Positions 1 through 64,000 of a stretch of 64,000 bases of DNA are shown in pieces. A program made the position numbers and the translations under genes. Position 1 is the stretch's first letter. Each line of letters begins with the position of its first letter. Source of the stretch: Candidatus Bathyarchaeota archaeon (lineage in GTDB: Archaea > Thermoproteota > Bathyarchaeia > 40CM-2-53-6). Under the pieces are notes generated by a model that was given only the letters and a program-made list of their open reading frames with translations, did not search any database and had not been told where the DNA came from. The DNA lies in contig CAVTBR010000002.1 of assembly GCA_963733055.1 (NCBI GenBank), positions 288,001 to 352,000 on the forward strand, given 5' to 3'.

Positions 1-183
1 GAGGAGGACTCCCCCTTCCAGGCCCGACATCCATCTTCCTAGACGCACGCGGTCGTAAGGCGGAAGCCCATACCGTAGGGCTTCTGGGCTGAGGCTTTCG
101 AACATGACCAACATAGCTTCGAAATCCTCAGGCTCAAACGACCGAACTGTGACGATCCTGCCGTCTTTCATGCGAAAATCCAT
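1..183 (-). CDS. GNAT-family N-acetyltransferase, N-terminal part (runs off window)
   Basis: Manual translation from ATG at 183: MDFRMKDGRIVTVRSFEPEDFEAMLVMFESLSPEALRYGLPP..., a typical GNAT N-terminus. Confidence 0.6.
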   Translation of the reverse strand, partial: MDFRMKDGRIVTVRSFEPEDFEAMLVMFESLSPEALRYGLPPYDRVRLGRWMSGLEGGVLL

Positions 184-254
184 GTCAACCCGAACGAAAA
201 TTGTGTTCGCCAAGAAATAATCATATTGTAACTGACGTTTTGATTTTAGTAAAG

Positions 255-584
255 TTACGGTGAAAGTTGGAATTCCAAGACGTCTTCCTTTCTCGATTTC
301 AATACGACGCCAGCGCCGATCTTCACTTCGTCACTTGAGTTAGAGAGGCGGCCGATGACCCTTGGTCCCTCGTCGATATCGATGATCGCTACTACGTAGG
401 GGGACTGATTTTCGAAACCCTGCGGGGGATATCTGATTGCGGTGAAAGTCACTACTCTTCCGCGGCCGGGAAGAAATGTCTGCTTTGTATTGCTGGAACA
501 ACGCGGGCAGGTTTGAGCGGGATAGAAATCTGCCCAACTGCATTTCTGGCAAGCGTATGAAACGAATTCTATTGGTGCGGTCAC
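255..584 (-). CDS. DUF35 Zn-ribbon/OB-fold protein (thiolase partner)
   Basis: CxxC...CPxC followed by OB-fold (GRVVTFT..., PYVVAIID); directly downstream of thiolase. Confidence 0.9.
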   Translation of the reverse strand: MTAPIEFVSYACQKCSWADFYPAQTCPRCSSNTKQTFLPGRGRVVTFTAIRYPPQGFENQSPYVVAIIDIDEGPRVIGRLSNSSDEVKIGAGVVLKSRKEDVLEFQLSP

Positions 585-587
585 AGG

Positions 588-1745
588 TTAATCCATCCTT
601 CGAAGAATGTGTGCGGTGACGGTGCTCCCGATTCCGCCAACGCTTTGGGCAAGGCCGATTTCTGCGCCGGGGACTTGGCATTTTCCAGCTTCGTTCTTGA
701 GTTGAAGAGCTAGCTCCGCAACTTGGTAGACCCCGCTCGCCCCGACGGGATGGCCTCTGGCCTTGAGTCCGCCGAAGGTGTTTGTTGGGAGTCGAGCGTC
801 ACGGGCACATTCTCCTTCCTCTAGAAGTTTAGCGCCCGCACCCTTCGGTGCGAAGCCCAGGTCTTCTAGCGCCATTATTCCAAGAATGGAAAAGGCGTCG
901 TGGACCTCAAGGAGGTCGATGTCTTCGGGTTTGATGCCTGCGAGTTTGTAGGCGCGATCTGAAGCTTTCTTGGAAGCGTCGAAGGTGGTGAGATGGGGCC
1001 TCGCGTAGAGGCTTAGGGTATCACTCGACACGCTTGAGGCTGCTACTTCCACTGGGGAGTCAGTGTATTTCTTGGCCGTCTCCGTTGGAACCATGAGAAC
1101 GGCTGCGGCTCCGTCCCCTATGCCGGAACAATCCAGAAGCCTGAGCGGATCTGCCACCAAGGGAGATTCCAAAACATCTCCCACGTCTATCTTCTTGCGA
1201 AATTGCGCTTTCGGATTGTCCAGGGCGTTTTGGTGGCACAGGACTGGGAATTCAGCCAACGCCTCGTGGGAGACGCCGTATTTGTGCATGTATTCCCTTG
1301 CGATCATGGCGTTGAGGCCGACGAATGTAACACCTGTTGATGCAACTTTCACTCTGTCCTCAGCCATCATCAACCCCGCCGTAACCTCAGGGGTAGAATA
1401 ACCGGACATCTTCTCAACCGCCCCCACCAACACGATATCCTCCAAACCCGAAAGCAAACCCTTCACAGCGGCGTTAGTGGCAACACCACCGGACGCGCAA
1501 GCGCCTTCAACCTTGTATGTGGGCACGCCTTGTTTGCCGAGCGCGGTAGCCATCAAGGCGCCTAGGTGTTCTTGGTTTTGGAGGAAACCAGACATCATGT
1601 TTCCTACGTATATGGAGTCGATCTTGTCAATTCCCGCGTCGTTGATCGCTTGGGTCGCAGCGTCGACGAATAGTTCAGTCAGGCTCTTTCCAGAGCCTGC
1701 CGTAACGGGCGTCGTTCCTACCCCGATTATCGCTGCTCCCCTCAA
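588..1745 (-). CDS. Archaeal thiolase (acetyl-CoA C-acyltransferase, SCP2/SCPx-like)
   Basis: EGACASG, EVHDAF and GHPVGASG motifs. Confidence 0.93.
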   Translation of the reverse strand: MRGAAIIGVGTTPVTAGSGKSLTELFVDAATQAINDAGIDKIDSIYVGNMMSGFLQNQEHLGALMATALGKQGVPTYKVEGACASGGVATNAAVKGLLSGLEDIVLVGAVEKMSGYSTPEVTAGLMMAEDRVKVASTGVTFVGLNAMIAREYMHKYGVSHEALAEFPVLCHQNALDNPKAQFRKKIDVGDVLESPLVADPLRLLDCSGIGDGAAAVLMVPTETAKKYTDSPVEVAASSVSSDTLSLYARPHLTTFDASKKASDRAYKLAGIKPEDIDLLEVHDAFSILGIMALEDLGFAPKGAGAKLLEEGECARDARLPTNTFGGLKARGHPVGASGVYQVAELALQLKNEAGKCQVPGAEIGLAQSVGGIGSTVTAHILRRMD

Positions 1746-1817
1746 GCTTCACTCCACACGAAGGCAGTAATTGGGGTAGGCTCTACGTTTAATTATTCGC
1801 TGGACAGTGCCTGTCTT

Positions 1818-1944
1818 GGAGTTGGCGGCCATAGCTGAGGGCTAGGACCCGTTCCCATTCCGAACACGGAAGTGAATCTCTCAGGCGATTCGGGTAGTAG
1901 TGTGTTCCGAAAGGCCACGCGAGTCCCGGACCGCTGCCGACTCC
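1818..1944 (+). rRNA. rrf: 5S rRNA (unlinked)
   Basis: GGCGGCCATAG...CCCGTTCCCATTCCGAACACGGAAGT conserved core; ends GGAGTTGGC/GCCGACTCC pair; AT-rich TATA-like box about 25 nt upstream and T-run downstream. Confidence 0.93.
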
Positions 1945-2037
1945 ATTTTTGTGACTTGGTTGATTGACGTGTAGTCAATTGAATGAATGTTTATTACCTG
2001 AAGGACGCGGTATCAAATAGAATTTCGAGGAATCTTA

Positions 2038-3177
2038 TTGTTACCTTCACTTGTCAGCATCGTCTTAGAGAACGGACCCGGCCTCTTCGGACAGAACCTG
2101 TTCACTAACCTAATCAACATAATTTGGGTTGGTTCATTCATCGCCCTCTTCCTGTTCGGGCAGCAGATTCAAAGTCGCTTAGCGCTCATGCAGATTGATG
2201 GCGCCGTAAGAAAACTTGAAAATATGAAAAACGACGCGAAGTCACTCACTATCAGAACCCTTCGCGATGTTGGAAAGGCTAAGGACGATCCGACGCCGAG
2301 ATTGAATACGCTACTTGAACAATTTCTAATCGAACCCGTAAGCATGGATCCAGCAGGGATCGTCAACAAGTTCGATCACCTTCTCGATGTTAGAGAAGCG
2401 AAGTTCAAGTCGGATGTGGCGAGGATAGCCCCAGAGGCTAACCCGACCCAAGTTAACAACCTCGAAAACCTTGTCGAGGCCACATGGGCTCTAAACTACA
2501 TGTTCAAGATTGTTAGGCATCTCTACCTGCTCGGCAAGAAGACGTTCAGCATCCTAGTCATATTCCAACTCCAAGCCTTCCTCCCCCTAATCATGCAAGA
2601 GGCTGAAGCCTACACTGGCGCGTCCAAGGCGTTCGCCGAAGGACATCCCATTGGCGACGGAGCCGGTCCGCTTGTCGCTAACAGGCTAATGCGTGGCCAC
2701 GAGAGCAGAAAGGTTCCGAAGGACATGGTCGCCGCAGAAACGACATTGGAGGGGAGAAGGGTAATCGCACTAAAGGCCGAAGGACCGGGGGGCAACGTAG
2801 GCAAACCCGGCGACGCAATTCGCCAAGTACTTGAAGAAAATAACGGGAAAGCCTCAATCATCATAATGGTAGACGCAGCCCTCAAGCTCGAGGGAGAGAA
2901 AACCGGGGAAGTAGCTGAAGGAATCGGCGCCGCGATCGGTGGCATCGGAACTGAGAGATTCAAGATAGAGGAAGAAGCCACGAAATTCGGCGTCCCCGTC
3001 TACGCCATCGTCATAAAGCAAAGTATCCTGGAGGCCGTTACCACTATGAGGAAGGAGATTGCGGAAGCCGTCGACCCCGCTATCGAGAAGATCAAACGCC
3101 TCATCCTCGAGACAACCAAAGAAGGCGAACTAGTCATAATCGCAGGCATTGGCAACACTGCGGGAATAGCACCATAG
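2038..3177 (+). CDS. DUF1512 family protein
   Basis: N-terminal TM; PIGDGAGP, GPGGNVGKPG, VDAALKLEGE and GIGNT motifs. Confidence 0.85.
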   Translation: MLPSLVSIVLENGPGLFGQNLFTNLINIIWVGSFIALFLFGQQIQSRLALMQIDGAVRKLENMKNDAKSLTIRTLRDVGKAKDDPTPRLNTLLEQFLIEPVSMDPAGIVNKFDHLLDVREAKFKSDVARIAPEANPTQVNNLENLVEATWALNYMFKIVRHLYLLGKKTFSILVIFQLQAFLPLIMQEAEAYTGASKAFAEGHPIGDGAGPLVANRLMRGHESRKVPKDMVAAETTLEGRRVIALKAEGPGGNVGKPGDAIRQVLEENNGKASIIIMVDAALKLEGEKTGEVAEGIGAAIGGIGTERFKIEEEATKFGVPVYAIVIKQSILEAVTTMRKEIAEAVDPAIEKIKRLILETTKEGELVIIAGIGNTAGIAP

Positions 3178-3187
3178 GCGATAAGAT

Positions 3188-3580
3188 TTGAGCGCTAAGA
3201 CATCAGCGATCTGGGGTTACCTCATGATGGCCTTCTCGCTAGTAATCCTAGCAATATCCATGTTCGCAATGGTCCAGGCACTGAACAACTACCAAGCAGG
3301 CCAATACACCCAGTTCATAGTTTACGCACTCATGGCCTCAGTAGGAACGGTCCTCGCAATCTCATCCATTACAAAGATGCGCCAACGAATGGTCTACCTC
3401 CAACACGTAGCGGCAAAGGTACTCAGCCAGATCATTTGCGCAAGCTGCGGGTTCAAAGTGCTCCGATCGTTCAGCACGGGAGACTACATCTCCAAGGAAG
3501 TTGGCCAATGCCAACAGTGCAAGGGGAGCATGCGCGTAGACGTGATCTACGCAGAAGACGTCAACCCTAAGAAAAACTAA
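3188..3580 (+). CDS. Two-TM membrane protein with C-terminal Zn ribbon
   Basis: Two hydrophobic helices, CASC and CQQC; follows DUF1512. Confidence 0.75.
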   Translation: MSAKTSAIWGYLMMAFSLVILAISMFAMVQALNNYQAGQYTQFIVYALMASVGTVLAISSITKMRQRMVYLQHVAAKVLSQIICASCGFKVLRSFSTGDYISKEVGQCQQCKGSMRVDVIYAEDVNPKKN

Positions 3581-4467
3581 CCCGTCAGAATTCTGCAGCC
3601 GCCCTCAGTAACCACGACAGTATGCTCTGCCTGGGCGATGGGCTGGCCACTCGATTCCACCAGCACAGGGTACCCGACAACGCATCGCTGAGAAACCAAC
3701 TCCCCGAAAGCCGCAAAATCGCCTTCCCATGAATTGTGAATCCAACAAGACGCGAAAGGCAGAGTCTTAAACGTCTCCTTAACATAGTCAACAAGCTGAA
3801 CGGCTACTTTCGACTTGGCGCCCTTTGTTTTCACAAGCCGGTAAATGTACGCCGAGTCACCATCCTCTACCGCCCCCTCAGCGCTTCGCAGAGTTACAAA
3901 GGGCTCTACGGCGTAAATCTCCCCAACTTCAAATCGCCCGCTCTCAATCCCCGACACATTCGGGACAGACTTGCCCGCATGTAGATTGTACCGTTCTATC
4001 TTGTGCCCCGTCAGATTTCGTATCGGCTTGAAGCCATATCGTTCGATGCAACGTTCCACCACACCGCCAACATCTGAAAGCTTGCGTCCAGGCGCGATGG
4101 CTGATACGGCCTCTTGCAGCGCGGCTTCTGCGGCTATGATCATGGAATCGTATGCTGGATTAAGTGAGAGTGGAATAGCGGTGTCAGTCGCAAACCCATC
4201 TAACTCGACACCGAAATCAACCTTGACAATAGATCCGTCAGGAACGATGCTCACGTCGTCCCAAGGGCTGGTGTAGTGTGCGGCAACCTCATTGATGCCA
4301 ACGTTGCAAGGGAAAGCCGACCTACCGCCGAACTCTCGAATCTTCCCCTCAACCTCCTCACAAACATCCAGAACCTTCCTGCCCCGAACATCCATCCCCC
4401 TCACGTACTCACGAACGCGGGAGAGGATTTTTCCTGATTCAACGAATCTCTCCAACTCTTGACTCAA
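3577..4467 (-). CDS. map: Type II methionine aminopeptidase
   Basis: AFPCN, AAHYT, KVDFGV..DG..TDTA, NLTGH, AVEPF, AQAEHT. Confidence 0.95.
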   Translation of the reverse strand: MSQELERFVESGKILSRVREYVRGMDVRGRKVLDVCEEVEGKIREFGGRSAFPCNVGINEVAAHYTSPWDDVSIVPDGSIVKVDFGVELDGFATDTAIPLSLNPAYDSMIIAAEAALQEAVSAIAPGRKLSDVGGVVERCIERYGFKPIRNLTGHKIERYNLHAGKSVPNVSGIESGRFEVGEIYAVEPFVTLRSAEGAVEDGDSAYIYRLVKTKGAKSKVAVQLVDYVKETFKTLPFASCWIHNSWEGDFAAFGELVSQRCVVGYPVLVESSGQPIAQAEHTVVVTEGGCRILTG

Positions 4468-4588
4468 ACGGGGCTAAACCTTCTTTAAACAACGCCCATT
4501 TCTCTAGCCATCTAATTAGGATTCACAACCCGTATGAAATTAGGGAAATACAAGTGAAGCATGCCCCCGAATCGGTGAAATCGAAACC

Positions 4589-5722
4589 TTGTCAACCAGC
4601 AATGAAGAAATGGTCGTAACGCCCTGGGAAGTACGAGGCAAAATAGATTACGACAAACTAATCAGAGATTTCGGAACCCAACCCATAACTCCGGAATTAC
4701 TCGAACGCATCCAGAAATTCACCGGAACCCTACATCCTCAACTGCAACGCCGCATATTCTTTTCACACCGAGACCTTGATTGGATCCTTCAACGTTACGA
4801 GGCTGGAGAGAAGTTCGTCCTCTACACAGGTAGAGGACCATCCGGACCCGTCCACATAGGCCATCTCGCACCGTGGATCTTCACCAAATACCTTCAAGAC
4901 AAATTCGGGGCCAAACTGTACTTTCAAATGACCGACGACGAAAAATTCCTCTACCACGACAACTTCTCGATCGAGGAACCCCAGAAATGGGCGTACGAAA
5001 ACGCACTGGACATAATCGCCCTCGGTTTTGATCCTAAGAAAACCAAGATCATCATGGACACGAAGAACATAGATTCCCTTTACCACCTAGCAATCCAGAT
5101 AGCCAAACGCATGACCTACTCTACAGTCCGCGCAGTCTTCGGGTTTAAAGAAAGCACGAACATTGGCATGCTCTTCTACCCAGCAATTCAAGCCGTCCCC
5201 GCATTCCTAGAATCCTACCTGACCGGAAAGAACGTCCCTTGTCTTATCCCAGCAGCGATAGACCAAGACCCGTACTGGCGAGTAGCCCGCGACGTCGCAC
5301 CAAAACTAGGTTACTACAAGCCCGCTCAAATTCACAGCAGGTTCGTGGCGGGGCTGGGACGAGGTGGGAAGATGTCCGCGTCCGAACCTGAGACATCCAT
5401 TTTCACCGTAGATTCGCCGGAAGCAGCAGAGAAGAAGATCATGGGCGCGTTCACGGGAGGAAGAAGTACAATCGAAGAACAGCGCCGTCTGGGAGCGAAC
5501 CCCGACATCTGCTCGGTCTTCTCCTACGACTACTTCCTCTTCATGGATCAAAAGGAAATCGAGGACCTACGATTCAACTGTCTGGCAGGAAATATCATGT
5601 GCGGGGAATGCAAGCAAACCTTAGCGGCGCGTGTGAAGAAATTCCTGACAGAACACCAAGAGAAACGCGAGAAAGCGAAGGACAGGTTCGAAGAATATCT
5701 CTTCAACCCAAAGGACGTCTAG
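4589..5722 (+). CDS. trpS: Tryptophanyl-tRNA synthetase
   Basis: VTPWEV, YTGRGPS, HIGH, AIDQDPY, KMSAS. Confidence 0.97.
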   Translation: MSTSNEEMVVTPWEVRGKIDYDKLIRDFGTQPITPELLERIQKFTGTLHPQLQRRIFFSHRDLDWILQRYEAGEKFVLYTGRGPSGPVHIGHLAPWIFTKYLQDKFGAKLYFQMTDDEKFLYHDNFSIEEPQKWAYENALDIIALGFDPKKTKIIMDTKNIDSLYHLAIQIAKRMTYSTVRAVFGFKESTNIGMLFYPAIQAVPAFLESYLTGKNVPCLIPAAIDQDPYWRVARDVAPKLGYYKPAQIHSRFVAGLGRGGKMSASEPETSIFTVDSPEAAEKKIMGAFTGGRSTIEEQRRLGANPDICSVFSYDYFLFMDQKEIEDLRFNCLAGNIMCGECKQTLAARVKKFLTEHQEKREKAKDRFEEYLFNPKDV

Positions 5723-5891
5723 GCAATCTAATATACACCCACCAAGCTACCTGCCAACAATCAAGGTCGAAGCCATGATTGCAGGCGACTACCTTTTCAG
5801 GCAACGGCCTACCTCACCTCGCGGCCTATGACACACTGGCGATAGCCCCGCCGAAACCGCATTCAACATCCCGAAAGGGAGAGAGATTTTC

Positions 5892-7409
5892 TTGATTCAG
5901 CTCCGTGAAAACGAAGCGGCAGTGCTGAAAGCCCTGCAATCGTCGGGAGGCAATTGCTCTTTCGAGGAATTGGTAACGAGCTCTCGGCAGGAAAGCGCGG
6001 CGGCAACCCGCGCCCTCGCCACGCTGCAGGAAAAGCAGCTCGTAAGCGTCCGTGAGACGGAACAGATCCTACTCAAACTTACAGCGGAAGGAGCTGAGTA
6101 TGCCAAACTCGGGTTACCCGAACGAAGACTTGTCCAAGCAGTGCTGGAGTTGGGAGGCGAAGCCACGCTCGAACAAGCCTCACGACGCGCCGGAATTCAG
6201 CCAGCGATGGCATCAGTCGCTCTGGGATGGATCAAAGTCACGAAGTGGTGTGAGGTCACATCTGAACAGCAGAAAGTCGTGCTCAGAGCAGCGGGCATTC
6301 CGGATAAAACAGACCCCGAAGAGTTGCTTGAAAAATTAACAGCGAAACATGAGATCTCCTTAGACGAACTTTCCCCTAACCTGAGGAAAGAAGTGGAGAC
6401 GCTCAGACGTCGTAAACTCGTTGAGACCAGAAAACGCTCACGACGTTACATCGAGCTATCGCCTCAAGGGTGGAAAGCACTCGAGGAGGGGGTAGATGTT
6501 CCAGTCGAAGTGAGCGACCTTACTCCCGACCTACTCACGTCGCAACAATGGAAGAAGGTCACATTCAGAAAATACAATATTGCCGCCTCAGTGACTCCCT
6601 CTTGGCCGGGAAAGAAACAACCATATCGTCTGTTCCTTGACGATCTGAAGAAGAAACTCGTCAACCTAGGCTTCAAGGAAATGCTCGGCCCGACGGTCGA
6701 GCTCATGTTCTTCAACTGCGACGCACTCTTCATGCCCCAAGACCACCCAGCTCGAGAAATTCACGACATATACTTCATCAAGACAGATCAAAAAGGCGAG
6801 TTGGCTGAAAACGCGCCGTTCATGGAACCAGTCGCGAAGACGCATGAAAACGGCTGGAAAACAGGCTCAACCGGGTGGCAATATTCCTACTCCCGAGAGG
6901 AAGCCCTGAAACTCATACTCCGAAGCCAAGGCACCGCCGAAAGCGTGCGCGCACTAGTAAGTAAAGAGCTGCAGATACCCGGGAAATACTTCTCCGTAGC
7001 CAGATGCTTTAGGCCGGATCAAGTAGACCGCACTCACCTCACCGAGTTCAACCAAGTTGAAGGAATCGTAGTGGGAGCCGGGCTGTCGCTCCGAGATCTA
7101 CTCGGCGTACTTGAACGGTTCGCGATAGACATCGCCGGAGCTGAAAAGGTTCGATTCAGACCCGACTACTTCCCATTCACCGAACCGAGCATAGAGCTAC
7201 AGGCGTACAAGAAGGATGTAGGTTGGCTTGAGTTCGGAGGGTCCGGCATATTTCGCCCTGAAGTCACCAAACCATTGGGCATCGACGTTCCTGTACTGGC
7301 CTGGGGTATTGGAGCTGACCGACTCTACATGATGCGGGAAGGAATCGAAGACATACGCCTACTCTTCGCCCAAGACCTCGACTGGCTACGTAAGCAGAAG
7401 GTGCCATGA
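5892..7409 (+). CDS. pheS: Phenylalanyl-tRNA synthetase alpha subunit (archaeal type)
   Basis: N-terminal wHTH domains, PQDHPARE, THLTEFNQVEG, YFPFTEPS, GIFRPEV. Confidence 0.96.
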   Translation: MIQLRENEAAVLKALQSSGGNCSFEELVTSSRQESAAATRALATLQEKQLVSVRETEQILLKLTAEGAEYAKLGLPERRLVQAVLELGGEATLEQASRRAGIQPAMASVALGWIKVTKWCEVTSEQQKVVLRAAGIPDKTDPEELLEKLTAKHEISLDELSPNLRKEVETLRRRKLVETRKRSRRYIELSPQGWKALEEGVDVPVEVSDLTPDLLTSQQWKKVTFRKYNIAASVTPSWPGKKQPYRLFLDDLKKKLVNLGFKEMLGPTVELMFFNCDALFMPQDHPAREIHDIYFIKTDQKGELAENAPFMEPVAKTHENGWKTGSTGWQYSYSREEALKLILRSQGTAESVRALVSKELQIPGKYFSVARCFRPDQVDRTHLTEFNQVEGIVVGAGLSLRDLLGVLERFAIDIAGAEKVRFRPDYFPFTEPSIELQAYKKDVGWLEFGGSGIFRPEVTKPLGIDVPVLAWGIGADRLYMMREGIEDIRLLFAQDLDWLRKQKVP

Positions 7410-7410
7410 A

Positions 7411-9166
7411 ATGGTCACGATTCTCACAAAACTAGACGACCTAGAGCAGCTCTACGGCAAGAAACTCCCCCGAAACCAAAACGAACTCAACGAGTTACTC
7501 TACTCTGTCAAATGCGAGCTATCAGGCCCGACCGAAACCGGACAAATCTCCGACGATTCCGAACTACAATTGGAGAACAAGGACACCAACAGGCCGGACA
7601 CGTGGAGCGCGGAGGGGGTAGCCCGTGCGTTAAGGGGTTACCAGGGACTTGAGCTTGGACTCAAGAAATACTCTGCTAGGAAGACCGCAGTCGAAATCTC
7701 AGTGGACAAGGAGCTTGCTAAAATAAGGCCGTTCATCTGCTGCGCGGTCGCCCGAAACGTCAAGGTCAACGATGCGATCATCCGCGGACTCGTACAACTC
7801 CAAGAAAAACTCGACAAGACTTACGGGAGAAACCGAAAGAGATCGTCAATCGGTTTCTACGATTTCGACCAAATCACGCCACCACTCCGTTACGGCGCGG
7901 TGGGACTAGACGAAGTGAAGTTCGTTCCCCTTGAATGGGACCACCCGCTCTCGCTCCGCGAAATCCTAGAGCAACATCCCAAGGGAATAGAATACGGTGG
8001 AATAGTCAAACCGTATCCTAAGATGCCCATAATCCTAGAAGCGAAGAACAAAGTCCTATCATTCCCACCCATCATAAACTCCAACGACCTCGGCCGCATA
8101 ACACCCGAAACAAAGAGCATACTCGTTGAGATCACCGGAACGTCCGAGGAAACCGTATCGAACGCCCTAACCATCCTGACAACCTGCCTAGCCGACCGTG
8201 GAGCCGAAATCAACTCAGCGATCATACACTACTCGTATGGAAAACGGCGCCACGTAACGACGCCTAATTTTAGCGAGCGATTTGTGAAGGTGCCTGAGCA
8301 AGAGGTGGCGAGCATTATCGGCTTGAGTTTGGCCCGCCCCGAAATCGTGAAGCTTCTACGACGAGCGAGATTCGACGTCAAACCCGGGTCGGGTAAAAAC
8401 TTGAATGTTCGAGTACCTTGCTACCGATTGGACATCTTACACCCCGTGGATGTGATCGAAGACATCGCGATCGCCTATGGAATTAACCGGATCGATCCCC
8501 GATGGCCACCCGATCTAACCATCGGGAGCCTCTCGACAATGGAAGAATTCTCAGATACGATTAGGGAGCTTGCAGTAGGGCTCGGTTTTCAGGAAGTGCT
8601 AAGCTTCATGATGACCAGCCCCGAGAAAGTATTTGATAAGATGAACCGACAAGTGGGACGGCGTAGTGGGGATTGCGAACCCCAAAGTAACAACACTAAC
8701 CTGTCTCCGTTCCTGGTTGTTGCCCAGTCTGATGGATTTTCTATCCAACAACACCCATGTCGAGTATCCTCAGAAACTGTTCGAGGTGGGCGACTACGTA
8801 GACTGGGACCCCGCACTTCCTACACGAACGAGGGACGTACGAGGACTTGCCTGCGTATTAGCACACTCGAAAGCTAACTTCACGGAAATGAAGTCGCACC
8901 TCGAACCCCTCATGACGAACCTAGGATTACAATTCACCATCGCACCGATCGAGCACCCAAGCTTCCTGGAAGGACGAATCGGGAGCATTCATATCGGAGA
9001 CGAGGAGGTTGGAATAATAGGAGAGGTACACCCTCAAGTCATCGAGAACTGGAAACTCCAGAACCCCGTTGCTGCCATGGAACTTGAAATTGACCGTCTG
9101 TTCAAGCTGCGAAGCAAAGACGCTCGGCGGCACCACAGCCTGCCCACCTCCGAGAGAGCCAACTGA
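7411..9166 (+). CDS. pheT: Phenylalanyl-tRNA synthetase beta subunit (split by +1 indel near 8655-8657)
   Basis: NRPD, QLQEKL, SFPPIINS, DVIEDIAIAYG in frame 1; IANP..LRSWLLPSL, GEVHP in frame 2; removing one G in GTGGGAC joins the frames. Confidence 0.9.
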
Positions 9167-9342
9167 GTGGGGCGACGCCCTCCAGTGAAGTTTGCGTGTT
9201 AGTGTCGTGGGCGACAAGGGCTGAAAAGTCGGCTCGTCCGATCTATCAGCCCTGCGGCGAATCCGCTCCAGCGAAGTGATATCAGGCACACAAGCAAACA
9301 AAAAGGACGGCGGAAACGTACCTTTCCTAGGGAGAATCAAGA

Positions 9343-10431
9343 GTGGATACAGAAGCGAAGCTAGGGCTAGTTACCCGCAACGCCGAAGAGATCATCACAC
9401 GCGAAGAAATGAAGTCGCTATTGGAAACTAAGACCCGGCCGCGTGCCTACTGGGGTTTCGAGGCAAGCGGGATGATGCACATTGGCATGGGCCTCGTCTG
9501 CGGAAGAAAGATCATTGACATGATCGAGGCTGGATTCGATTACATAGTATTCCTAGCCGACTGGCATTCATGGATCAACAACAAACTCGGAGGCAAAATG
9601 GAGAACATCCAAACCTGTGGGAAATACTTGAAACAATGTTTCACCGCCCTCGGCATCCCACCCTCAAAGGCTACGTACCTATGGGCCTCGGAACTAACCT
9701 CCAAACAAGAATATTGGGAACGAGTGGTGAGGGTCGGGAAATCAGTTAGCGTGAACCGAATATGGCGAGCGCTCCCGATTATGGGTAGGGGAATGAACGC
9801 TACCGATCTAGAAGCCGCGTCAGCCTTCTACCCGTGCATGCAGGTAGCGGACATATTCGAAATGCAATTAGACGTTGCCTGTGCAGGCATGGATCAGAGA
9901 AAGGCACACGCTCTGGCAAGGGACGTCGGTGAAAAGCTTGGATGGCATAAACCGATTAGCCTTCACACACACCTCCTACCAGGCCTCGCGGGTATGAAGA
10001 GAATGGAGGCAACAAGTTTCGATGAGGATAAGCAACTCAACGCTCAGATTACAGCCAAAATGTCAAAGAGCATTGCTGAGAGCGGAGTGATAGTTCACGA
10101 CGAGCCCGATATCATCAAAAAGAAACTTCGCTCCGCTTATTGTCCTGAGAAGGACGTTGAGAATAACCCAGTTATCGAGATGGCCCGCTACGCGACCTTC
10201 CCGTGGACCGGCTCACTGAACGTAGACCGGCCGAGCAAATACGGCGGCCCACTCTCCTTCGCCACTTCTAAGGAGTTGGAGGAAGAATATCGGCTAGGCA
10301 AAATACATCCACTAGATCTCAAGAACGCTGTAGCCGACAGCCTGATCAAAATCCTGGAACCCGTCAGACAGGAATTCAAAGAACACCCGGAACTGTTGCG
10401 TAAAATGGAACAAATGGAAATAACAAGGTAA
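9343..10431 (+). CDS. tyrS: Tyrosyl-tRNA synthetase
   Basis: YWGFEASG, HIGM, YPCMQVADI, GMDQRKAH, KMSKS, HPLDLK. Confidence 0.96.
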   Translation: MDTEAKLGLVTRNAEEIITREEMKSLLETKTRPRAYWGFEASGMMHIGMGLVCGRKIIDMIEAGFDYIVFLADWHSWINNKLGGKMENIQTCGKYLKQCFTALGIPPSKATYLWASELTSKQEYWERVVRVGKSVSVNRIWRALPIMGRGMNATDLEAASAFYPCMQVADIFEMQLDVACAGMDQRKAHALARDVGEKLGWHKPISLHTHLLPGLAGMKRMEATSFDEDKQLNAQITAKMSKSIAESGVIVHDEPDIIKKKLRSAYCPEKDVENNPVIEMARYATFPWTGSLNVDRPSKYGGPLSFATSKELEEEYRLGKIHPLDLKNAVADSLIKILEPVRQEFKEHPELLRKMEQMEITR

Positions 10432-10440
10432 AATTGCTCG

Positions 10441-10884
10441 ATGCGCGCCCCAGCCCAGGTAAGGTTCGAAAAGCTTCAGAAGCTCATCGAAAGAGTTCAC
10501 GAAGAAGCCGAACAAGGCAGAGTCATTGTGGTGGAGGGGCCTCGGGACAAAGAAGCCCTTCGAGAGATGGGTATCAAGGGCAGAATTCTATGTTTACAGA
10601 GCAGCCGTAAGAACACTTTCGGATTCGTCGAGCAACTTGACGGCGAAAGTCAGGTAGTCGTTTTGACAGACTTTGATCGTCAAGGAGTATTCCTAGCCCA
10701 CAGGCTGGCCAGAGTCCTCAATTCGCAAAAGATTCATGCGAACTTAATGTTGTGGCGCGAACTTCGTGGCCTTACTAGATCGGAACTAAGAAGCATTGAA
10801 GAATTGCCTAGGCTTTACGAAAGGCTTCAAGCTGAAGTATATTTCCGCCGCGCCTTGGGTCCAGGGCTTAGACGCCATTCTTAG
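10441..10884 (+). CDS. TOPRIM domain protein
   Basis: VVEGPRD and LTDFDRQG TOPRIM motifs. Confidence 0.88.
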   Translation: MRAPAQVRFEKLQKLIERVHEEAEQGRVIVVEGPRDKEALREMGIKGRILCLQSSRKNTFGFVEQLDGESQVVVLTDFDRQGVFLAHRLARVLNSQKIHANLMLWRELRGLTRSELRSIEELPRLYERLQAEVYFRRALGPGLRRHS

Positions 10885-10896
10885 AAGCAGAAGGCC

Positions 10897-11895
10897 TCAG
10901 AGAGATTTCGCCATCGTTCGAACCATGTCAACCAACCTGTTTGAGTAACCCCATTCGTTATCGTACCAAGCGAACACTTTGACTAACCGGTTATCGAGGA
11001 CCATGGTGGAGAGGGAGTCGAATATGGCCGAGTGTGGATTCCCCACAATGTCCGAGGAGACTAAGGGTTCTTCTGAGTATTCGAGGATCGCACGCATAGG
11101 CCCGCTCGCAGCAGCCTGGAAAGCCTTGTTAACGTAATCCACAGTTATGTCACGTTCGACTTCGGCTACAAAATCTACGATTGAACCGTCTGGAACTGGG
11201 ACGCGGAGCGATACGCCATGCACCTTGCCTTTGAGTTCCGGGAGTACCTCAGCAATCGCAACTGCAGCGCCAGTAGACGTTGGTATTATGGAGAGCGCTG
11301 CGGCTCTGGCCCTTCGAAGGTCACTGTGCGGCGAGTCCTGCAACCGTTGATCACCGGTGTACGCGTGAGCGGTTGTCATGAATCCGTGCTTGATGGTGCA
11401 CGAATCATGCAGGACCTTGACGACTGGTGTTACGCAATTGGTTGTGCAGGATGCAAGTGATACGACGTCATGCTTCTTGGGGTCGTATTTGTCTAGATTT
11501 ACGCCTGGAACTATCGTTATGTCGGGGTTCTTGGCGGGTGCGGAAATCAGCACTTTCTTGGCTCCCCCTTTCATGTGTTTAGCTGCGGCGTCGCGGTTCG
11601 TGAAAAGCCCCGTTGATTCCACAACGACATCCACACCATGTTTTGACCAAGGAATTTCACCCGGGTCTTTCACAGAGAGAATCTTTACGTCTCTACCGTC
11701 AACCTTGAACCCGTCAGGCTGAACCGTGAGAGTTTTCTCGAATCTTCCGAAGACCGAGTCGTACTTGAGCAGGTGAGTAGCGGTCTTGGGATCCATTACG
11801 TCGTTTGCCGCGACAACTTCAAGCCCTGCCTCAGTAGCGGCCCTGAAGAAACAGCGACCGATTCTACCGAACCCGTTTATGCCGATTCTTGCCAT
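10897..11895 (-). CDS. gap: Class I (bacterial-type) glyceraldehyde-3-phosphate dehydrogenase
   Basis: INGFGRIGR, ASCTTNC, WYDNEWGYS. Confidence 0.96.
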   Translation of the reverse strand: MARIGINGFGRIGRCFFRAATEAGLEVVAANDVMDPKTATHLLKYDSVFGRFEKTLTVQPDGFKVDGRDVKILSVKDPGEIPWSKHGVDVVVESTGLFTNRDAAAKHMKGGAKKVLISAPAKNPDITIVPGVNLDKYDPKKHDVVSLASCTTNCVTPVVKVLHDSCTIKHGFMTTAHAYTGDQRLQDSPHSDLRRARAAALSIIPTSTGAAVAIAEVLPELKGKVHGVSLRVPVPDGSIVDFVAEVERDITVDYVNKAFQAAASGPMRAILEYSEEPLVSSDIVGNPHSAIFDSLSTMVLDNRLVKVFAWYDNEWGYSNRLVDMVRTMAKSL

Positions 11896-12071
11896 GATTT
11901 TGGCACTCTGCGCTGGAAGAGGACCAAGTTGCGAATAAGATGTTTTCTTAATCTCGAATTGGAACCCTTTGAGTGCACACAGTTTATATTAGGAACTTCT
12001 GAAGGTACGGATTCGAATGCTCATGTCTCGAACTCAAACAAACGTGAGCAAAATAGGAGGTTCATTCCTAA

Positions 12072-13250
12072 TTGGGATCAAATTCTCAATATGCAGCTAC
12101 GACAAAGTATATGATTGTTGCACGGTTCGATGTGGAGGGCGTAGTAGAGAAGCCTGACGTGATAGGTGCCATCTTCGGTCAAACGGAAGGGTTGTTTGGG
12201 CCGGACCTGGACCTACGCGAGCTTCAAAAATCCGGTCGAATCGGACGCATAGAAATTCAATTGGAATCTAAACAGGACAAGACGTTCGGCGTAATCACGA
12301 TTCCGTCGAGCTTGGACAAGACATCGACCGCGATCATTGCGGCCGCCGTCCAGAGCGTGGACCGGATCGGCCCTTGCATCGCCAAGGTTTCTCTGGAAAA
12401 AGTGGCGGACATAAGAGAGGATAAGCGGAAGCAGATCCTCGACAAAGCCAAAGACATCCTGAGAACGTGGGTGGTCGAGGAATCCCCAAGCACCGACGAG
12501 ATGGTGAAAGACGTCTCGGGCGTGATTCGCTCATCCGACGTCGCCGAATACGGACCAGATCATCTCCCCGCCGGGCCTGATGTTGCAACGAGTGGTTCGA
12601 TCATATTTGTGGAAGGACGCGCGGACATAGTCAACCTGTTGAGGTGCGGGATTAGAAACGCAGTCGCTATCGAAGGGACCAAGATCCCCAGAACAATCAT
12701 CGAACTAAGCAAGAACAAGGAGACCACCGCATTTCTCGACGGAGACCGAGGAGGCGACCTCATACTGAAAGAGCTAATGCAAGTAGCGCCAGTCGACTAC
12801 GTTGCCCGCGCACCGTTGGGCAAAGAAGTAGAAGACTTGGTTCCGAAGGAGATTATGAAGTGCCTTCGCGAAAAAGTGCCCGTTGAGGTCGGGAGACCCA
12901 TAGCCAGGCCGGAACCCATTCAAGCCCCGCGCCCGCCGCTTGTTCAGCTTTCACCGGACATAGTCAACAAAGCCCGTGAACTCAGGGGAACGCTAGAAGG
13001 CATACTCCTAGACTCGACCGCGCATGAGATTGCCCGACTGCCCGTCAGCGAACTTGCGGGGAAGCTTGGAGACTATCAAGGCGTGGAAACTATCGTCTTC
13101 GACGGTGTCGTTACACAGCGGCTTCTTGATCTTGCCGAGGAGCGTGGAGTGAAGGTTGTGGTTGGGGATCGGATAGCCGAACTCACCCGAAGGCCTAGCG
13201 CGGTTAAGATCATGACGCTTCCGGAAGTCGCCGGACCTCCGACCGTCTAG
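12072..13250 (+). CDS. dnaG: Archaeal DnaG (exosome-associated, primase-like)
   Basis: GVVEKPDVIGAIFGQTEGL, VEGRAD, DGDRGG. Confidence 0.95.
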   Translation: MGSNSQYAATTKYMIVARFDVEGVVEKPDVIGAIFGQTEGLFGPDLDLRELQKSGRIGRIEIQLESKQDKTFGVITIPSSLDKTSTAIIAAAVQSVDRIGPCIAKVSLEKVADIREDKRKQILDKAKDILRTWVVEESPSTDEMVKDVSGVIRSSDVAEYGPDHLPAGPDVATSGSIIFVEGRADIVNLLRCGIRNAVAIEGTKIPRTIIELSKNKETTAFLDGDRGGDLILKELMQVAPVDYVARAPLGKEVEDLVPKEIMKCLREKVPVEVGRPIARPEPIQAPRPPLVQLSPDIVNKARELRGTLEGILLDSTAHEIARLPVSELAGKLGDYQGVETIVFDGVVTQRLLDLAEERGVKVVVGDRIAELTRRPSAVKIMTLPEVAGPPTV

Positions 13251-15577
13251 GCAAACACCTGCTCTTCCCTAACCCCGAATCGCTCCAGAATCCGCATCGC
13301 AGCCGGCTTGACCTGATTTTCCACGTAGTATTCCACATCAACTTCGTCCAGTTTGACTTGGTTGTAGGGTTTGGCTTTCTGAAATAATCTCCCGGGCCCC
13401 TTTACGATCACGTAAGCCACTTTATCGCCGAGACTGATGTGCCACCCCTCGGCGATGAGCTTCCTTGCAACCTCCACGTGAGGAACTCTGACCTTGTATT
13501 TCTCAATAGGTTTGGTGAGCGCTTTCCGAATCGTTAGGTCTGCGATCAGAATTTCCCCTTTCCTAACGCGACGAATAGTTTCGCGCACCTTCTCAACAGC
13601 GTCTCCCGTCGATTGCCCGATCAGAATGCTTTGTAAGACCTGTTCTTGCACTTGACGGGCAATGTCTGACCAATCGCCGCGGACAACCTCCAAGCCCACA
13701 ATGTCCAATTCACCGTCCTTACGCAACCCGGCGTAACGTTTCATCGCCTCGATAAACAACAATCGAACGTACTCGCGTTCAATTTTGATATCGAGCCCAA
13801 TCTTGGATTTGACCCAACGGCATAGCTCGTCCACTTTGCCTTTCTCATTAGAAACGAAAATTGAATCGGTGTCCCCGTAGATTACTTTCAATCCCAATGA
13901 TCGAGCCTTCGCTATGGTTTCGGTGATTGTTTGCCTTCCGAGCGCAGCTGCAGACTCAGCAACCTCTTTGACGTACCATCTTGCCCCAGCCCAAGCGGCG
14001 TAACCGTAACAGGCATTCGTAATTACCTTAAGCGCCCGCTCACGTTCCTTCAACACTCGATACAACGTAGAGTGTGAAGGGAGGTCGGCGATTTCCGTCC
14101 TGACCTTGGCTCGTTCGTCGATCAGAGTTGTTAAAGCAATTTTGTAAAACCCATCGGGTTCGCGTAGGAATCTATGCCCGAGCTCGGGAATAACATGGAC
14201 CGAATCCTCAGGCATCTGTTCGTTGGTTTTGACTAATGTGTCGGGTGAGAGATTGTACTTCTTCATGAGGCTAGGGTACATGGAAGCGAAATCGAGCACG
14301 ACAACATTCTCATGCAACCCAGTTTCAGGTTCCAGAACCGTAGCGCCTCGATAAGTGAACAACGATTGTTCAGTCTTCGAGGGAACGAGCTCGCCAATTG
14401 CGTGTGCTTGTCGAATAAGGTAAGAATCCACTCGGAACCCCACAGCCGCAGTCATCACCTGATCGAGCGGCAACCCAGTCACTGCGGAGAGTTGTTCGGG
14501 ATAATCGATCACAGCTTGCGCTATTGCCAGGCAAACCTGAGCCTCCGCTTTTGCGTTTTGGAGGAGCCGTTCCCTACCCTCCTCGTCCATCCAAAGGTCG
14601 TATCGATTCCACTCGTCGATCGTGTGTGAATTGTCTGTGGAAGATATCTCGAGGTACTTCGCTAGACTATGTATGGTTTTGACTTTAACCTCGGGTATGC
14701 CTGATGCAAGTTCGAATAGATCCAGATTCGCGCGCCCCGTTATTGACACGTGTCCGAATAGGCTCGTGTGGGGTTCGCTCAAGTCTCGACCAAGCGTCAA
14801 ACTCTTGTTGCGGCGCATCCACCGTTCTGTCAAATACCGCCAATGAGAGCGGTTACTCTCGAATCCAACGATGACGTCCGGATCATACTCATGAACCAGC
14901 TTGGAGAATGAACTAAGGACCTCGTCGTCATTCTCATTTGATGTCTTGAAAACGGATACCGTGCCTGAATCGGTGGCGGTTGCTATCGCACGCACAGGGT
15001 CCTGTTGGGACTTAGCCGACCCCCTCTTGGAGACCGTTAGAATTGTGAAGGCGAGTAAGCGAAGCTTTGGGGGCGAAACACCTCCAAAACTTGTTGGAGG
15101 CGATAGAGCTAGGTATGCTCTGTCTACCGCTGTCCCATGGACCTCGGCATCAATTACCTCGCACTCATTCCAACCACAAGTCGTCAGCGAGAGATCCGCA
15201 ACATAATGCACCGAAAGTCGAAGGTCGTCGAAACTTGAGCCCCCACCCAGAGCCTTAGAGATTTCCTTTGCATAAGTAGATGCAACATTCGAGTTCGAAC
15301 AGAGTATCTTGAGAGCACGTACATCTCTTCCAAGTAGCTTGCGCTTCACTATTTCCACGTCAACGATTTCACCGAACCTTTTCTTCTCAGCCAGCAATCC
15401 AGCGCGGACTTCGTCCAGGCCCTTTCCGTCATTCGGGAGAAAATGGAAGTACGGCATGATCTGGGTCGCAATGATCAACACCCTAAGTCCATTCTCGTCC
15501 ACACCCCAAAGTCGAACGCAAGGTTTCTTCTCCCATTCTCCCTCGCTCAGATCAAGGAGGTAGAACCTGCACTTCAT
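13247..15577 (-). CDS. polB: Family B DNA polymerase, PolB3-like, with degenerate 3'-5' exonuclease motifs
   Basis: Intact DFASMYPS, KVITNACYGY, YGDTDS; Exo motifs read AFTILT, GFESNRSHW and NAKAEA. Confidence 0.9.
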   Translation of the reverse strand: MKCRFYLLDLSEGEWEKKPCVRLWGVDENGLRVLIIATQIMPYFHFLPNDGKGLDEVRAGLLAEKKRFGEIVDVEIVKRKLLGRDVRALKILCSNSNVASTYAKEISKALGGGSSFDDLRLSVHYVADLSLTTCGWNECEVIDAEVHGTAVDRAYLALSPPTSFGGVSPPKLRLLAFTILTVSKRGSAKSQQDPVRAIATATDSGTVSVFKTSNENDDEVLSSFSKLVHEYDPDVIVGFESNRSHWRYLTERWMRRNKSLTLGRDLSEPHTSLFGHVSITGRANLDLFELASGIPEVKVKTIHSLAKYLEISSTDNSHTIDEWNRYDLWMDEEGRERLLQNAKAEAQVCLAIAQAVIDYPEQLSAVTGLPLDQVMTAAVGFRVDSYLIRQAHAIGELVPSKTEQSLFTYRGATVLEPETGLHENVVVLDFASMYPSLMKKYNLSPDTLVKTNEQMPEDSVHVIPELGHRFLREPDGFYKIALTTLIDERAKVRTEIADLPSHSTLYRVLKERERALKVITNACYGYAAWAGARWYVKEVAESAAALGRQTITETIAKARSLGLKVIYGDTDSIFVSNEKGKVDELCRWVKSKIGLDIKIEREYVRLLFIEAMKRYAGLRKDGELDIVGLEVVRGDWSDIARQVQEQVLQSILIGQSTGDAVEKVRETIRRVRKGEILIADLTIRKALTKPIEKYKVRVPHVEVARKLIAEGWHISLGDKVAYVIVKGPGRLFQKAKPYNQVKLDEVDVEYYVENQVKPAAMRILERFGVREEQVFA

Positions 15578-16062
15578 GAAGTTCTCTTCCGTGAGGGGGC
15601 GGCACCCTCTTGGGATGCACGGTTTAAGGTTAGGCGCATTCTCAATGCAGGCGAACCGTCCGAATAATAATTGTCAATGATCATGACTCCCCTGAAGCCA
15701 AATCTTTCGTAGAACCTGATAGCCTCCTGATTGGTTGTGTTCACTTCCAACCAAACCTCCTGAACTCTTGCGTTCAATTGACTGATGGATTCCTGAATGA
15801 GCGAACTCGCAACTTTCCTCCTTCGGTACTCTTGAAGCACTCCGATTGAAATTAGGTGTGCGAGTTTTCTTGCGGACGAACAAACACAATAACCCACAAC
15901 TTTCTTTGAATCAGTCTCCGCGACTAAGAACTCCTTCGGATGTTCGCGAAGAAGCCGAACCATTAGGGCCTCAGGGTAAGGGTCTGGGAACGAAGTATCC
16001 TCAATTTGGCATATGGACTCCAAGTCATTTCGGGTTGCACGCCTAACTTGGACGGCAGTCAT
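15574..16062 (-). CDS. rimI: RimI/Ard1-like N-acetyltransferase
   Basis: HLISIGV..YRRRKVAS, WLEV..TN..AIRFYERFGF, YYSDG. Confidence 0.85.
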   Translation of the reverse strand: MTAVQVRRATRNDLESICQIEDTSFPDPYPEALMVRLLREHPKEFLVAETDSKKVVGYCVCSSARKLAHLISIGVLQEYRRRKVASSLIQESISQLNARVQEVWLEVNTTNQEAIRFYERFGFRGVMIIDNYYSDGSPALRMRLTLNRASQEGAAPSRKRTS

Positions 16063-16184
16063 TGGTCACGAACTACGAGGAGAATGCGTTGGTTCCAAAT
16101 TACTTTCGCGTAACCGATGCTTGAAGAAGGTTAAATACGGAGAATTGGCTGTGGCCTGTTTCACAAGTTCGCGAGGATGTGCAA

Positions 16185-16592
16185 TTGTCAGAGAAGAAGG
16201 CGGTAGCTCCTCAACGATGGGGAATCGCAAACATCTACTCGTCATTCAATAACACTCTAGTTCACATCACAGACCTGAGCGGTGCCGAAACAATCTCGCG
16301 AAGTGCCGGTGGCCAGCATGTCAAGGCCGATCGACTTCAAGGTTCTCCATATGCCGCAATGCAGGCAGCTGGTGCAGCCGCTCGCGTAGCTAAGGATCGA
16401 GGCATAACCTCACTTCACATTAGAGTTCGTGCCCCAGGCGGGCACAAGGCCCGAACACCCGGCCCCGGAGCCCAAGCCGCCATCAGAATGCTCGCACGCG
16501 CCGGATTCCGAATCGGAAGAATCGAAGACGTGACCCCAGTCCCACATGATGGCACCCGTAGGCCGGGCGGCCGTCGCGGCAGGCGCGTGTAA
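16185..16592 (+). CDS. rps11: 30S ribosomal protein S11 (uS11)
   Basis: [45 protein letters not shown]. Confidence 0.97.
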
Positions 16593-16741
16593 TTACCTCA
16601 GTACTCTGAGTACTACTGTTTCGGTGCTCCAGATTCGACTAGGATGCTTTAGCGCAAGATCCCGTCTGCAGAATATGTACCCAAATCCAATCGGATTATG
16701 GTCATATCCGCCACAACCAAACCTGAAAACGCTGAACCCTC

Positions 16742-17998
16742 TTAGGACGCTTTGTAGCGTAGGATCGCAGCGATTCCGCCGAACGAGTCCTTCAACATAA
16801 CTCCTTCATCTGTCTCAGTGGAGATTATTGCGATCTTCGCATTTTGCTTCTCGGCAATGTCGATCAACTCGTCGACCAGATCCACCGAGTTTTCAACGTA
16901 GAGCGCAGTTGCGTTGCATTTCTTGCAAGGTGTCGACATGAGATCCTGTTCGAACTTGACCAAGTTTGCTTGCGGAATTAGTGAGTCGTCCAAGTTGCCG
17001 CAGTTCTTGCACTTGGTGAAGACGTGCAAGATGTTCATCTTCTCAGATACCAGAAGCAGGTCGACAACGCCTGAGTTCAGGTACTTCCGGACTTGCGTTT
17101 CCCCGTAGACGCCGATGCCCGTCTCGTGTCCGATCTCGTAAAGGAACTTCTGTACTAGCTTCTTCTCTTCTAGGTAGCGTACGCCTTTGAGAACTTCTTG
17201 GCTTTTGTTGATTATTTCTTCGACGCCCTGCTCACCGGTGTAGGATGTGTCTATCGTCGCCAGAATCTTCTCTTTGAGCTGGTATTGCAGGTAGTCGCCT
17301 TCTTCGAAGTCATACTTGGTCGGCCCCGGCCCCCCAAGAATTATTCCCTTTAATCCCTGCACTTTGCTAAGCGACTCGTACGAGTGTGTTGCTACTCGCC
17401 TGAAATAGTCGTTCATCGCTTGCTCTCTAATTCTTTCGAATCGCCTTGCCGATTGGCCCCCAGCCCTGTGTTTCCCCGGTATGCCGGAAGTAAAATTTTG
17501 GAGGATCTCCATTCTCTGGCCTCTCACGATACCTACTGTCGCCTCTTGCGAGTCGATGACTATGACGCCGAAAGCGTCGCGTTCTGTAACCATCGCCAAG
17601 AGTGGTTCGGTATGAAATTTCGCGTCGCAGCGGTAGAAGTAGACGTTTATGGGTTCGGGAGGCTCTAAGGCATAGAGCTCCATCTTCTCGGTTCCGGGCC
17701 CATCCCTTGGAATCGCCCCGCAGAAAATCACAAGCCCATTCTTGGGCGGTTCCTTGAACAATTTCAGACGTTGAGTGGTCCTATCTATCGCATCCTGAAC
17801 ATTCTTCCTAGTGGTGCGTGACTTGATGTTAGAGGCGGTTCCGTACTCTTCCCGCAGGTTTGCCATTACCTCGTGAATCTTCCGCCCTGGCGGCACGTAA
17901 AGCGTGATCAGTTCGGTACCGCGCCCTTCCTTGGATGCGAGCATTTCCAATGTCCTTTTGAGCCGAAATCGTGCGACGGAGTCTGCGGTGGCTGACAT
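16742..17998 (-). CDS. prf1: Peptide chain release factor aRF1
   Basis: TASNIKS, YRCD and GGQSARRF motifs; Zn-binding insert in C domain. Confidence 0.97.
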   Translation of the reverse strand: MSATADSVARFRLKRTLEMLASKEGRGTELITLYVPPGRKIHEVMANLREEYGTASNIKSRTTRKNVQDAIDRTTQRLKLFKEPPKNGLVIFCGAIPRDGPGTEKMELYALEPPEPINVYFYRCDAKFHTEPLLAMVTERDAFGVIVIDSQEATVGIVRGQRMEILQNFTSGIPGKHRAGGQSARRFERIREQAMNDYFRRVATHSYESLSKVQGLKGIILGGPGPTKYDFEEGDYLQYQLKEKILATIDTSYTGEQGVEEIINKSQEVLKGVRYLEEKKLVQKFLYEIGHETGIGVYGETQVRKYLNSGVVDLLLVSEKMNILHVFTKCKNCGNLDDSLIPQANLVKFEQDLMSTPCKKCNATALYVENSVDLVDELIDIAEKQNAKIAIISTETDEGVMLKDSFGGIAAILRYKAS

Positions 17999-18113
17999 TG
18001 GAAATTGCGCTAAGCATGCGTTAGGTTGCGGATTTTATATACGTTGGTCAACGGGTCGGGTTCCAAGAAATCAAATAACCCTCCAAAGAGGACTTACTGG
18101 CAAGGAACGGGCG

Positions 18114-18791
18114 TTGAAAGCAGTCATCAAACTGGGCGGCTTTGCCTTCCCGACCGGGTTGGAGAAGCCTCTAGTCACGGAATATGTGAAATTGCTCCGA
18201 GAGTTAGTGGGAGAGCACCATCTCGTAGTTGTTACCGGCGGCGGCGGGACCGCGCGCAGCTACATCAAAGCGGCTCGGGGTATGGGCGTTTCCGAGTCAC
18301 TGTGCGACCAACTCGGAATTCTCGTAAGCAGATTGAACGCACGACTACTCGTTGATGGCTTAGGAGAATATGCGTTCCCGGAGATACCTGTCAACATAGA
18401 CGAACTGAGGCATAACTTCGCCTCGGGAAAAATCGTGGCGATGGGCGGCCTAACGCCGGGACACTCAACTAACGCGGTCGCCGCCATAGCCGCGGAAACA
18501 GTAGGAGCCGAACTATTCGTTAACGCCACGGACGTCGATGGCGTGTACACCAGCGACCCTGGAAAGGATAAGGATGCGAAGAAGCTGGAGAAGGTTTCCG
18601 TAACCCAGCTTACGGAAATCCTATCAAAGACAGGCATGACGGCGGGCGACTACGATCTTATGGACCCGCTCGCACTACGCATAATCGGACGCTCCAAACT
18701 CTCCACCGTAATAGTCGACGGAAGAAAAACATCGAACGTGGCGCAAGCACTACGAAATGAAAATGTCGGCACGTCGATCGTTCACGGGTAG
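18114..18791 (+). CDS. pyrH: Uridylate kinase
   Basis: VIKLGG, GGGGTAR, PGHSTNAVAA, TDVDGVY..DP; start reassigned to TTG at 18114. Confidence 0.93.
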   Translation: MKAVIKLGGFAFPTGLEKPLVTEYVKLLRELVGEHHLVVVTGGGGTARSYIKAARGMGVSESLCDQLGILVSRLNARLLVDGLGEYAFPEIPVNIDELRHNFASGKIVAMGGLTPGHSTNAVAAIAAETVGAELFVNATDVDGVYTSDPGKDKDAKKLEKVSVTQLTEILSKTGMTAGDYDLMDPLALRIIGRSKLSTVIVDGRKTSNVAQALRNENVGTSIVHG

Positions 18792-18802
18792 GGGCTCTTT
18801 CC

Positions 18803-19084
18803 TTGTCAAAACTAAGCGACGTTTTCCAATCGAAGGCACAAGTAAAACTACTCGAGTACTTCCTAGACAACTCCGGCATGCAGAAGGTCTTCAACCAAGC
18901 AACCCTGGCGAATTTCCTCGGCCTATCGCCCTCCACCGTCGCGCGGATCGTGGAACCCCTGATCAAGGAAAAAATACTCTTGTACGACCGCTTTGACCGC
19001 GGAATGAAGATATTCACCCTGAATGAAGGTGAAGAAAAGACCAAGGCTTTGATCGAGTTTCATCGTAAACTCAAAGAACTATAG
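18803..19084 (+). CDS. Winged helix-turn-helix protein
   Basis: QATLANFLGLSPSTVARIVEPL HTH. Confidence 0.8.
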   Translation: MSKLSDVFQSKAQVKLLEYFLDNSGMQKVFNQATLANFLGLSPSTVARIVEPLIKEKILLYDRFDRGMKIFTLNEGEEKTKALIEFHRKLKEL

Positions 19085-19144
19085 AACCAAAGCAGACTCA
19101 ACTACGGGCCATATCCATGGCAAATAGAAACTCGCGGTAGAATG

Positions 19145-19339
19145 TTACTTTTCACGGTTAGCTATGGATTTGAACTTGTCAGCTAATGATTCACAGATTA
19201 AAGAGCAGACTCGCCATTGTCTAAGGTTGTAGTTTATTCTCAGCTCTTCGAGAGCTTCGACGACCTTGTCCTCCTCTTCTGGCGTCACTGCTAGTCCCGT
19301 CTTGGAACCGGCGGATAATTTGGCGGAACTATTAAGCAT
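19145..19339 (-). CDS. Small hypothetical protein
   Basis: 64-aa ORF with plausible composition, filling the gap after cutA. Confidence 0.35.
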   Translation of the reverse strand: MLNSSAKLSAGSKTGLAVTPEEEDKVVEALEELRINYNLRQWRVCSLICESLADKFKSIANREK

Positions 19340-19377
19340 TCTCCGAATTGATCGTGTGCGTCGTGTGCTATTCTCTT

Positions 19378-19692
19378 TTAGGAGCGTGTTTCATTATCCA
19401 ACCATTTCAGGTAAGAAGTTAAGCCGTCGTTGATCTTCAGCGAAACTATTTCCGGAACTTGAGATCGATTGAGTGCACAGATTCGTGTTTTCAGTCTTGC
19501 GAATGATTCTGATCTGGTCTTGATTATGAGAAGCCATTCGGATTCATTTTGGAGTTTATTATTCCAACGAAAGAAGGAAGTCACGGGCAGTATGTTTACG
19601 CATGCCGCGAGTCTTCTCTTCACGAGCTCTCGCGCGATCAGTCTGGCTTCCCTTTTGCTTCCACAAGTTGAGAGCACTACAACCCGGACCAT
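19378..19692 (-). CDS. cutA: Divalent-cation tolerance protein CutA
   Basis: LVKRRLAACVN, SFFRW, IKT, VPEI. Confidence 0.93.
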   Translation of the reverse strand: MVRVVVLSTCGSKREARLIARELVKRRLAACVNILPVTSFFRWNNKLQNESEWLLIIKTRSESFARLKTRICALNRSQVPEIVSLKINDGLTSYLKWLDNETRS

Positions 19693-19747
19693 GTATGTTC
19701 CAGAATGTTTTAGTTGAACACCCTAATTTCACTGCCGAAGACCTAGA

Positions 19748-20905
19748 TTGACATCCCCACTGATCCTTCTCGCCAGCTACATCGCGGTCTGGGCGGTCAT
19801 ATGCATAGCATGGTGGGGCTTCAGAGCGGAGAGGTTTGGAATCAGTGGACCTCCCTACTACTTGATCTACCGAACCGCCCGCCTAAATAAGTGGATTGAA
19901 AGAATTTCCTCGTTCAGGCCAACCGCTTGGCGAACGATCTGGAACGTGGGCATCGTTACCGCATTCGGACTGATGGTGTTGGCATTCGATTTTCTCGGCA
20001 AGAATTTGACATTCCTCATAGTCAAACCCCAACAGGCAGGCGCCATTCAACCAATTATACCCATACCGGGAGTTGGCGTTTCCTTCGAAACCTTCCCATA
20101 CCTAATTCTTGCGTTATCCGTGCTCCTCGCGTCCCATGAGCTGTCACACGGAATAGCAAGCCTAGGCGAACACATTCCACTCAAATCTACCGGTCTGCTT
20201 TTCGTACATGTCGTAATGGGGGGATTCGTTGAACCCGAAGAAGAGAAATTGAGCCAGGCCAGGAACATTTCGAAGCTTCGAGTCTTCGCCGCGGGATCGT
20301 ACGCGAATGTTGTTCTTGGGGTTCTTTTCTTATTTCTCCTCGCGAATTTCGCTGCGACGACCGCGGTATTCTACACCAACGGCGGCGTCTCAATAAACTC
20401 AATCTCAACCACTTTGCCCGTATACAGCTCAGGGCTCCACATTGGCGATACCGTGACAAGCATAAACTCGACAAGAATCTCGGATATTGCTGAGCTGCGA
20501 AGCTACATGGGGTCAGTGACACCCGGAGAAGTAATTTTGCTTGGGACTCAGCGAGGAACATTTCAAGTCAAGACAACCGCAGACCCCAGCAATTCTAGCC
20601 ATGCATTGATCGGCATTTCGTTAGGCGACGCGTACAATGCCAAGATACCGTCTCTCGCATTTATCCAACCCCAGACCGTCGGCAATGCGGAGTTCTGGCT
20701 CGCGAATGTCCTCATTAGCGTTGCTTTCATCAACATGTTACCTATGCCCATTTTTGATGGATCCAAGTTCCTTGACGTAATCTTGGATGCATTTCGGATC
20801 AAGAGAGCCAAAGAAGTTCGAATGACTATCTATGCTGTCTCCATAGCGCTACTAGCATTGAATGTGATCATATCTTGGATTAGATTCGGCTTCCTAAGGT
20901 ACTGA
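19748..20905 (+). CDS. Site-2 protease (M50) with PDZ-like insert
   Basis: HELSHG, AAGSYAN, NMLPMPIFDG; multiple TMs. Confidence 0.92.
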   Translation: MTSPLILLASYIAVWAVICIAWWGFRAERFGISGPPYYLIYRTARLNKWIERISSFRPTAWRTIWNVGIVTAFGLMVLAFDFLGKNLTFLIVKPQQAGAIQPIIPIPGVGVSFETFPYLILALSVLLASHELSHGIASLGEHIPLKSTGLLFVHVVMGGFVEPEEEKLSQARNISKLRVFAAGSYANVVLGVLFLFLLANFAATTAVFYTNGGVSINSISTTLPVYSSGLHIGDTVTSINSTRISDIAELRSYMGSVTPGEVILLGTQRGTFQVKTTADPSNSSHALIGISLGDAYNAKIPSLAFIQPQTVGNAEFWLANVLISVAFINMLPMPIFDGSKFLDVILDAFRIKRAKEVRMTIYAVSIALLALNVIISWIRFGFLRY

Positions 20906-20910
20906 CAACG

Positions 20911-21834
20911 ATGCCTAACACAACCTGCTCATACTGCGCAGGCCAAGCCGTATACGTGCGAGAGCATGAAGGAGTAAGATTCTGTTCCGCGTGTTTTCGG
21001 GAAGCGATCGAAGACAAGTTCCGCAAAACAGTCATCAAACACAAGATGCTAGAGTACAACGATCACGTCGCCGTTGCGGTTTCTGGGGGAAAGGACAGCC
21101 TCACGCTGTTGAACCTTCTCGTGAAGCTTGAGGGAAGGTTTCCGCGGACGAAGATTACGGCGGTAAGCGTTGATGAAGGGATTGATGGGTACAGGGATGA
21201 GGCGCTTGACCTGGCGCGGAAGGCTTGTGATAGTCTGGGGGTGAGGCAGGTGGTTGTGTCCTACCGCGAACTATTCGGAATCTCGACCGACGAGATCGCA
21301 GAGATGAAGCTGGGACAGACGCCTTGCTCCTATTGCGGTGTGTTTCGGAGGAAGGCGATCAACAAGGCGGCGGTTATGGTTGGGGCGACCAAGATTGCTA
21401 CGGCCCATAACTTGGATGACGAGGTTCAGACGATTCTTCTGAACATGATGCACGGCGACCCGGTTAGAATCGTCCGGTCGGGTCCGGTTCTGCATGACCC
21501 GAGGGGCAAGTTTCTCCCTCGCATCAAACCCCTCGCTGAGATACCTGAGAAAGAGATCGTGCTCTACGCTTTCCTAAGCGGAACGGAATTTCAGACCATA
21601 ACCTGCCCGCACGGCCATGAGGCGCTAAGGAACGACATTCGCAACTTTCTGAACCAGATGGACCTCAGACACCCCGGCAGCAAATTCACCCTCCAGAAGT
21701 CAGCCGAGAGGTTGCGAACCTTGCTCGCCGCTCAAGCACCGTTAGCAGACCTAAGGGAATGCGAGAAATGTGGAGATCCGACGCCTCACGATCTTTGTGA
21801 AGCATGTTTGATGCTCGGGGCAATAGCCGCATAA
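20911..21834 (+). CDS. TtuA/NcsA-type tRNA 2-thiolation protein (TIGR00269-like)
   Basis: N- and C-terminal Zn fingers, SGGKDS PP-loop, CSYCGVFRR, HNLDDE. Confidence 0.9.
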   Translation: MPNTTCSYCAGQAVYVREHEGVRFCSACFREAIEDKFRKTVIKHKMLEYNDHVAVAVSGGKDSLTLLNLLVKLEGRFPRTKITAVSVDEGIDGYRDEALDLARKACDSLGVRQVVVSYRELFGISTDEIAEMKLGQTPCSYCGVFRRKAINKAAVMVGATKIATAHNLDDEVQTILLNMMHGDPVRIVRSGPVLHDPRGKFLPRIKPLAEIPEKEIVLYAFLSGTEFQTITCPHGHEALRNDIRNFLNQMDLRHPGSKFTLQKSAERLRTLLAAQAPLADLRECEKCGDPTPHDLCEACLMLGAIAA

Positions 21835-22025
21835 TGCCATTCGTCTGGCCGTAGTCGCGCAACCTCCGCTGGGGAGAGGGGTGAGCCACACCCCTCGAAA
21901 AGGGTGGGCCACACCCTTCAGAGGCTGGGCTTGCATGAACGCCTTCAGCTGAAAGTTGTCATTCTGCCAATACAAGGAGGCAGACATTCGTTCGTTGTGG
22001 TTGGGGTTGGAGTGTGGTTGGGACG

Positions 22026-22034
22026 GTTTATATG
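22026..22034 (+). promoter_or_regulatory. TATA box of SRP RNA gene (possibly bidirectional)
   Basis: GTTTATATG about 25-30 nt upstream of the SRP RNA 5' end. Confidence 0.6.
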
Positions 22035-22057
22035 ACGACTTCAGCCCTTTTTGTTTT

Positions 22058-22383
22058 GGCGGTGGTAGGAGGATCGGGGAGCCAGCCGTTCCCTGTGACC
22101 CGAAATCGGCTATACGCGGGGACCCGTTAACCCGGGGGAGAGGTAGCTCTGGACTCAGGTAGGCCTTCAGGGTCAACGATGAGATTCTGCCCCACCGGGC
22201 CAGCGTAGGAAGGAACCCTTCTGAAGGGAAGCGTTTACTTCTTCATCGTCGAACCCGATGAGGCTCGGAAGAGAGCAGTCGTAAGGCGAGCGCCCAGGCG
22301 CTGATGGGATCACAGGGTTTAGGAAATTCTGAAGAAACCGCCCGAGCGAAGAATACCAATTCAACGGGGATGCTGCCACCGCC
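22058..22383 (+). ncRNA. ffs: Archaeal SRP (7S) RNA
   Basis: Helix 8 motif GAACCCGATGAGGCTCGGAAGAGAGCAG; 5' GGCGGTGGTAG pairs with 3' CTGCCACCGCC; about 326 nt. Confidence 0.9.
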
Positions 22384-22637
22384 ATAATCCGAATGATTGT
22401 AGGTTTTGGTTCTGACGCTCAATAGTGAAAGTGAAGTATGCTTTAGCGGCAATGTGGTGCTTTAGAGTTAGGAAATCTCTTTTTGCCAGCAGAAGAATGA
22501 AAGAACGTTCAAGCTGACATCCAACCTGCTGTACGTTACGGTCGGCTTCTCGCTCGTAGAACAGTAAGTGGTTGATGTTGATTCAGAACGTTTCTAAGCG
22601 GAGCAGCTAGGTAATCTTAAATTCTCAGCACAGAAAA

Positions 22638-23498
22638 GTGGGGAAGGGGTTTGGTCTGGCTTTGTGGAGTAGGCGCATTCTTTTCGGCCTCAGCCTCCTC
22701 CTAGCCCTAACGTTCATAACACCCGTCCACAGCTCCCCAACCCTATCCATAGACGGCTCCGGCTCAAACTCCTGCCCAGGACATAACTCATGCACTTCAT
22801 CCGCGTTCTCAACCAGCAACCCGAATGACGTGGTAATCGTCTTCGCAGTCTCCACGGGTTCCTCTTTCAATGGCCTGCCTACGGCTAGTGGTCTAAGTTT
22901 CACGGTAAGACTGTCTACGACATTCCCACCTGGTCATTTTGTGGGTGAGTGGTGGGCCATAGCCTCCACAACCCTCGCAGCGGAAACGGTTACAGTCCAC
23001 ACAACATCAACATCCACAAGTATCGGGTTGGTTGTGTGGGGTATAAGCGGAGCGAATACCGCAACCCCCTTCGACCCTTCATTGCCCTCGCCAGCAACAA
23101 GCAGCGGCACAACTCCCAGCTGTTCTCCTAGTCCTCCTTGCTCGGCTTCGATTAGCGTAACGATTCCGTCAACCTCAAACGCTAACGACATGATACTCGG
23201 CATGGCAGGTAACAATCGCGGGGACACGTCTTCGGCTGGGTCGGGAGGGTTCACTCTAATAGCAGGCCCCGCCTTCGCCGGTGCTGAGTTTAAGGTCGTA
23301 TCCTCCACGCAGAGCAGCCTCTCCGTCCCAATAACCCTCAACGACGACAACGGTGGAGTTTTCTGGGGTATGTTTGGGGACGCCGTACAAGCCGCGTCAG
23401 CCACTCCACCAATCCCAGAATACCCGCTAGGATTACCGATACTAGCAATCCTCACCATAATTGCATACGGCGTAATCAGACGCCGAACACGAAACTAA
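22638..23498 (+). CDS. Secreted Ser/Thr-rich surface protein with PEF-like C-terminal sorting signal
   Basis: Signal peptide; C-terminal IPEYP + TM + RRRTRN. Confidence 0.8.
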   Translation: MGKGFGLALWSRRILFGLSLLLALTFITPVHSSPTLSIDGSGSNSCPGHNSCTSSAFSTSNPNDVVIVFAVSTGSSFNGLPTASGLSFTVRLSTTFPPGHFVGEWWAIASTTLAAETVTVHTTSTSTSIGLVVWGISGANTATPFDPSLPSPATSSGTTPSCSPSPPCSASISVTIPSTSNANDMILGMAGNNRGDTSSAGSGGFTLIAGPAFAGAEFKVVSSTQSSLSVPITLNDDNGGVFWGMFGDAVQAASATPPIPEYPLGLPILAILTIIAYGVIRRRTRN

Positions 23499-23601
23499 GC
23501 CCGAGTCATCAACCGACTGGTAACAGCCCAAAGAATTTGAAGCATCAACCGTGAAGGTAACCTTACCGAATCGAGCATCTATTAATGAAAACAGGAATAG
23601 G

Positions 23602-23617
23602 TGCTGCCACCGCCATA
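23602..23617 (+). repeat. att-like direct repeat of SRP RNA 3' end (copy 2)
   Basis: TGCTGCCACCGCCATA, identical to 22371-22386 (16/16). Confidence 0.85.
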
Positions 23618-23741
23618 CATCATGTACCGACGATATCAGTGAATTCAAAACCGATTGGTCGCACAGCTTAACGCTGTCCCATTTCATTGTACGGTTAATG
23701 TTCGCGGTGAAAGACCTGGGGTACATCCTCTAGATTGAATT

Positions 23742-24212
23742 TCAAGGTCTGTTTGAGGGCTGCTTTCCTTCCGTGTCTAATTCTCGAACTTTTGTTTCGA
23801 TGAACTCGATGATCTTCCGTTCCCCATACTGCTTCGCGTCCTGTTGTCTGACCAAGTTTTCCCGGATGGCATCGAGAAGCACCTCTGTTTTCGCGGGCTT
23901 AATTATATAGCGATCTGCGCGTTTGTTTACGGCCTCGACAGCATTCTGCAGGCTTGGGTACCCGGTTACGATTATCTTGATCATCCTCGGCGCCGTCTCC
24001 TTGAGGGCTGTTAGCAGTTTTGTGCCTTCCATGTCCGGGAGGCGGATGTCGATTAGGGCGACATTGTAGAAGTTGTCCTCAGATTTCTCTATAGCATCGC
24101 TCCCAGTCTCTGCTGTATCTACGATGTACCCAGCCTCCTTCAATACCGTAGAGAACGTTTTCAGAATCTCTCGATCATCATCGACAATCAAAATCCTAGC
24201 CGAGTCGCTCAT
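23742..24212 (-). CDS. Response regulator receiver protein
   Basis: ILIVDDD, LIDIRLPD, VTG, YIIKP. Confidence 0.93.
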   Translation of the reverse strand: MSDSARILIVDDDREILKTFSTVLKEAGYIVDTAETGSDAIEKSEDNFYNVALIDIRLPDMEGTKLLTALKETAPRMIKIIVTGYPSLQNAVEAVNKRADRYIIKPAKTEVLLDAIRENLVRQQDAKQYGERKIIEFIETKVRELDTEGKQPSNRP

Positions 24213-27200
24213 GTCCCTTCAGCTCCCTGTTGACCCCTTATCAGGGGAAACTTTAGCGTGAAGGTCGTGCCTATTCCTTCCCTGCTCTCCACGGATATCG
24301 AACCTTTGTGCGAATCCACGATACGCTTGCAAATAGCCAAACCCAATCCGATTCCCTTAGGTTTTGTGGTAATTAGGGGTTTCCAAAGTTCCCGCAGTAC
24401 GTTTTCAGGAATACCTACTCCGGTATCTGAAAGTTTGAGTTCGACCCAGTTATTTGACTTATTGCTGGTTATTTCGAGTTTGCCGCCGTTCGGCATCGCC
24501 TCGACCGCATTCTTGATGAGGTTGACGATCACACGTCTGACCATGGCCGCGTCAACATTTAACCTCGGGTCGTCGGATGTCGAATCCATAACGGATATGT
24601 TCTCTGGAATCTTCACTTGGAGAAATGCATCACTTACCATCGATCTGGGAGTCGTTTCTGAGAGTTCCAACTGAGTGTCTTCCGAATATCCTAGGAGGTC
24701 ATCTACGATTCTGTCCGAGTACTGGACACTGTTCTCGATTGCTTCAAGCATCTCTTTAATTTTCTCATCGGCTATAGGAGCTAGTTTCTTCTCTAGGACG
24801 TATAATGCTGCAGAAATCGCCTGTAATGGATTGCGAAGGTCGTGGCCGACCATCGCCGCTGTCTCTCCGATTGCTGCCAGCCGCTCAGCCTTGCGCAGCC
24901 TTTCTTCAATCTCCTTTCGTTCAGTAATGTTCGTTGTCACTCCATCGGTGTACCGTACCCCATTTATCTCGTAGGTCTTGTTCGCGCTCTCATGAAGCCA
25001 GACCCATTTACCGTCAGTTCGTTGGAATCTGTAATCCACATCGAACAATTTGCCCTCTGTGAAGAGGAGTTCATAAGCCCTTTCGATAATGGGAAGGTCG
25101 TCCGGATGAATCCTCTCCTTCCAGACGTGGTAACCGCCGGTATAGACCTGATCGAGGCTGTATCCATACACCTCCCCGACGTTTGGAGTGATGAAAATAG
25201 TATTCCATTCCTGATCTGTTGTCCATACTACAACGGGGACGTTCTGGACGACAGAACGGTATTTGGCCTCACTGTCTCTTAGAGCGCCTGTTCTTTCTTC
25301 AATCAAATTCTCCAAGGTCTCAGCGCGCCGCATGTTCTCAACGGCAATCGCAGCGTGGTTGGCGAAGAGCATCAGTAAATCAAGATCCGATTGCGTGAAG
25401 CGTCGAGTTGCAGACTTCCTTATGACTTGAATTACTCCTGTTACTTGGCCTCGCCAAATCATGGGCACGCTGATCTCAGCCCCGAGGTCTCTAGCTCCAG
25501 AAATACTTACGGCACTCTCCCATTTGTTGTAATCATCGATTATGAGAGGTTTTCCGGTCTCAGCCACGCGGCCGGAGGACCCCTCACCATACTTGAGCAC
25601 AACTCCCCTGAAATCATGCGGCGTGTTGTAGCTTACCACACAACGCACCTGTCGCTTTTCAGAGTCACATAGGTCAAGTCCTCCGCCCTGTCCGTCTAAT
25701 AGGCGAACAGCTCGCTCCACAATGGACTCTAGCAGGTTTGGCAAATCACCTCGCGCTCCTGTAATGTCTAGCACGATTGCCTGAAGCGCAGCCAGTTCCT
25801 CGGCATGACGCTGCAGCTGCTCCTGCGCTTGCGTGCTCTCGACTGCTATGGCGGCGTGGTTGGCGAAGAGTTCTAGCAACTTGAGATCGGATTCCGTGAA
25901 ATGCCCTACCTCATCGTTTAGGACGTCGATAACCCCGATAACTTGACCCTGCCATAGCATGGGTGCGCTAAGGACAGCTCTGAAAGGTTGATCTTTCTCA
26001 TAGGCCGCTGCACGCCCCTCCCATGTGCGGTAGTCTTCGATAATCAGGGGTTGCCCATTCTCTGCCACCTTCCCTGCCGCACCTTCGCCATACTTGAGCA
26101 CTGTTCCGACAGCGCTTTTTCTAGTGTTGTAACTGACCGCACATCGTGCTTCCCGCCTATCAGGATCACAAATATACATTCCTCCGCTGGGAGCGCCGAC
26201 CAGTCCTGCTGCTCGTTCCACGATGGCGTTAAGCAGGGTGGGCAGATCTTGTCGACGAGTAATGTCAAGGAGGGTTGCCTGAAGCGCCTGTAGCTCTTCG
26301 GCCCGGCGATGCAGAGTCTCCTCAACACGCTTTTGATCGCTCATATCAATTATGGTGACGGCGTCCGCAGGTTTTCCGTGGAATGTGATGCGCTCCGCCC
26401 GGATGACCACGGGATATTCAATCCCGTCACGGGTCAGGGCGTTGATCTCGTAGGGCTGGACATGTTCTCCGCGTAATCGTCTTGCCATGTTTTGAGTAAT
26501 GAGGTCTCGGAATCTCGCCGGGACTAGTTTGTCGAACAGGTTGAATGACGGGGAGGTCATTTCTTCAAAAGTCCAACCTGTTTTTTCACACGCAGCCCTG
26601 TTGACATATTTCATGCGGCCGTCTTGTAGAATGGAGATCATGTTTGATGAATTCTCAACTATCGCGCGGTATTTCTCCTCGCTTTCGATTATATTCTCCT
26701 CCATCTGCTTGCGTTCGGTGACGTCCCGGAAACTCCACACTCTACCAAGAATATCTTCTCTCATTCGCTGTGGTTGCGAGTAACGCTCGAAGACTCTACC
26801 ATCCTTGAACCTGAGAGTGTCAAACGATTCCTTTTTCGGCGTAGAATACAATTCCTGCACCTTCGCAAGAAACTGCTCCGGATGCTCGAGCTGATCCAAG
26901 ACAAACTCCAGGAGCTTCGCGTCATTTTTCGTTTCCAGAAGTGGATCAGGTATACGCCACAATTCGGCGAATCTTCGATTGTAGGTTGTTACCTTCCCAT
27001 TCCTATCAACCACAAGGATTCCATCGGCGGTCGAATCGAGAGTAGCGATCTGTAATGAGAGAGACGCGTGGAGGGTTTCGTCTCTTCTCAGTCTGCTCAT
27101 TGCGGAACCAACGTGTGTTCCCAACGTTTCAAGCAGTTTCTGATCCTCATCTGAAAACGCTTTCAAGCGTTTACTTTCCACATTCAGGACACCTACGGCC

Positions 27201-27727
27201 TCCCGGTCCAAGATTACGGGTACAGCCAGCTCGGAAAGCATCGACGCTTTCCCTGTCCAATTGAAACCCATTCGATCTACGTAGGCCTTTTCCTTCCTCA
27301 CATCTGAGACTCTCACCGTTGCCTTCTTCCTTGCGGCTTTGACTACCACTCCTTTTCCGTCTAATGGCATTTCAAGGAAGGTTGCCTTGATTCCCTTGCT
27401 TCCTTTGATTCGTAGGCATCCATGTTCAACGAAGAGGATATCAGCGAAATCGAAACCGAGTGCGGACCGCATTGCATTCAAAGTGTATTCTGCTATCGCC
27501 TCACGAGTTGGGGCCCCGTTCAATTGCAATGCATGACTGTGGAGTACCAGAAGCTTCTCCTGGTACCCCACGCGCCTTCGTCTCACCGGCTTCGAGACTA
27601 CGGCCCTTCGTTTTCCTTGTTTCAAATTCCCGTCGACACTCTTGAACACGGATGTCTTAACACAGATGTTCCTCAATGGGCGAAGGTTATGTCGAAAACG
27701 CAGTTTTGGCTGCCCAGTGAGGCGCAT
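24209..27727 (-). CDS. Cytoplasmic multi-sensor histidine kinase (GAF-PAS-PAS-GAF-GAF-PAS-HisKA-HATPase); true start probably about 27600
   Basis: GHDLRNPL, NLIKNAVEAM, DTGVGI, GIGLGLAI; repeated GAF (FTESDL..L..FANHAAIAVE) and PAS units. Confidence 0.92.
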   Translation of the reverse strand: MRLTGQPKLRFRHNLRPLRNICVKTSVFKSVDGNLKQGKRRAVVSKPVRRRRVGYQEKLLVLHSHALQLNGAPTREAIAEYTLNAMRSALGFDFADILFVEHGCLRIKGSKGIKATFLEMPLDGKGVVVKAARKKATVRVSDVRKEKAYVDRMGFNWTGKASMLSELAVPVILDREAVGVLNVESKRLKAFSDEDQKLLETLGTHVGSAMSRLRRDETLHASLSLQIATLDSTADGILVVDRNGKVTTYNRRFAELWRIPDPLLETKNDAKLLEFVLDQLEHPEQFLAKVQELYSTPKKESFDTLRFKDGRVFERYSQPQRMREDILGRVWSFRDVTERKQMEENIIESEEKYRAIVENSSNMISILQDGRMKYVNRAACEKTGWTFEEMTSPSFNLFDKLVPARFRDLITQNMARRLRGEHVQPYEINALTRDGIEYPVVIRAERITFHGKPADAVTIIDMSDQKRVEETLHRRAEELQALQATLLDITRRQDLPTLLNAIVERAAGLVGAPSGGMYICDPDRREARCAVSYNTRKSAVGTVLKYGEGAAGKVAENGQPLIIEDYRTWEGRAAAYEKDQPFRAVLSAPMLWQGQVIGVIDVLNDEVGHFTESDLKLLELFANHAAIAVESTQAQEQLQRHAEELAALQAIVLDITGARGDLPNLLESIVERAVRLLDGQGGGLDLCDSEKRQVRCVVSYNTPHDFRGVVLKYGEGSSGRVAETGKPLIIDDYNKWESAVSISGARDLGAEISVPMIWRGQVTGVIQVIRKSATRRFTQSDLDLLMLFANHAAIAVENMRRAETLENLIEERTGALRDSEAKYRSVVQNVPVVVWTTDQEWNTIFITPNVGEVYGYSLDQVYTGGYHVWKERIHPDDLPIIERAYELLFTEGKLFDVDYRFQRTDGKWVWLHESANKTYEINGVRYTDGVTTNITERKEIEERLRKAERLAAIGETAAMVGHDLRNPLQAISAALYVLEKKLAPIADEKIKEMLEAIENSVQYSDRIVDDLLGYSEDTQLELSETTPRSMVSDAFLQVKIPENISVMDSTSDDPRLNVDAAMVRRVIVNLIKNAVEAMPNGGKLEITSNKSNNWVELKLSDTGVGIPENVLRELWKPLITTKPKGIGLGLAICKRIVDSHKGSISVESREGIGTTFTLKFPLIRGQQGAEGT

Positions 27728-28191
27728 TCCCTCTCGACGCTGCCGACTGACTTCTTGCCAAGATAAGCCTCAAGCCAGCCAACGACTAGCCCACGGATCA
27801 GATGGCATGTTGGTACTTTGGCCTGACGCTCATGCGATAAAATGCTGTCAGCTATGGAATATGTGTAGATACTCTTCCCATCTTCTTTCCTAGTCTCAGC
27901 CTTGATGATTCTCCCCCAACCTCGAAGTCTAAGAAACCTGTCGCCTAACCTTACAAGATCTTCCTCTGTGTGAATCTCATCTTTCGAATATGCAAACTCC
28001 GACCGCCCTATCTCGGCCCCCATTTGGCCGAGAAGGACAGCACTTACTGCCGGCCCAGCCACGACAACGAGTTTATCGACGAAGCTCTGGAAGGTCTTTG
28101 CTCTGAGAGACATTATACGGATTTTGCCCTCAAGAATCCAACCTTTCTCGACGTCTCGTTCTAGTGGAGGCGTCCCGTTAGATTCGGACAC
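27673..28191 (-). CDS. V4R domain protein
   Basis: RGWG, TCHLIRG, ERECASLGSQNCVF. Confidence 0.85.
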   Translation of the reverse strand: MSESNGTPPLERDVEKGWILEGKIRIMSLRAKTFQSFVDKLVVVAGPAVSAVLLGQMGAEIGRSEFAYSKDEIHTEEDLVRLGDRFLRLRGWGRIIKAETRKEDGKSIYTYSIADSILSHERQAKVPTCHLIRGLVVGWLEAYLGKKSVGSVERECASLGSQNCVFDITFAH

Positions 28192-28357
28192 TGTACCCCT
28201 CTCTCCTTCTTCGACCTCGTGAGTTGTACAAGTGCCATAGGACCCCAGACATCAACGGCCTCATTGAGACAAAATCCACATATAAGATGGGCTTTGTGTG
28301 GAAATCGAGTTAATTAGCACAATCCCGCACCACCCCTCCTAGAGAGGTTCAGTTCTG

Positions 28358-29110
28358 GTGCGTATTGGAGAAATTATCGCTCTTGCTGCTGCCGTTTTTT
28401 CTGCAGCATTTTATGCGCTGGGGCAGGGCACTGAGATTCTAACGTTGTTTTCTAACTATGGTCTCATAGCCTACATGGCAAGCGCGGCGCTCATAGGACT
28501 CGTCGCATACAAGAAACTGGGCCCATCGAAGATTACCAATCTCACCCTCGGTTACGCCATTGGCCTTCTACCCTGGGCAGTTGGCCTAGCAATCTACACG
28601 TACGCCTACTACGTCTCGATGACCGGGTTGTCCTACCTTTCGATAGCCGACGTCTTCTACTTGCTTTCATACCCTCCATGGATTATCAGCGCCGTCCTCA
28701 CGCTGCGAACTGTCCATCGAGCCGTCGGCCGGAATGCTTGGCTTGCCGTAATCGCAACGGGCGTTGTTCTCTATTTACTCGTCGGTGTCTTGGTCATCCC
28801 ACCGTCGATTAGCGATCTTAGTTCGCTGGAAGCTTTCGTTACAGCCCTCTATCCATCATTGGATCTCGCGTTCTTTCTGCTGGTCTTGCCTCTCTTATTC
28901 GCGTTCAGAAAGGGACTGCTAGAGCGGCCCTATGCTTTCATAACGCTCGGAGCTTTGCTTCTAGCACTTGGCGACCTCGCCTACGCGGTTTTGAGTGTCG
29001 CAGGTTTATACTACGACGGACATCCGATGGATCTTCTCCTCTTCGTTGGATGCATTAGCGCCGGTTACGGATTCTGGCGTCAGCAAGCCGACCTGGCTAG
29101 GTTGAAGTGA
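28358..29110 (+). CDS. Polytopic membrane protein (sensor-like)
   Basis: About 8 TMs; SIADVFYLLSYP and YPSLDL motifs resemble integral-membrane sensor domains. Confidence 0.7.
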   Translation: MRIGEIIALAAAVFSAAFYALGQGTEILTLFSNYGLIAYMASAALIGLVAYKKLGPSKITNLTLGYAIGLLPWAVGLAIYTYAYYVSMTGLSYLSIADVFYLLSYPPWIISAVLTLRTVHRAVGRNAWLAVIATGVVLYLLVGVLVIPPSISDLSSLEAFVTALYPSLDLAFFLLVLPLLFAFRKGLLERPYAFITLGALLLALGDLAYAVLSVAGLYYDGHPMDLLLFVGCISAGYGFWRQQADLARLK

Positions 29111-29333
29111 GTCAAAGTACTTGAGTCAGTGCAGTTCACTCTAGTTGCCTTAGAATTCGAACTTCGTCTTTGGCCCTACCCAAACCGAGTTCACACTCGG
29201 GCGTAACCATTGCAAACCGCGGCCTTCCGGATATCGCATCCCGAGATCGGTCTATGCGATTATGTTTGATTCGTATTGTCCTGTTAGAGGCTTTCCTTCG
29301 GTGAACCTGCTCGCGGAAAACGGTGTCATGCTT

Positions 29334-29742
29334 TCAGGTTTGTTGCCGCTCAGAACGAATTGAGCCATGCGTTTTCCTACAAGCAAGCTTCTTGATGATA
29401 AACACTAGGCCGACCGCCACAATAGAAATCCCCGCATACTGAAGCGGGAATATCACCGCCATCACGACCAACGCGAAAAGCGGGTTGGGGAGAACGACCG
29501 CCAGCAACGCGGCCATCGTTCCAAGAACAGCCCCAGGCGCGGGAACCCCTGGGAACAGCACGGTAACTGCCAATCCGAGCGCTGCACTGCTGAACATTAA
29601 TGGGAAGAACTGACCGCCTTTCCAGCCGCCTGCCAGCAGCACGTTGATCAGAAATAGGCGCGCCAGTGCGATGAGAAATAGCGACCAGAAACCCAGTTGA
29701 ACCGCGTCGTCGTAAGCCGGCTGAAACTGATGCTGCCACCGC
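29334..29742 (-). pseudogene. ClC chloride-channel family, C-terminal fragment only
   Basis: GWKGGQFFP selectivity-filter-like motif and TMs; N-terminal two thirds missing. Confidence 0.7.
29729..29742 (+). repeat. att-like direct repeat of SRP RNA 3' end (copy 3)
   Basis: GATGCTGCCACCGC, identical to 22369-22382 (14/14). Confidence 0.7.
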
Positions 29743-29898
29743 GTTTCCACACTTGCTAAAGCTGAAAGGTGCCCACGAAACTTGTGAAAGCAAATTGGGT
29801 ATGTAATATGCTAGGGTTTCCGACAAAAGATGTCGGCGCAAATTCGCTGCGGTCATGTCAGTAAAGCTTAGGTGGGTACGGAATCAGTCTTTTGTCTC

Positions 29899-30498
29899 AT
29901 GAGTTCGAAGCTTCCAAAGTACTCGACGAGGGAATTATCGTCGAAAACATGGAGAGATTTCGAGAGACTATTCCGGAAGCCTGGCGAATGGTGCAATTGT
30001 CAGTGTATGTACTTTCATCGACAGGGGCCCGTGCCCGATAAAGGGAGACAACGGTTGACCGCTAAGGAGAGGAACGAGAAGAACTTCAACGACAAGAGAG
30101 ACCTCGTGAAAGAAGGGCTCTCTCACGGCATACTGGTCTACTCGGATGGGGAGGCGATAGGGTGGTGTCAATACGGCCTCAAGGAAGAACTGCCGCGAAT
30201 CGACCATACACCCCAGTACCGCAAGGTATCCCTCGACAGAGGAGGGAGGAAACTATGGAGGATTACCTGTTTCTGCGTCGACAAAAAATATCGCAATCGC
30301 GGGGTGGCAATCGCCGGCCTACATGCCGCAATGGGCTCGATACGGAAGAAGGGAGGGGGACTGGTCGAAGCCTATCCAACCACTCGCAAAAGCGTATTGG
30401 CGGCCCACCGCGGAACGGTGCCGATGTTCAAGAACGAAGGATTCGATCTCGTGACTCCCCTCGGCAAAGGCAACGTTCTGATGCGGCGGACAATCTAG
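29899..30498 (+). CDS. GNAT family acetyltransferase
   Basis: TWRDFERLF, CQCMY, IGWCQYG, ITCFCV..YRNRGVA, VEAYP. Confidence 0.88.
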   Translation: MSSKLPKYSTRELSSKTWRDFERLFRKPGEWCNCQCMYFHRQGPVPDKGRQRLTAKERNEKNFNDKRDLVKEGLSHGILVYSDGEAIGWCQYGLKEELPRIDHTPQYRKVSLDRGGRKLWRITCFCVDKKYRNRGVAIAGLHAAMGSIRKKGGGLVEAYPTTRKSVLAAHRGTVPMFKNEGFDLVTPLGKGNVLMRRTI

Positions 30499-30802
30499 CA
30501 ATTCACGGTCTGCGGAAGCGGTTTTTGGGATTCCGCCCAGGAGGCTTGTCGTTCGTTGAGTACTAAGCCTATAGAAACAAGCGGATGTACTTGCGCCGAA
30601 AGATGAATCCCTTCGAACCCTCGAGTGACCGTCCCCACGACAAAACAACCCCAAAGAGAAAGGTCGTCAGCAAATTCGTATGGAAGAACATTAGGAAGGC
30701 TATCGGAAGAGACGAAGCAAAAGAACAGATTCGTAGCGGTGTTTCGCGGTGTTGGGGGGCCTTTTGCGAAAGGCTCGCAAGTGTCGTCATCACCGGTGAA
30801 TT

Positions 30803-30826
30803 TTCAACGGGCATGCTGCCATCGCC
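30803..30826 (+). repeat. att-like direct repeat of SRP RNA 3' end (copy 4)
   Basis: TTCAACGGGCATGCTGCCATCGCC vs 22360-22383 TTCAACGGGGATGCTGCCACCGCC (22/24). Confidence 0.85.
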
Positions 30827-30935
30827 GTTTAATTATCCGTTGGAAGCTGTGAGATTTTGCAACGTAAGCAGTCGTGGTCGGAATGTCTGGGAAGATTTAA
30901 CACTCCGGTCATGCAAAGGCGCGCGGTCGATTGAA

Positions 30936-31181
30936 TTGGTTCTAAATCCGGTAATCGTACTGAACCTGCTGTTCGATCTGGGCATACTCCTTCTGAGCAT
31001 TTTCGTTTACAAAGAGAAGAAAAGCCCGTTGGCATTGTGGGTGGCGATTGCTTTCTGCATCTTCGCCCTCTCATACACGCTGACTATTCTGGGACTCGGA
31101 AGTCAAACTATTCTGATTCCGCTCAGGTCGCTCGGTTACTTGTCCGTCATGGCCGGCCTCATTCTACAACTGAAAAAGTGA
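30936..31181 (+). CDS. Small 3-TM membrane protein
   Basis: Hydrophobic C-terminal 81 aa of ORF 30585-31181; start reassigned. Confidence 0.6.
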   Translation: MVLNPVIVLNLLFDLGILLLSIFVYKEKKSPLALWVAIAFCIFALSYTLTILGLGSQTILIPLRSLGYLSVMAGLILQLKK

Positions 31182-32673
31182 CCGTGATTGGCCCATGCTC
31201 TTTCGTCTTCGAAAGAAGACCACGCTTAGCAAGCCAAAGGCGACACCCAGCCCGATGCTCACCAATGAGAACGCTGGGATGGGGAGAAACCTTGTTCCGC
31301 TCGTCGTAGTCGTCACTGTGGTTGTATTTGCTGGGAAGGGATACAACGGGAGTACGAGCGGTGCGCGGGGGCTCTGTGTGAAGTCGAAGTCTTGCATCAA
31401 ATCTCCTAAGAGTGGCGAGTTTTCGCGTACATCGGGTCTCGAGTCGGGTCTTCCATCGTTATTCGGGTCCAGGCGTTGACCGTTTAGGAAGATGTCTTCA
31501 ATGAATTTCAGGTAGGAGTCGAAGCTTAGGTTCTGGTGGTCAATGAAACCCTGTTTCGCGTAGGGGCTAATCACGATTGCTGGAACAGCGGAAGCCGTAG
31601 CCGTTCTGGTCCGCGACTGGTGGCACGACGTGATCGTAGAAACCGCCCCAGTCATCCCAGGTGAGGAAAATTGCGGTGGTGCCCCATTCAGGACTTTGCA
31701 TTATCGCGTTCACCAGACCCGTCACGTAAGCCTGCCCGCGACTCACTAGAGACGGCGGATGCTCACTATCCCTCCCGTTTGGTATAATCCATGAAACCGA
31801 CGGCAACGTCCCATTGTCCAACGCCGCGTAAAGGTTCTTGAGATTCTGAACGTTCGCCAACTGCGCGTCTTGATGTACTGTCTGAAAGTCTGGAAGCGGA
31901 TTCCAGATCTCAGGAACTCCAGTAGGGTTAGTCACAGTCGCGCAATCGCCATCATAACAATCATCAGGGTCTCTAGTGGCGCCTCCATCGACGTAGTAAG
32001 CCCAGCTGACATTGTGTTTCGACAGCAGATACGTGACATCAGTCCACGCATACCCTGCCGTGTGGTTCGCGTATTTGCGATCGGGTTGATTCAGATTGCT
32101 TACACAACTCATAGGGTCTTGTGGACTGGTGCATGACGCCGACCATCCCGAGACGAGGTAGAGGTGGGAGGGCAGACTCCATGAGGCGACCGGCTCGAAC
32201 ATATGATCCTGCAGAACAAAGTTGTTCGCATATGCCCAGTAGTTTGGTATCTGGCTTCCATCGTGGTAACCCATAACGTCGGGCGGGACACTTGGGTTGC
32301 ACTCCGGGTTGTTTGGGTGGGTGGTGCAATCCGCTATCGCCTGCCCAATGAAACCGTCAAGTTTCCCGCCGTCTAAGTCAGCGACAGAATCTGAAGCGGC
32401 ATGAGGGCCGCCAATGTTGAGATCATTCGGGTCCCTGTACGGCTTAACGCAGGCTCCAGTCAAGGGGTCTGGAACGCAGACGGTTGGCACGCCATTTTGC
32501 ATCGGAATCCCATCCGCTCCCGGGTAAGTGCCAAAGTAAGAATCAAAGGAGCGGTTCTCCTGCATGATAATTATAACATGTTGAATGGGATTGGTCGGGG
32601 CTGAGGCGCCTGATGAAATCGAGACACTGCTAACAAGGAGAACAGTTGCAACCAACAATGCAATCAGCTTCAC
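31164..32673 (-). CDS. Phospholipase C/phosphoesterase family exported enzyme with C-terminal membrane anchor (+1 indel about 31587)
   Basis: IMQENRSFDSYFG, TWDDWGGFYDHV, GFR/VPAIVISPY split across frames; tail IPAFS-TM-RRRK. Confidence 0.88.
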
Positions 32674-32808
32674 AGTGTTCCACTCCGTTTAGGGTTCCCT
32701 GCAAAATAGCGGCGAGAACAAAAATCCTTGTGGACGAATCATCCATGACACTCACTCTTCCCAACCTCCGCCCAATGGAATGAGGGGCCTTCTACACTTT
32801 GCATTGCA

Positions 32809-33981
32809 TCATGCGATTATGTTCGACTCGTAATGCCCAGCAAGCGACTTCCCTTCGATGAACCTGTTAGCGGAGAATGGAGCTAGGCTGTCAGGCTTGT
32901 TGCGGCTCAGAACGAATTGAGCCATCCGTTTTCCCACTGCGGGAGAGAGTTTGAAGCCATGGCCACTGAAGCCAGCGGCTATGTACAACCCCTCGACCTC
33001 TGAGGATTCATCAAGAATCGGGTGCCAATCAGGAGTCACATCGTAGGCTCCCGCCCAACCCCTCTCCCACCGCCCACGAGCCATCGCGGGTAAACGGTTT
33101 ACGAGTTTCTTAGAGTAGATTTCGACGGTTTCGTAATCAACACCCTCGCAATTGTCTGGGTCAGCGACCTCCGGTAAGTTCGACTCCAACGACCCAGTAA
33201 GAAGCCTATCGGGCCCTTTGGGGCAGAAGTAGAAGCCGCTTGTGAAGTCGCCCCAAACGGTCAATTTCGTTGTCAAGTCAGGAGGCTTGAGGAAGATGCA
33301 ACTCTGTTCCTTCAGAACACGAATTGGAAGTTTCGAGTGTTCCGGAGGCATGATCTGATTAGCCCAAGCGTTCGCAGCGTTCACGACCCGACCGGCCGCT
33401 ATCTCACCCTTCTCAGTCCGAACTCCTCTGACCTTGCCTGCAGATTCCAAGATCTCCAAAACTTTCGTCTGCTCAAGGATGTTGACCCCTAGTTTCTCCG
33501 CTGCTTTAGCGAAAGATTGGGTGGTTGCGACGGGGTCGGCGTATCCTGAACGAGGTTCATACGCAGCAGCGGCTAATCCCTCAACATTAGCATCTGGCTG
33601 AAGCTTCTTCAGCTCCGCGGGCTCGAGGACGGACGTCTCAATGCCCAAGCTCCGCTGCATCTTCACATTACTGCGAAGGGCCTCCTCGTCCTTGCTTCCA
33701 ACTGCCAACGTGAAACCGGTTCGCATGAAACTAGCATCTCCTCCGACGGAATCCGGAAAACTCTCGAAAACCTTCAAACTCTCCAAAGCCATCCCGGCCG
33801 TTTCCGGGTTGCTGTAATGTTGGCGAACAATAGCAGTTGATCGACCTGTAGTGCCCCACGCAATATGTTGACGTTCGATGAGAATTATCTTCAGACTAGG
33901 GTTTAGTTTCGCGGCGTGAAAAGCTGTGCTGCAGCCTATGCAGCCGCCACCTACGATTACTATGTCCGCGGAGTCGCTCAT
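32809..33981 (-). CDS. FAD-dependent oxidoreductase (DAO/sarcosine oxidase beta-like)
   Basis: IVGGGCIG, GYADP, YDVTPDWHPI, GFSGHGFKLSP. Confidence 0.9.
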   Translation of the reverse strand: MSDSADIVIVGGGCIGCSTAFHAAKLNPSLKIILIERQHIAWGTTGRSTAIVRQHYSNPETAGMALESLKVFESFPDSVGGDASFMRTGFTLAVGSKDEEALRSNVKMQRSLGIETSVLEPAELKKLQPDANVEGLAAAAYEPRSGYADPVATTQSFAKAAEKLGVNILEQTKVLEILESAGKVRGVRTEKGEIAAGRVVNAANAWANQIMPPEHSKLPIRVLKEQSCIFLKPPDLTTKLTVWGDFTSGFYFCPKGPDRLLTGSLESNLPEVADPDNCEGVDYETVEIYSKKLVNRLPAMARGRWERGWAGAYDVTPDWHPILDESSEVEGLYIAAGFSGHGFKLSPAVGKRMAQFVLSRNKPDSLAPFSANRFIEGKSLAGHYESNIIA

Positions 33982-34153
33982 TGTCCGTACACCGATTGAT
34001 TATCAGCCCGACGGTATATTTACGGTCTCTCAGTGATTCTCGACAGGTAATAGCAAATGCAATCTAAACGGGCGTAAGAGAAACGGTCAGGAGTGTTCTT
34101 TAGTTTCAATTGAAGATGCGCTCGCCATTGCGAGTTGGTCGACGCTGAAGAGT

Positions 34154-35308
34154 TTGATTGACCGCGATGCATACACTTCCCTCTTCTTCTCTAGAACAAT
34201 TTACGCGGTCAACTGGTATAACATCGCAGCTCTTTTCACGTTCATAGCACTCGATTTCAAGCTGAATGTTTCAGGCCTGGGAGTTGTCTCAGCTTGTTTC
34301 TATATTGGCGTCGGATTATTCCAAGTTCCCGGCGGCATCGTTGCAGCCAAGTATGGCGCAAGGAACATAGCTATCGTGGGCGTGCTGATTGCATCGGTCG
34401 CGGTTCTCCTTACCGCCATCACTTCCGATTTCTATCAACTCATTCTACTCAGGTTCATAGTTGGAGTAGGTTCTGCCTTTTTCTTTGCTCCCGGAGTAAC
34501 GTTGATTGCCCGAACTTTTCGGCGAGAGTCTCAGGGATTTGGGGTAGGCACTTTTCAGAGTGCCTTCTACGTTGGTGGGACTCTAGGTCTCTTCGCGTGG
34601 TCGGTTCTGGCCGAGATGGGTGGCTGGAGATTCAGCCTGATAACGAGTGGCGCGTTGAGTCTCTTGGGAGGCGTACTCATTTTCCTAAAGGTCCCGAAGG
34701 ATGAGCTGCGTTCGGACTTCGTAATTAAGACTGAAGATCTGCGTAGGATTCTCTCGAACCGATGGCTAGTTCTGATCTCGATTGAATTGTTCGGGTTCGG
34801 GTCGGGCACGTTTCTCATCAACAGCTTCATGGTATACTACCTTGAACAGTCGCTTCATCTCAGCCCAAGCTTCGCGGGCATAATCGGTAGCCTCGCCCCG
34901 TTATGTGCAATAATCTCTTCGCCACTGTGCGGGATGCTTTACGCTAAGACCAAAAACGCTCGGTTGCTACTCTTCTCTTTGGGAGTGATGTTGGCAGCGG
35001 CATTGGTACTGGACGCTGTAGGCAGCGTACCATTTGCGGCAGTTTCAAGCGTTCTTGCGGGGTTCGGTAGCGGTGCATTCACGGTTGGGTATTTGGCAGC
35101 GCGTGATAGCATGGCCGCGTCAGTCGAATACGAATCCCTGGCGGTCAGCTGGGTAAACACCATTCAGATGCTAGCCGGCTTTGTCTCCCCGATAATATTC
35201 TCCTTACTGGTACTGTCGTTCGGCTACGGGTTTTCATGGTTGACTGGTGGGCTGTACACCTTAGTTCTGATTTCGACGATCCTTTACCCGGTAAGAAGTA
35301 AGCGTTAA
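34154..35308 (+). CDS. MFS transporter
   Basis: 12 TM pattern; GIVAAKYGARN motif-A-like. Confidence 0.88.
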   Translation: MIDRDAYTSLFFSRTIYAVNWYNIAALFTFIALDFKLNVSGLGVVSACFYIGVGLFQVPGGIVAAKYGARNIAIVGVLIASVAVLLTAITSDFYQLILLRFIVGVGSAFFFAPGVTLIARTFRRESQGFGVGTFQSAFYVGGTLGLFAWSVLAEMGGWRFSLITSGALSLLGGVLIFLKVPKDELRSDFVIKTEDLRRILSNRWLVLISIELFGFGSGTFLINSFMVYYLEQSLHLSPSFAGIIGSLAPLCAIISSPLCGMLYAKTKNARLLLFSLGVMLAAALVLDAVGSVPFAAVSSVLAGFGSGAFTVGYLAARDSMAASVEYESLAVSWVNTIQMLAGFVSPIIFSLLVLSFGYGFSWLTGGLYTLVLISTILYPVRSKR

Positions 35309-35406
35309 AGCGAGAGATACCGATAGCTTTCATGTTCCCCTATCTTAACGCTTAATACGGCGAATCCGTTAGCCTATCGAAAATCAACGAACAAGGGTCT
35401 GTGCTC

Positions 35407-35985
35407 ATGAGTAGGAAACCACCTGAGATCAAAGTGTTCGATAAATGGGAAACAGAAAACATCGAGGTCACAGATCCCGGACTGGAGAAGTATCTTTCCT
35501 CCAAACCAATTCTCTACCCTCACAGTGGTGGACGACATGAACACAAGCGCTTCCGCAAGTCCCAGCTGAACATTGTAGAACGCCTCGTCGATAACATGAT
35601 GCGCCCCGGCAGGGTTGGCGGCAAGAAGGCGAAAGCGATTGGGATCGTACGAAACGCTATGGAAATCATCAACCTGAAGACCGGCAGGAACCCGATTGAA
35701 GTTTTGGTCAAAGCGGTTGAGAATACCGCGCCCGCCGAGGACGTTACACGAGTCGCCTACGGTGGAATCGTCTACCCAATCTCAGTTGACATCGCCCCTC
35801 AGAGAAGAATCGATATCGCGCTACGTTTCATGACTGATGGTGCACGCAAGGGGGCTTACAGTAACCCAAAAACTATCGACGAATGCCTCGCCGAAGAACT
35901 CGTGTACGCTTCCCAAAGGGACAATCGAAGCTTCGCGGTGAAGAAACGCGACGAGATGGAACGAGTAGCTTTAGCCTCGCGTTAA
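35407..35985 (+). CDS. rps7: 30S ribosomal protein S7 (uS7)
   Basis: FRKSQLNIVERL, NPIEVLVKAVEN, VDIAPQRRID, KRDEMERVA. Confidence 0.97.
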   Translation: MSRKPPEIKVFDKWETENIEVTDPGLEKYLSSKPILYPHSGGRHEHKRFRKSQLNIVERLVDNMMRPGRVGGKKAKAIGIVRNAMEIINLKTGRNPIEVLVKAVENTAPAEDVTRVAYGGIVYPISVDIAPQRRIDIALRFMTDGARKGAYSNPKTIDECLAEELVYASQRDNRSFAVKKRDEMERVALASR

Positions 35986-36116
35986 ACGTGGCCTATCGCA
36001 AATTTCTTTCTCGAAGCAAGTTTCTTGAACGTTTTTCGTTATTCAATCCGTTCTAAGCCTTAAATACTGGGTGCAGGGTCTTGATTTGCGAATCAAAATC
36101 GTTGGAAAGATGAAGA

Positions 36117-37442
36117 ATGTCTTCAGCAAAGAAACCGCACCTTAACCTGATCATCATAGGCCACGTCGACCATGGCAAGAGCACCATGACTGGCCACTTG
36201 CTATTCGACACGGGCAACGTGGACGAGAAGACCATCGCCAAGTACGCAGACGAATCAACCAAGCTTGGCAAGGGAGATACTTTCAAGTTCGCATTCGTCC
36301 TCGACACATTGAAGGAAGAGAGAGAACGTGGGGTTACGATCGACCTTCGGTTCGAGAAATTTGAAACTGACAAGGTCTTCTTCACAATCATCGACGCACC
36401 AGGCCATCGGGACTTCATCAAGAACATGATCACAGGCACGAGCCAAGCTGACGCAGCCATACTCGTTGTGTCAGGGAAGAAAGGAGAATTCGAAGTTGGC
36501 GTCGGGCCAGGAGGCCAAAGCCGAGAACACGCCTACCTAGCCAGAACCCTTGGAGTCGCACAACTCGCAGTCGCCATCAACAAGATGGATGACTCCACAG
36601 TCAACTTCTCGGAGGAGAGATTCAAGGAATGCACAAAAGAACTGGAGGCGTTGCTGAAGGTCGTTGGATACGACGTCTCCAAGATTAAATTCGTACCGGT
36701 GTCTGGCTGGAAAGGAGACAACCTGATCAAAGCGTCGCCAAACATGCCATGGTACAAGGGGCCAACTCTACTCGACGTGTTGAACACGTTCACCGAGCCG
36801 CCCAAACCAACTGACAAGCCCCTCCGCGTCCCAGTTCAAGACGTCTACTCAATCACCGGCATCGGCACAGTCCCAGTGGGCCGAGTAGAAACTGGAATCC
36901 TCAAGGTAGGTGATAGCATAGTCTTCATGCCCGCCAACGCAAGAGGCGAGTGCAAAGACATCGAAACCCACCACACTAAGATCCCGGAGGCCCTACCAGG
37001 AGACAACATAGGCTTCAACGTAAGAGGCATCGGGAAGACCGACGTCCACAGGGGCGATGTGGCGGGACACGCAGACAAACCCCCAACCGTCGCAGCCGAA
37101 TTCTTGGGACAAATAATCATAGTCTTCCACCCAACCGCAATAGCGGCAGGTTACACACCAGTGCTCCACGCACACACCGCCACGACCTCGGCCACATTCA
37201 CAGAACTCGTCTCTAAGATGGATGCGCGTACAGGTCAGGTGACTCAAGAGAAGCCGGACTTCCTCAAGACAGGCGATGCGGCCATGGTGAAGATCAGACC
37301 CCTCCGACCGCTTGCAATCGAAGCTTACTCAGATATTCCACAGCTAGGAAGATTCGCAATCCGCGACATGGGCAGCACGGTTGCCGTAGGCGTAGTTAAG
37401 CAGGTCACCGAAAAAGCACAGCTGTCTGAGAAGAAAGCCTAA
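36117..37442 (+). CDS. tuf: Elongation factor 1-alpha
   Basis: GHVDHGKST, ERERGVTID, DAPGHRDF, NKMD, GRFAIRDMG. Confidence 0.98.
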   Translation: MSSAKKPHLNLIIIGHVDHGKSTMTGHLLFDTGNVDEKTIAKYADESTKLGKGDTFKFAFVLDTLKEERERGVTIDLRFEKFETDKVFFTIIDAPGHRDFIKNMITGTSQADAAILVVSGKKGEFEVGVGPGGQSREHAYLARTLGVAQLAVAINKMDDSTVNFSEERFKECTKELEALLKVVGYDVSKIKFVPVSGWKGDNLIKASPNMPWYKGPTLLDVLNTFTEPPKPTDKPLRVPVQDVYSITGIGTVPVGRVETGILKVGDSIVFMPANARGECKDIETHHTKIPEALPGDNIGFNVRGIGKTDVHRGDVAGHADKPPTVAAEFLGQIIIVFHPTAIAAGYTPVLHAHTATTSATFTELVSKMDARTGQVTQEKPDFLKTGDAAMVKIRPLRPLAIEAYSDIPQLGRFAIRDMGSTVAVGVVKQVTEKAQLSEKKA

Positions 37443-37677
37443 ACTTCTCAGCCCTCAAAATTTTCTTTTGACTCCTACGCTTAGCTGGGGCTAAGTTCAA
37501 TCGATTCACAGGAACAAAATTACCTGAAGAAATCAGAATGCACACGAGTTACCCAACCGCAATGCCAGCTAATGTCCAGCGGAAATCGTCGAAGAAATCC
37601 GTTGGCAGCCTCCGAACTCTTTTTAAACGCCACGCAGAGGTAGGGCCATGTTTCACATCTGAATAGGTCGAAGAACG

Positions 37678-37986
37678 TTGCCAAACAAAGCCCGGATTCG
37701 TCTGTCAAGCACTGATCCTCAGGGCTTGAACAGCATTTGCGGCGAGATCATGAAGATCGCCGAACGTACCGGTGTGAAACTCCGCGGACCGATCCCGTTG
37801 CCGACAAAAAGGCTCTGGGTCCCAACGCGAAAGAGCCCCTGTGGTGAAGGAACTCATACGTGGGATAGTTGGGAGATGCGGATCCACAAGCGACTGATCG
37901 ATGTTGACCCGAACGAACGCTTTCTCAAACGCTTGATGCGCATTCAAACGCCTGAAAAAGTCTTTATCGAAATCGAACTTCTATAA
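37678..37986 (+). CDS. rps10: 30S ribosomal protein S10 (uS10)
   Basis: [27 protein letters not shown]. Confidence 0.97.
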
Positions 37987-38008
37987 ACTTCTATAAACTT
38001 CCGCGTGC

Positions 38009-38296
38009 TTACTTCACGAGTTTGTTGATCTTACTGGCCAGCTTGAAATCCTTCATTGTTAGTCCGCCCTCATCGTGAGTCGTGAGTGCGAGCCTTACCC
38101 GATTGTAATTTATGGTGATGTCTGGGTGATGGTTGGCGGCCTCCGCTAGCCTCGCGACCCTGTTAACGAATCGGATAGCCGCTATGAAGTCAGGGAATTC
38201 GACCCTTCTTGAAATCATCTGACCCCTTAATGTCCAGTTTACCAGCTTGGCGACTTCCGCTCGGGCTCTTTTGCGGGATAATTTCACTGTGGACAT
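38009..38296 (-). CDS. Pterin-4-alpha-carbinolamine dehydratase
   Basis: AEAANHHPDI, LTTHDEGGLT..DF.LA. Confidence 0.9.
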   Translation of the reverse strand: MSTVKLSRKRARAEVAKLVNWTLRGQMISRRVEFPDFIAAIRFVNRVARLAEAANHHPDITINYNRVRLALTTHDEGGLTMKDFKLASKINKLVK

Positions 38297-38298
38297 CC

Positions 38299-39367
38299 TC
38301 ATGCGTGCTCGTAAATGTTCGAGGTTTGCACTCCGCGGCTCTGAATTTCCTGATCGATCTGTCTGAGTAGGAGTAGGCGTTTGTAGGTGGGGGGATGGGT
38401 GGCGAATGCCTGGTTTACGGTTCCCCATCTTGATTTTGCCTCCTGCTCCATGGCCAACTCGAGCTCATGCTCATCCAAAACTCCGTCCTTGTTCAAGTCG
38501 TACTTGTTAACGTGTTCCATAACCTGAGCCATCTCTTGTTTCGCGAGCGCCGGGTCGGAGATGTAGAGTGCGCGGGCTCCGTGTGGTTCTTCGGGGCTAA
38601 GCGAGAGCCCATAAGTTATGCGCGCCAACGCGCTTTCCAGTTCTCTCGGCGCCGCAGTAAGATAAGCCGAGAAGGCGTCCGCGGTAAGATTCCCTCAAAC
38701 GACTCAACCGGAGTACGAGTAGTTGAGCTACGAAATAGACAACGAGAGCAACTACTCCCGCGAGAATAATGTACGCCGCACCGTTGTCCTTACTGCTCCT
38801 CCGGCCTCCCATCCCACCATAATATCCGAACCCGAAAGCCATCCGAACAATCACATAGGCCACGAGCGGGACGGCCGACATGAATGTCATGATGATTGAG
38901 TCCTTGTGGCGAATGTGACCAATCTCATGACCTAGGACACCTTGAATCTCATCCTCATTCAGCTGATCGAGCAGGCCCTGGTTTACGGCGAGCGTCATGT
39001 TGTTAGAGGAATTCCCGAAAACGAATGCGTTCGGTGTCCTATCTGGAACGATTGCGAGGCGGGGTTGTTTAACTCCGGCCTGCTGAGCCAGCTTCGCTAC
39101 TAAACCCTCCAGCCAAGCGTTCTCGCCCGGCTGCAGGTAACGGAGCCTAGTGCTCCACCTGACGATCGACGGGCTAATTGCAAATTGAATGAGCATGAAG
39201 AATAGAGCGAGGACGAATGCGCCAATCAAAGTTGACGCGGGGTCGAGCTGTAGATTTGTGGCGTAGCTGAAGAAGAATGACACCACAACTATGAAGCCAA
39301 CGAAGATTACGAGGGTGATCAGGATCGTGAAGTACATCGTACCCTTCAACTGAGCTAGGTTACCCAT
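38299..39367 (-). CDS. htpX: HtpX-like M48 zinc protease with EF-hand-like insert (+1 indel about 38684)
   Basis: PNAF, HEIGH, SRLRE/ADA across the indel, THPP..KR; DLNKDGVLDEHE loop. Confidence 0.88.
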
Positions 39368-39457
39368 TTCCGATTCGACCTACTGAAATCTCGAAGACCT
39401 AAACCACCGAGCCCATTAAAGCCTAGCTCCCCATGCTCTCCGTGCGTCGGACCCTGC

Positions 39458-40213
39458 ATGGTAGCGGTTACGAGCCAGATCAGTTGCTCTCATTGTGGAG
39501 CTCCCTTACCGGTTCAACCCGGCGAAATACTAATCACGTGCAGCTATTGCGGCTTCACAAGCGTCGTCGAAACCGGAAAAGCGTTTGAATTCGAACACTC
39601 CTTAATCCTGAATACGCTGCCGGCGACCCAGGTTTTTGATACGATAAAGGGATGGATGAAGAACAGCTTCGTGGCACCCAAAGATTTGAGCAAGAAATCT
39701 TCGGAAATCGAGCAGAACCTGGTTTACTTGCCGTTCTGGGTTGTGAGTGGCGAGGCAACTTCGCACTACAAGGGAATCTTCGAAAGAATCTCACCCCCCG
39801 AAGAGAAAGAGGGCGACATCAGCAACCGCTACGACTGGATGGTCCTCGCTCGTACGCAGGCAGACTTTCCAACCCGATCCTACCACCTTTCCCTGGAAGG
39901 AAAGATCCCCTTCGAGGCTACCAAGATTGAGAAGGGCGCGAAGGTTTTGAATAGCGAAATGAGCGCTCAAGACGCAGGCGACCATGCCCGAGGTGAAATT
40001 AGCAACCTCCACCAGTACCTAGCTAAGGATAGGGTCGACAAAATCATAGACATCAAGACGAGTTTCGATGTCTCAGGCACATACTACCTCCACGCCCCAG
40101 TCTGGTTCCTCACATACGCCTACAAGGACAAACAGTACCAGGTCCTATTGGATGGAGCCTCCGGTCAGGTCATCAAGGGCGATATGCCGGGCGAGGACTT
40201 CAAACTCATCTAA
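39458..40213 (+). CDS. Zn-ribbon protein, YdjG-like
   Basis: CSHCGA..CSYCG, YLPFW, PVW..Y.Y..K.Y...DGASGQV. Confidence 0.75.
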   Translation: MVAVTSQISCSHCGAPLPVQPGEILITCSYCGFTSVVETGKAFEFEHSLILNTLPATQVFDTIKGWMKNSFVAPKDLSKKSSEIEQNLVYLPFWVVSGEATSHYKGIFERISPPEEKEGDISNRYDWMVLARTQADFPTRSYHLSLEGKIPFEATKIEKGAKVLNSEMSAQDAGDHARGEISNLHQYLAKDRVDKIIDIKTSFDVSGTYYLHAPVWFLTYAYKDKQYQVLLDGASGQVIKGDMPGEDFKLI

Positions 40214-40273
40214 CACTTCCATCAAATGCTTAAAGGCGACAGCCCGAGACCACGTTTACGTGGTAAACTAGCC

Positions 40274-40810
40274 TTGACGGCGAAACCTCCACTTGAAAAA
40301 GTTCAGGAAAGCGAGAAACCCCTAGAACGCCTAATGCTCATTTTACCCGGCTTTCGCGGCTACAAGCTTAGGGAGCAGAGAAGAGAGGCGGACCGGATAG
40401 TTCGCGACTACATATACAAGGCCCTCGAACAATCCCGCGACGATCTAATGAGTTGCTTTCAATCACTGAGCGACTCGAAGGTGAGTGAACTGATGGAGCC
40501 CGTGAACCGGCTCATAGCTAAACTCGATACCGTGGCTGAGAAAATCAACCGAGCCTCCTATGGGTATAGCGGATTCTTCGACTCAATCAAGATTGAGGAA
40601 AACGAGCTTGACAACATGCTCGCCTATGATACTCAACTCATGGATTCGGTGCGGAAGGTCGGAGAGTTGACAGCGAACTTCAAAGCTGACCTAAACCAAG
40701 GAAAGTTTGAGAACGCAAGAAATGAACACCAACAACTGGATACCTCTGTCAGTAATCTCGAATCAGCGTTTGATCAACGTAAAGCGGTTATCGAAGGAGT
40801 GAAGGTGTAG
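40274..40810 (+). CDS. Conserved helical hypothetical protein
   Basis: PGFRGYK..EQRREAD, YGYSGFFD; co-oriented in operon. Confidence 0.75.
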   Translation: MTAKPPLEKVQESEKPLERLMLILPGFRGYKLREQRREADRIVRDYIYKALEQSRDDLMSCFQSLSDSKVSELMEPVNRLIAKLDTVAEKINRASYGYSGFFDSIKIEENELDNMLAYDTQLMDSVRKVGELTANFKADLNQGKFENARNEHQQLDTSVSNLESAFDQRKAVIEGVKV

Positions 40811-40814
40811 CAAA

Positions 40815-41804
40815 ATGCCTCAAGTAATCGAGTGGACTGGCGCGGGACCGGATGACATTGTATGGCGTTACCCTAACGAAGACATAACCTGGGGTGCTCA
40901 GCTCATAGTGCGTGAGTACGAGAACGCCGTATTCTTCAGGGACGGAAAGAGCTACGATACGTTTGGAGCTGGCAGACACACACTCACAACCCTAAACCTT
41001 CCACTAATCACGTCAGTTCTCTCTAGGATTGCGGGTTACCAGAAAACGCCGTTCAAGGCGAACGTAATTTTCATTTCCAACAAGCAGTTTGCCGGAAAAT
41101 TCGGCAACAGGGCGCAAACCACCGAACTCGCACCCCTACTGACTTTCGGTTCGTTCTGGTTCAAAGTCGAGGATCCCTCAATCTTCGTGAATGAGGTGGT
41201 CGGGGGACAGAATGCTTACTCAACGTCAGACGTGAACAACTTTCTGCGCGGCTTCATAAACGAGAAAATGATTGACGAACTCTCAAAATACGATTTGCAG
41301 ACGGTCTTCAGGAAATTAGATGATACGTCAAATCAGGTGAAGGCTAACCTGATGGACTATTTCAAACGGTTAGGCGTTCAGATGATTGACCTGAAATTCG
41401 AGGGGATAGACACAACCCCTGAATTCCGTGACCGTCTCTTCTGGCTGAAATCGGGCGGCGTATCAGGAGATGAAGTGATCAGGATGGAGACGGTGAAGGA
41501 TGCGGCTGCGTCGCTCGGAAAGTCGACTGGGGGTGGAGCAGCGTTTGGCGCCGGTATGGTACTCGTCCCACCATTATTCCAGACAACCCCCTCGGGTGCG
41601 GGGATGTCGGTTGCGCTCATCGTCTGTCCCAACTGCCAAGCACACATACCGTCAACGTCCAAATTCTGCCCCAACTGTGGCCAGAATATTACCACCAGCC
41701 CAGCCCCGCCAGCTAATGCGCCCGTGAGAAAGTGCGCTAAGTGTGGAACGGTGATTCCGGGCGGAGCGAAGTTCTGCCAAAACTGCGGCGCAAAAACCGA
41801 ATAG
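40815..41804 (+). CDS. SPFH domain protein with double zinc ribbon (YdjI-like)
   Basis: GAQLIVREYENAVFFRDG, GRHTLTT.NLP; CPNC..FCPNCG..CAKCG..FCQNCG. Confidence 0.88.
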   Translation: MPQVIEWTGAGPDDIVWRYPNEDITWGAQLIVREYENAVFFRDGKSYDTFGAGRHTLTTLNLPLITSVLSRIAGYQKTPFKANVIFISNKQFAGKFGNRAQTTELAPLLTFGSFWFKVEDPSIFVNEVVGGQNAYSTSDVNNFLRGFINEKMIDELSKYDLQTVFRKLDDTSNQVKANLMDYFKRLGVQMIDLKFEGIDTTPEFRDRLFWLKSGGVSGDEVIRMETVKDAAASLGKSTGGGAAFGAGMVLVPPLFQTTPSGAGMSVALIVCPNCQAHIPSTSKFCPNCGQNITTSPAPPANAPVRKCAKCGTVIPGGAKFCQNCGAKTE

Positions 41805-41806
41805 AG

Positions 41807-42175
41807 TTACTTCGAGCGCATGTAGGCGAGGAATACTAGCCCGAAGAAGACTAGCAGCAACGCTAGCAAATATTCGGCAATCTGGGGTCCGAGAGAGATC
41901 GAGAACCATAACACCCCTATGATCAATGCGAGTACGCCGTACGCCAACGTTGTTCTCGGCGACATCTCATACTTCTGACGCGGACTCCTGGCTTTGAAAA
42001 TGGCCAGCACGGTGAAGATCACGCCCACCCCGGCAATGAAGATGGCCGGAATCTCCCTTGGCGAATTGAACCCAGACAAGTATCCCAGCAAGATAAGCCC
42101 GAGAAGCAGCAGAACCGTCCCAGCCAAGTACGTTTCAAAGCGTCGGGCAACCATCTTTCGTCGCTGTACGCTCAT
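41807..42175 (-). CDS. 4-TM membrane protein
   Basis: Four hydrophobic segments. Confidence 0.7.
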   Translation of the reverse strand: MSVQRRKMVARRFETYLAGTVLLLLGLILLGYLSGFNSPREIPAIFIAGVGVIFTVLAIFKARSPRQKYEMSPRTTLAYGVLALIIGVLWFSISLGPQIAEYLLALLLVFFGLVFLAYMRSK

Positions 42176-42297
42176 CCCGCACCCCGATATGTATGCTCTG
42201 GTCGCACGGAGAGCAAGTCGGAACTAAGATTGCGCGTGTGAAACTTGACGGATTGCGATTAGCTTAATTCACCATCCTATTCGTTTAGCATAATGGT

Positions 42298-42461
42298 GCG
42301 GGGATACCAGAGCCAGGTCAAATGGGCGGGTCGCGTGCCCTTTCATGCCTACGCTTGGCCACGCGCGCTACACTCAAGATTCACGGACGTGCAGGCTTTG
42401 TGGCGGGTGAGCTATCCCGTGGCGTAGGCCTTCGTGGGTTCGAATCCCACTCCCCGCACCA
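42298..42461 (+). tRNA. tRNA-Leu(CAA) with two introns (42331-42371 at 30/31; 42379-42413 at 37/38), CCA encoded
   Basis: Acceptor GCGGGGA/TCCCCGC-ACCA, GGTTCGAATCC T-arm, long variable arm; intron removal gives CGGGA-CTCAAGA-TCCCG; both junctions form BHB-like motifs. Confidence 0.92.
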
Positions 42462-42931
42462 CAAACGAACCCACGACATTTTCAGGGACGTTTTGAGTAA
42501 CATCACTTTTTCGGGTAGAATTCTCGTCATGGCTCATAACTTGCTAACACCAAAGTAGGTTATCGCCTTGGGCCGTAATTAACGTCTGGTTGGACAGACA
42601 CGTAAGGGACAGAGTGCTAATGATGGTGCTTGAGAATGGTCAGAGTCAAGTCTGACTCTATTAGGCGTCATGCGATCTGTCGAAGCTGGCATCCTTGGTC
42701 TGGACAGTTTTCCCTTTGTGACAAACTCATCAGAACTCATTGCATAACTCGAAATTCCTCAAGCTACTCTGACTGCGTGAGGCAGCGTTCCCAAAGTTGC
42801 TTATTGAAGCTGAACTAAAGGGTGATACTGCCAATTACGTTCTCTGCTAGAACCCGTTCGTTTCTGATTTTTCCTTTTGCTCAAACAATCCGCAAAAGTG
42901 TCTGGCAAACTACGCTCTTGCGTTCGCGTGG

Positions 42932-43603
42932 TTGGGAAAATCCAAGCCGTTCGTGAACAAAGCTATAGCGCCGTCGTGCCTATCCATTTCGGTGACCTTG
43001 CCAAGTGAAAAAGCCGTCAAGAATCGAAAGTCGGATGAAAGCCGCGTTCCCACAATTGTAGTGGTTACTCTTCTCGTGTTTTTCGTGATTCTATATTGTG
43101 TCGCTTATTTCGTTCCACAACTAAGACTCGTCGAATCGTTGCCGGACGTTATCTTTTACATTTGGCTCAACATGACTCTTGCCGTTCTTTGGTGGGGACA
43201 TAAAGGGAAAGTTGTGGAAAAGCTGGAACTTTTGAGCCTAGGACAGAGCACGATGGGGGGCACGGTGCAGGCTGGGATCATAGCAACTAGCATATTCATT
43301 CCATTGTGTCTTACCGCGATTCAGATTATGGTCGGCAATAACTACTCAGCTATCCCGGCGAGCGTCAAACTTCCCGCTGCGAACCTCATCGTTGCTATCT
43401 TCTGGTTTGGTTGTTCGACAATTTTCGGCGTGACTACACTCGTATATATGAATCAGAAAATCGGCGAAAACCGAGACGTTCTGAACGAACGACTGATTGG
43501 AATCCCAACCAACCTTCAGTTCTACGCGATTGTAATGGGAACGGTAAGGGTCTTGTATGTTTTGGTCTTAATGTGGGTAGGAATGGGCCTTGCTCTCGCT
43601 TGA
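42932..43603 (+). CDS. Membrane hypothetical protein
   Basis: About 5 TMs; start uncertain. Confidence 0.65.
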   Translation: MGKSKPFVNKAIAPSCLSISVTLPSEKAVKNRKSDESRVPTIVVVTLLVFFVILYCVAYFVPQLRLVESLPDVIFYIWLNMTLAVLWWGHKGKVVEKLELLSLGQSTMGGTVQAGIIATSIFIPLCLTAIQIMVGNNYSAIPASVKLPAANLIVAIFWFGCSTIFGVTTLVYMNQKIGENRDVLNERLIGIPTNLQFYAIVMGTVRVLYVLVLMWVGMGLALA

Positions 43604-44093
43604 AGACGTCAGGCATCTCATGAGCCGTCTTGGTGTTCAAGAAGACCCCAGCGCTGAAGATTTTGCGTTTACTGCCTTTGAAATGGCAAGAGAATATGCC
43701 GCGTCGCAAAGACGGGAAGTGACCATCGATGATGTCAAAATATCTCTTGGATGGCTTTGTCAGATTCCATTGCCTGGCAAGCCGCCACAGACAGATGAGA
43801 CTAAGAGAATAGTGGCCTACCTCTGTAGGCTCGGAAGAGAGAAAGGAGTAGGCGCGCTTACTTTACCTCAATCAATCGAGAGCGAAATGAGAACTCATCC
43901 ACCTGCGCCTTACTACTATCAACCACCGATAAGCCCGATAGGCCCACTCGCCTTAATGGTCAAGGTTGACCTCCTTTCTAGAGCCGGAATAGACGTAACT
44001 ACCACGTCCCAGGAAAGGTTTTTTGTGGCAGGCGTTCCGACAACCGTTGTACCTCTTTACCGAATCATGGACAGAATCCCAAGATCAGGCTAG
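43590..44093 (+). CDS. Hypothetical protein
   Basis: 167-aa ORF overlapping the upstream stop. Confidence 0.6.
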   Translation: MLSLEDVRHLMSRLGVQEDPSAEDFAFTAFEMAREYAASQRREVTIDDVKISLGWLCQIPLPGKPPQTDETKRIVAYLCRLGREKGVGALTLPQSIESEMRTHPPAPYYYQPPISPIGPLALMVKVDLLSRAGIDVTTTSQERFFVAGVPTTVVPLYRIMDRIPRSG

Positions 44094-44250
44094 AGCCTCG
44101 CCTCGGAGATTTGGTTTTGATGACACGCATCTTCCCGATCCATCTGTTTGCGGTGAAGCTGTATGTTCCCGTAATAGCCGCTTCAATTATCAGAATCGCT
44201 AGGAGAATCATGGAAGTCTGGAAGAAAACTTCGAGGCGAGGTAGAGTAAT

Positions 44251-44814
44251 TTGAAAGAATATGTGGACGACGTTCTGCTTGTATTCGACAGATTTTGGGC
44301 CTTTCTGAGACGGAAGTACCTGAATCGAGCGTTCATTACCACGCAGGTTAAGGGCCTCGTGTATGCAATCGGATTCTTCACCGTCGTCTTCGTAATACTT
44401 GAAATTGCAAATCGAATTGTCTACTACCCATTTCCCTCAAATATCGAACTGGTCCTTGCGCTCGAGATATTAAGGGCATTAATCCAAGTCGACGCCGCCT
44501 TGATAGGCTTCTTGGGCATAATCGCCGTGTACGTCTTCTCAACCATTCAAAACCAATTCGAAAAGTCCCTATCTATGCCGGTTTCAGACGAATGGGACAA
44601 CCGCCGATCAAACGCAGCCTGGTTAAGCGCTCTAACCGTTTCATCTCTCGTCGGGTCCTTGATTACGACATTGGTTTCAATCTCCAATCTCACTAATAGT
44701 ATGGCGTACTCTGAACTCTACTGGCCCGTTGCGCTTATGCTGGAGGGCATAGCAGGAGTCTTCGGACTCATATTTTATGCAACGAAGCGACCGCCTAAAC
44801 CCAAATTCCTATGA
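44251..44814 (+). CDS. 4-TM hypothetical protein
   Basis: Hydrophobic helices, basic tail. Confidence 0.65.
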   Translation: MKEYVDDVLLVFDRFWAFLRRKYLNRAFITTQVKGLVYAIGFFTVVFVILEIANRIVYYPFPSNIELVLALEILRALIQVDAALIGFLGIIAVYVFSTIQNQFEKSLSMPVSDEWDNRRSNAAWLSALTVSSLVGSLITTLVSISNLTNSMAYSELYWPVALMLEGIAGVFGLIFYATKRPPKPKFL

Positions 44815-45038
44815 CGCTCGGGAATCCCGGAATGATCAACCCGCGTAAGGCGAGGGAAGCCAAGGTCGATGATTTTTCCGTTCTCCCAGATTTCCTTTCT
44901 GAAAACTTGGGATGACGTGGTGAGTGAGATTGAAGCGAATAATCGACCAAATTATCATTATGCAACTCGTGAGACCATTTAGACTATTGATGGAACTTCA
45001 ACAATCTAGTCACTGCTAGGCGTGGTTAGAGACCTTAG

Positions 45039-45818
45039 CTAAGCCTTGACGACTATTAGTTCTGGGATTTGTTGGATCAACTGATTATCCTTTGAGTAAA
45101 GTGAAATCACGTAACCATAGTTTCCTGGTGGAGCGCCATTGGACACGATGGCGAAGGCGTACTCTCCCGTTGTTCCCTGTGGGCCTATTGACTCGATCGG
45201 CAAAGATAGCGGGACTATTGAGAGATGGTCCACGCTCATGTTGAGCTTGACAGATACGACTAATCCGCTGTATATTACCGAAGAACTCATGCTTTGCACT
45301 TTGAACAACAAACTGGTGTTGTCATTCACACCAATGGTGTTCTTGTAAGGATAGAACATGTAGAACGGAAATTCTGAACGATAATCCACTGCCGTGAATT
45401 TGACGTTCGGAAGGAGATAGATCCAAGTTGCTTCATTACGAGTGACGTTCGTACCAGTTCCACTAGAAAACTGCAAATAGACACTCACTGAATAGTTCCC
45501 GTCTTGAATATCATTTCCAGTTATTATCACAGGAATCGCGGATAAGGAACCCGTGGTCAAGCTTATCGGACTGGAAACCGCACCCGATATTGCTCTGGAG
45601 ACAACAACTGGCAAAACCCCACTCAAATCTGTCCCGCTATTGGTAACACTCACAGTACCAGTTGCCGAGTGCCCTGCACTAATTGACTTTGGAAAATCAA
45701 CGGAGAAACTCAGACTAACTACTTGCTGTTGTTGCGGCGGCCTCTGATAGAACCAAACGAAATATACTCCGGCGAGTAAGATCATCACAATTATTGCAAC
45801 GCCAAACTTATTTGGCAT
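45039..45818 (-). CDS. Membrane-anchored exported protein with Ig-like beta domains
   Basis: N-terminal TM; VTNSG, GNYSVSV and PPGNY beta-sandwich-like motifs. Confidence 0.7.
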   Translation of the reverse strand: MPNKFGVAIIVMILLAGVYFVWFYQRPPQQQQVVSLSFSVDFPKSISAGHSATGTVSVTNSGTDLSGVLPVVVSRAISGAVSSPISLTTGSLSAIPVIITGNDIQDGNYSVSVYLQFSSGTGTNVTRNEATWIYLLPNVKFTAVDYRSEFPFYMFYPYKNTIGVNDNTSLLFKVQSMSSSVIYSGLVVSVKLNMSVDHLSIVPLSLPIESIGPQGTTGEYAFAIVSNGAPPGNYGYVISLYSKDNQLIQQIPELIVVKA

Positions 45819-45875
45819 CTACAATCCACCATTTTGCAAACTCGACACCATGCATTTAGGCTCTTCCATCAGACA

Positions 45876-46514
45876 TCATTCTCTAGTTGTTAATTTGTTT
45901 CCTTCGCTGGATTGAGCGATATACACTCCAGCGAGCGAGATGCCGAGAACAATCAAGGACGACAACAACACGCTATACCCAAAGATTGCCCTAGCCGGCG
46001 CGAGAACAATCATAATGGGGGTGAATATCAAGGAGAACATCATAGCGGGCAGAACCACGTACCATTGGAAATTCGCGCTCGCACCTTTCAAATACCACCA
46101 AAGATGAAAGAAAAAGAAAATTGTCAGCATCAACCCCATTGTGGCGACAATATCAATTTCGAATGAGAATTGGGAAACGACCACAACTTGGGTGCTTGTT
46201 AAGAATAGTAATATTGCATTGAAAAAGTAGTAACTTATCGCAATCTCGATGGCGAGACCTGCAATAGCGAACGGAACTCGCCCCAATCCAATCCGTTTTC
46301 TTTTTCGACACAGAAAGCAGATTTCAACAAGAGTTGCACCAGGAATACATACCAGCGCTATCAAAAAGGCTGCTCGAATGGGCAATATGAAATCCGTGTA
46401 CCCTACCCAGAGAACCTGAAGGGATGACCCCACATAGAGACCGTAGACAAGCGTGGCAAATAGGAGTGAGAAATGGAAAGGGTAATCGACTCGTCTTCCT
46501 CGTAACGGAGCCAA
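45876..46514 (-). CDS. Polytopic membrane hypothetical protein
   Basis: About 6 TMs. Confidence 0.6.
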   Translation of the reverse strand: MAPLRGRRVDYPFHFSLLFATLVYGLYVGSSLQVLWVGYTDFILPIRAAFLIALVCIPGATLVEICFLCRKRKRIGLGRVPFAIAGLAIEIAISYYFFNAILLFLTSTQVVVVSQFSFEIDIVATMGLMLTIFFFFHLWWYLKGASANFQWYVVLPAMMFSLIFTPIMIVLAPARAIFGYSVLLSSLIVLGISLAGVYIAQSSEGNKLTTRE

Positions 46515-46710
46515 AACGATCTGTTGCGTCTTGTCCGAGAATGCGATTTATTTTTTTCTGACAGAGTTCGAATTTCTACACAAACAGGGTAAAGCCGTTC
46601 AGTTTCATTTTGGCGCCTCTTGGAGCACCATCGTCGACCCGATACAACCGCGCACCTAGCAGATTGGACGGCAATACAAGTCCAACAAGAAACGCACGCC
46701 AATGGTCCTC

Positions 46711-47865
46711 TCATTTCGAAAACCTGAAGGGTTCCTCAACTAGGAACTTCAGCTTTCGGTAAAGGTGGACTTCGCCGAACTCGTCAAATTTCTGATAGCC
46801 CATTGAACCCAATTCCGTTGCTTCCTCTGGGCATTTGGCTTGCTTCACGTCATAATCGTCTTCACGGAGAAGAATTGCCTGTGCTAATTGGACGTAGACG
46901 TTCACTAGCCACGGGTTCACTATGCCCAGCAAATCCATGACGTGCCTTACGTCTTTCGTCTGGTAGTATTCCCAAGTGGCTCGCCAGGTGCGAAAGCTGT
47001 GAAAGTGGACTGCTCGGAGGCGGTAAGCGGGATATTGTTCGTCTAGCTGTTTTCGGAGCCGCTCGAATTGTCTGCGGAAATCATCCAGGCTGTCCGCGTA
47101 TTTTGCGGGGTCGGTCAGCTCTCGGTGGAACACGTATGGGCTGTCCGTTTTTCGAAGCAGGTTTAACATGTCGACGAGGCGTTGGGATACGGTTCTCGTT
47201 CTTGAGCGGCTTCCTTTCTCTGGTTCGGCGATTGTTATGAGGCGCTGTTTGAATTCGATCTCGCTCCATTTCAGCATCCACGCTTCGCCAGCCCTTGCTG
47301 CGGTTTCCTTCAGCGTTTGAAGGAACACGCCCTGTTTGAAGTCAAGTTGTGTCATCATGTGAATGAGGAATAGGATGGATTGGAGCGGCGGCAGGTAGGG
47401 TTGCGTTCGCACTCTCTTCAGGTCGGGAGCGTTCCACTTGATGCCCGCCCACAAATAGAAGGCGTTGAGGTCTTGCAGCCACTTGTATTTTGTGTTGGGA
47501 CTCGGTTTCTTCCCTCTCAGACCGAGGGTCTCAGGGTCTTCGAGCCAACTTGCGACATATTCGTGGTCGAGAATGTTTGATTTCCAGTTCTGCAGATTGA
47601 CGGCTCTGTTGATGCGCTTCAGCACCCCGAAACGGGGCTTTAGGGTTGTTCGCTTGAGTTTCTTGTTCGCTAGCGCATACTGGAGGATGCGTGCCTCGCC
47701 GTTCTTGAGAAGTTGAGCGGACCCACTGTTTGGAGCGCCGTTTGGCGCAATGTGAGCCGCCAAATTTGTGGCGGCACTAGTGGGTTCCGCACGAGGAGCG
47801 CTGACACAGTTGCGAGTTGGCTCCAAACGACTACAACGCCTTCCTTGTTGAGTTGGCGTGCGCAC
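46711..47865 (-). CDS. Tyrosine recombinase/integrase (start uncertain, probably about 47700)
   Basis: TAARAGEA (R1), PEKGS (K), HSFR, LLGI, NVYVQL (Y). Confidence 0.88.
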   Translation of the reverse strand: MRTPTQQGRRCSRLEPTRNCVSAPRAEPTSAATNLAAHIAPNGAPNSGSAQLLKNGEARILQYALANKKLKRTTLKPRFGVLKRINRAVNLQNWKSNILDHEYVASWLEDPETLGLRGKKPSPNTKYKWLQDLNAFYLWAGIKWNAPDLKRVRTQPYLPPLQSILFLIHMMTQLDFKQGVFLQTLKETAARAGEAWMLKWSEIEFKQRLITIAEPEKGSRSRTRTVSQRLVDMLNLLRKTDSPYVFHRELTDPAKYADSLDDFRRQFERLRKQLDEQYPAYRLRAVHFHSFRTWRATWEYYQTKDVRHVMDLLGIVNPWLVNVYVQLAQAILLREDDYDVKQAKCPEEATELGSMGYQKFDEFGEVHLYRKLKFLVEEPFRFSK

Positions 47866-47978
47866 GCGGACGGCAATGGGGGTGGATGAACATCACCCTG
47901 TATGTCTTGGGACTACTCCTGTCCCGGCGGCTGTCGCTGAGGATCGTGTAGCGTTCCCACCACTTCTTCCTCATGCTC

Positions 47979-48356
47979 TCACCTCAGTTCCTCCTTGCGG
48001 AGGAAAGTGAGCCGCATCGCTTGCCCCGTGTTGGTGCTGATCGTGTCGTTCCCGTATCCGTTAGCACCGAACTCGGCTCTGGCAGGGCCCCACATTTCCG
48101 ATGCCACGAGCCGCGCAATATCTCTAGCCTCTGCCCACGCCTTCGCTAGGTTCGCCCCCGCGACGGGCACGGTCTCAAGGTCCTCTTCCTCGGCCCATTC
48201 TATTTCCTTCTTCGCTCCCTTCCTCCTCTCGGTCCCTCCTGCCTCGAACAGGAAGACGAACCTATGCTGGCGAGAGGTTGCCACGGGCATGGGCGCGTTA
48301 ATGCGGTCGTTGTGCCACTGTTTCAGCTTCCACTTCGGCGTGTGTTGCTCTTCCAA
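47979..48356 (-). CDS. Hypothetical protein (element early region)
   Basis: Tightly packed in minus-strand operon. Confidence 0.6.
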   Translation of the reverse strand: MEEQHTPKWKLKQWHNDRINAPMPVATSRQHRFVFLFEAGGTERRKGAKKEIEWAEEEDLETVPVAGANLAKAWAEARDIARLVASEMWGPARAEFGANGYGNDTISTNTGQAMRLTFLRKEELR

Positions 48357-48357
48357 G

Positions 48358-48777
48358 TCACTGCGCCTCCGAGCCGCCGTTTCGGGCTTCGACGGGCTTC
48401 CACCTGATTTCGTCTTCGTCCTCGGTTTCGTCCTTGACGTAGTGTCTGCCCGTCAGGCAATAGTCGAGGAGCCACTCTCTCGACCTGTGAAACTCGTTGG
48501 CGGGGCCGTCCCCATGCTCGATGGTGACCCCTACCTCCTCCAGCGCCCGCTCGATTTCGATAAGCCTGTGGTACTGCTCGTCGGTGTCGCAGGCGAAACG
48601 GATTATCAGCCCAGGGGCGTCGTCGCCGCATACACGCCAGAGATAGTCGACCCGAGTCTGCAGTGGACCGCCGCTCGCTTCGCCTTCGCGGGCGGAGCGG
48701 AGCCTCCCGCAGACGAAGCAGTGAAACGTGTTTGCGACTTCGCCAGCAGGAGACTGTTTTTCGCTCATCGCTTGCAC
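48358..48777 (-). CDS. Hypothetical protein with CxxC
   Basis: CFVCG...CD; tightly packed. Confidence 0.6.
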   Translation of the reverse strand: MQAMSEKQSPAGEVANTFHCFVCGRLRSAREGEASGGPLQTRVDYLWRVCGDDAPGLIIRFACDTDEQYHRLIEIERALEEVGVTIEHGDGPANEFHRSREWLLDYCLTGRHYVKDETEDEDEIRWKPVEARNGGSEAQ

Positions 48778-48992
48778 CTCGACTCAGAGGTGACTTGGTC
48801 GGAGAACTCCTGCACGCTGATGACCACGGTGTTTGTCTCGGTGTCTTCCCTCACCGTGACTCTTTGCTGCTTGCGCAGCTTGTTCTTGCGTATCCAATTG
48901 AGGGGTAGCGTTGCCACATAGCTGCAGTTCGGGTACTTGCCGAGCGCAATCAGTCTCCGTTCTTCCTTGCTTCTCAACTTCCGTACCTCCAT
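48765..48992 (-). CDS. AbrB/MazE/SpoVT-type DNA-binding protein
   Basis: RRLIALG....SYVATLPLNWIRKNKL...QRVTV pattern. Confidence 0.75.
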   Translation of the reverse strand: MEVRKLRSKEERRLIALGKYPNCSYVATLPLNWIRKNKLRKQQRVTVREDTETNTVVISVQEFSDQVTSESRCKR

Positions 48993-49180
48993 TTCGGCTC
49001 AAGTCGAGGGTGGCGGGGCAAGCCGTGTTTCGGAAGCCTGGTTTTGCCCGCATCCATGATGCCGTTGTGGTCGCTGCAAAGAACTGTCCGACTAGCCGGA
49101 TCCCAGAAGATTGTTTGGCTGTCGTCGGCAACGGGAGAGTAGCAGGGGCAACCGCAAACCGAGCATCGATATTCATACAT
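48974..49180 (-). CDS. Small Zn-finger protein
   Basis: YRCSVCG...LCSDH. Confidence 0.6.
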   Translation of the reverse strand: MYEYRCSVCGCPCYSPVADDSQTIFWDPASRTVLCSDHNGIMDAGKTRLPKHGLPRHPRLEPKWRYGS

Positions 49181-49200
49181 AGTTTTGATTTGCAGGAAGG

Positions 49201-49413
49201 TCACTGGAACAGCCACCTCCGAAGTGGGACGCACGACGCTTCCCACCCGTGAAGTCGGATGCTCTCAAGCGCCTGCTCCAAGGTGCTAGCGTCCTTGATT
49301 TGCCACGTCACGCCGTCAAGGCGCAGGGAAAAGATGCGCCCGGACTCTAGGTATTTGACCCGGCTGACCCGAAGAGTCCCATCGTTTCGTTCTCCGCTCT
49401 CGCTGTTTGCCAT
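49201..49413 (-). CDS. Small hypothetical protein, first gene of leftward operon
   Basis: ATG start, divergent from wHTH gene. Confidence 0.5.
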   Translation of the reverse strand: MANSESGERNDGTLRVSRVKYLESGRIFSLRLDGVTWQIKDASTLEQALESIRLHGWEASCVPLRRWLFQ

Positions 49414-49473
49414 CGCATTTCACGTTAACACCGCAAAGCAGATTAGCCGTGCAAGCCGCGAACTGTTCAGAAG

Positions 49474-50388
49474 TTGATCTGCGCAGTGCGCGTTTCGGTA
49501 AGTTCGAAGGAGCGAACGATCCGGTCTTCGATCCTCATCTACATGGCCGGCCGACCACGGGACCAGCCCGTCGTGTGGGGTCACAGCATCGCCAAAGAAT
49601 TTGCGAAAAGTAAGATCGGCGAAGTGTCCCCGAACACCGTCTACGAAGCACTGGAAGCATTCCGCGAGGAGGGCATGGCCGAACCCGCCGACCGGCCGGC
49701 TTCCGAAAAGCCGCCATTGTCACCGATTGAGGCGCTTGCGCCCGGGGTTTTGGACGAAAAGGAAATGAAGCTACAGAAAAACGTGAAGCGCTTGCTTCGG
49801 GCCGGCTACACGGAGGTCGAACTGGACCGGCTAGAGACAAATCTCCAAAAGAAACACAGTAGGCGCCGGCATTCTGGTATCGCGGGTTTACGCCCAAGAG
49901 AGATCAAAGCTCTCATCGCCGCCAAAGCGAGAGAAGGCTTCGCACCGCCGGATCCCCGCACAAAGGGCTACCACATTACGGACAAAGGGCGGAGAGTGGC
50001 GGCGCTATTGAAGGAGGAGTTCCTTACAACAAGATGGAATGATTGCATCAAGTCCCCACTAGACGACGCCAAGTTCCTCTCCGAGCTTGGCAGACACGGG
50101 TTTGAGGCACACCACGTCGTGGCGGCTGTAAACGTGCGAGCGATACGCATAGTGCCCCTAGAGCCGGAAAAGCACCCAGCAAAGTATCAGCTCGGCCGAA
50201 CATATTACAAGGGCACCCAGACCCGAGACATTGAGCGACGCAGCTTCAGGTACGATATTCCCGACCTGACACAGCCGGACTTCGCAAGTTCCGAGCACAA
50301 AGAAGACGAACCCATAATCTCCAGAGAGCACGCAAGGTTTCTTGTACGAGCTATGAAACTGGGAAAGAGAAGGAAGCTTGAGTCTTGA
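49474..50388 (+). CDS. PadR-like winged-helix regulator with large insertion and C-terminal extension
   Basis: WGHSIAKE..VSPNTVYEALEAFREEG, then after about 85 aa RTKGYHITDKGR. Confidence 0.7.
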   Translation: MICAVRVSVSSKERTIRSSILIYMAGRPRDQPVVWGHSIAKEFAKSKIGEVSPNTVYEALEAFREEGMAEPADRPASEKPPLSPIEALAPGVLDEKEMKLQKNVKRLLRAGYTEVELDRLETNLQKKHSRRRHSGIAGLRPREIKALIAAKAREGFAPPDPRTKGYHITDKGRRVAALLKEEFLTTRWNDCIKSPLDDAKFLSELGRHGFEAHHVVAAVNVRAIRIVPLEPEKHPAKYQLGRTYYKGTQTRDIERRSFRYDIPDLTQPDFASSEHKEDEPIISREHARFLVRAMKLGKRRKLES

Positions 50389-50391
50389 CCT

Positions 50392-50535
50392 CTAGTTCTT
50401 TGTGGTCTTTGAATACTTCTTGTAGAAATCCAGCAATCCGTTAACTATCGTGTCGTACGTCTCGCCCTTTCTGCCGTGGCTGAAGAGCCGCTTGCGACTG
50501 AATTTCCTGACTTTTATCGTGGTGAGGTCGCCGAA
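50392..50535 (-). pseudogene. RHH/antitoxin-like small gene lacking a start codon
   Basis: Manual translation: LTTIKVRKFSRKRLFSHGRKGETYDTIVNGLLDFYKK*. Confidence 0.65.
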
Positions 50536-50830
50536 GTCCGCGAGTCCTTCGACAAGGAGATTGCTGCGCTCCAGAAGCGGACTAGGCTGTCCGAGGCGAC
50601 AATCGTGACGATGCTCGCCGACAACGCGATGAAGCAGGCGGATACGGTCGCTTACAAGCGCACCAAGCAGACGATCTGCGTTGTGGCCAAGTGCCCGATA
50701 TGCTACGACGACAACAGGACCTCTACCTTACGAAGAACACCAGGGAGGAGCTACAGACAGCCATAGAGCAGCACCTGCTCGTCCACTTCACGTCGCCCGA
50801 AGACGTCGCACGGGAAACCGCCGAAGCCGG
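50530..50830 (+). pseudogene. C2H2 Zn-finger gene remnant (frameshift about 50715)
   Basis: KCPIC in one frame, EQHLLVHF in the next. Confidence 0.5.
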
Positions 50831-50910
50831 TAATGGGTTGGTAATGGGTTGGTTGCTAATCATCAAATCGTGCAAAAGCGTAAATTCAGACCCGTACAAA
50901 ACAGGATTCT

Positions 50911-53900
50911 ATGAGCTGGTTTCCAATCGGTCCGAATTTAGTATTCGCCCCCCGCGATGGTAACTTCAAGCGGCTCTCACGCAGGAACGAGTTTGGAAGG
51001 CAGGGCATGGTCTCGAATATCGCGATTGACCCCACGGACCCGGGAACAATTTACGTAGTCGAGACGCCGGGCTCAGGCGGGGCTTCGGCTTTTCGAACAA
51101 CGGACAATGGAAACTCTTGGGTGTGCATCACGGATACGCTTGAACAGACTTATCCCTCCGCTGGGCCACTCATCCCAACAAGCATCACGGTTAATCCATC
51201 AAACCGAGCAACGATTTACATGGGTGATAATTCGGGGAACTTCTATGTTTCAAACGATCAAGGGGATTCGTGGAGTGCGGGTACTAACGTGGGGTTTTTT
51301 GGCCTCTTCAAGCTGATTGTGGATCCACGGACGGCGAACGTTCCGGCGACAACGGTAATACTGGCAGCGAGCAACAGCGGCGTGTACTGCTCAGCTAACG
51401 GAGGCACCAGCTGGACTAACGTACTTCCGGGGGTTGCAACGTGTTTGGCCGCCTACATGCCTCCCAGCGGAACCGATCAATACTACGCAGGAGTGGCGAA
51501 TGATCAGGCGCCCGGGGGTACACCGGCGGGAGTTTATGGTGCAACAAATCCAACCGGCCCTTGGACCAATTTAAACAGCCAAGGTATTGGGTTGCCGGCC
51601 TGTGTCGCGGGGAATTTCGCGGAAGTTCTCGTTGATTACTGCCCACTCAATCCGAGTCGGGTTTACGTCTGGCTTGCAAATGCAGGTAAAACAGTCGGAA
51701 TATACACAACATCATCTCCCCTCACGTCGTGGACGCAGATCACGGGTGGGACGCCTCCGGACCCGGGGCAGGTCTTTTATTCCTATGTCTTTTCCGTCGC
51801 ACCGAATTCGCCCGGAGATGGCCTGAACGACATCCTGTTTTTCGCCGGGGTAAACCTGTACCGCTCAACCAACGCGGGACAAACGTGGCAAGCAGAAGCT
51901 CCTGCCATCTTTCATGATGATCAACACGCCTTCGCGTTTTTTCCTTCTATTCCACTGGCCGGAGTGATCCCAACTATGTACGTCGGCTGCGACGGCGGGA
52001 TCTCTATGAGCGATGGGGCGTGTGATCCCAATTTCGCTTTTGCAACTACGGCAACCTATTTCGACGAGTTGGACAACTACACAGACCTAGGCCTACGTCA
52101 AACCCTCAATCACGGAAAGCAAAGCAGTGCTGTATATCAGTATAACAGTGACTCCGGGGTCAGTGCGCTCGGTTACATCGGATGCCAAGACACAGGAGTC
52201 GCCGCCGGAGCAGGCGCTCTCGGCTGGCGGGGCATTATTGACCTAGATTTCTCTTCGATCGCCATCGCGCAGGGCTCGAATAGTGTGATCGTTTGGGCGT
52301 ACTCCTTCAGCTATGCTGAAACCATGATCTTTTTCGATAAGGGTGAATACGCGCCGAATTCGAAAGCCGTCACTCTCGGGGTCGGGGGCGCCGCCCCGGT
52401 TACCGGTATGAGCAACTTTGTTGCGGGACTGGATAAGAAATGCTTGGCGGGTCTTGAAGTTCAAGAAACGACAACCTTGAGCGCAGCCATTATAGCGACT
52501 GGCTTGCAAACGGCGACACCATCGGCCATGATCAACATTGTGGCCGGCATGCAAGTGGATATTGATAGTGGAACCAGCATAGAGTCGGTCAACGTGATTT
52601 CAACCACGGCGACCACATTCAACGCCAATTTTTCTAAGACACATTTCGCTGGTGTCGCTATCCAGTTTTGGTTGAACTTCGTTGGGCGAATCGACCAGAG
52701 CGGCGTCGCATCACAAATCAGTCAACAAATGGTGGATGAGGTGAACATCGTCGCTGCGCATCCCACGAACGCGGATATTCTATATTGCGGAACCTTGCTT
52801 CAACAGCGGTTGCTTTCAACCAACAGTGGCTCGACGGCTGACGCATCGACCGTCTGGACGGAGGCCACCGCGGGCAGACCGACTAACCTTAAAATTAGTT
52901 CGATCGCAATCGACGGCCTCGGAAACGTGTTCGTTCTGCTCCAGACCCCTGTGACCGTGGTCGGATCTCCGATAACGACGCCCCTGTTTCAAATCACCGG
53001 TGGAACCAACTGGGTTCCGCTAGGCTGCTCCAATCTCCCGACAGAATCTCAAAATTACGGAAAGCTGGTCGCCGATCCCGTGCAACCGAACACCCTCTAC
53101 GCGAGCTATGGGGGGCACGTGTACCAACTCACTTTGAACGCCGGAACCTGGAACTGGCAGGACATCAGCGACAATCTTCCCAGGCAGGTCATTCTGGATC
53201 TCTGGATAGGCAACATCGGTACTGGTGCTTCGCCTAAGGTTCTGCTGCGAGCGGCGATACCTACGCGCGGAGTTTGGGAGCGGGACGTCACCGCCGGAGC
53301 TACCCCGCCAGCAATCGCCCTATACGTGCGCGACAACACTCTCGACCAGGGCTGGCTTCCCCGCTCTCCCGAGGGTGTACCCGACCCCTATAATCCTGGA
53401 GACACAAAATCGATACTCTACCATTACATGTGCGCGGATATCAAGGTCGACGCCCAAGTGCCGGGAACCGCATCGGTAGCTCCATATTTCCAGACTGACC
53501 CGGAGAGTCCACCTCCGATCACGGGTGTCCTCTTCGATGAATTGAAGGACAACAGCCAGAACCTTCCCGGTTCCGACCAAGCCCTGATTCACGTTCAGGT
53601 ACACAACCGTAGCATCACACCCGCTAACAATGTTTCTGTTTGGGCTATCTACTGCAGTGCGGCGGCCGGTTTGCCAGCCCTGAACAAAAGCCCGTCGATG
53701 GGAAACGCCTTCAACTTCTGGAGCCAATTCACAGGCACAGGTCAAGTTGTTCCCAACCTGCCTGCCGACAGCCCTTGGCATTCGGTCGGATCACCTCAAA
53801 TACTCTCCGGGATAGCCGCCGCAGCACCGAAGGTCGCATCTTTGAACTGGACGATCCCCACGCTCGCGTCCGGCGATCCCGGACACTATTGCATCGCGGT

Positions 53901-54687
53901 CTTCATTCACCACGCTATCAGCCCTGTGAACGAGACTAGCATGGATGTTGATGATATCACGCCACGGAACCGGCAGGTAGGGCAGAAAAACCTCCAGATC
54001 GGCGCGCCGCTGCCGCCCGGCCCCAAACCCCTGAGTGGTCCGCCGCATCTAGGGCAGTTGGAGTTCGTCGAGTTTCACAATCCGAACGCCGCAGTGCGAG
54101 AGGCGAACCTCGTCATCGACTTGCGTGGACTACCGCCCCAACTTTCCACTTCCTTCGAACTAAGCCACATCGATTCGATGAGACCTTTGCCGCAATCGTT
54201 CACGGGAGTCGCTCGAACCCGTAAAGAGAATCCAGAGGACTTCATCGAAGGTGACGGGGAAGAGTGCCGTTGTTTTGAGAACCTTTCGCGGGAACTCGCC
54301 GGGGTAGAGAGGGTCCGCTGCGATTGCGAACAGCACGACAAGCTTCCACACCTGGAGCCGATTGTTTATGAGGCTGAACCCTCCGAGCGCGTAGAAATAA
54401 AGGGCATTCGTATTCCAGGATATGGATTCATCACCGCGGCGATCAACATTCGCAATACAGGACAACTCAAGGCAGGCATAAAATTCCAATTCCAGGTTCA
54501 GCAGATAGTGAAAGGCGCCGTGGTTGGCGGCAGTGTCTATGTGGTACGGACCGCCGGCACGCCCGAACTGAAGCCTCAAAAAGAATTGCAAGAGGAGGGC
54601 AGCCGATCTCGATTGGGATACATCCCACCCTGGGCGCAGCTGCATGTTGCGGAACGCCAGAAGCGTCTAGGGAAAAGCGAGAGGTAG
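50911..54687 (+). CDS. Large Asp-box (BNR) beta-propeller protein with C-terminal beta-sandwich domain
   Basis: RTTDNGNSW, VSNDQGDSW, CSANGGTSW, RSTNAGQTW; C-terminal LYVRDN..D.G, VQVHNR, HYCI, QKNL. Confidence 0.85.
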   Translation: MSWFPIGPNLVFAPRDGNFKRLSRRNEFGRQGMVSNIAIDPTDPGTIYVVETPGSGGASAFRTTDNGNSWVCITDTLEQTYPSAGPLIPTSITVNPSNRATIYMGDNSGNFYVSNDQGDSWSAGTNVGFFGLFKLIVDPRTANVPATTVILAASNSGVYCSANGGTSWTNVLPGVATCLAAYMPPSGTDQYYAGVANDQAPGGTPAGVYGATNPTGPWTNLNSQGIGLPACVAGNFAEVLVDYCPLNPSRVYVWLANAGKTVGIYTTSSPLTSWTQITGGTPPDPGQVFYSYVFSVAPNSPGDGLNDILFFAGVNLYRSTNAGQTWQAEAPAIFHDDQHAFAFFPSIPLAGVIPTMYVGCDGGISMSDGACDPNFAFATTATYFDELDNYTDLGLRQTLNHGKQSSAVYQYNSDSGVSALGYIGCQDTGVAAGAGALGWRGIIDLDFSSIAIAQGSNSVIVWAYSFSYAETMIFFDKGEYAPNSKAVTLGVGGAAPVTGMSNFVAGLDKKCLAGLEVQETTTLSAAIIATGLQTATPSAMINIVAGMQVDIDSGTSIESVNVISTTATTFNANFSKTHFAGVAIQFWLNFVGRIDQSGVASQISQQMVDEVNIVAAHPTNADILYCGTLLQQRLLSTNSGSTADASTVWTEATAGRPTNLKISSIAIDGLGNVFVLLQTPVTVVGSPITTPLFQITGGTNWVPLGCSNLPTESQNYGKLVADPVQPNTLYASYGGHVYQLTLNAGTWNWQDISDNLPRQVILDLWIGNIGTGASPKVLLRAAIPTRGVWERDVTAGATPPAIALYVRDNTLDQGWLPRSPEGVPDPYNPGDTKSILYHYMCADIKVDAQVPGTASVAPYFQTDPESPPPITGVLFDELKDNSQNLPGSDQALIHVQVHNRSITPANNVSVWAIYCSAAAGLPALNKSPSMGNAFNFWSQFTGTGQVVPNLPADSPWHSVGSPQILSGIAAAAPKVASLNWTIPTLASGDPGHYCIAVFIHHAISPVNETSMDVDDITPRNRQVGQKNLQIGAPLPPGPKPLSGPPHLGQLEFVEFHNPNAAVREANLVIDLRGLPPQLSTSFELSHIDSMRPLPQSFTGVARTRKENPEDFIEGDGEECRCFENLSRELAGVERVRCDCEQHDKLPHLEPIVYEAEPSERVEIKGIRIPGYGFITAAINIRNTGQLKAGIKFQFQVQQIVKGAVVGGSVYVVRTAGTPELKPQKELQEEGSRSRLGYIPPWAQLHVAERQKRLGKSER

Positions 54688-54778
54688 GCTACAGCCGTGA
54701 AACTGAGCGACCAAAATGCTTACCATGCGATTTGGACTCCTCAGAATTCGACTTCGACATTAGAAGGGAAATAGGGGG

Positions 54779-55531
54779 ATGGGAGATTTTCTTCCCTTGG
54801 TTGACTTGCCTTTGAAATTGATTCAAGACTACATCACAAGAATCCAAGAAGCAAAGGACAGACGCAGGGATCAAGTAGTGATCACACTAACCAAATTATT
54901 GGAACTCATACAGATTCACTGCAATGCGATTGACGACGTAGTAGCGCCACTTTTGGAAGTGCGCGATTTAATGAGCACATGTCGCAATTACCGAAGACTC
55001 GCGTATAACGCCTATTTTCCAGTGACATACGGTCTTCTGAAAGGCCAGCTCGAACGAGCACGCGAAGGGAAGCAGTTCCGGAAAGAAGAAATGCACAAGC
55101 AACTTGACGGCGTCCTTTCCTGGACCGCAGGCTTTCAGTCGAAAGCCTTTCTATTGGAAATTGACAGTTATAATATGGCAACGAACTTCAGTTGGGTAGC
55201 TCGGCACTGGGTGTCCTTACCACCCGAACCGGAGTTGGCCTCTGCGTCTACCGAACCGAAAACAACAAGATCTAATTTTCAAGGATTAGATCTTCCCGAC
55301 CTTGGCACGGTATTGGCGTCTTTCAAACTCTCCTACCAAATATTTCAACCTGGAGCCGAGCTTACCAATATTGTGGCTGCATGCCAATCCCAATTGTCAC
55401 AGATTGTCTCCAAGTGGTGCGAAGGATGGCAATTTGCCGTTCACCAATACGTTACAGGAGGAGGAGGACTCCCATTCATCAAAGGGATAGCGAACACAAT
55501 CGGGAACCTATTGGTCAAAAGCTACGAATAG
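54779..55531 (+). CDS. Hypothetical helical protein
   Basis: 250-aa ORF with GGGGG RBS-like stretch. Confidence 0.65.
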   Translation: MGDFLPLVDLPLKLIQDYITRIQEAKDRRRDQVVITLTKLLELIQIHCNAIDDVVAPLLEVRDLMSTCRNYRRLAYNAYFPVTYGLLKGQLERAREGKQFRKEEMHKQLDGVLSWTAGFQSKAFLLEIDSYNMATNFSWVARHWVSLPPEPELASASTEPKTTRSNFQGLDLPDLGTVLASFKLSYQIFQPGAELTNIVAACQSQLSQIVSKWCEGWQFAVHQYVTGGGGLPFIKGIANTIGNLLVKSYE

Positions 55532-55597
55532 AAACAAAAGGAACAGCAATAAGCTCCAATATGCTTTGGTCAATCTGCCCAAGATCGAAGGGGCTCT

Positions 55598-55759
55598 TCA
55601 CACTTTTAGTTCTCCTCTCCGTATGATTATGTTGCCTCTTTCGTCTTCTAGATAGGCGAGGGTGTCACCTACGGCAATCTTGAGTTTCTTCCGAACGACA
55701 TCCGTCAGGGTCACTCTGCAGTGGTCTTGCACTTTGCAGTCGTCAATGATCCTGTTCGT
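55598..55759 (-). pseudogene. AbrB-family paralogue 1 (ACG at the expected start)
   Basis: NRIIDDCKVQDHCRVTLTDVVRKKLKIAVGDTLAYLEDERGNIIIRRGELKV*. Confidence 0.7.
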
Positions 55760-56098
55760 GGTAGCGTTCAGGTCGAAAATGGAAAAGCAAGGGCCGCGCT
55801 CGTCGGAGTATTGGTGGAGAACACGATGAGCCGGGCCGCAAGAGCCAGCTACGAAGTATCGGGGACAAAATATGACACGACGAGAAAAGGCAAACGGCTC
55901 ATTCTCAAAGAAACCGGACACGACTCCACAACCTGCCCGCTGTGCGAAAGCCGCAACGACATCGCCGGGGAATGCAAGCAGCAGCCGCGAACTAATCTAG
56001 AACGCCATCTGCTGACGCATTTCAATGCGAAAGAGCACGTTATTGCCGGGCAAGCGCCGGAGACCACGACCTACAAACAGACTAGGGGTGAAGGATGA
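55760..56098 (+). pseudogene. C2H2 Zn-finger gene remnant
   Basis: CPLC...LERHLLTHF; resembles 50530-50830. Confidence 0.5.
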
Positions 56099-56480
56099 GA
56101 TACGATGCGACAACACCTAGGATGAAGAACAGAGTATTCAGAAAGAACGTAAGCCAGAACGACCGTTCGTCGTGCACGGCTAGTCTGATGAGTTCGAACA
56201 ACGCCTGCTTCTGCTCTTTGCTAAACGGAGGGAGTTTTCCCTCGAGCTTTTCGGTTTTCCTCATCTTCTTGAAAGCCATTTTGCTGTGTTTTTCTTCGTG
56301 TCGGGAGATCAGGTATGCGGTTCCGATGTTGAGAACTAGCATGACGATCGTAGCGCCGATGATTTCAAGTAACATGAGTATTCCTTTCAGAATTAATGCT
56401 ACCGCGCAGACGAACACTGCTACGACGGACACGACGGCCAGGAGCTTCCTCTGGTTTTCCTTGAACTCGCGTCCGCTCAT
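56082..56480 (-). CDS. 3-TM membrane protein
   Basis: Hydrophobic N- and C-terminal helices. Confidence 0.7.
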   Translation of the reverse strand: MSGREFKENQRKLLAVVSVVAVFVCAVALILKGILMLLEIIGATIVMLVLNIGTAYLISRHEEKHSKMAFKKMRKTEKLEGKLPPFSKEQKQALFELIRLAVHDERSFWLTFFLNTLFFILGVVASYLILHP

Positions 56481-56501
56481 TTCGAGTTCTCGCCTCCAGT
56501 A

Positions 56502-56663
56502 TCACACTTTGAGCTCGGCTTTCTTGATCATGATGTTGCCCCGCTCATCCTCCACATAAGCCAAGGTGTCACCAACAGCTATCTTCAGTCTCTTCCTGAC
56601 GGCATCGGTCAAGGTGACCCTGTAGTGGTCTTGAACTATGCTCGTATCCAGTATCTTCGTCAT
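56502..56663 (-). CDS. AbrB-family paralogue 2 (53 aa, not in ORF track)
   Basis: MTKILDTSIVQDHYRVTLTDAVRKRLKIAVGDTLAYVEDERGNIMIKKAELKV*. Confidence 0.85.
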   Translation of the reverse strand: MTKILDTSIVQDHYRVTLTDAVRKRLKIAVGDTLAYVEDERGNIMIKKAELKV

Positions 56664-56701
56664 GCCGTGGTGAAGTGGGATTAACCCAGATAGGGCTGTG
56701 C

Positions 56702-56724
56702 GGGAAAATGGGAAAATGGGAAAG
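56702..56724. repeat. 8-bp-period tandem repeat upstream of AbrB paralogue 2
   Basis: GGGAAAAT GGGAAAAT GGGAAAG. Confidence 0.7.
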
Positions 56725-56796
56725 CCCTATTAGTTTTCAGATACTATAAGACCCTGACTGGAATTGGGCAAAATCGCCTTCCCGCCCCGCCGCCTG

Positions 56797-56961
56797 TCAC
56801 ACCTTGACGTCCGGCTTCCTGACAAGCACGTTTCCCTTGTCGTCGAGGACCCACGCGATCAGGTCGTTCTCCTTGACTTTCAGTATCTTCCGAACGTTTT
56901 CGGTCATCGTTATGCGGTAAGATGACTGCACTTGGGTGTAGTCAAGTATCCTATTTGCCAT
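56797..56961 (-). CDS. AbrB-family paralogue 3 (54 aa, not in ORF track)
   Basis: MANRILDYTQVQSSYRITMTENVRKILKVKENDLIAWVLDDKGNVLVRKPDVKV*. Confidence 0.85.
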   Translation of the reverse strand: MANRILDYTQVQSSYRITMTENVRKILKVKENDLIAWVLDDKGNVLVRKPDVKV

Positions 56962-56991
56962 GCCCGCCACCAGCCCCGTCTATCCGGACCA

Positions 56992-57045
56992 TTATATAAC
57001 GGTGTTCCGGTGTTCCGGCGTTACAGCGTTACGGCTGGGTTTATA
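56992..57045. promoter_or_regulatory. Divergent TATA boxes enclosing an 8-bp-period repeat array
   Basis: TTATATAA, then CGGTGTTC CGGTGTTC CGGCGTTA CAGCGTTA CGGC, then TTTATA. Confidence 0.65.
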
Positions 57046-57085
57046 CGCAACTGGCTAGGGCCCGTGGGCCCGCGAAGTGTTTCGG

Positions 57086-57226
57086 ATGAGTAGAATTATC
57101 GTCGTGGTCTTGGTTCCGAGAACGGACTTGGAGGTTTCGGACGAGGCTCTGGAGGTGCTGGTGCGCGAGCGGCTCAGCGGATTTGCGCCGGAGTTGGAGG
57201 TCGAGCACATTGCAATCGTCGAATAG
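57086..57226 (+). CDS. 46-aa small protein (not in ORF track)
   Basis: MSRIIVVVLVPRTDLEVSDEALEVLVRERLSGFAPELEVEHIAIVE*, about 40 nt after TTTATA. Confidence 0.55.
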   Translation: MSRIIVVVLVPRTDLEVSDEALEVLVRERLSGFAPELEVEHIAIVE

Positions 57227-58892
57227 ATCGAGCCTCGTGGCGGTCCTGTTCCTCGCCCTAACGCTTGCCCTGCTCTTGATGGAGATCGGGACGCTCCCGG
57301 CGGCGGGGCAGACGACGCAAATAGTGGACGTCACCATCGACAGCGCTCCCGAGCACGGGCCGGGCAACTACTTCGTTTTCGTGGACAACGTCTTCATTCC
57401 GACGCCATCCATTTACAGCTGGCACGTGGGCGAAACCCATCTGCTGACCGCCGCCATAGAGACCCGCGCTGACGTGGACTGCTCGGTCCACCAATGCGAT
57501 TATTGGTTCACGAGTTGGAGCGACAACGGCTTTCGCAATCACACCATCACCGTTACCCCCACGACGACGTCCTACACGGCGTTCTTCGTCAAGCGGGACT
57601 ACGTCTATGTGTCGGGGTCGCCGGCAGAACTCAGCGACATACAGGTCGACGGAGCGCCGCTCGCCAACAATCCACAATTTTTTGGCTGGATGCCCGGCAG
57701 CACCCACGACCTGACGGCGCTCAACACGCGAGGGCTCTTCGTTAACTGGTCGTCGCCGAGTCTTAACTCGGTCTATATGAACCGCATCACATACACCGCG
57801 CCAAGCGACGGTGAGAACGTCACCGCCTACTTTGTGGCGGGCAACACCACCACGACGCAGACGACCACGGTCACCACGCCGCCGCCGAACACGGAGGAAA
57901 TAACGGTGACGACGAACCCGTCGAGCCAGGGCATCATCTCGGTGGACGGCACCACCATCGACACTCCGCAGATATATGATTGGCAAATCGGATCGAGCCA
58001 CTACCTGGTCGCGCCGCAGATCGCGCCCGGAATGAACTGCGACGGCTGCCAGTATGATTTCCTTTATTGGTACGCATCGAGCTCGCGGGAACACGACTCC
58101 AACCTATTCTTGTATACGGTGCCGAACTGGTCTGAGACCGTAACCGCCTTCTATCAGCTTCAGACCTCGACCACGAGCGCGTCCACAACGACGACGGTCA
58201 CTGTTTCTTCGACCGCGAGCTCGCAGACCGCCAGTCCCGACTTCGCCCTTTCCGCTTCGCCCTCGTCGGTCTCGCTGCCTCCGAACAACTACCTCGGCTC
58301 TGTCGGTTTCACTCTGGCACTTTCGAGCGTTTCGGGATGGACCGGCCCTGTCCAGTTAACGGCATCGGCCTTGCCGGCGGGAGTGACGCTCTCCAATCTT
58401 CCGCTGTCGTATCAGCTGGGCGCGGGCGGGGCGGCGTCATGGACCATTTTCGTCAACATTTCGCCCTCGGCCCCGGCGGGCACCTACCAGCTCGTCATCA
58501 CGGGCCTGAGCGGCTCTCTGGTCCACTCCGCCGCGGTGACGATAACCGTGTCAAGCCCCAGCACCGCTGTGCCCGAGTTTCCGCAGTCCACATTAGGAGT
58601 TTTGGCGGTTTGCCTCGCCTTCGTGCCACTTCTCATTAGGCGCAGCTTCCGCCGCGCTCCCTGTCTGCGGCGCAACCCTTCCGTGATATGCGCGGTCCGC
58701 CTCCGTCGAGGTCATGCAAAGAGAGCGTTGCCCGCGCTGCGGATCGCTGCTTTACTTCGGAACAAGGATGCAGATCCCAAAGCCCGGTGGAGGCTTCAAG
58801 ACGAGTGTGTTCAAACAGTGCGAATGCTGCCACTTGACGACCGACGAGGTTTTCGACGACGGGAGAGTCGTGTTCACTTGACCTTTGCCTAA
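57210..58892 (+). CDS. Cell-surface protein with repeated beta domains, Thr/Ser linkers and PEF sorting signal; true end probably about 58650-58690
   Basis: Signal peptide; three VD..TP..Y/F.W..GS.H.L.A repeats; VPEFP-TM-RRSFRR. Confidence 0.8.
   Translation: MQSSNRSSLVAVLFLALTLALLLMEIGTLPAAGQTTQIVDVTIDSAPEHGPGNYFVFVDNVFIPTPSIYSWHVGETHLLTAAIETRADVDCSVHQCDYWFTSWSDNGFRNHTITVTPTTTSYTAFFVKRDYVYVSGSPAELSDIQVDGAPLANNPQFFGWMPGSTHDLTALNTRGLFVNWSSPSLNSVYMNRITYTAPSDGENVTAYFVAGNTTTTQTTTVTTPPPNTEEITVTTNPSSQGIISVDGTTIDTPQIYDWQIGSSHYLVAPQIAPGMNCDGCQYDFLYWYASSSREHDSNLFLYTVPNWSETVTAFYQLQTSTTSASTTTTVTVSSTASSQTASPDFALSASPSSVSLPPNNYLGSVGFTLALSSVSGWTGPVQLTASALPAGVTLSNLPLSYQLGAGGAASWTIFVNISPSAPAGTYQLVITGLSGSLVHSAAVTITVSSPSTAVPEFPQSTLGVLAVCLAFVPLLIRRSFRRAPCLRRNPSVICAVRLRRGHAKRALPALRIAALLRNKDADPKARWRLQDECVQTVRMLPLDDRRGFRRRESRVHLTFA
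58714..58881 (+). CDS. 55-aa Zn-ribbon protein (not in ORF track)
   Basis: MQRERCPRCGSLL...KQCECCHL...*; GAGGT RBS upstream. Confidence 0.65.
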   Translation: MQRERCPRCGSLLYFGTRMQIPKPGGGFKTSVFKQCECCHLTTDEVFDDGRVVFT

Positions 58893-58940
58893 TTCTCTGG
58901 GCCAGAGTGAGGCTGTCCGATCTGCCTATCGTCAATCGTG

Positions 58941-59780
58941 CTACAACCATTTTGCGAGATCGTGAATTTTGAAGTAGTCACGAATGTAATTCTCTTTTCT
59001 CCACTTCTCCAAGTTCCTTGCAATGCCGGGAAGGACTTCTTGGGCCTTGGTCTGCCATACGAAGAGCATCAGGTAATAGATGGGGACTTTGTGCGCAATT
59101 TCCTCCACTATGGTGTAGAGAACGTTTCGATAACCGAATGCGGTAACGCGCTTCATGTAGAACTCGGCGAGGTCGCCACTGGGCCACAAACTTCTCCATT
59201 CTTCGGTTCCAAAAAACCTGTCGTTTTGTGCGAGCGCGGTCTGACCTCTTGGCGCATTCGGGTCATCAAGCCATCCGGCGTTTCTCTTGATTCTTCCGAT
59301 CGGGAAGTTCACTAGAAGCTCGGGCACTCTTACCTGGCCGCTCGTCTGGTATCGGTAACTGTGTTGGGCTATGGCTTGGACTGTTTCCCAGTATAGTTCT
59401 CCCGGGTGAGTTGGATCGATAAATCCGAGGCTGTGGAAATGAGGCGGTATCTCCGGCAGGATTTCCGAAATTTTGGCGTTAGAATCGCCCGCGATGAATG
59501 TCACGTGTCCGCATGGGTTGATGTTTGATTTGACGTTACTTTCAAGCTCGGCAAGACGCTCCTTCTCGACCAGCACGCACCTGAAATGGGCGGGGCTGCT
59601 GGCGGCTATTAGAGCAGAACCAAACTGCTTCGAGCCGTCCGGAAACTCGGCGAGTCCGTCACCCGCATGGGTTTCAAAGTAGGTAAACCTGTCCGGCGCC
59701 TTCAGGTGCACCTTGCTGCAAATGGTCAGCCAATACCTGAGCATGTGCAGCTTGATCTTAGTGTGGTGTGCGAAGATCAA
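58941..59780 (-). CDS. tcmP: Three-Cys-motif partner protein TcmP-like (methyltransferase-like fold)
   Basis: HTKIKL..L..W, YFETHAGDG, GSAL, GDSN, FIDP, ELLVNF, FFGTEEW; overlaps DUF5131 gene. Confidence 0.82.
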   Translation of the reverse strand: MIFAHHTKIKLHMLRYWLTICSKVHLKAPDRFTYFETHAGDGLAEFPDGSKQFGSALIAASSPAHFRCVLVEKERLAELESNVKSNINPCGHVTFIAGDSNAKISEILPEIPPHFHSLGFIDPTHPGELYWETVQAIAQHSYRYQTSGQVRVPELLVNFPIGRIKRNAGWLDDPNAPRGQTALAQNDRFFGTEEWRSLWPSGDLAEFYMKRVTAFGYRNVLYTIVEEIAHKVPIYYLMLFVWQTKAQEVLPGIARNLEKWRKENYIRDYFKIHDLAKWL

Positions 59781-60552
59781 TCATTCCGCCCACCGGTACA
59801 TATGTTCCGTCGAGCAATGGCGGCCGTTGAGGCTCCAGTCGTCTCGGAAACTCGTTCCATTCTCTTCCGTCCAGACGCCGTCCGCCGGACTTCGGTTTTG
59901 TTCCACCCCATTGTTTGAAGAAGAAGGAGACTCCCGCCGCCAGGCACTGGTCACGAACTTCTCTGGCCCACTGAACATTCAACGGCCTGTGATTCCGCCC
60001 AGATTCTCCCCCGACAATTACCCAGTGAACTCCGCGGAGATTGAGAACCCCAACGGGACCTATCAAAGGCTCAATGCTGAGGAATCTCACCCTCGCCGGG
60101 GTCTGCCTCAAATGGTCTATACGAAACTTGAACCTGGAATCTTCGACACTCACGCCCAACCACGCATTGTCCGGAAAGCCCCCGATTCTCTCGCCGTAGC
60201 GCTTCATGATCCATGAGCGTTTGGTCAAGATCTGGTACGTATGCTGGGGGGTCTTTCTGATGGTCTCGACCGCTCTATCCCTGACTTGGTCGGGAATCTT
60301 CTCGTGGAAAAAGTCGCTCATAGAGCAGGTGAATATCATTCTGTGGTCACGCCATTTCAATGGCAGACTAAGCAAATCCTCGTGGACCGTCACCACATCC
60401 GGCGTGGCAGGGTACCTTCTGTTCTTCATCCGGTGGAGACGTGGATACAGCCGATACATGTAGCAATTCGCGCACCCCGGAGAGATTTTCGTGCATCCGG
60501 TCGCCCAATTCCACGTTGCGTCAGTCCATTCGATCGACGACTTGTCCGCCAT
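59758..60552 (-). CDS. DUF5131 / phage Gp37-Gp68 radical-SAM-like protein
   Basis: SIEWTDATWN..TGCTKISPGCANCY, SMSDFFH, YQILTKR, SIEPLIG, WVIVGGESG, FFFKQWGG. Confidence 0.93.
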   Translation of the reverse strand: MADKSSIEWTDATWNWATGCTKISPGCANCYMYRLYPRLHRMKNRRYPATPDVVTVHEDLLSLPLKWRDHRMIFTCSMSDFFHEKIPDQVRDRAVETIRKTPQHTYQILTKRSWIMKRYGERIGGFPDNAWLGVSVEDSRFKFRIDHLRQTPARVRFLSIEPLIGPVGVLNLRGVHWVIVGGESGRNHRPLNVQWAREVRDQCLAAGVSFFFKQWGGTKPKSGGRRLDGREWNEFPRRLEPQRPPLLDGTYVPVGGMIDLRTPH

Positions 60553-60553
60553 G

Positions 60554-60874
60554 CTAGCTCCCTCCTAGCTCGTTGGAACCTTCGAGGTGGTTTTCACGGT
60601 TTGCAAGCTCCAAGAGAATGTCGGCGTGACATGGCTGGTCCATGTTGCAGAAACATGCTAAGTTCTTTCCGCGCAACGGTGCCAAAAACCCTGGCCGTTT
60701 GACGATTTCTTGCACAAGCCATGCCTTGTATTTGACGAGCACTTCGCCCTGGTCCCCGTGAACTCCGATCTTGAAAGGGTTCCCCCACTGCGTAGGGCGA
60801 CCGACGTAAATCGTGTTGCGTGGCATCCGCCACCCTCTAGTTCGCTTGCGTTGGACGCGATGCAAGAGCGTCAT
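60554..60874 (-). CDS. DUF4326 family protein
   Basis: YVGRPTQWGNPF, LRGKNLACFC, PCHADIL. Confidence 0.88.
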   Translation of the reverse strand: MTLLHRVQRKRTRGWRMPRNTIYVGRPTQWGNPFKIGVHGDQGEVLVKYKAWLVQEIVKRPGFLAPLRGKNLACFCNMDQPCHADILLELANRENHLEGSNELGGS

Positions 60875-60933
60875 TTCGTTGCGCTCACTTAGCGCAGCTG
60901 CGACGAATGTGGCGGAATTAAATGTTGGGACAG

Positions 60934-61834
60934 CTAAACCAGGGGCTGCGCCAGAGTCCAGAGGTCTTCGAACACCTTCCTGAAGAGCTGGTGACTTTCG
61001 ATTTGCACCAGATAAGTCGGCTTCTTTCCCGTCCTTGAATGATTGACCCATAACCCAGCAACCATCGTCTATGAAGAACAGCCTGTCGTGGCAGTCCTTG
61101 CTAGTACGCACCTCGAAGTTGACGCCGGGATTCATCTTGAACTTCTTCGCAACAGTCACAAAGTTGCCTTTCGGCGTATTCGTAAGGATCCGAATCTTGA
61201 TTCCCGTGGGTATCTTCTCAAGGTACAGGTTGAGGATCTCTTCGTCGGCATACGCATCGATCAGGAAGACCTCGCTCTTCGCCTGTGTCGTTATGTCGCG
61301 GATGTCCTTGTAAAAGTCATAGACCTGTCCTTTTTCGTAGACTTTCTCTCCCTGCCCGTAAACGATTGTCTGGGGCTTGAGGTTGGACCAAGGCAGCTCG
61401 ATGCCGGCTTCGAGAAGCATCTTATCGATCTTGAGCATTTCGTCGAAGATAGCCTTCAGATTAGTCATCAACTGCTTGAATGCGCTGTGCACCGTGTCTA
61501 TGCGCTGCTGATGCTGCATGAAGTTGGGGGAGACGTCTCCATTTCGGTCGACTTCCTGAACAACCCGATAGTAACAATGACCGTCGGGCATTATGTTGCA
61601 TGAGTGGCAGAAGGCGAACCCGAGCCTTTCGAGGAAGTTCTCTCTCCGATCCTTTCCGCGGACATTGGAGCGTTGAAGATAGGGAGAATAATCGAAGGTG
61701 TTGGAGTAGACGTGAATCACGAAGAAAGCTGACTGCTGACTGACTTTCAGGTAGGAAAGGCGTCCGAGAAATTCGCCGCTTCCAGCTTCGTTGACCTTCT
61801 CATTTGATAGACCGACGTGCCCCTCGCCGTTCAT
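60934..61834 (-). CDS. Hypothetical protein with C-terminal PLD-like nuclease domain (indel about 61030)
   Basis: LIDAY, IRILT, HDRLFFIDD, MGQSFKD; continues GKKPTYL..FEDLW..* in a shifted frame. Confidence 0.7.
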
Positions 61835-62102
61835 AACAATGCTTTAGCGCCGTTCTCGGATAAATGGCTTGGAGTGAAGATTGGACTCTACCAGAATGGT
61901 CCGAAATCTCCTTGGGGAAATCACACACTCGCCTTGTGAAGTCCTTCGCCAAGTGATCTGGGTATTCACCACTGAGTGAAGGTACCATGTGTCGAGACTG
62001 TGGCTTCCAAACCGAGTTACGATCCGAATTGATCTTGAGTCGGAATCGTTGACTGCGGCGCCATCCCGAAATCACAAATAAAGCAATCATCCGTTATTTG
62101 GT

Positions 62103-63527
62103 ATGGGATTGGGTAATATACGGTCCCTTGTGCTTAGTTCCAGGTTCGTCTTCTCTCTCTACGTTCTTCAGGCGCTTTTCCCGATAACAAGTATCCTCTT
62201 GATATTAGTGCCCAGTGTGCCCTACGTCGCCAAAGTGATGGGGTTTCCTCTCCTGTCCATTGGCTTTGGTCTATATCCTAATGGCGTGCTGGCAACCACG
62301 GCCCAGAATATCGGACTCAAAAACAAGTCTTGGTTCAAAGGAGCCTTGGACGCGGCGTGTGTCGCAGCTGCCATAGGGTTCATAGTCTCTTTTGGGTATT
62401 TGGCACGGGCCGATGAGAGCATACTAAACTCGATTTGGTTGGCTATTACAGTCGCCTACGTCTTCTCGGTTCTCATTGTGACCGCCAGCGCCCCCGATGA
62501 AGAGATTAGGCACCGACTGGTTGACCGCCTGAACGCTTACTCCGCCCGGGAGATGATAACCTTCAGAACTGGAATGGCCCGCACTAAGTTTGCTTCGCGA
62601 TTATTCTTCAAGGACAACCTGAAATCCCTATTCGCACTAATTATCGGCCTGTATTTGGTTGTCTCACTAACGGACCCGCTCGTTTACCCTCACTTGTTGA
62701 TTGCGACTATCGGGGGCGTCGTTTTCCTGTCAGCCCTCACAAAACTTGCCGTTTACGTGCTCTCAGGCGCCACTTTGATTTTACGTCGGGCCGACGGTGG
62801 ATCTCGACCCACCAATTTGGGGACGAGATATTGGCTGTTGTACGGAGGATCGATCGGCCTCTGCTCGGTGTTGACGTACTATCAGTTTCTATTCAGTGCT
62901 CTATCCCTACCGCCGACTTATTTCTACATGCTGCGTGAAGTGGCCCTCGACGGAGCGATTGTTAACGTCCAGCTTGCGTGCCTGATTGGATTGAGCATAA
63001 ACATTGTCGCAGGTCCTCGGCTCGGGGAGGGGCTCACGAAGTTCCTGAGCTACCTCTCCAGGGTCTGGAGATATTCGCAGCTTGACCGCAAGGCAACTGA
63101 AATCCATCTAGGCAGCAAGCCCAGTGTGAGCACGTTTCAAATGTTTTTTCACGGACTCCTGGAAATCTCTGCAGGCGTTGTGTGGGTGGTTGTCGTGTTT
63201 CCGGCCGCTCTTTCTCCTCTTGTGGGACTAGCTTCCCTGTCGCTTCTCGCAGCGATCGGGTGCTTATCGGTGGCGGTATACGTTTTTCTCGACCTTGGGT
63301 TCAGAGGGGTTGAACTCGATGGGACCAAGATCAGTCCGAAGCTACTTCACAAGGCTTGGACGATTCTCACCGTTGTCGCGGCCGTAAAGCAAATCATTAG
63401 TCCCAATATGTCCATCATAGTTGTCGCAATTCCGGTAGGTCTAAGCGCGATCTTGGGTTTCACCCTCGGATTCCTCGCATCATACGAATCCGCTGCAGCC
63501 AGAATACGCTTCAATTCAAGAGACTGA
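62103..63527 (+). CDS. Polytopic membrane hypothetical protein
   Basis: About 12 hydrophobic segments. Confidence 0.7.
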   Translation: MGLGNIRSLVLSSRFVFSLYVLQALFPITSILLILVPSVPYVAKVMGFPLLSIGFGLYPNGVLATTAQNIGLKNKSWFKGALDAACVAAAIGFIVSFGYLARADESILNSIWLAITVAYVFSVLIVTASAPDEEIRHRLVDRLNAYSAREMITFRTGMARTKFASRLFFKDNLKSLFALIIGLYLVVSLTDPLVYPHLLIATIGGVVFLSALTKLAVYVLSGATLILRRADGGSRPTNLGTRYWLLYGGSIGLCSVLTYYQFLFSALSLPPTYFYMLREVALDGAIVNVQLACLIGLSINIVAGPRLGEGLTKFLSYLSRVWRYSQLDRKATEIHLGSKPSVSTFQMFFHGLLEISAGVVWVVVVFPAALSPLVGLASLSLLAAIGCLSVAVYVFLDLGFRGVELDGTKISPKLLHKAWTILTVVAAVKQIISPNMSIIVVAIPVGLSAILGFTLGFLASYESAAARIRFNSRD

Positions 63528-63534
63528 GAGCGTT

Positions 63535-63933
63535 CTATACACTCATCGCGTGCGCATACCAAGCGGGCAAGGTAACGGCTCTGCCAGACTGTTTTGCGAT
63601 CTTTCTTTTCTTGTGGAACATTGACTTGGGGGCGGGGGGCGTGTCTGTTTCTTCGACCGCTTCCTGCTTTTCGTCTTCCACAGCGCGGCCGAAGACCCTG
63701 ACCTCCTGCTCCTCTGTCAGAACGATTTCCTGTGTCCGCCGCACATATTCGAGTTCGCCCTCGTTCAGAAATCCCAGGTTCTTGGTGGTCTGCAAGCCAT
63801 TCACCGTCTGGACCACGCGGTACGGGTAGGCCGCTTTCTGGTCGTGCAGCATCTGCTTATCCACCTCGACCTCGACGCAAGCGCGCCGGTTGCGACTGAA
63901 GGCTTTCGCCGTGAACAGTTTTTCGACGCTCAA
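63535..63933 (-). CDS. Hypothetical protein ending in a truncated AbrB-like motif
   Basis: C-terminal KRKIAKQSGRAVTLPAWYA. Confidence 0.55.
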   Translation of the reverse strand: MSVEKLFTAKAFSRNRRACVEVEVDKQMLHDQKAAYPYRVVQTVNGLQTTKNLGFLNEGELEYVRRTQEIVLTEEQEVRVFGRAVEDEKQEAVEETDTPPAPKSMFHKKRKIAKQSGRAVTLPAWYAHAMSV

Positions 63934-64000
63934 TTAACTTTCCACCTGTATCGTTGTAACCGCTACCTTGATCGTGACTTGCTGAGGGCTGACACTTTGC

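Follow-up and report, generated by a model that had tools for sequence, protein, structure and literature searches.

The SRP RNA gene and the array behind it

The DNA analysed here is a window of 64,000 nt from Candidatus Bathyarchaeota archaeon (GCA_963733055.1, contig CAVTBR010000002.1, positions 288,001-352,000 of the forward strand), and all positions below count within it. G000 denotes the genome under study, a 2.88-Mb assembly from a soil archaeon; other G-numbers denote its relatives and L-numbers the loci compared. The window contains an intact SRP RNA gene, an inserted array of ~8.4 kb that begins 5 nt 3' of the gene, an older variable flank, and the genes for ribosomal protein S7 and EF-1 alpha, which in most relatives are the conserved core genes directly 3' of SRP RNA (Table 1). 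In G000, 13.0 kb separate the SRP RNA gene from the start of S7. The array and its flanks have the same G+C content.

Table 1. Features of the SRP RNA locus of G000 (window positions)
Feature	Position	Strand	Remarks
SRP RNA gene, full length, intact	22060-22381	+	Rfam RF01857, 154.8 bits, model 1-317
Reference repeat (gene-side junction)	22371-22386	+	Last 11 nt of the gene and 5 nt behind it
Block 1	22387-23572	+	One ORF, 22638-23498; secreted or surface protein, PE-Y-P / hydrophobic / basic tail
Copy 1 unit	23573-23617	+	Left arm 23573-23583, 12-nt spacer 23584-23595, right arm 23596-23606; repeat 23602-23617 (16/16)
Block 2, composite	23618-29728	both	
Receiver (block 2)	23742-24212	-	Pfam
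GAF/PAS histidine kinase (block 2)	24209-27727	-	Pfam
V4R protein (block 2)	27673-28191	-	Pfam
Membrane protein (block 2)	28358-29110	+	
Relic of DAO gene 3' end (block 2)	29242-29380		
ClC fragment (block 2)	29334-29750	-	Pfam
Copy 2	29729-29742	+	14/14; no palindromic arm
Block 3	29743-30787	+	GNAT acetyltransferase, 29872-30498; Pfam PF00583
Copy 3 unit, far border of the array	30788-30826	+	11-6-11 palindrome (30788-30798, 30799-30804, 30805-30815), then remaining SRP end to 30826; repeat 30803-30826 (22/24)
Older variable flank	30852-35308		Partly common to G013, G019, L107
Small membrane ORF	~30852-31181		
Split phosphoesterase pseudogene	31164-32673	-	
DAO oxidoreductase	32809-33981	-	
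MFS transporter	34154-35308	+	
Ribosomal protein S7	35401-35985	+	Pfam, synteny
EF-1 alpha	36117-37442	+	Pfam, synteny

An earlier note, made from the letters of this DNA, had claimed that the SRP RNA 3' end recurs three times downstream in the same orientation, and all three copies were confirmed at the lengths and matches it gave. The 16-mer used as reference extends 5 nt beyond the Rfam gene end. With up to 3 mismatches it finds 5 matches in the window against 0.39 expected, a count reached by none of 100 shuffles; two of the 5 are the end of the gene itself and, on the opposite strand, the 5' partner in its helix. Nor is the motif spread across the 2.88-Mb genome, where a single further 16/16 copy (C1:843065-843080) lies on the opposite strand within the coding sequence of an adenine deaminase C-domain and is read as a coding coincidence. 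As a control, each of 16 same-genus relatives was searched by blastn-short against its own 5-20 kb around SRP RNA. One match of at least 13 nt was returned, in G004, and it is itself a real insertion; the remaining matches are 8-12-mers, or 13-14 nt with one mismatch.

The cargo calls of the earlier note stood in part. The receiver, GAF/PAS kinase, V4R protein, ClC fragment and GNAT acetyltransferase are supported by Pfam, whereas the block 1 protein, called 'PEF-type', has no Pfam or NCBIfam match; at the DNA level, its C-terminal tail matches a dozen other loci of the genome. Block 1 is missing 3' of SRP RNA in 16/16 same-genus relatives compared. Block 2 additionally holds the DAO relic, which the note had missed. 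For the ClC fragment, no homologue was found in 58 family genomes, and its nearest named relative is bacterial. Copy 2, which the note took for a divider between cassettes, is not a clean border: its left 7 nt are conserved Q-H-Q codons of the ClC gene and its right 7 nt are a remaining copy of the SRP end, a composition that suggests a deletion junction inside a foreign, truncated ClC gene.

Palindromic arms adjoining the repeats

Copies 1 and 3 both carry 11-nt inverted arms, which the earlier note had missed, with spacers of 12 and 6 nt, respectively. The arms of copy 1 are symmetric at 9/11 positions (10/11 counting G-T) and those of copy 3 at 8/11. The form with a 6-nt spacer is laid out like a dif site, over 28 bp, and is found again at eight further loci. 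Across 8 units of this copy-3 type, the 11-6-11 register pairs in 87.5% of cells, compared with 31.8-51.1% when the partner arm is slid. Moreover, 4 of the 11 pairs change on both sides, and only 2 of 500 shuffles reach the covariation score.

Both kinds of arm recur outside G000. The copy 1 arm and core are found twice in G019 (G019:C58:437 and G019:C73:2271), and the copy 3 arm recurs in G016, L099, L105, L088, L230 and L239, with different cargo. Six distinct units lie away from any SRP gene, namely L099 (= L127), L105, L088, L230, L239 (= L090) and the copy-1-type unit in G019:C73; the L099 unit is near purA, and those of L105 and L088 are near TBP. In L230, 26 nt are identical to the SRP end and flank of G013 and differ from the resident SRP end of the same genome, and the L099 unit carries ~50 nt of another genome's SRP flank. 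Copy 3, compared by eye, matches the SRP end of G018/G021 at 26/28 positions and that of G000 itself at 23/28. The fit of the L230 unit and copy 3 to the SRP ends of other genomes suggests that such units were imported rather than copied in place.

Empty and occupied sites in relatives

The downstream regions of SRP RNA in related genomes bear out the note's claim that the gene end is a repeated insertion site, with both empty sites and different cargo present. In 13 of 16 same-genus genomes, S7 begins 79-541 nt after SRP RNA; the distance is 4.1 kb in G013, 1.7 kb in G022 and 7.0 kb in G004. In a second genus, the gap is ~205 nt in 6/6 genomes that have SRP RNA and S7 on one contig. Many of the relatives are fragmented MAGs. 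The closest relative, G013, whose SRP RNA is 94.7% identical, lacks the 8.4-kb array, because its alignment to G000 breaks at 22386 and returns at 30882; copy 3 thus forms the border of the insertion relative to G013.

Independent inserts with different cargo occupy the SRP RNA end in G004, L107 and L113; every one of them has SRP-end copies of its own and, at the far end, a copy-3-type unit. The 7-kb insert of G004 has the palindrome and a 13/13 SRP-end copy ~110 nt before S7. That of L107 (4.99 kb) has an 18-nt repeat with one mismatch (17/18), matching 16-nt inverted ends and, at its right end, a fully symmetric 11-6-11 site; by Pfam, its cargo consists only of a GNAT, an ADH, a Cys/Met PLP enzyme and a nitronate monooxygenase. 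L113 contains three same-strand SRP-end copies, at +32, +600 and +1576. In G000, G004, L107 and L113, the position of the insert borders in the gene agrees to within a few nucleotides. Judged by these sequence comparisons, the stretch between SRP RNA and S7 is an insertion hot spot in this Bathyarchaeia genus.

Search for a recombinase

In agreement with the earlier note, the array contains no recognizable recombinase: a PF00589 scan of G000 gave no match between SRP RNA and S7, the nearest being at 46711-47865, behind a tRNA-Ser gene. With the six tyrosine recombinases of G000 as queries, jackhmmer found none in the G004 or L107 inserts, none beside any unit in loci L037-L148, and none in L090, L223, L230 or L239; Pfam applied to the ORFs of the inserts returned cargo and no recombinase. 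Neither an integrase nor a fragment of one was found in the SRP-linked inserts examined (G000, G004, G013, G022, L107 and L113), results that rest on the integrase matches listed, beyond which 19 further matches exist. None of the six G000 enzymes reaches the NCBIfam XerA cut-off (best 68.8 bits vs 220), and the one at 46711-47865 scores 21.7 bits with TIGR02249, for which the cut-off is 265. That the inserts consistently lack a recombinase points to mobilization in trans.

The tRNA-Ser gene just mentioned (42298-42461) bears an intron and has a classical integrase island behind it, with integrases and a 26/26 repeat of the tRNA end, in contrast to the SRP array in the same window; the island had gone unnoticed in the earlier note.

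A casposon or other transposon with terminal inverted repeats was considered and rejected. The G000 blocks have no such repeats (scores of 13-16 vs a random mean of 14.5), and L107, with its inverted ends, encodes no transposase or Cas1-like ORF by Pfam.

Origin of the array

We propose, with about even confidence, that the array consists of non-autonomous cargo modules inserted at the SRP RNA 3' end by a putative tyrosine recombinase acting in trans, and eroded thereafter. At least three site-specific insertions would then have followed one another, with the three repeats marking their far-side (attR-type) junctions. Each incoming module would have carried a copy of the SRP RNA end adjoining a palindromic core, composed of the 11-nt inverted arms and an AT-rich spacer of 6 or 12 nt. 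By recombining with the gene end, the module would have come to lie behind a gene that remained whole, and the previous end copy would have been shifted downstream. The modules themselves would be ordinary cargo devoid of a recombinase, and the acting enzyme would be encoded elsewhere. Subsequent erosion may have cost copy 2 its arm, through a deletion joining it to the interior of the foreign ClC gene, and further decay near the array would account for the DAO 3'-end relic and the phosphoesterase pseudogene.

Several observations count against this reading. Simple integration at SRP RNA does not predict the six SRP-distant units. In G000, the palindrome has no other copy and its motif is not enriched; copy 2 and the gene-side junction at 22387 have no arm. 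The blocks, moreover, have no terminal inverted repeats, and the array matches its flanks in G+C content. No free or circular form and no virus or plasmid bearing attP was found. The integrase acting in trans that the earlier note had postulated has likewise found no enzyme to go with it: no recombinase could be linked to these sites.

A more specific version, possible though short of an even chance in our estimate, is a gene-capture system without a resident integrase. Each of its modules would bear a dif-like palindrome of 28 bp, the right arm of which forms the beginning of the SRP RNA 3' end, and a tyrosine recombinase encoded in trans, on the chromosome or elsewhere, would insert them serially. 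Such a system might be the archaeal equivalent of integron cassettes or of elements that exploit Xer, and its modules would also move between this site and other islands.

Among the rival explanations, erosion of classical islands fares best, and we consider it somewhat unlikely. Elements with their own tyrosine integrase would have integrated in tandem at the SRP RNA 3' end, their integrases and most of their genes being deleted later. Decay is indeed evident in the ClC fragment, the DAO relic, the phosphoesterase pseudogene and the apparent deletion junction at copy 2, and a homologue of the block 3 GNAT (72% identical) lies ~1.5 kb from an integrase-like fragment in G019:C16. Integrase loss after integration and tandem integration are both mentioned for archaea (PMC8371274), and integrase-bearing islands at bacterial ffs are known (PMC12540744). 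Nevertheless, neither the SRP-linked inserts examined nor the neighbourhoods of the SRP-distant units retain an integrase, and the L107 insert, fresh in appearance by its near-perfect repeat, symmetric site and inverted ends, holds cargo only.

We regard it as improbable that no dedicated recombinase took part at all. On this account, homologous or illegitimate recombination with the DNA of relatives would have brought in the cargo, SRP-end copies would have travelled in the flanks, and the palindromes would be hairpins, serving as terminators or protein sites and unconnected with insertion. The host-like G+C content and host paralogues of the cargo fit such an origin, as do the foreign SRP flank in L099, the SRP end and flank of another species in L230, and an origin of copy 2 by microhomology deletion; the highly conserved SRP RNA, S7 and EF-1 alpha genes could anchor homologous recombination. 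Homologous exchange, however, does not duplicate the gene end in the same orientation at every block border, and it leaves unexplained the matching inverted ends of L107, the compensating changes that keep the 11-6-11 sites symmetric, and the border nucleotides shared by G000, G004, L107 and L113. Chance similarity of the three copies to the SRP RNA gene deserves almost no credence: the additional 16/16 genomic copy does fall in coding sequence by coincidence and 7 of the 14 nt of copy 2 are conserved ClC codons, but neither the shuffles nor the 16 relatives yield comparable matches by chance, the three copies share one strand and are confined to the 8.5 kb that follow the gene, and copy 3 sits exactly at the insertion border relative to G013.

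Significance and comparison with known systems

The ends of tRNA genes are textbook sites of integration. The inserts described here would add a second class of essential RNA gene repeatedly used as a landing pad, in an abundant, uncultured lineage of soil archaea, and provide a short, defined candidate recombination site (11-6-11) common to inserts of several genomes. For the SRP RNA gene, docking appears to have been first published in 2025, in the case of a single bacterial phage (PMC12540744), and our literature search found no paper reporting integration into the SRP RNA gene in archaea. Should cargo modules indeed be inserted in trans at this gene end, the locus would open a concrete route to studying the exchange of accessory genes by Bathyarchaeia, from sensor kinases, transporters and acetyltransferases to a ClC fragment, and would also provide a candidate site-specific integration system for a group without genetic tools.

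Tyrosine integrases place islands and proviruses, including tandem arrays, in the 3' ends of tRNA and tmRNA genes (PMC6563490 for Thaumarchaeota; PMC8371274 for archaea in general). The SRP array resembles these islands in several ways: a small RNA gene is entered at its 3' end yet left intact, same-strand gene-end repeats mark the borders, relatives have empty sites, and the site is re-used to form arrays. It differs in its target, which the main texts of both papers mention 0 times, and in the lack of an integrase in any insert seen; moreover, the SRP repeat is short (14-24 nt) and adjoins a site with 11-nt inverted arms instead of an integrase gene.

The closest precedent for the target is phage phiEf11, which integrates into ffs, the 4.5S/SRP RNA gene of Enterococcus faecalis, with crossover in the 3' part of the gene (PMC12540744). 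The attachment site is thus the same part of the same gene. PhiEf11, however, is a bacterial case and a complete prophage: it encodes an integrase of its own, 74 nt away from attP, its core measures 27 nt, and its integration alters the 3' end of ffs (PMC12540744). In the present archaeal host, by contrast, modules free of an integrase are lined up in an array and have left the end of the gene unaltered.

To our knowledge, no integrative mobile element exploiting Xer (IMEX) has been described in archaea. IMEX use host Xer recombinases at dif (PMC5357621), a site of 11-bp arms and a 6-bp spacer with an archaeal version, XerA/dif (PMC2958812). Like IMEX, the modules have no recombinase of their own, carry a site of 28 bp in which inverted arms of 11 nt flank a 6-nt spacer, and build up in tandem at one chromosomal site. 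Unlike IMEX, their site overlaps the SRP RNA gene end and is a dif-like candidate by its layout, with a 12-nt spacer in the copy-1 type; no G000 recombinase attains the XerA cut-off, and the palindrome does not otherwise occur in that genome.

Integrons have been reported in archaeal MAGs (bioRxiv 10.1101/2022.02.06.479319; PMC9668308), and the earlier note had called the accumulation of cassettes integron-like. The description fits in that cargo blocks without mobility genes are split by short, imperfect palindromes and the enzyme would lie outside the blocks. It fails in that no integron integrase and no attI adjoin the array, and in the make-up of the blocks, which do not conform to lone promoterless ORFs of uniform orientation; block 2 comprises four genes on both strands together with two gene relics. 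The palindromes, too, are distinctive, spanning 28-34 nt and each followed by a copy of the host RNA gene end.

Results

Recurrence of the SRP RNA 3' end

As the earlier note had claimed for this window (G000:C2:288001-352000) of the 2.88-Mb, three-contig assembly (G000), the 3' end of the SRP RNA gene recurs three times downstream, each time on the strand of the gene (copies 1 to 3, table). In a shuffle control on the window, five matches to the 16-mer were seen where 0.39 were expected, and none of 100 shuffles reached five. A search of 5-20 kb around the SRP RNA gene in each of 16 same-genus genomes, with the respective SRP RNA end as query, gave a single match of at least 13 nt, in relative G004, and this was later shown to be a genuine insertion border. 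Genome-wide, one further 16/16 copy exists in G000 (C1:843065-843080); it lies on the opposite strand in the coding sequence of an adenine deaminase, without mobile context, and we read it as coincidence rather than as an insertion. A 56-nt sequence some 130 nt before the SRP RNA gene (window 21874-21928) has 86-90% identical copies at C1:1494532, C2:127399, C1:806988 and C1:1107276. The window also holds a 5S rRNA gene (1821-1942, plus strand; RF00001, 82.2 bits).

Features of the array, related units and the tRNA-Ser island (plain positions, window coordinates; G, genomes of the family; L, individual loci, many of them metagenomic)
Feature	Position or location	Strand	Remarks
Archaeal SRP RNA gene, complete	22060-22381	+	Rfam, 154.8 bits
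Reference repeat (final 16 nt)	22371-22386	+	reaches 5 nt beyond Rfam end
Copy 1	23602-23617	+	exact 16-mer match
Copy 2	29729-29742	+	14/14
Copy 3	30803-30826	+	22/24
ClC channel fragment	29334-29750	-	
tRNA-Ser(GCT)	42298-42461	+	78-nt intron; undetected by default ARAGORN
Second integrase of tRNA-Ser island	46711-47865	-	
Copy-1-type unit, first	G019, just upstream of DAO-MFS-S7		
Copy-1-type unit, second	G019, between P-type ATPase and Zn-ribbon gene		
Copy-3-type unit	G016:C11 (locus L223)		
Copy-3-type unit	L239		identical to L090
Copy-3-type unit	L230		
Copy-3-type unit	L088		
Copy-3-type unit	L105		
Copy-3-type unit	L099		identical to L127
Copy-3-type unit	right end of L107 insert		
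Copy-3-type unit	G004, ~110 nt before S7		

The gene calls proposed for the cargo between the copies were confirmed for the receiver, the GAF/PAS histidine kinase, the V4R protein, the 250-aa membrane protein, the ClC fragment and the GNAT protein. The surface protein of block 1 had been called 'PEF-type'; it matched no family, and its C-terminal tail is common to many paralogues. This tail is encoded by the last ~90 nt of the gene (window 23403-23495), and the same DNA recurs at a dozen other G000 loci with 73-83% identity, which points to a paralogue family with a common sorting-signal-like tail. Block 2 was considered as a translocated native module and rejected, as the receiver-kinase pairs of relatives are only paralogous to it (51-79% amino-acid identity) and lack the V4R and membrane genes. 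The blocks of G000 show no terminal inverted repeats above random. Nor is any PF00589 protein encoded between the SRP RNA gene and the S7 gene, in agreement with the absence of a recombinase noted before.

The array is an insertion relative to related genomes

Gene order in the genus is conserved as M50 protease, PP-loop ATPase, SRP RNA, ribosomal protein S7 and EF-1 alpha. The SRP RNA gene lies 79-541 nt from the S7 start in 13 of the 16 same-genus genomes; larger distances separate the two in G022 (1.7 kb), G013 (4.1 kb), G004 (7.0 kb) and G000 (13.0 kb). A second genus of the family has a gap of ~205 nt in all six genomes with both genes on one contig. In a third (g2), SRP RNA and S7 are either separated by 3.6-10.9 kb or face each other from opposite strands, and no integrase lies in these intervals among the matches listed (the family search gave 19 further matches). 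In the closest relative, G013, whose SRP RNA is 94.7% identical, the alignment with the window runs up to 22386 and resumes from 30882 with a small membrane ORF, the DAO oxidoreductase, the MFS transporter and S7; G013 therefore lacks the 8.4 kb that separate the gene end from copy 3, and copy 3 is the far border of the array. Empty sites are thus present in the 13 compact genomes. Five SRP RNA genes of the family stand at contig ends, cut right after the 3' end, and in a sixth genome the gene is represented only by a 5' piece close to where a contig ends; contig breaks behind the gene are an expected assembly effect of a variable site.

In G013, an insert of its own (L051, G013:C19; ~8.5 kb) separates S7 from EF-1 alpha; these two genes are neighbours in G000 and the other relatives. 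A phosphoesterase gene (PF04185; window 31164-32673, minus strand), missing from the corresponding place in G013, is split into two overlapping frames and is likely a pseudogene.

A clean parallel is L107, a metagenome locus with upstream genes syntenic with G000 and an SRP RNA 94.8% identical. Its insert measures 4.99 kb, and the SRP end at 8771-8788 is repeated, with one mismatch, at 13780-13797; an MFS gene starts no more than ~150 nt beyond the repeated end. The right junction is a site with 11-nt arms around a 6-nt spacer (11-6-11), symmetric throughout, the left junction has the identical right arm behind the last 11 nt of the gene, and the insert ends are 16-nt inverted repeats of one another. 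The cargo consists of a GNAT gene, a Zn-ADH fragment, a Cys/Met PLP enzyme and a nitronate monooxygenase, and a Pfam search of the ORFs found no mobility gene. Another locus, L113, repeats the SRP end three more times on the same strand (at +32, +600 and +1576), with AT-rich 6-nt spacers in two of these copies. Among the matches listed, downstream copies of the SRP end occur at 2 of 15 SRP-bearing metagenome loci, many of which extend less than 3 kb downstream, and opposite-strand copies at none of the 15. The 7-kb insert of G004 encodes a HAD hydrolase, a DUF4062 protein and ORFs without an assigned family.

Palindromic units at the repeats

At copy 1, two inverted arms of 11 nt flank a 12-nt spacer, and the second arm extends into the repeat (9 of 11 positions symmetric); the same combination of arm and core occurs twice in G019. 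Copy 3 has the 11-6-11 form (30788-30815), followed by the remaining SRP end, and units of this type recur at other loci (table). Over eight units, the arms are complementary at 87.5% of positions, and shifting the partner by one to three columns lowers this to 31.8-51.1%; 4 of the 11 pairs change on both sides, with a covariation score reached by 2 of 500 shuffles. The palindrome is not enriched in G000, either as a genome-wide motif or as a dif site of this genome: there are no exact 11-6-11 occurrences and one with a single mismatch, and control patterns behave alike. A split (SSV-type) integrase running through copy 3 was also rejected, as ORF 30585-31181 matches no integrase family and its G016 counterpart has upstream stops in all frames.

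Copy 2 lies within the ClC fragment. Homologues of this fragment were absent from 58 other family genomes at E <= 1e-5; its nearest relatives are ~390-aa ClC proteins with 63-76% identity, one of them named as from an Anaerolineales bacterium, and the fragment may be cross-domain DNA. In the alignment, ClC homology reaches the conserved Q-H-Q and ends there. The left 7 nt of copy 2 are the Q-H-Q codons, and its right 7 nt and the following four bases are not ClC; the same four bases follow copy 3. Since ClC homology stops at Q-H-Q and the right half is foreign to ClC, copy 2 would be a deletion junction, most plausibly the remainder of a copy-3-like unit after loss of its arm, the deletion presumably having fused this unit with the inner part of the ClC gene through 7 nt of microhomology. 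Beside it lies a relic of a DAO gene 3' end (29242-29380, 127-139 nt), which duplicates 32811-32937 and is 81% identical to the DAO gene of G000 itself and 87.5% to that of G019.

Several units carry sequence from another genome or lie away from an SRP RNA gene. The unit at L230 matches the SRP end and flank of G013 exactly over 26 nt, and the resident SRP end of its genome differs. Compared by eye, copy 3 agrees with the SRP ends of G018 and G021 at 26 of 28 positions and with that of G000 itself at 23 of 28. At L099, ~50 nt resemble the SRP flank of locus L100, yet the unit is located between pyrG and purA, and the units of L105 and L088 are near a TBP gene. Judged by sequence, units appear to move between genomes. 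Those away from the SRP RNA gene run counter to the prediction of simple integration, and we can only guess that modules are exchanged between islands; no tRNA genes were found at these loci.

L099 has extra DNA at the same purA site. Upstream of purA in G000, an 87-nt stretch (C2:121640-121726) contains words that look by eye like the C and D boxes of a small RNA; in G019 (L068, G019:C73) the stretch is the direct repeat bounding an 8-kb island with Na/H exchanger, ClC and P-type ATPase genes, blocks of which are 95% identical to G000:C2:397160-399817 and 406550-407313.

Of the at least 120 stretches from a metagenome motif search, 80 were listed; the SRP RNA body is missing from 65 of these, most of which are chance matches in G+C-rich coding DNA. 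A separate motif scan gave 51 stretches, three in Bathyarchaeia records, the other 48 (bacterial or unassigned) being taken as chance. Two IMG/VR scans yielded no virus or plasmid contig bearing the site: the 2 and 18 stretches have unrelated flanks, all lie in contigs of 46-72% G+C, and none extends into the remaining SRP end; Rfam found no SRP RNA in the two stretches of the first scan. One soil run (X1) contains short contigs identical to array parts, one of which bridges copy 2; a further contig, with 97.7% identity, extends from the SRP RNA gene to block 1. Among the low-depth contigs of the soil runs, which are uninformative on excision, none links one repeat to another.

Recombinases of the genome

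G000 encodes six PF00589 proteins. None of the six passes the NCBIfam equivalog cut-off for XerA (best 68.8 bits against 220), and in jackhmmer searches with all six, neither the SRP-linked inserts nor the neighbourhoods of the units scanned yielded a relative. The nearest recombinases to the SRP RNA gene are only those behind tRNA-Ser(GCT). This tRNA gene marks a synteny break against all relatives, with an integrase or integrase fragment directly behind it in G014 and G017, and an exact copy of its final 26 nt (26/26) lies 79 kb downstream at C2:409286-409311, within the start of an integrase ORF. The locus is a classical integrase island; in contrast to the SRP array, the same genome thus keeps integrases where elements bring their own.

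Discussion

There is good support for repeated, site-specific insertion at the end of the SRP RNA gene. As to how the modules moved, the best fit is that they are non-autonomous and were mobilized in trans, to which we give about even chances; recombinase genes are wholly absent from the inserts examined, above all from the fresh-looking L107 insert. Next come ordinary islands that lost integrases of their own, which we consider possible but less likely. As integration at a 3' end displaces older ends, block 1 is likely the newest arrival and copy 3 the oldest, an order that fits identities of 16/16 for copy 1 and 22/24 for copy 3.

Insertion at an SRP RNA gene is known as a kind. A 2025 article presents the integration of phage phiEf11 into bacterial ffs as the first case to be verified, and it also mentions predicted ffs islands in pneumococci (PMC12540744). 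The main texts of a thaumarchaeal mobile-element survey (PMC6563490) and an archaeal recombinase review (PMC8371274) do not mention SRP, and literature searches on attachment sites in SRP or 7S RNA genes of archaea yielded no relevant paper. Unrecognised SRP RNA targets may be hidden among the 15 'intergenic' integration targets of the thaumarchaeal survey. The dif sites of bacteria and archaea are described as having 11-nt arms and a 6-nt spacer (PMC2958812), and the copy-3-type units have the same 11-6-11 layout. New here are the use of SRP RNA as a target in this lineage, the presence of an array, and a conserved dif-like core that occurs without any recombinase.
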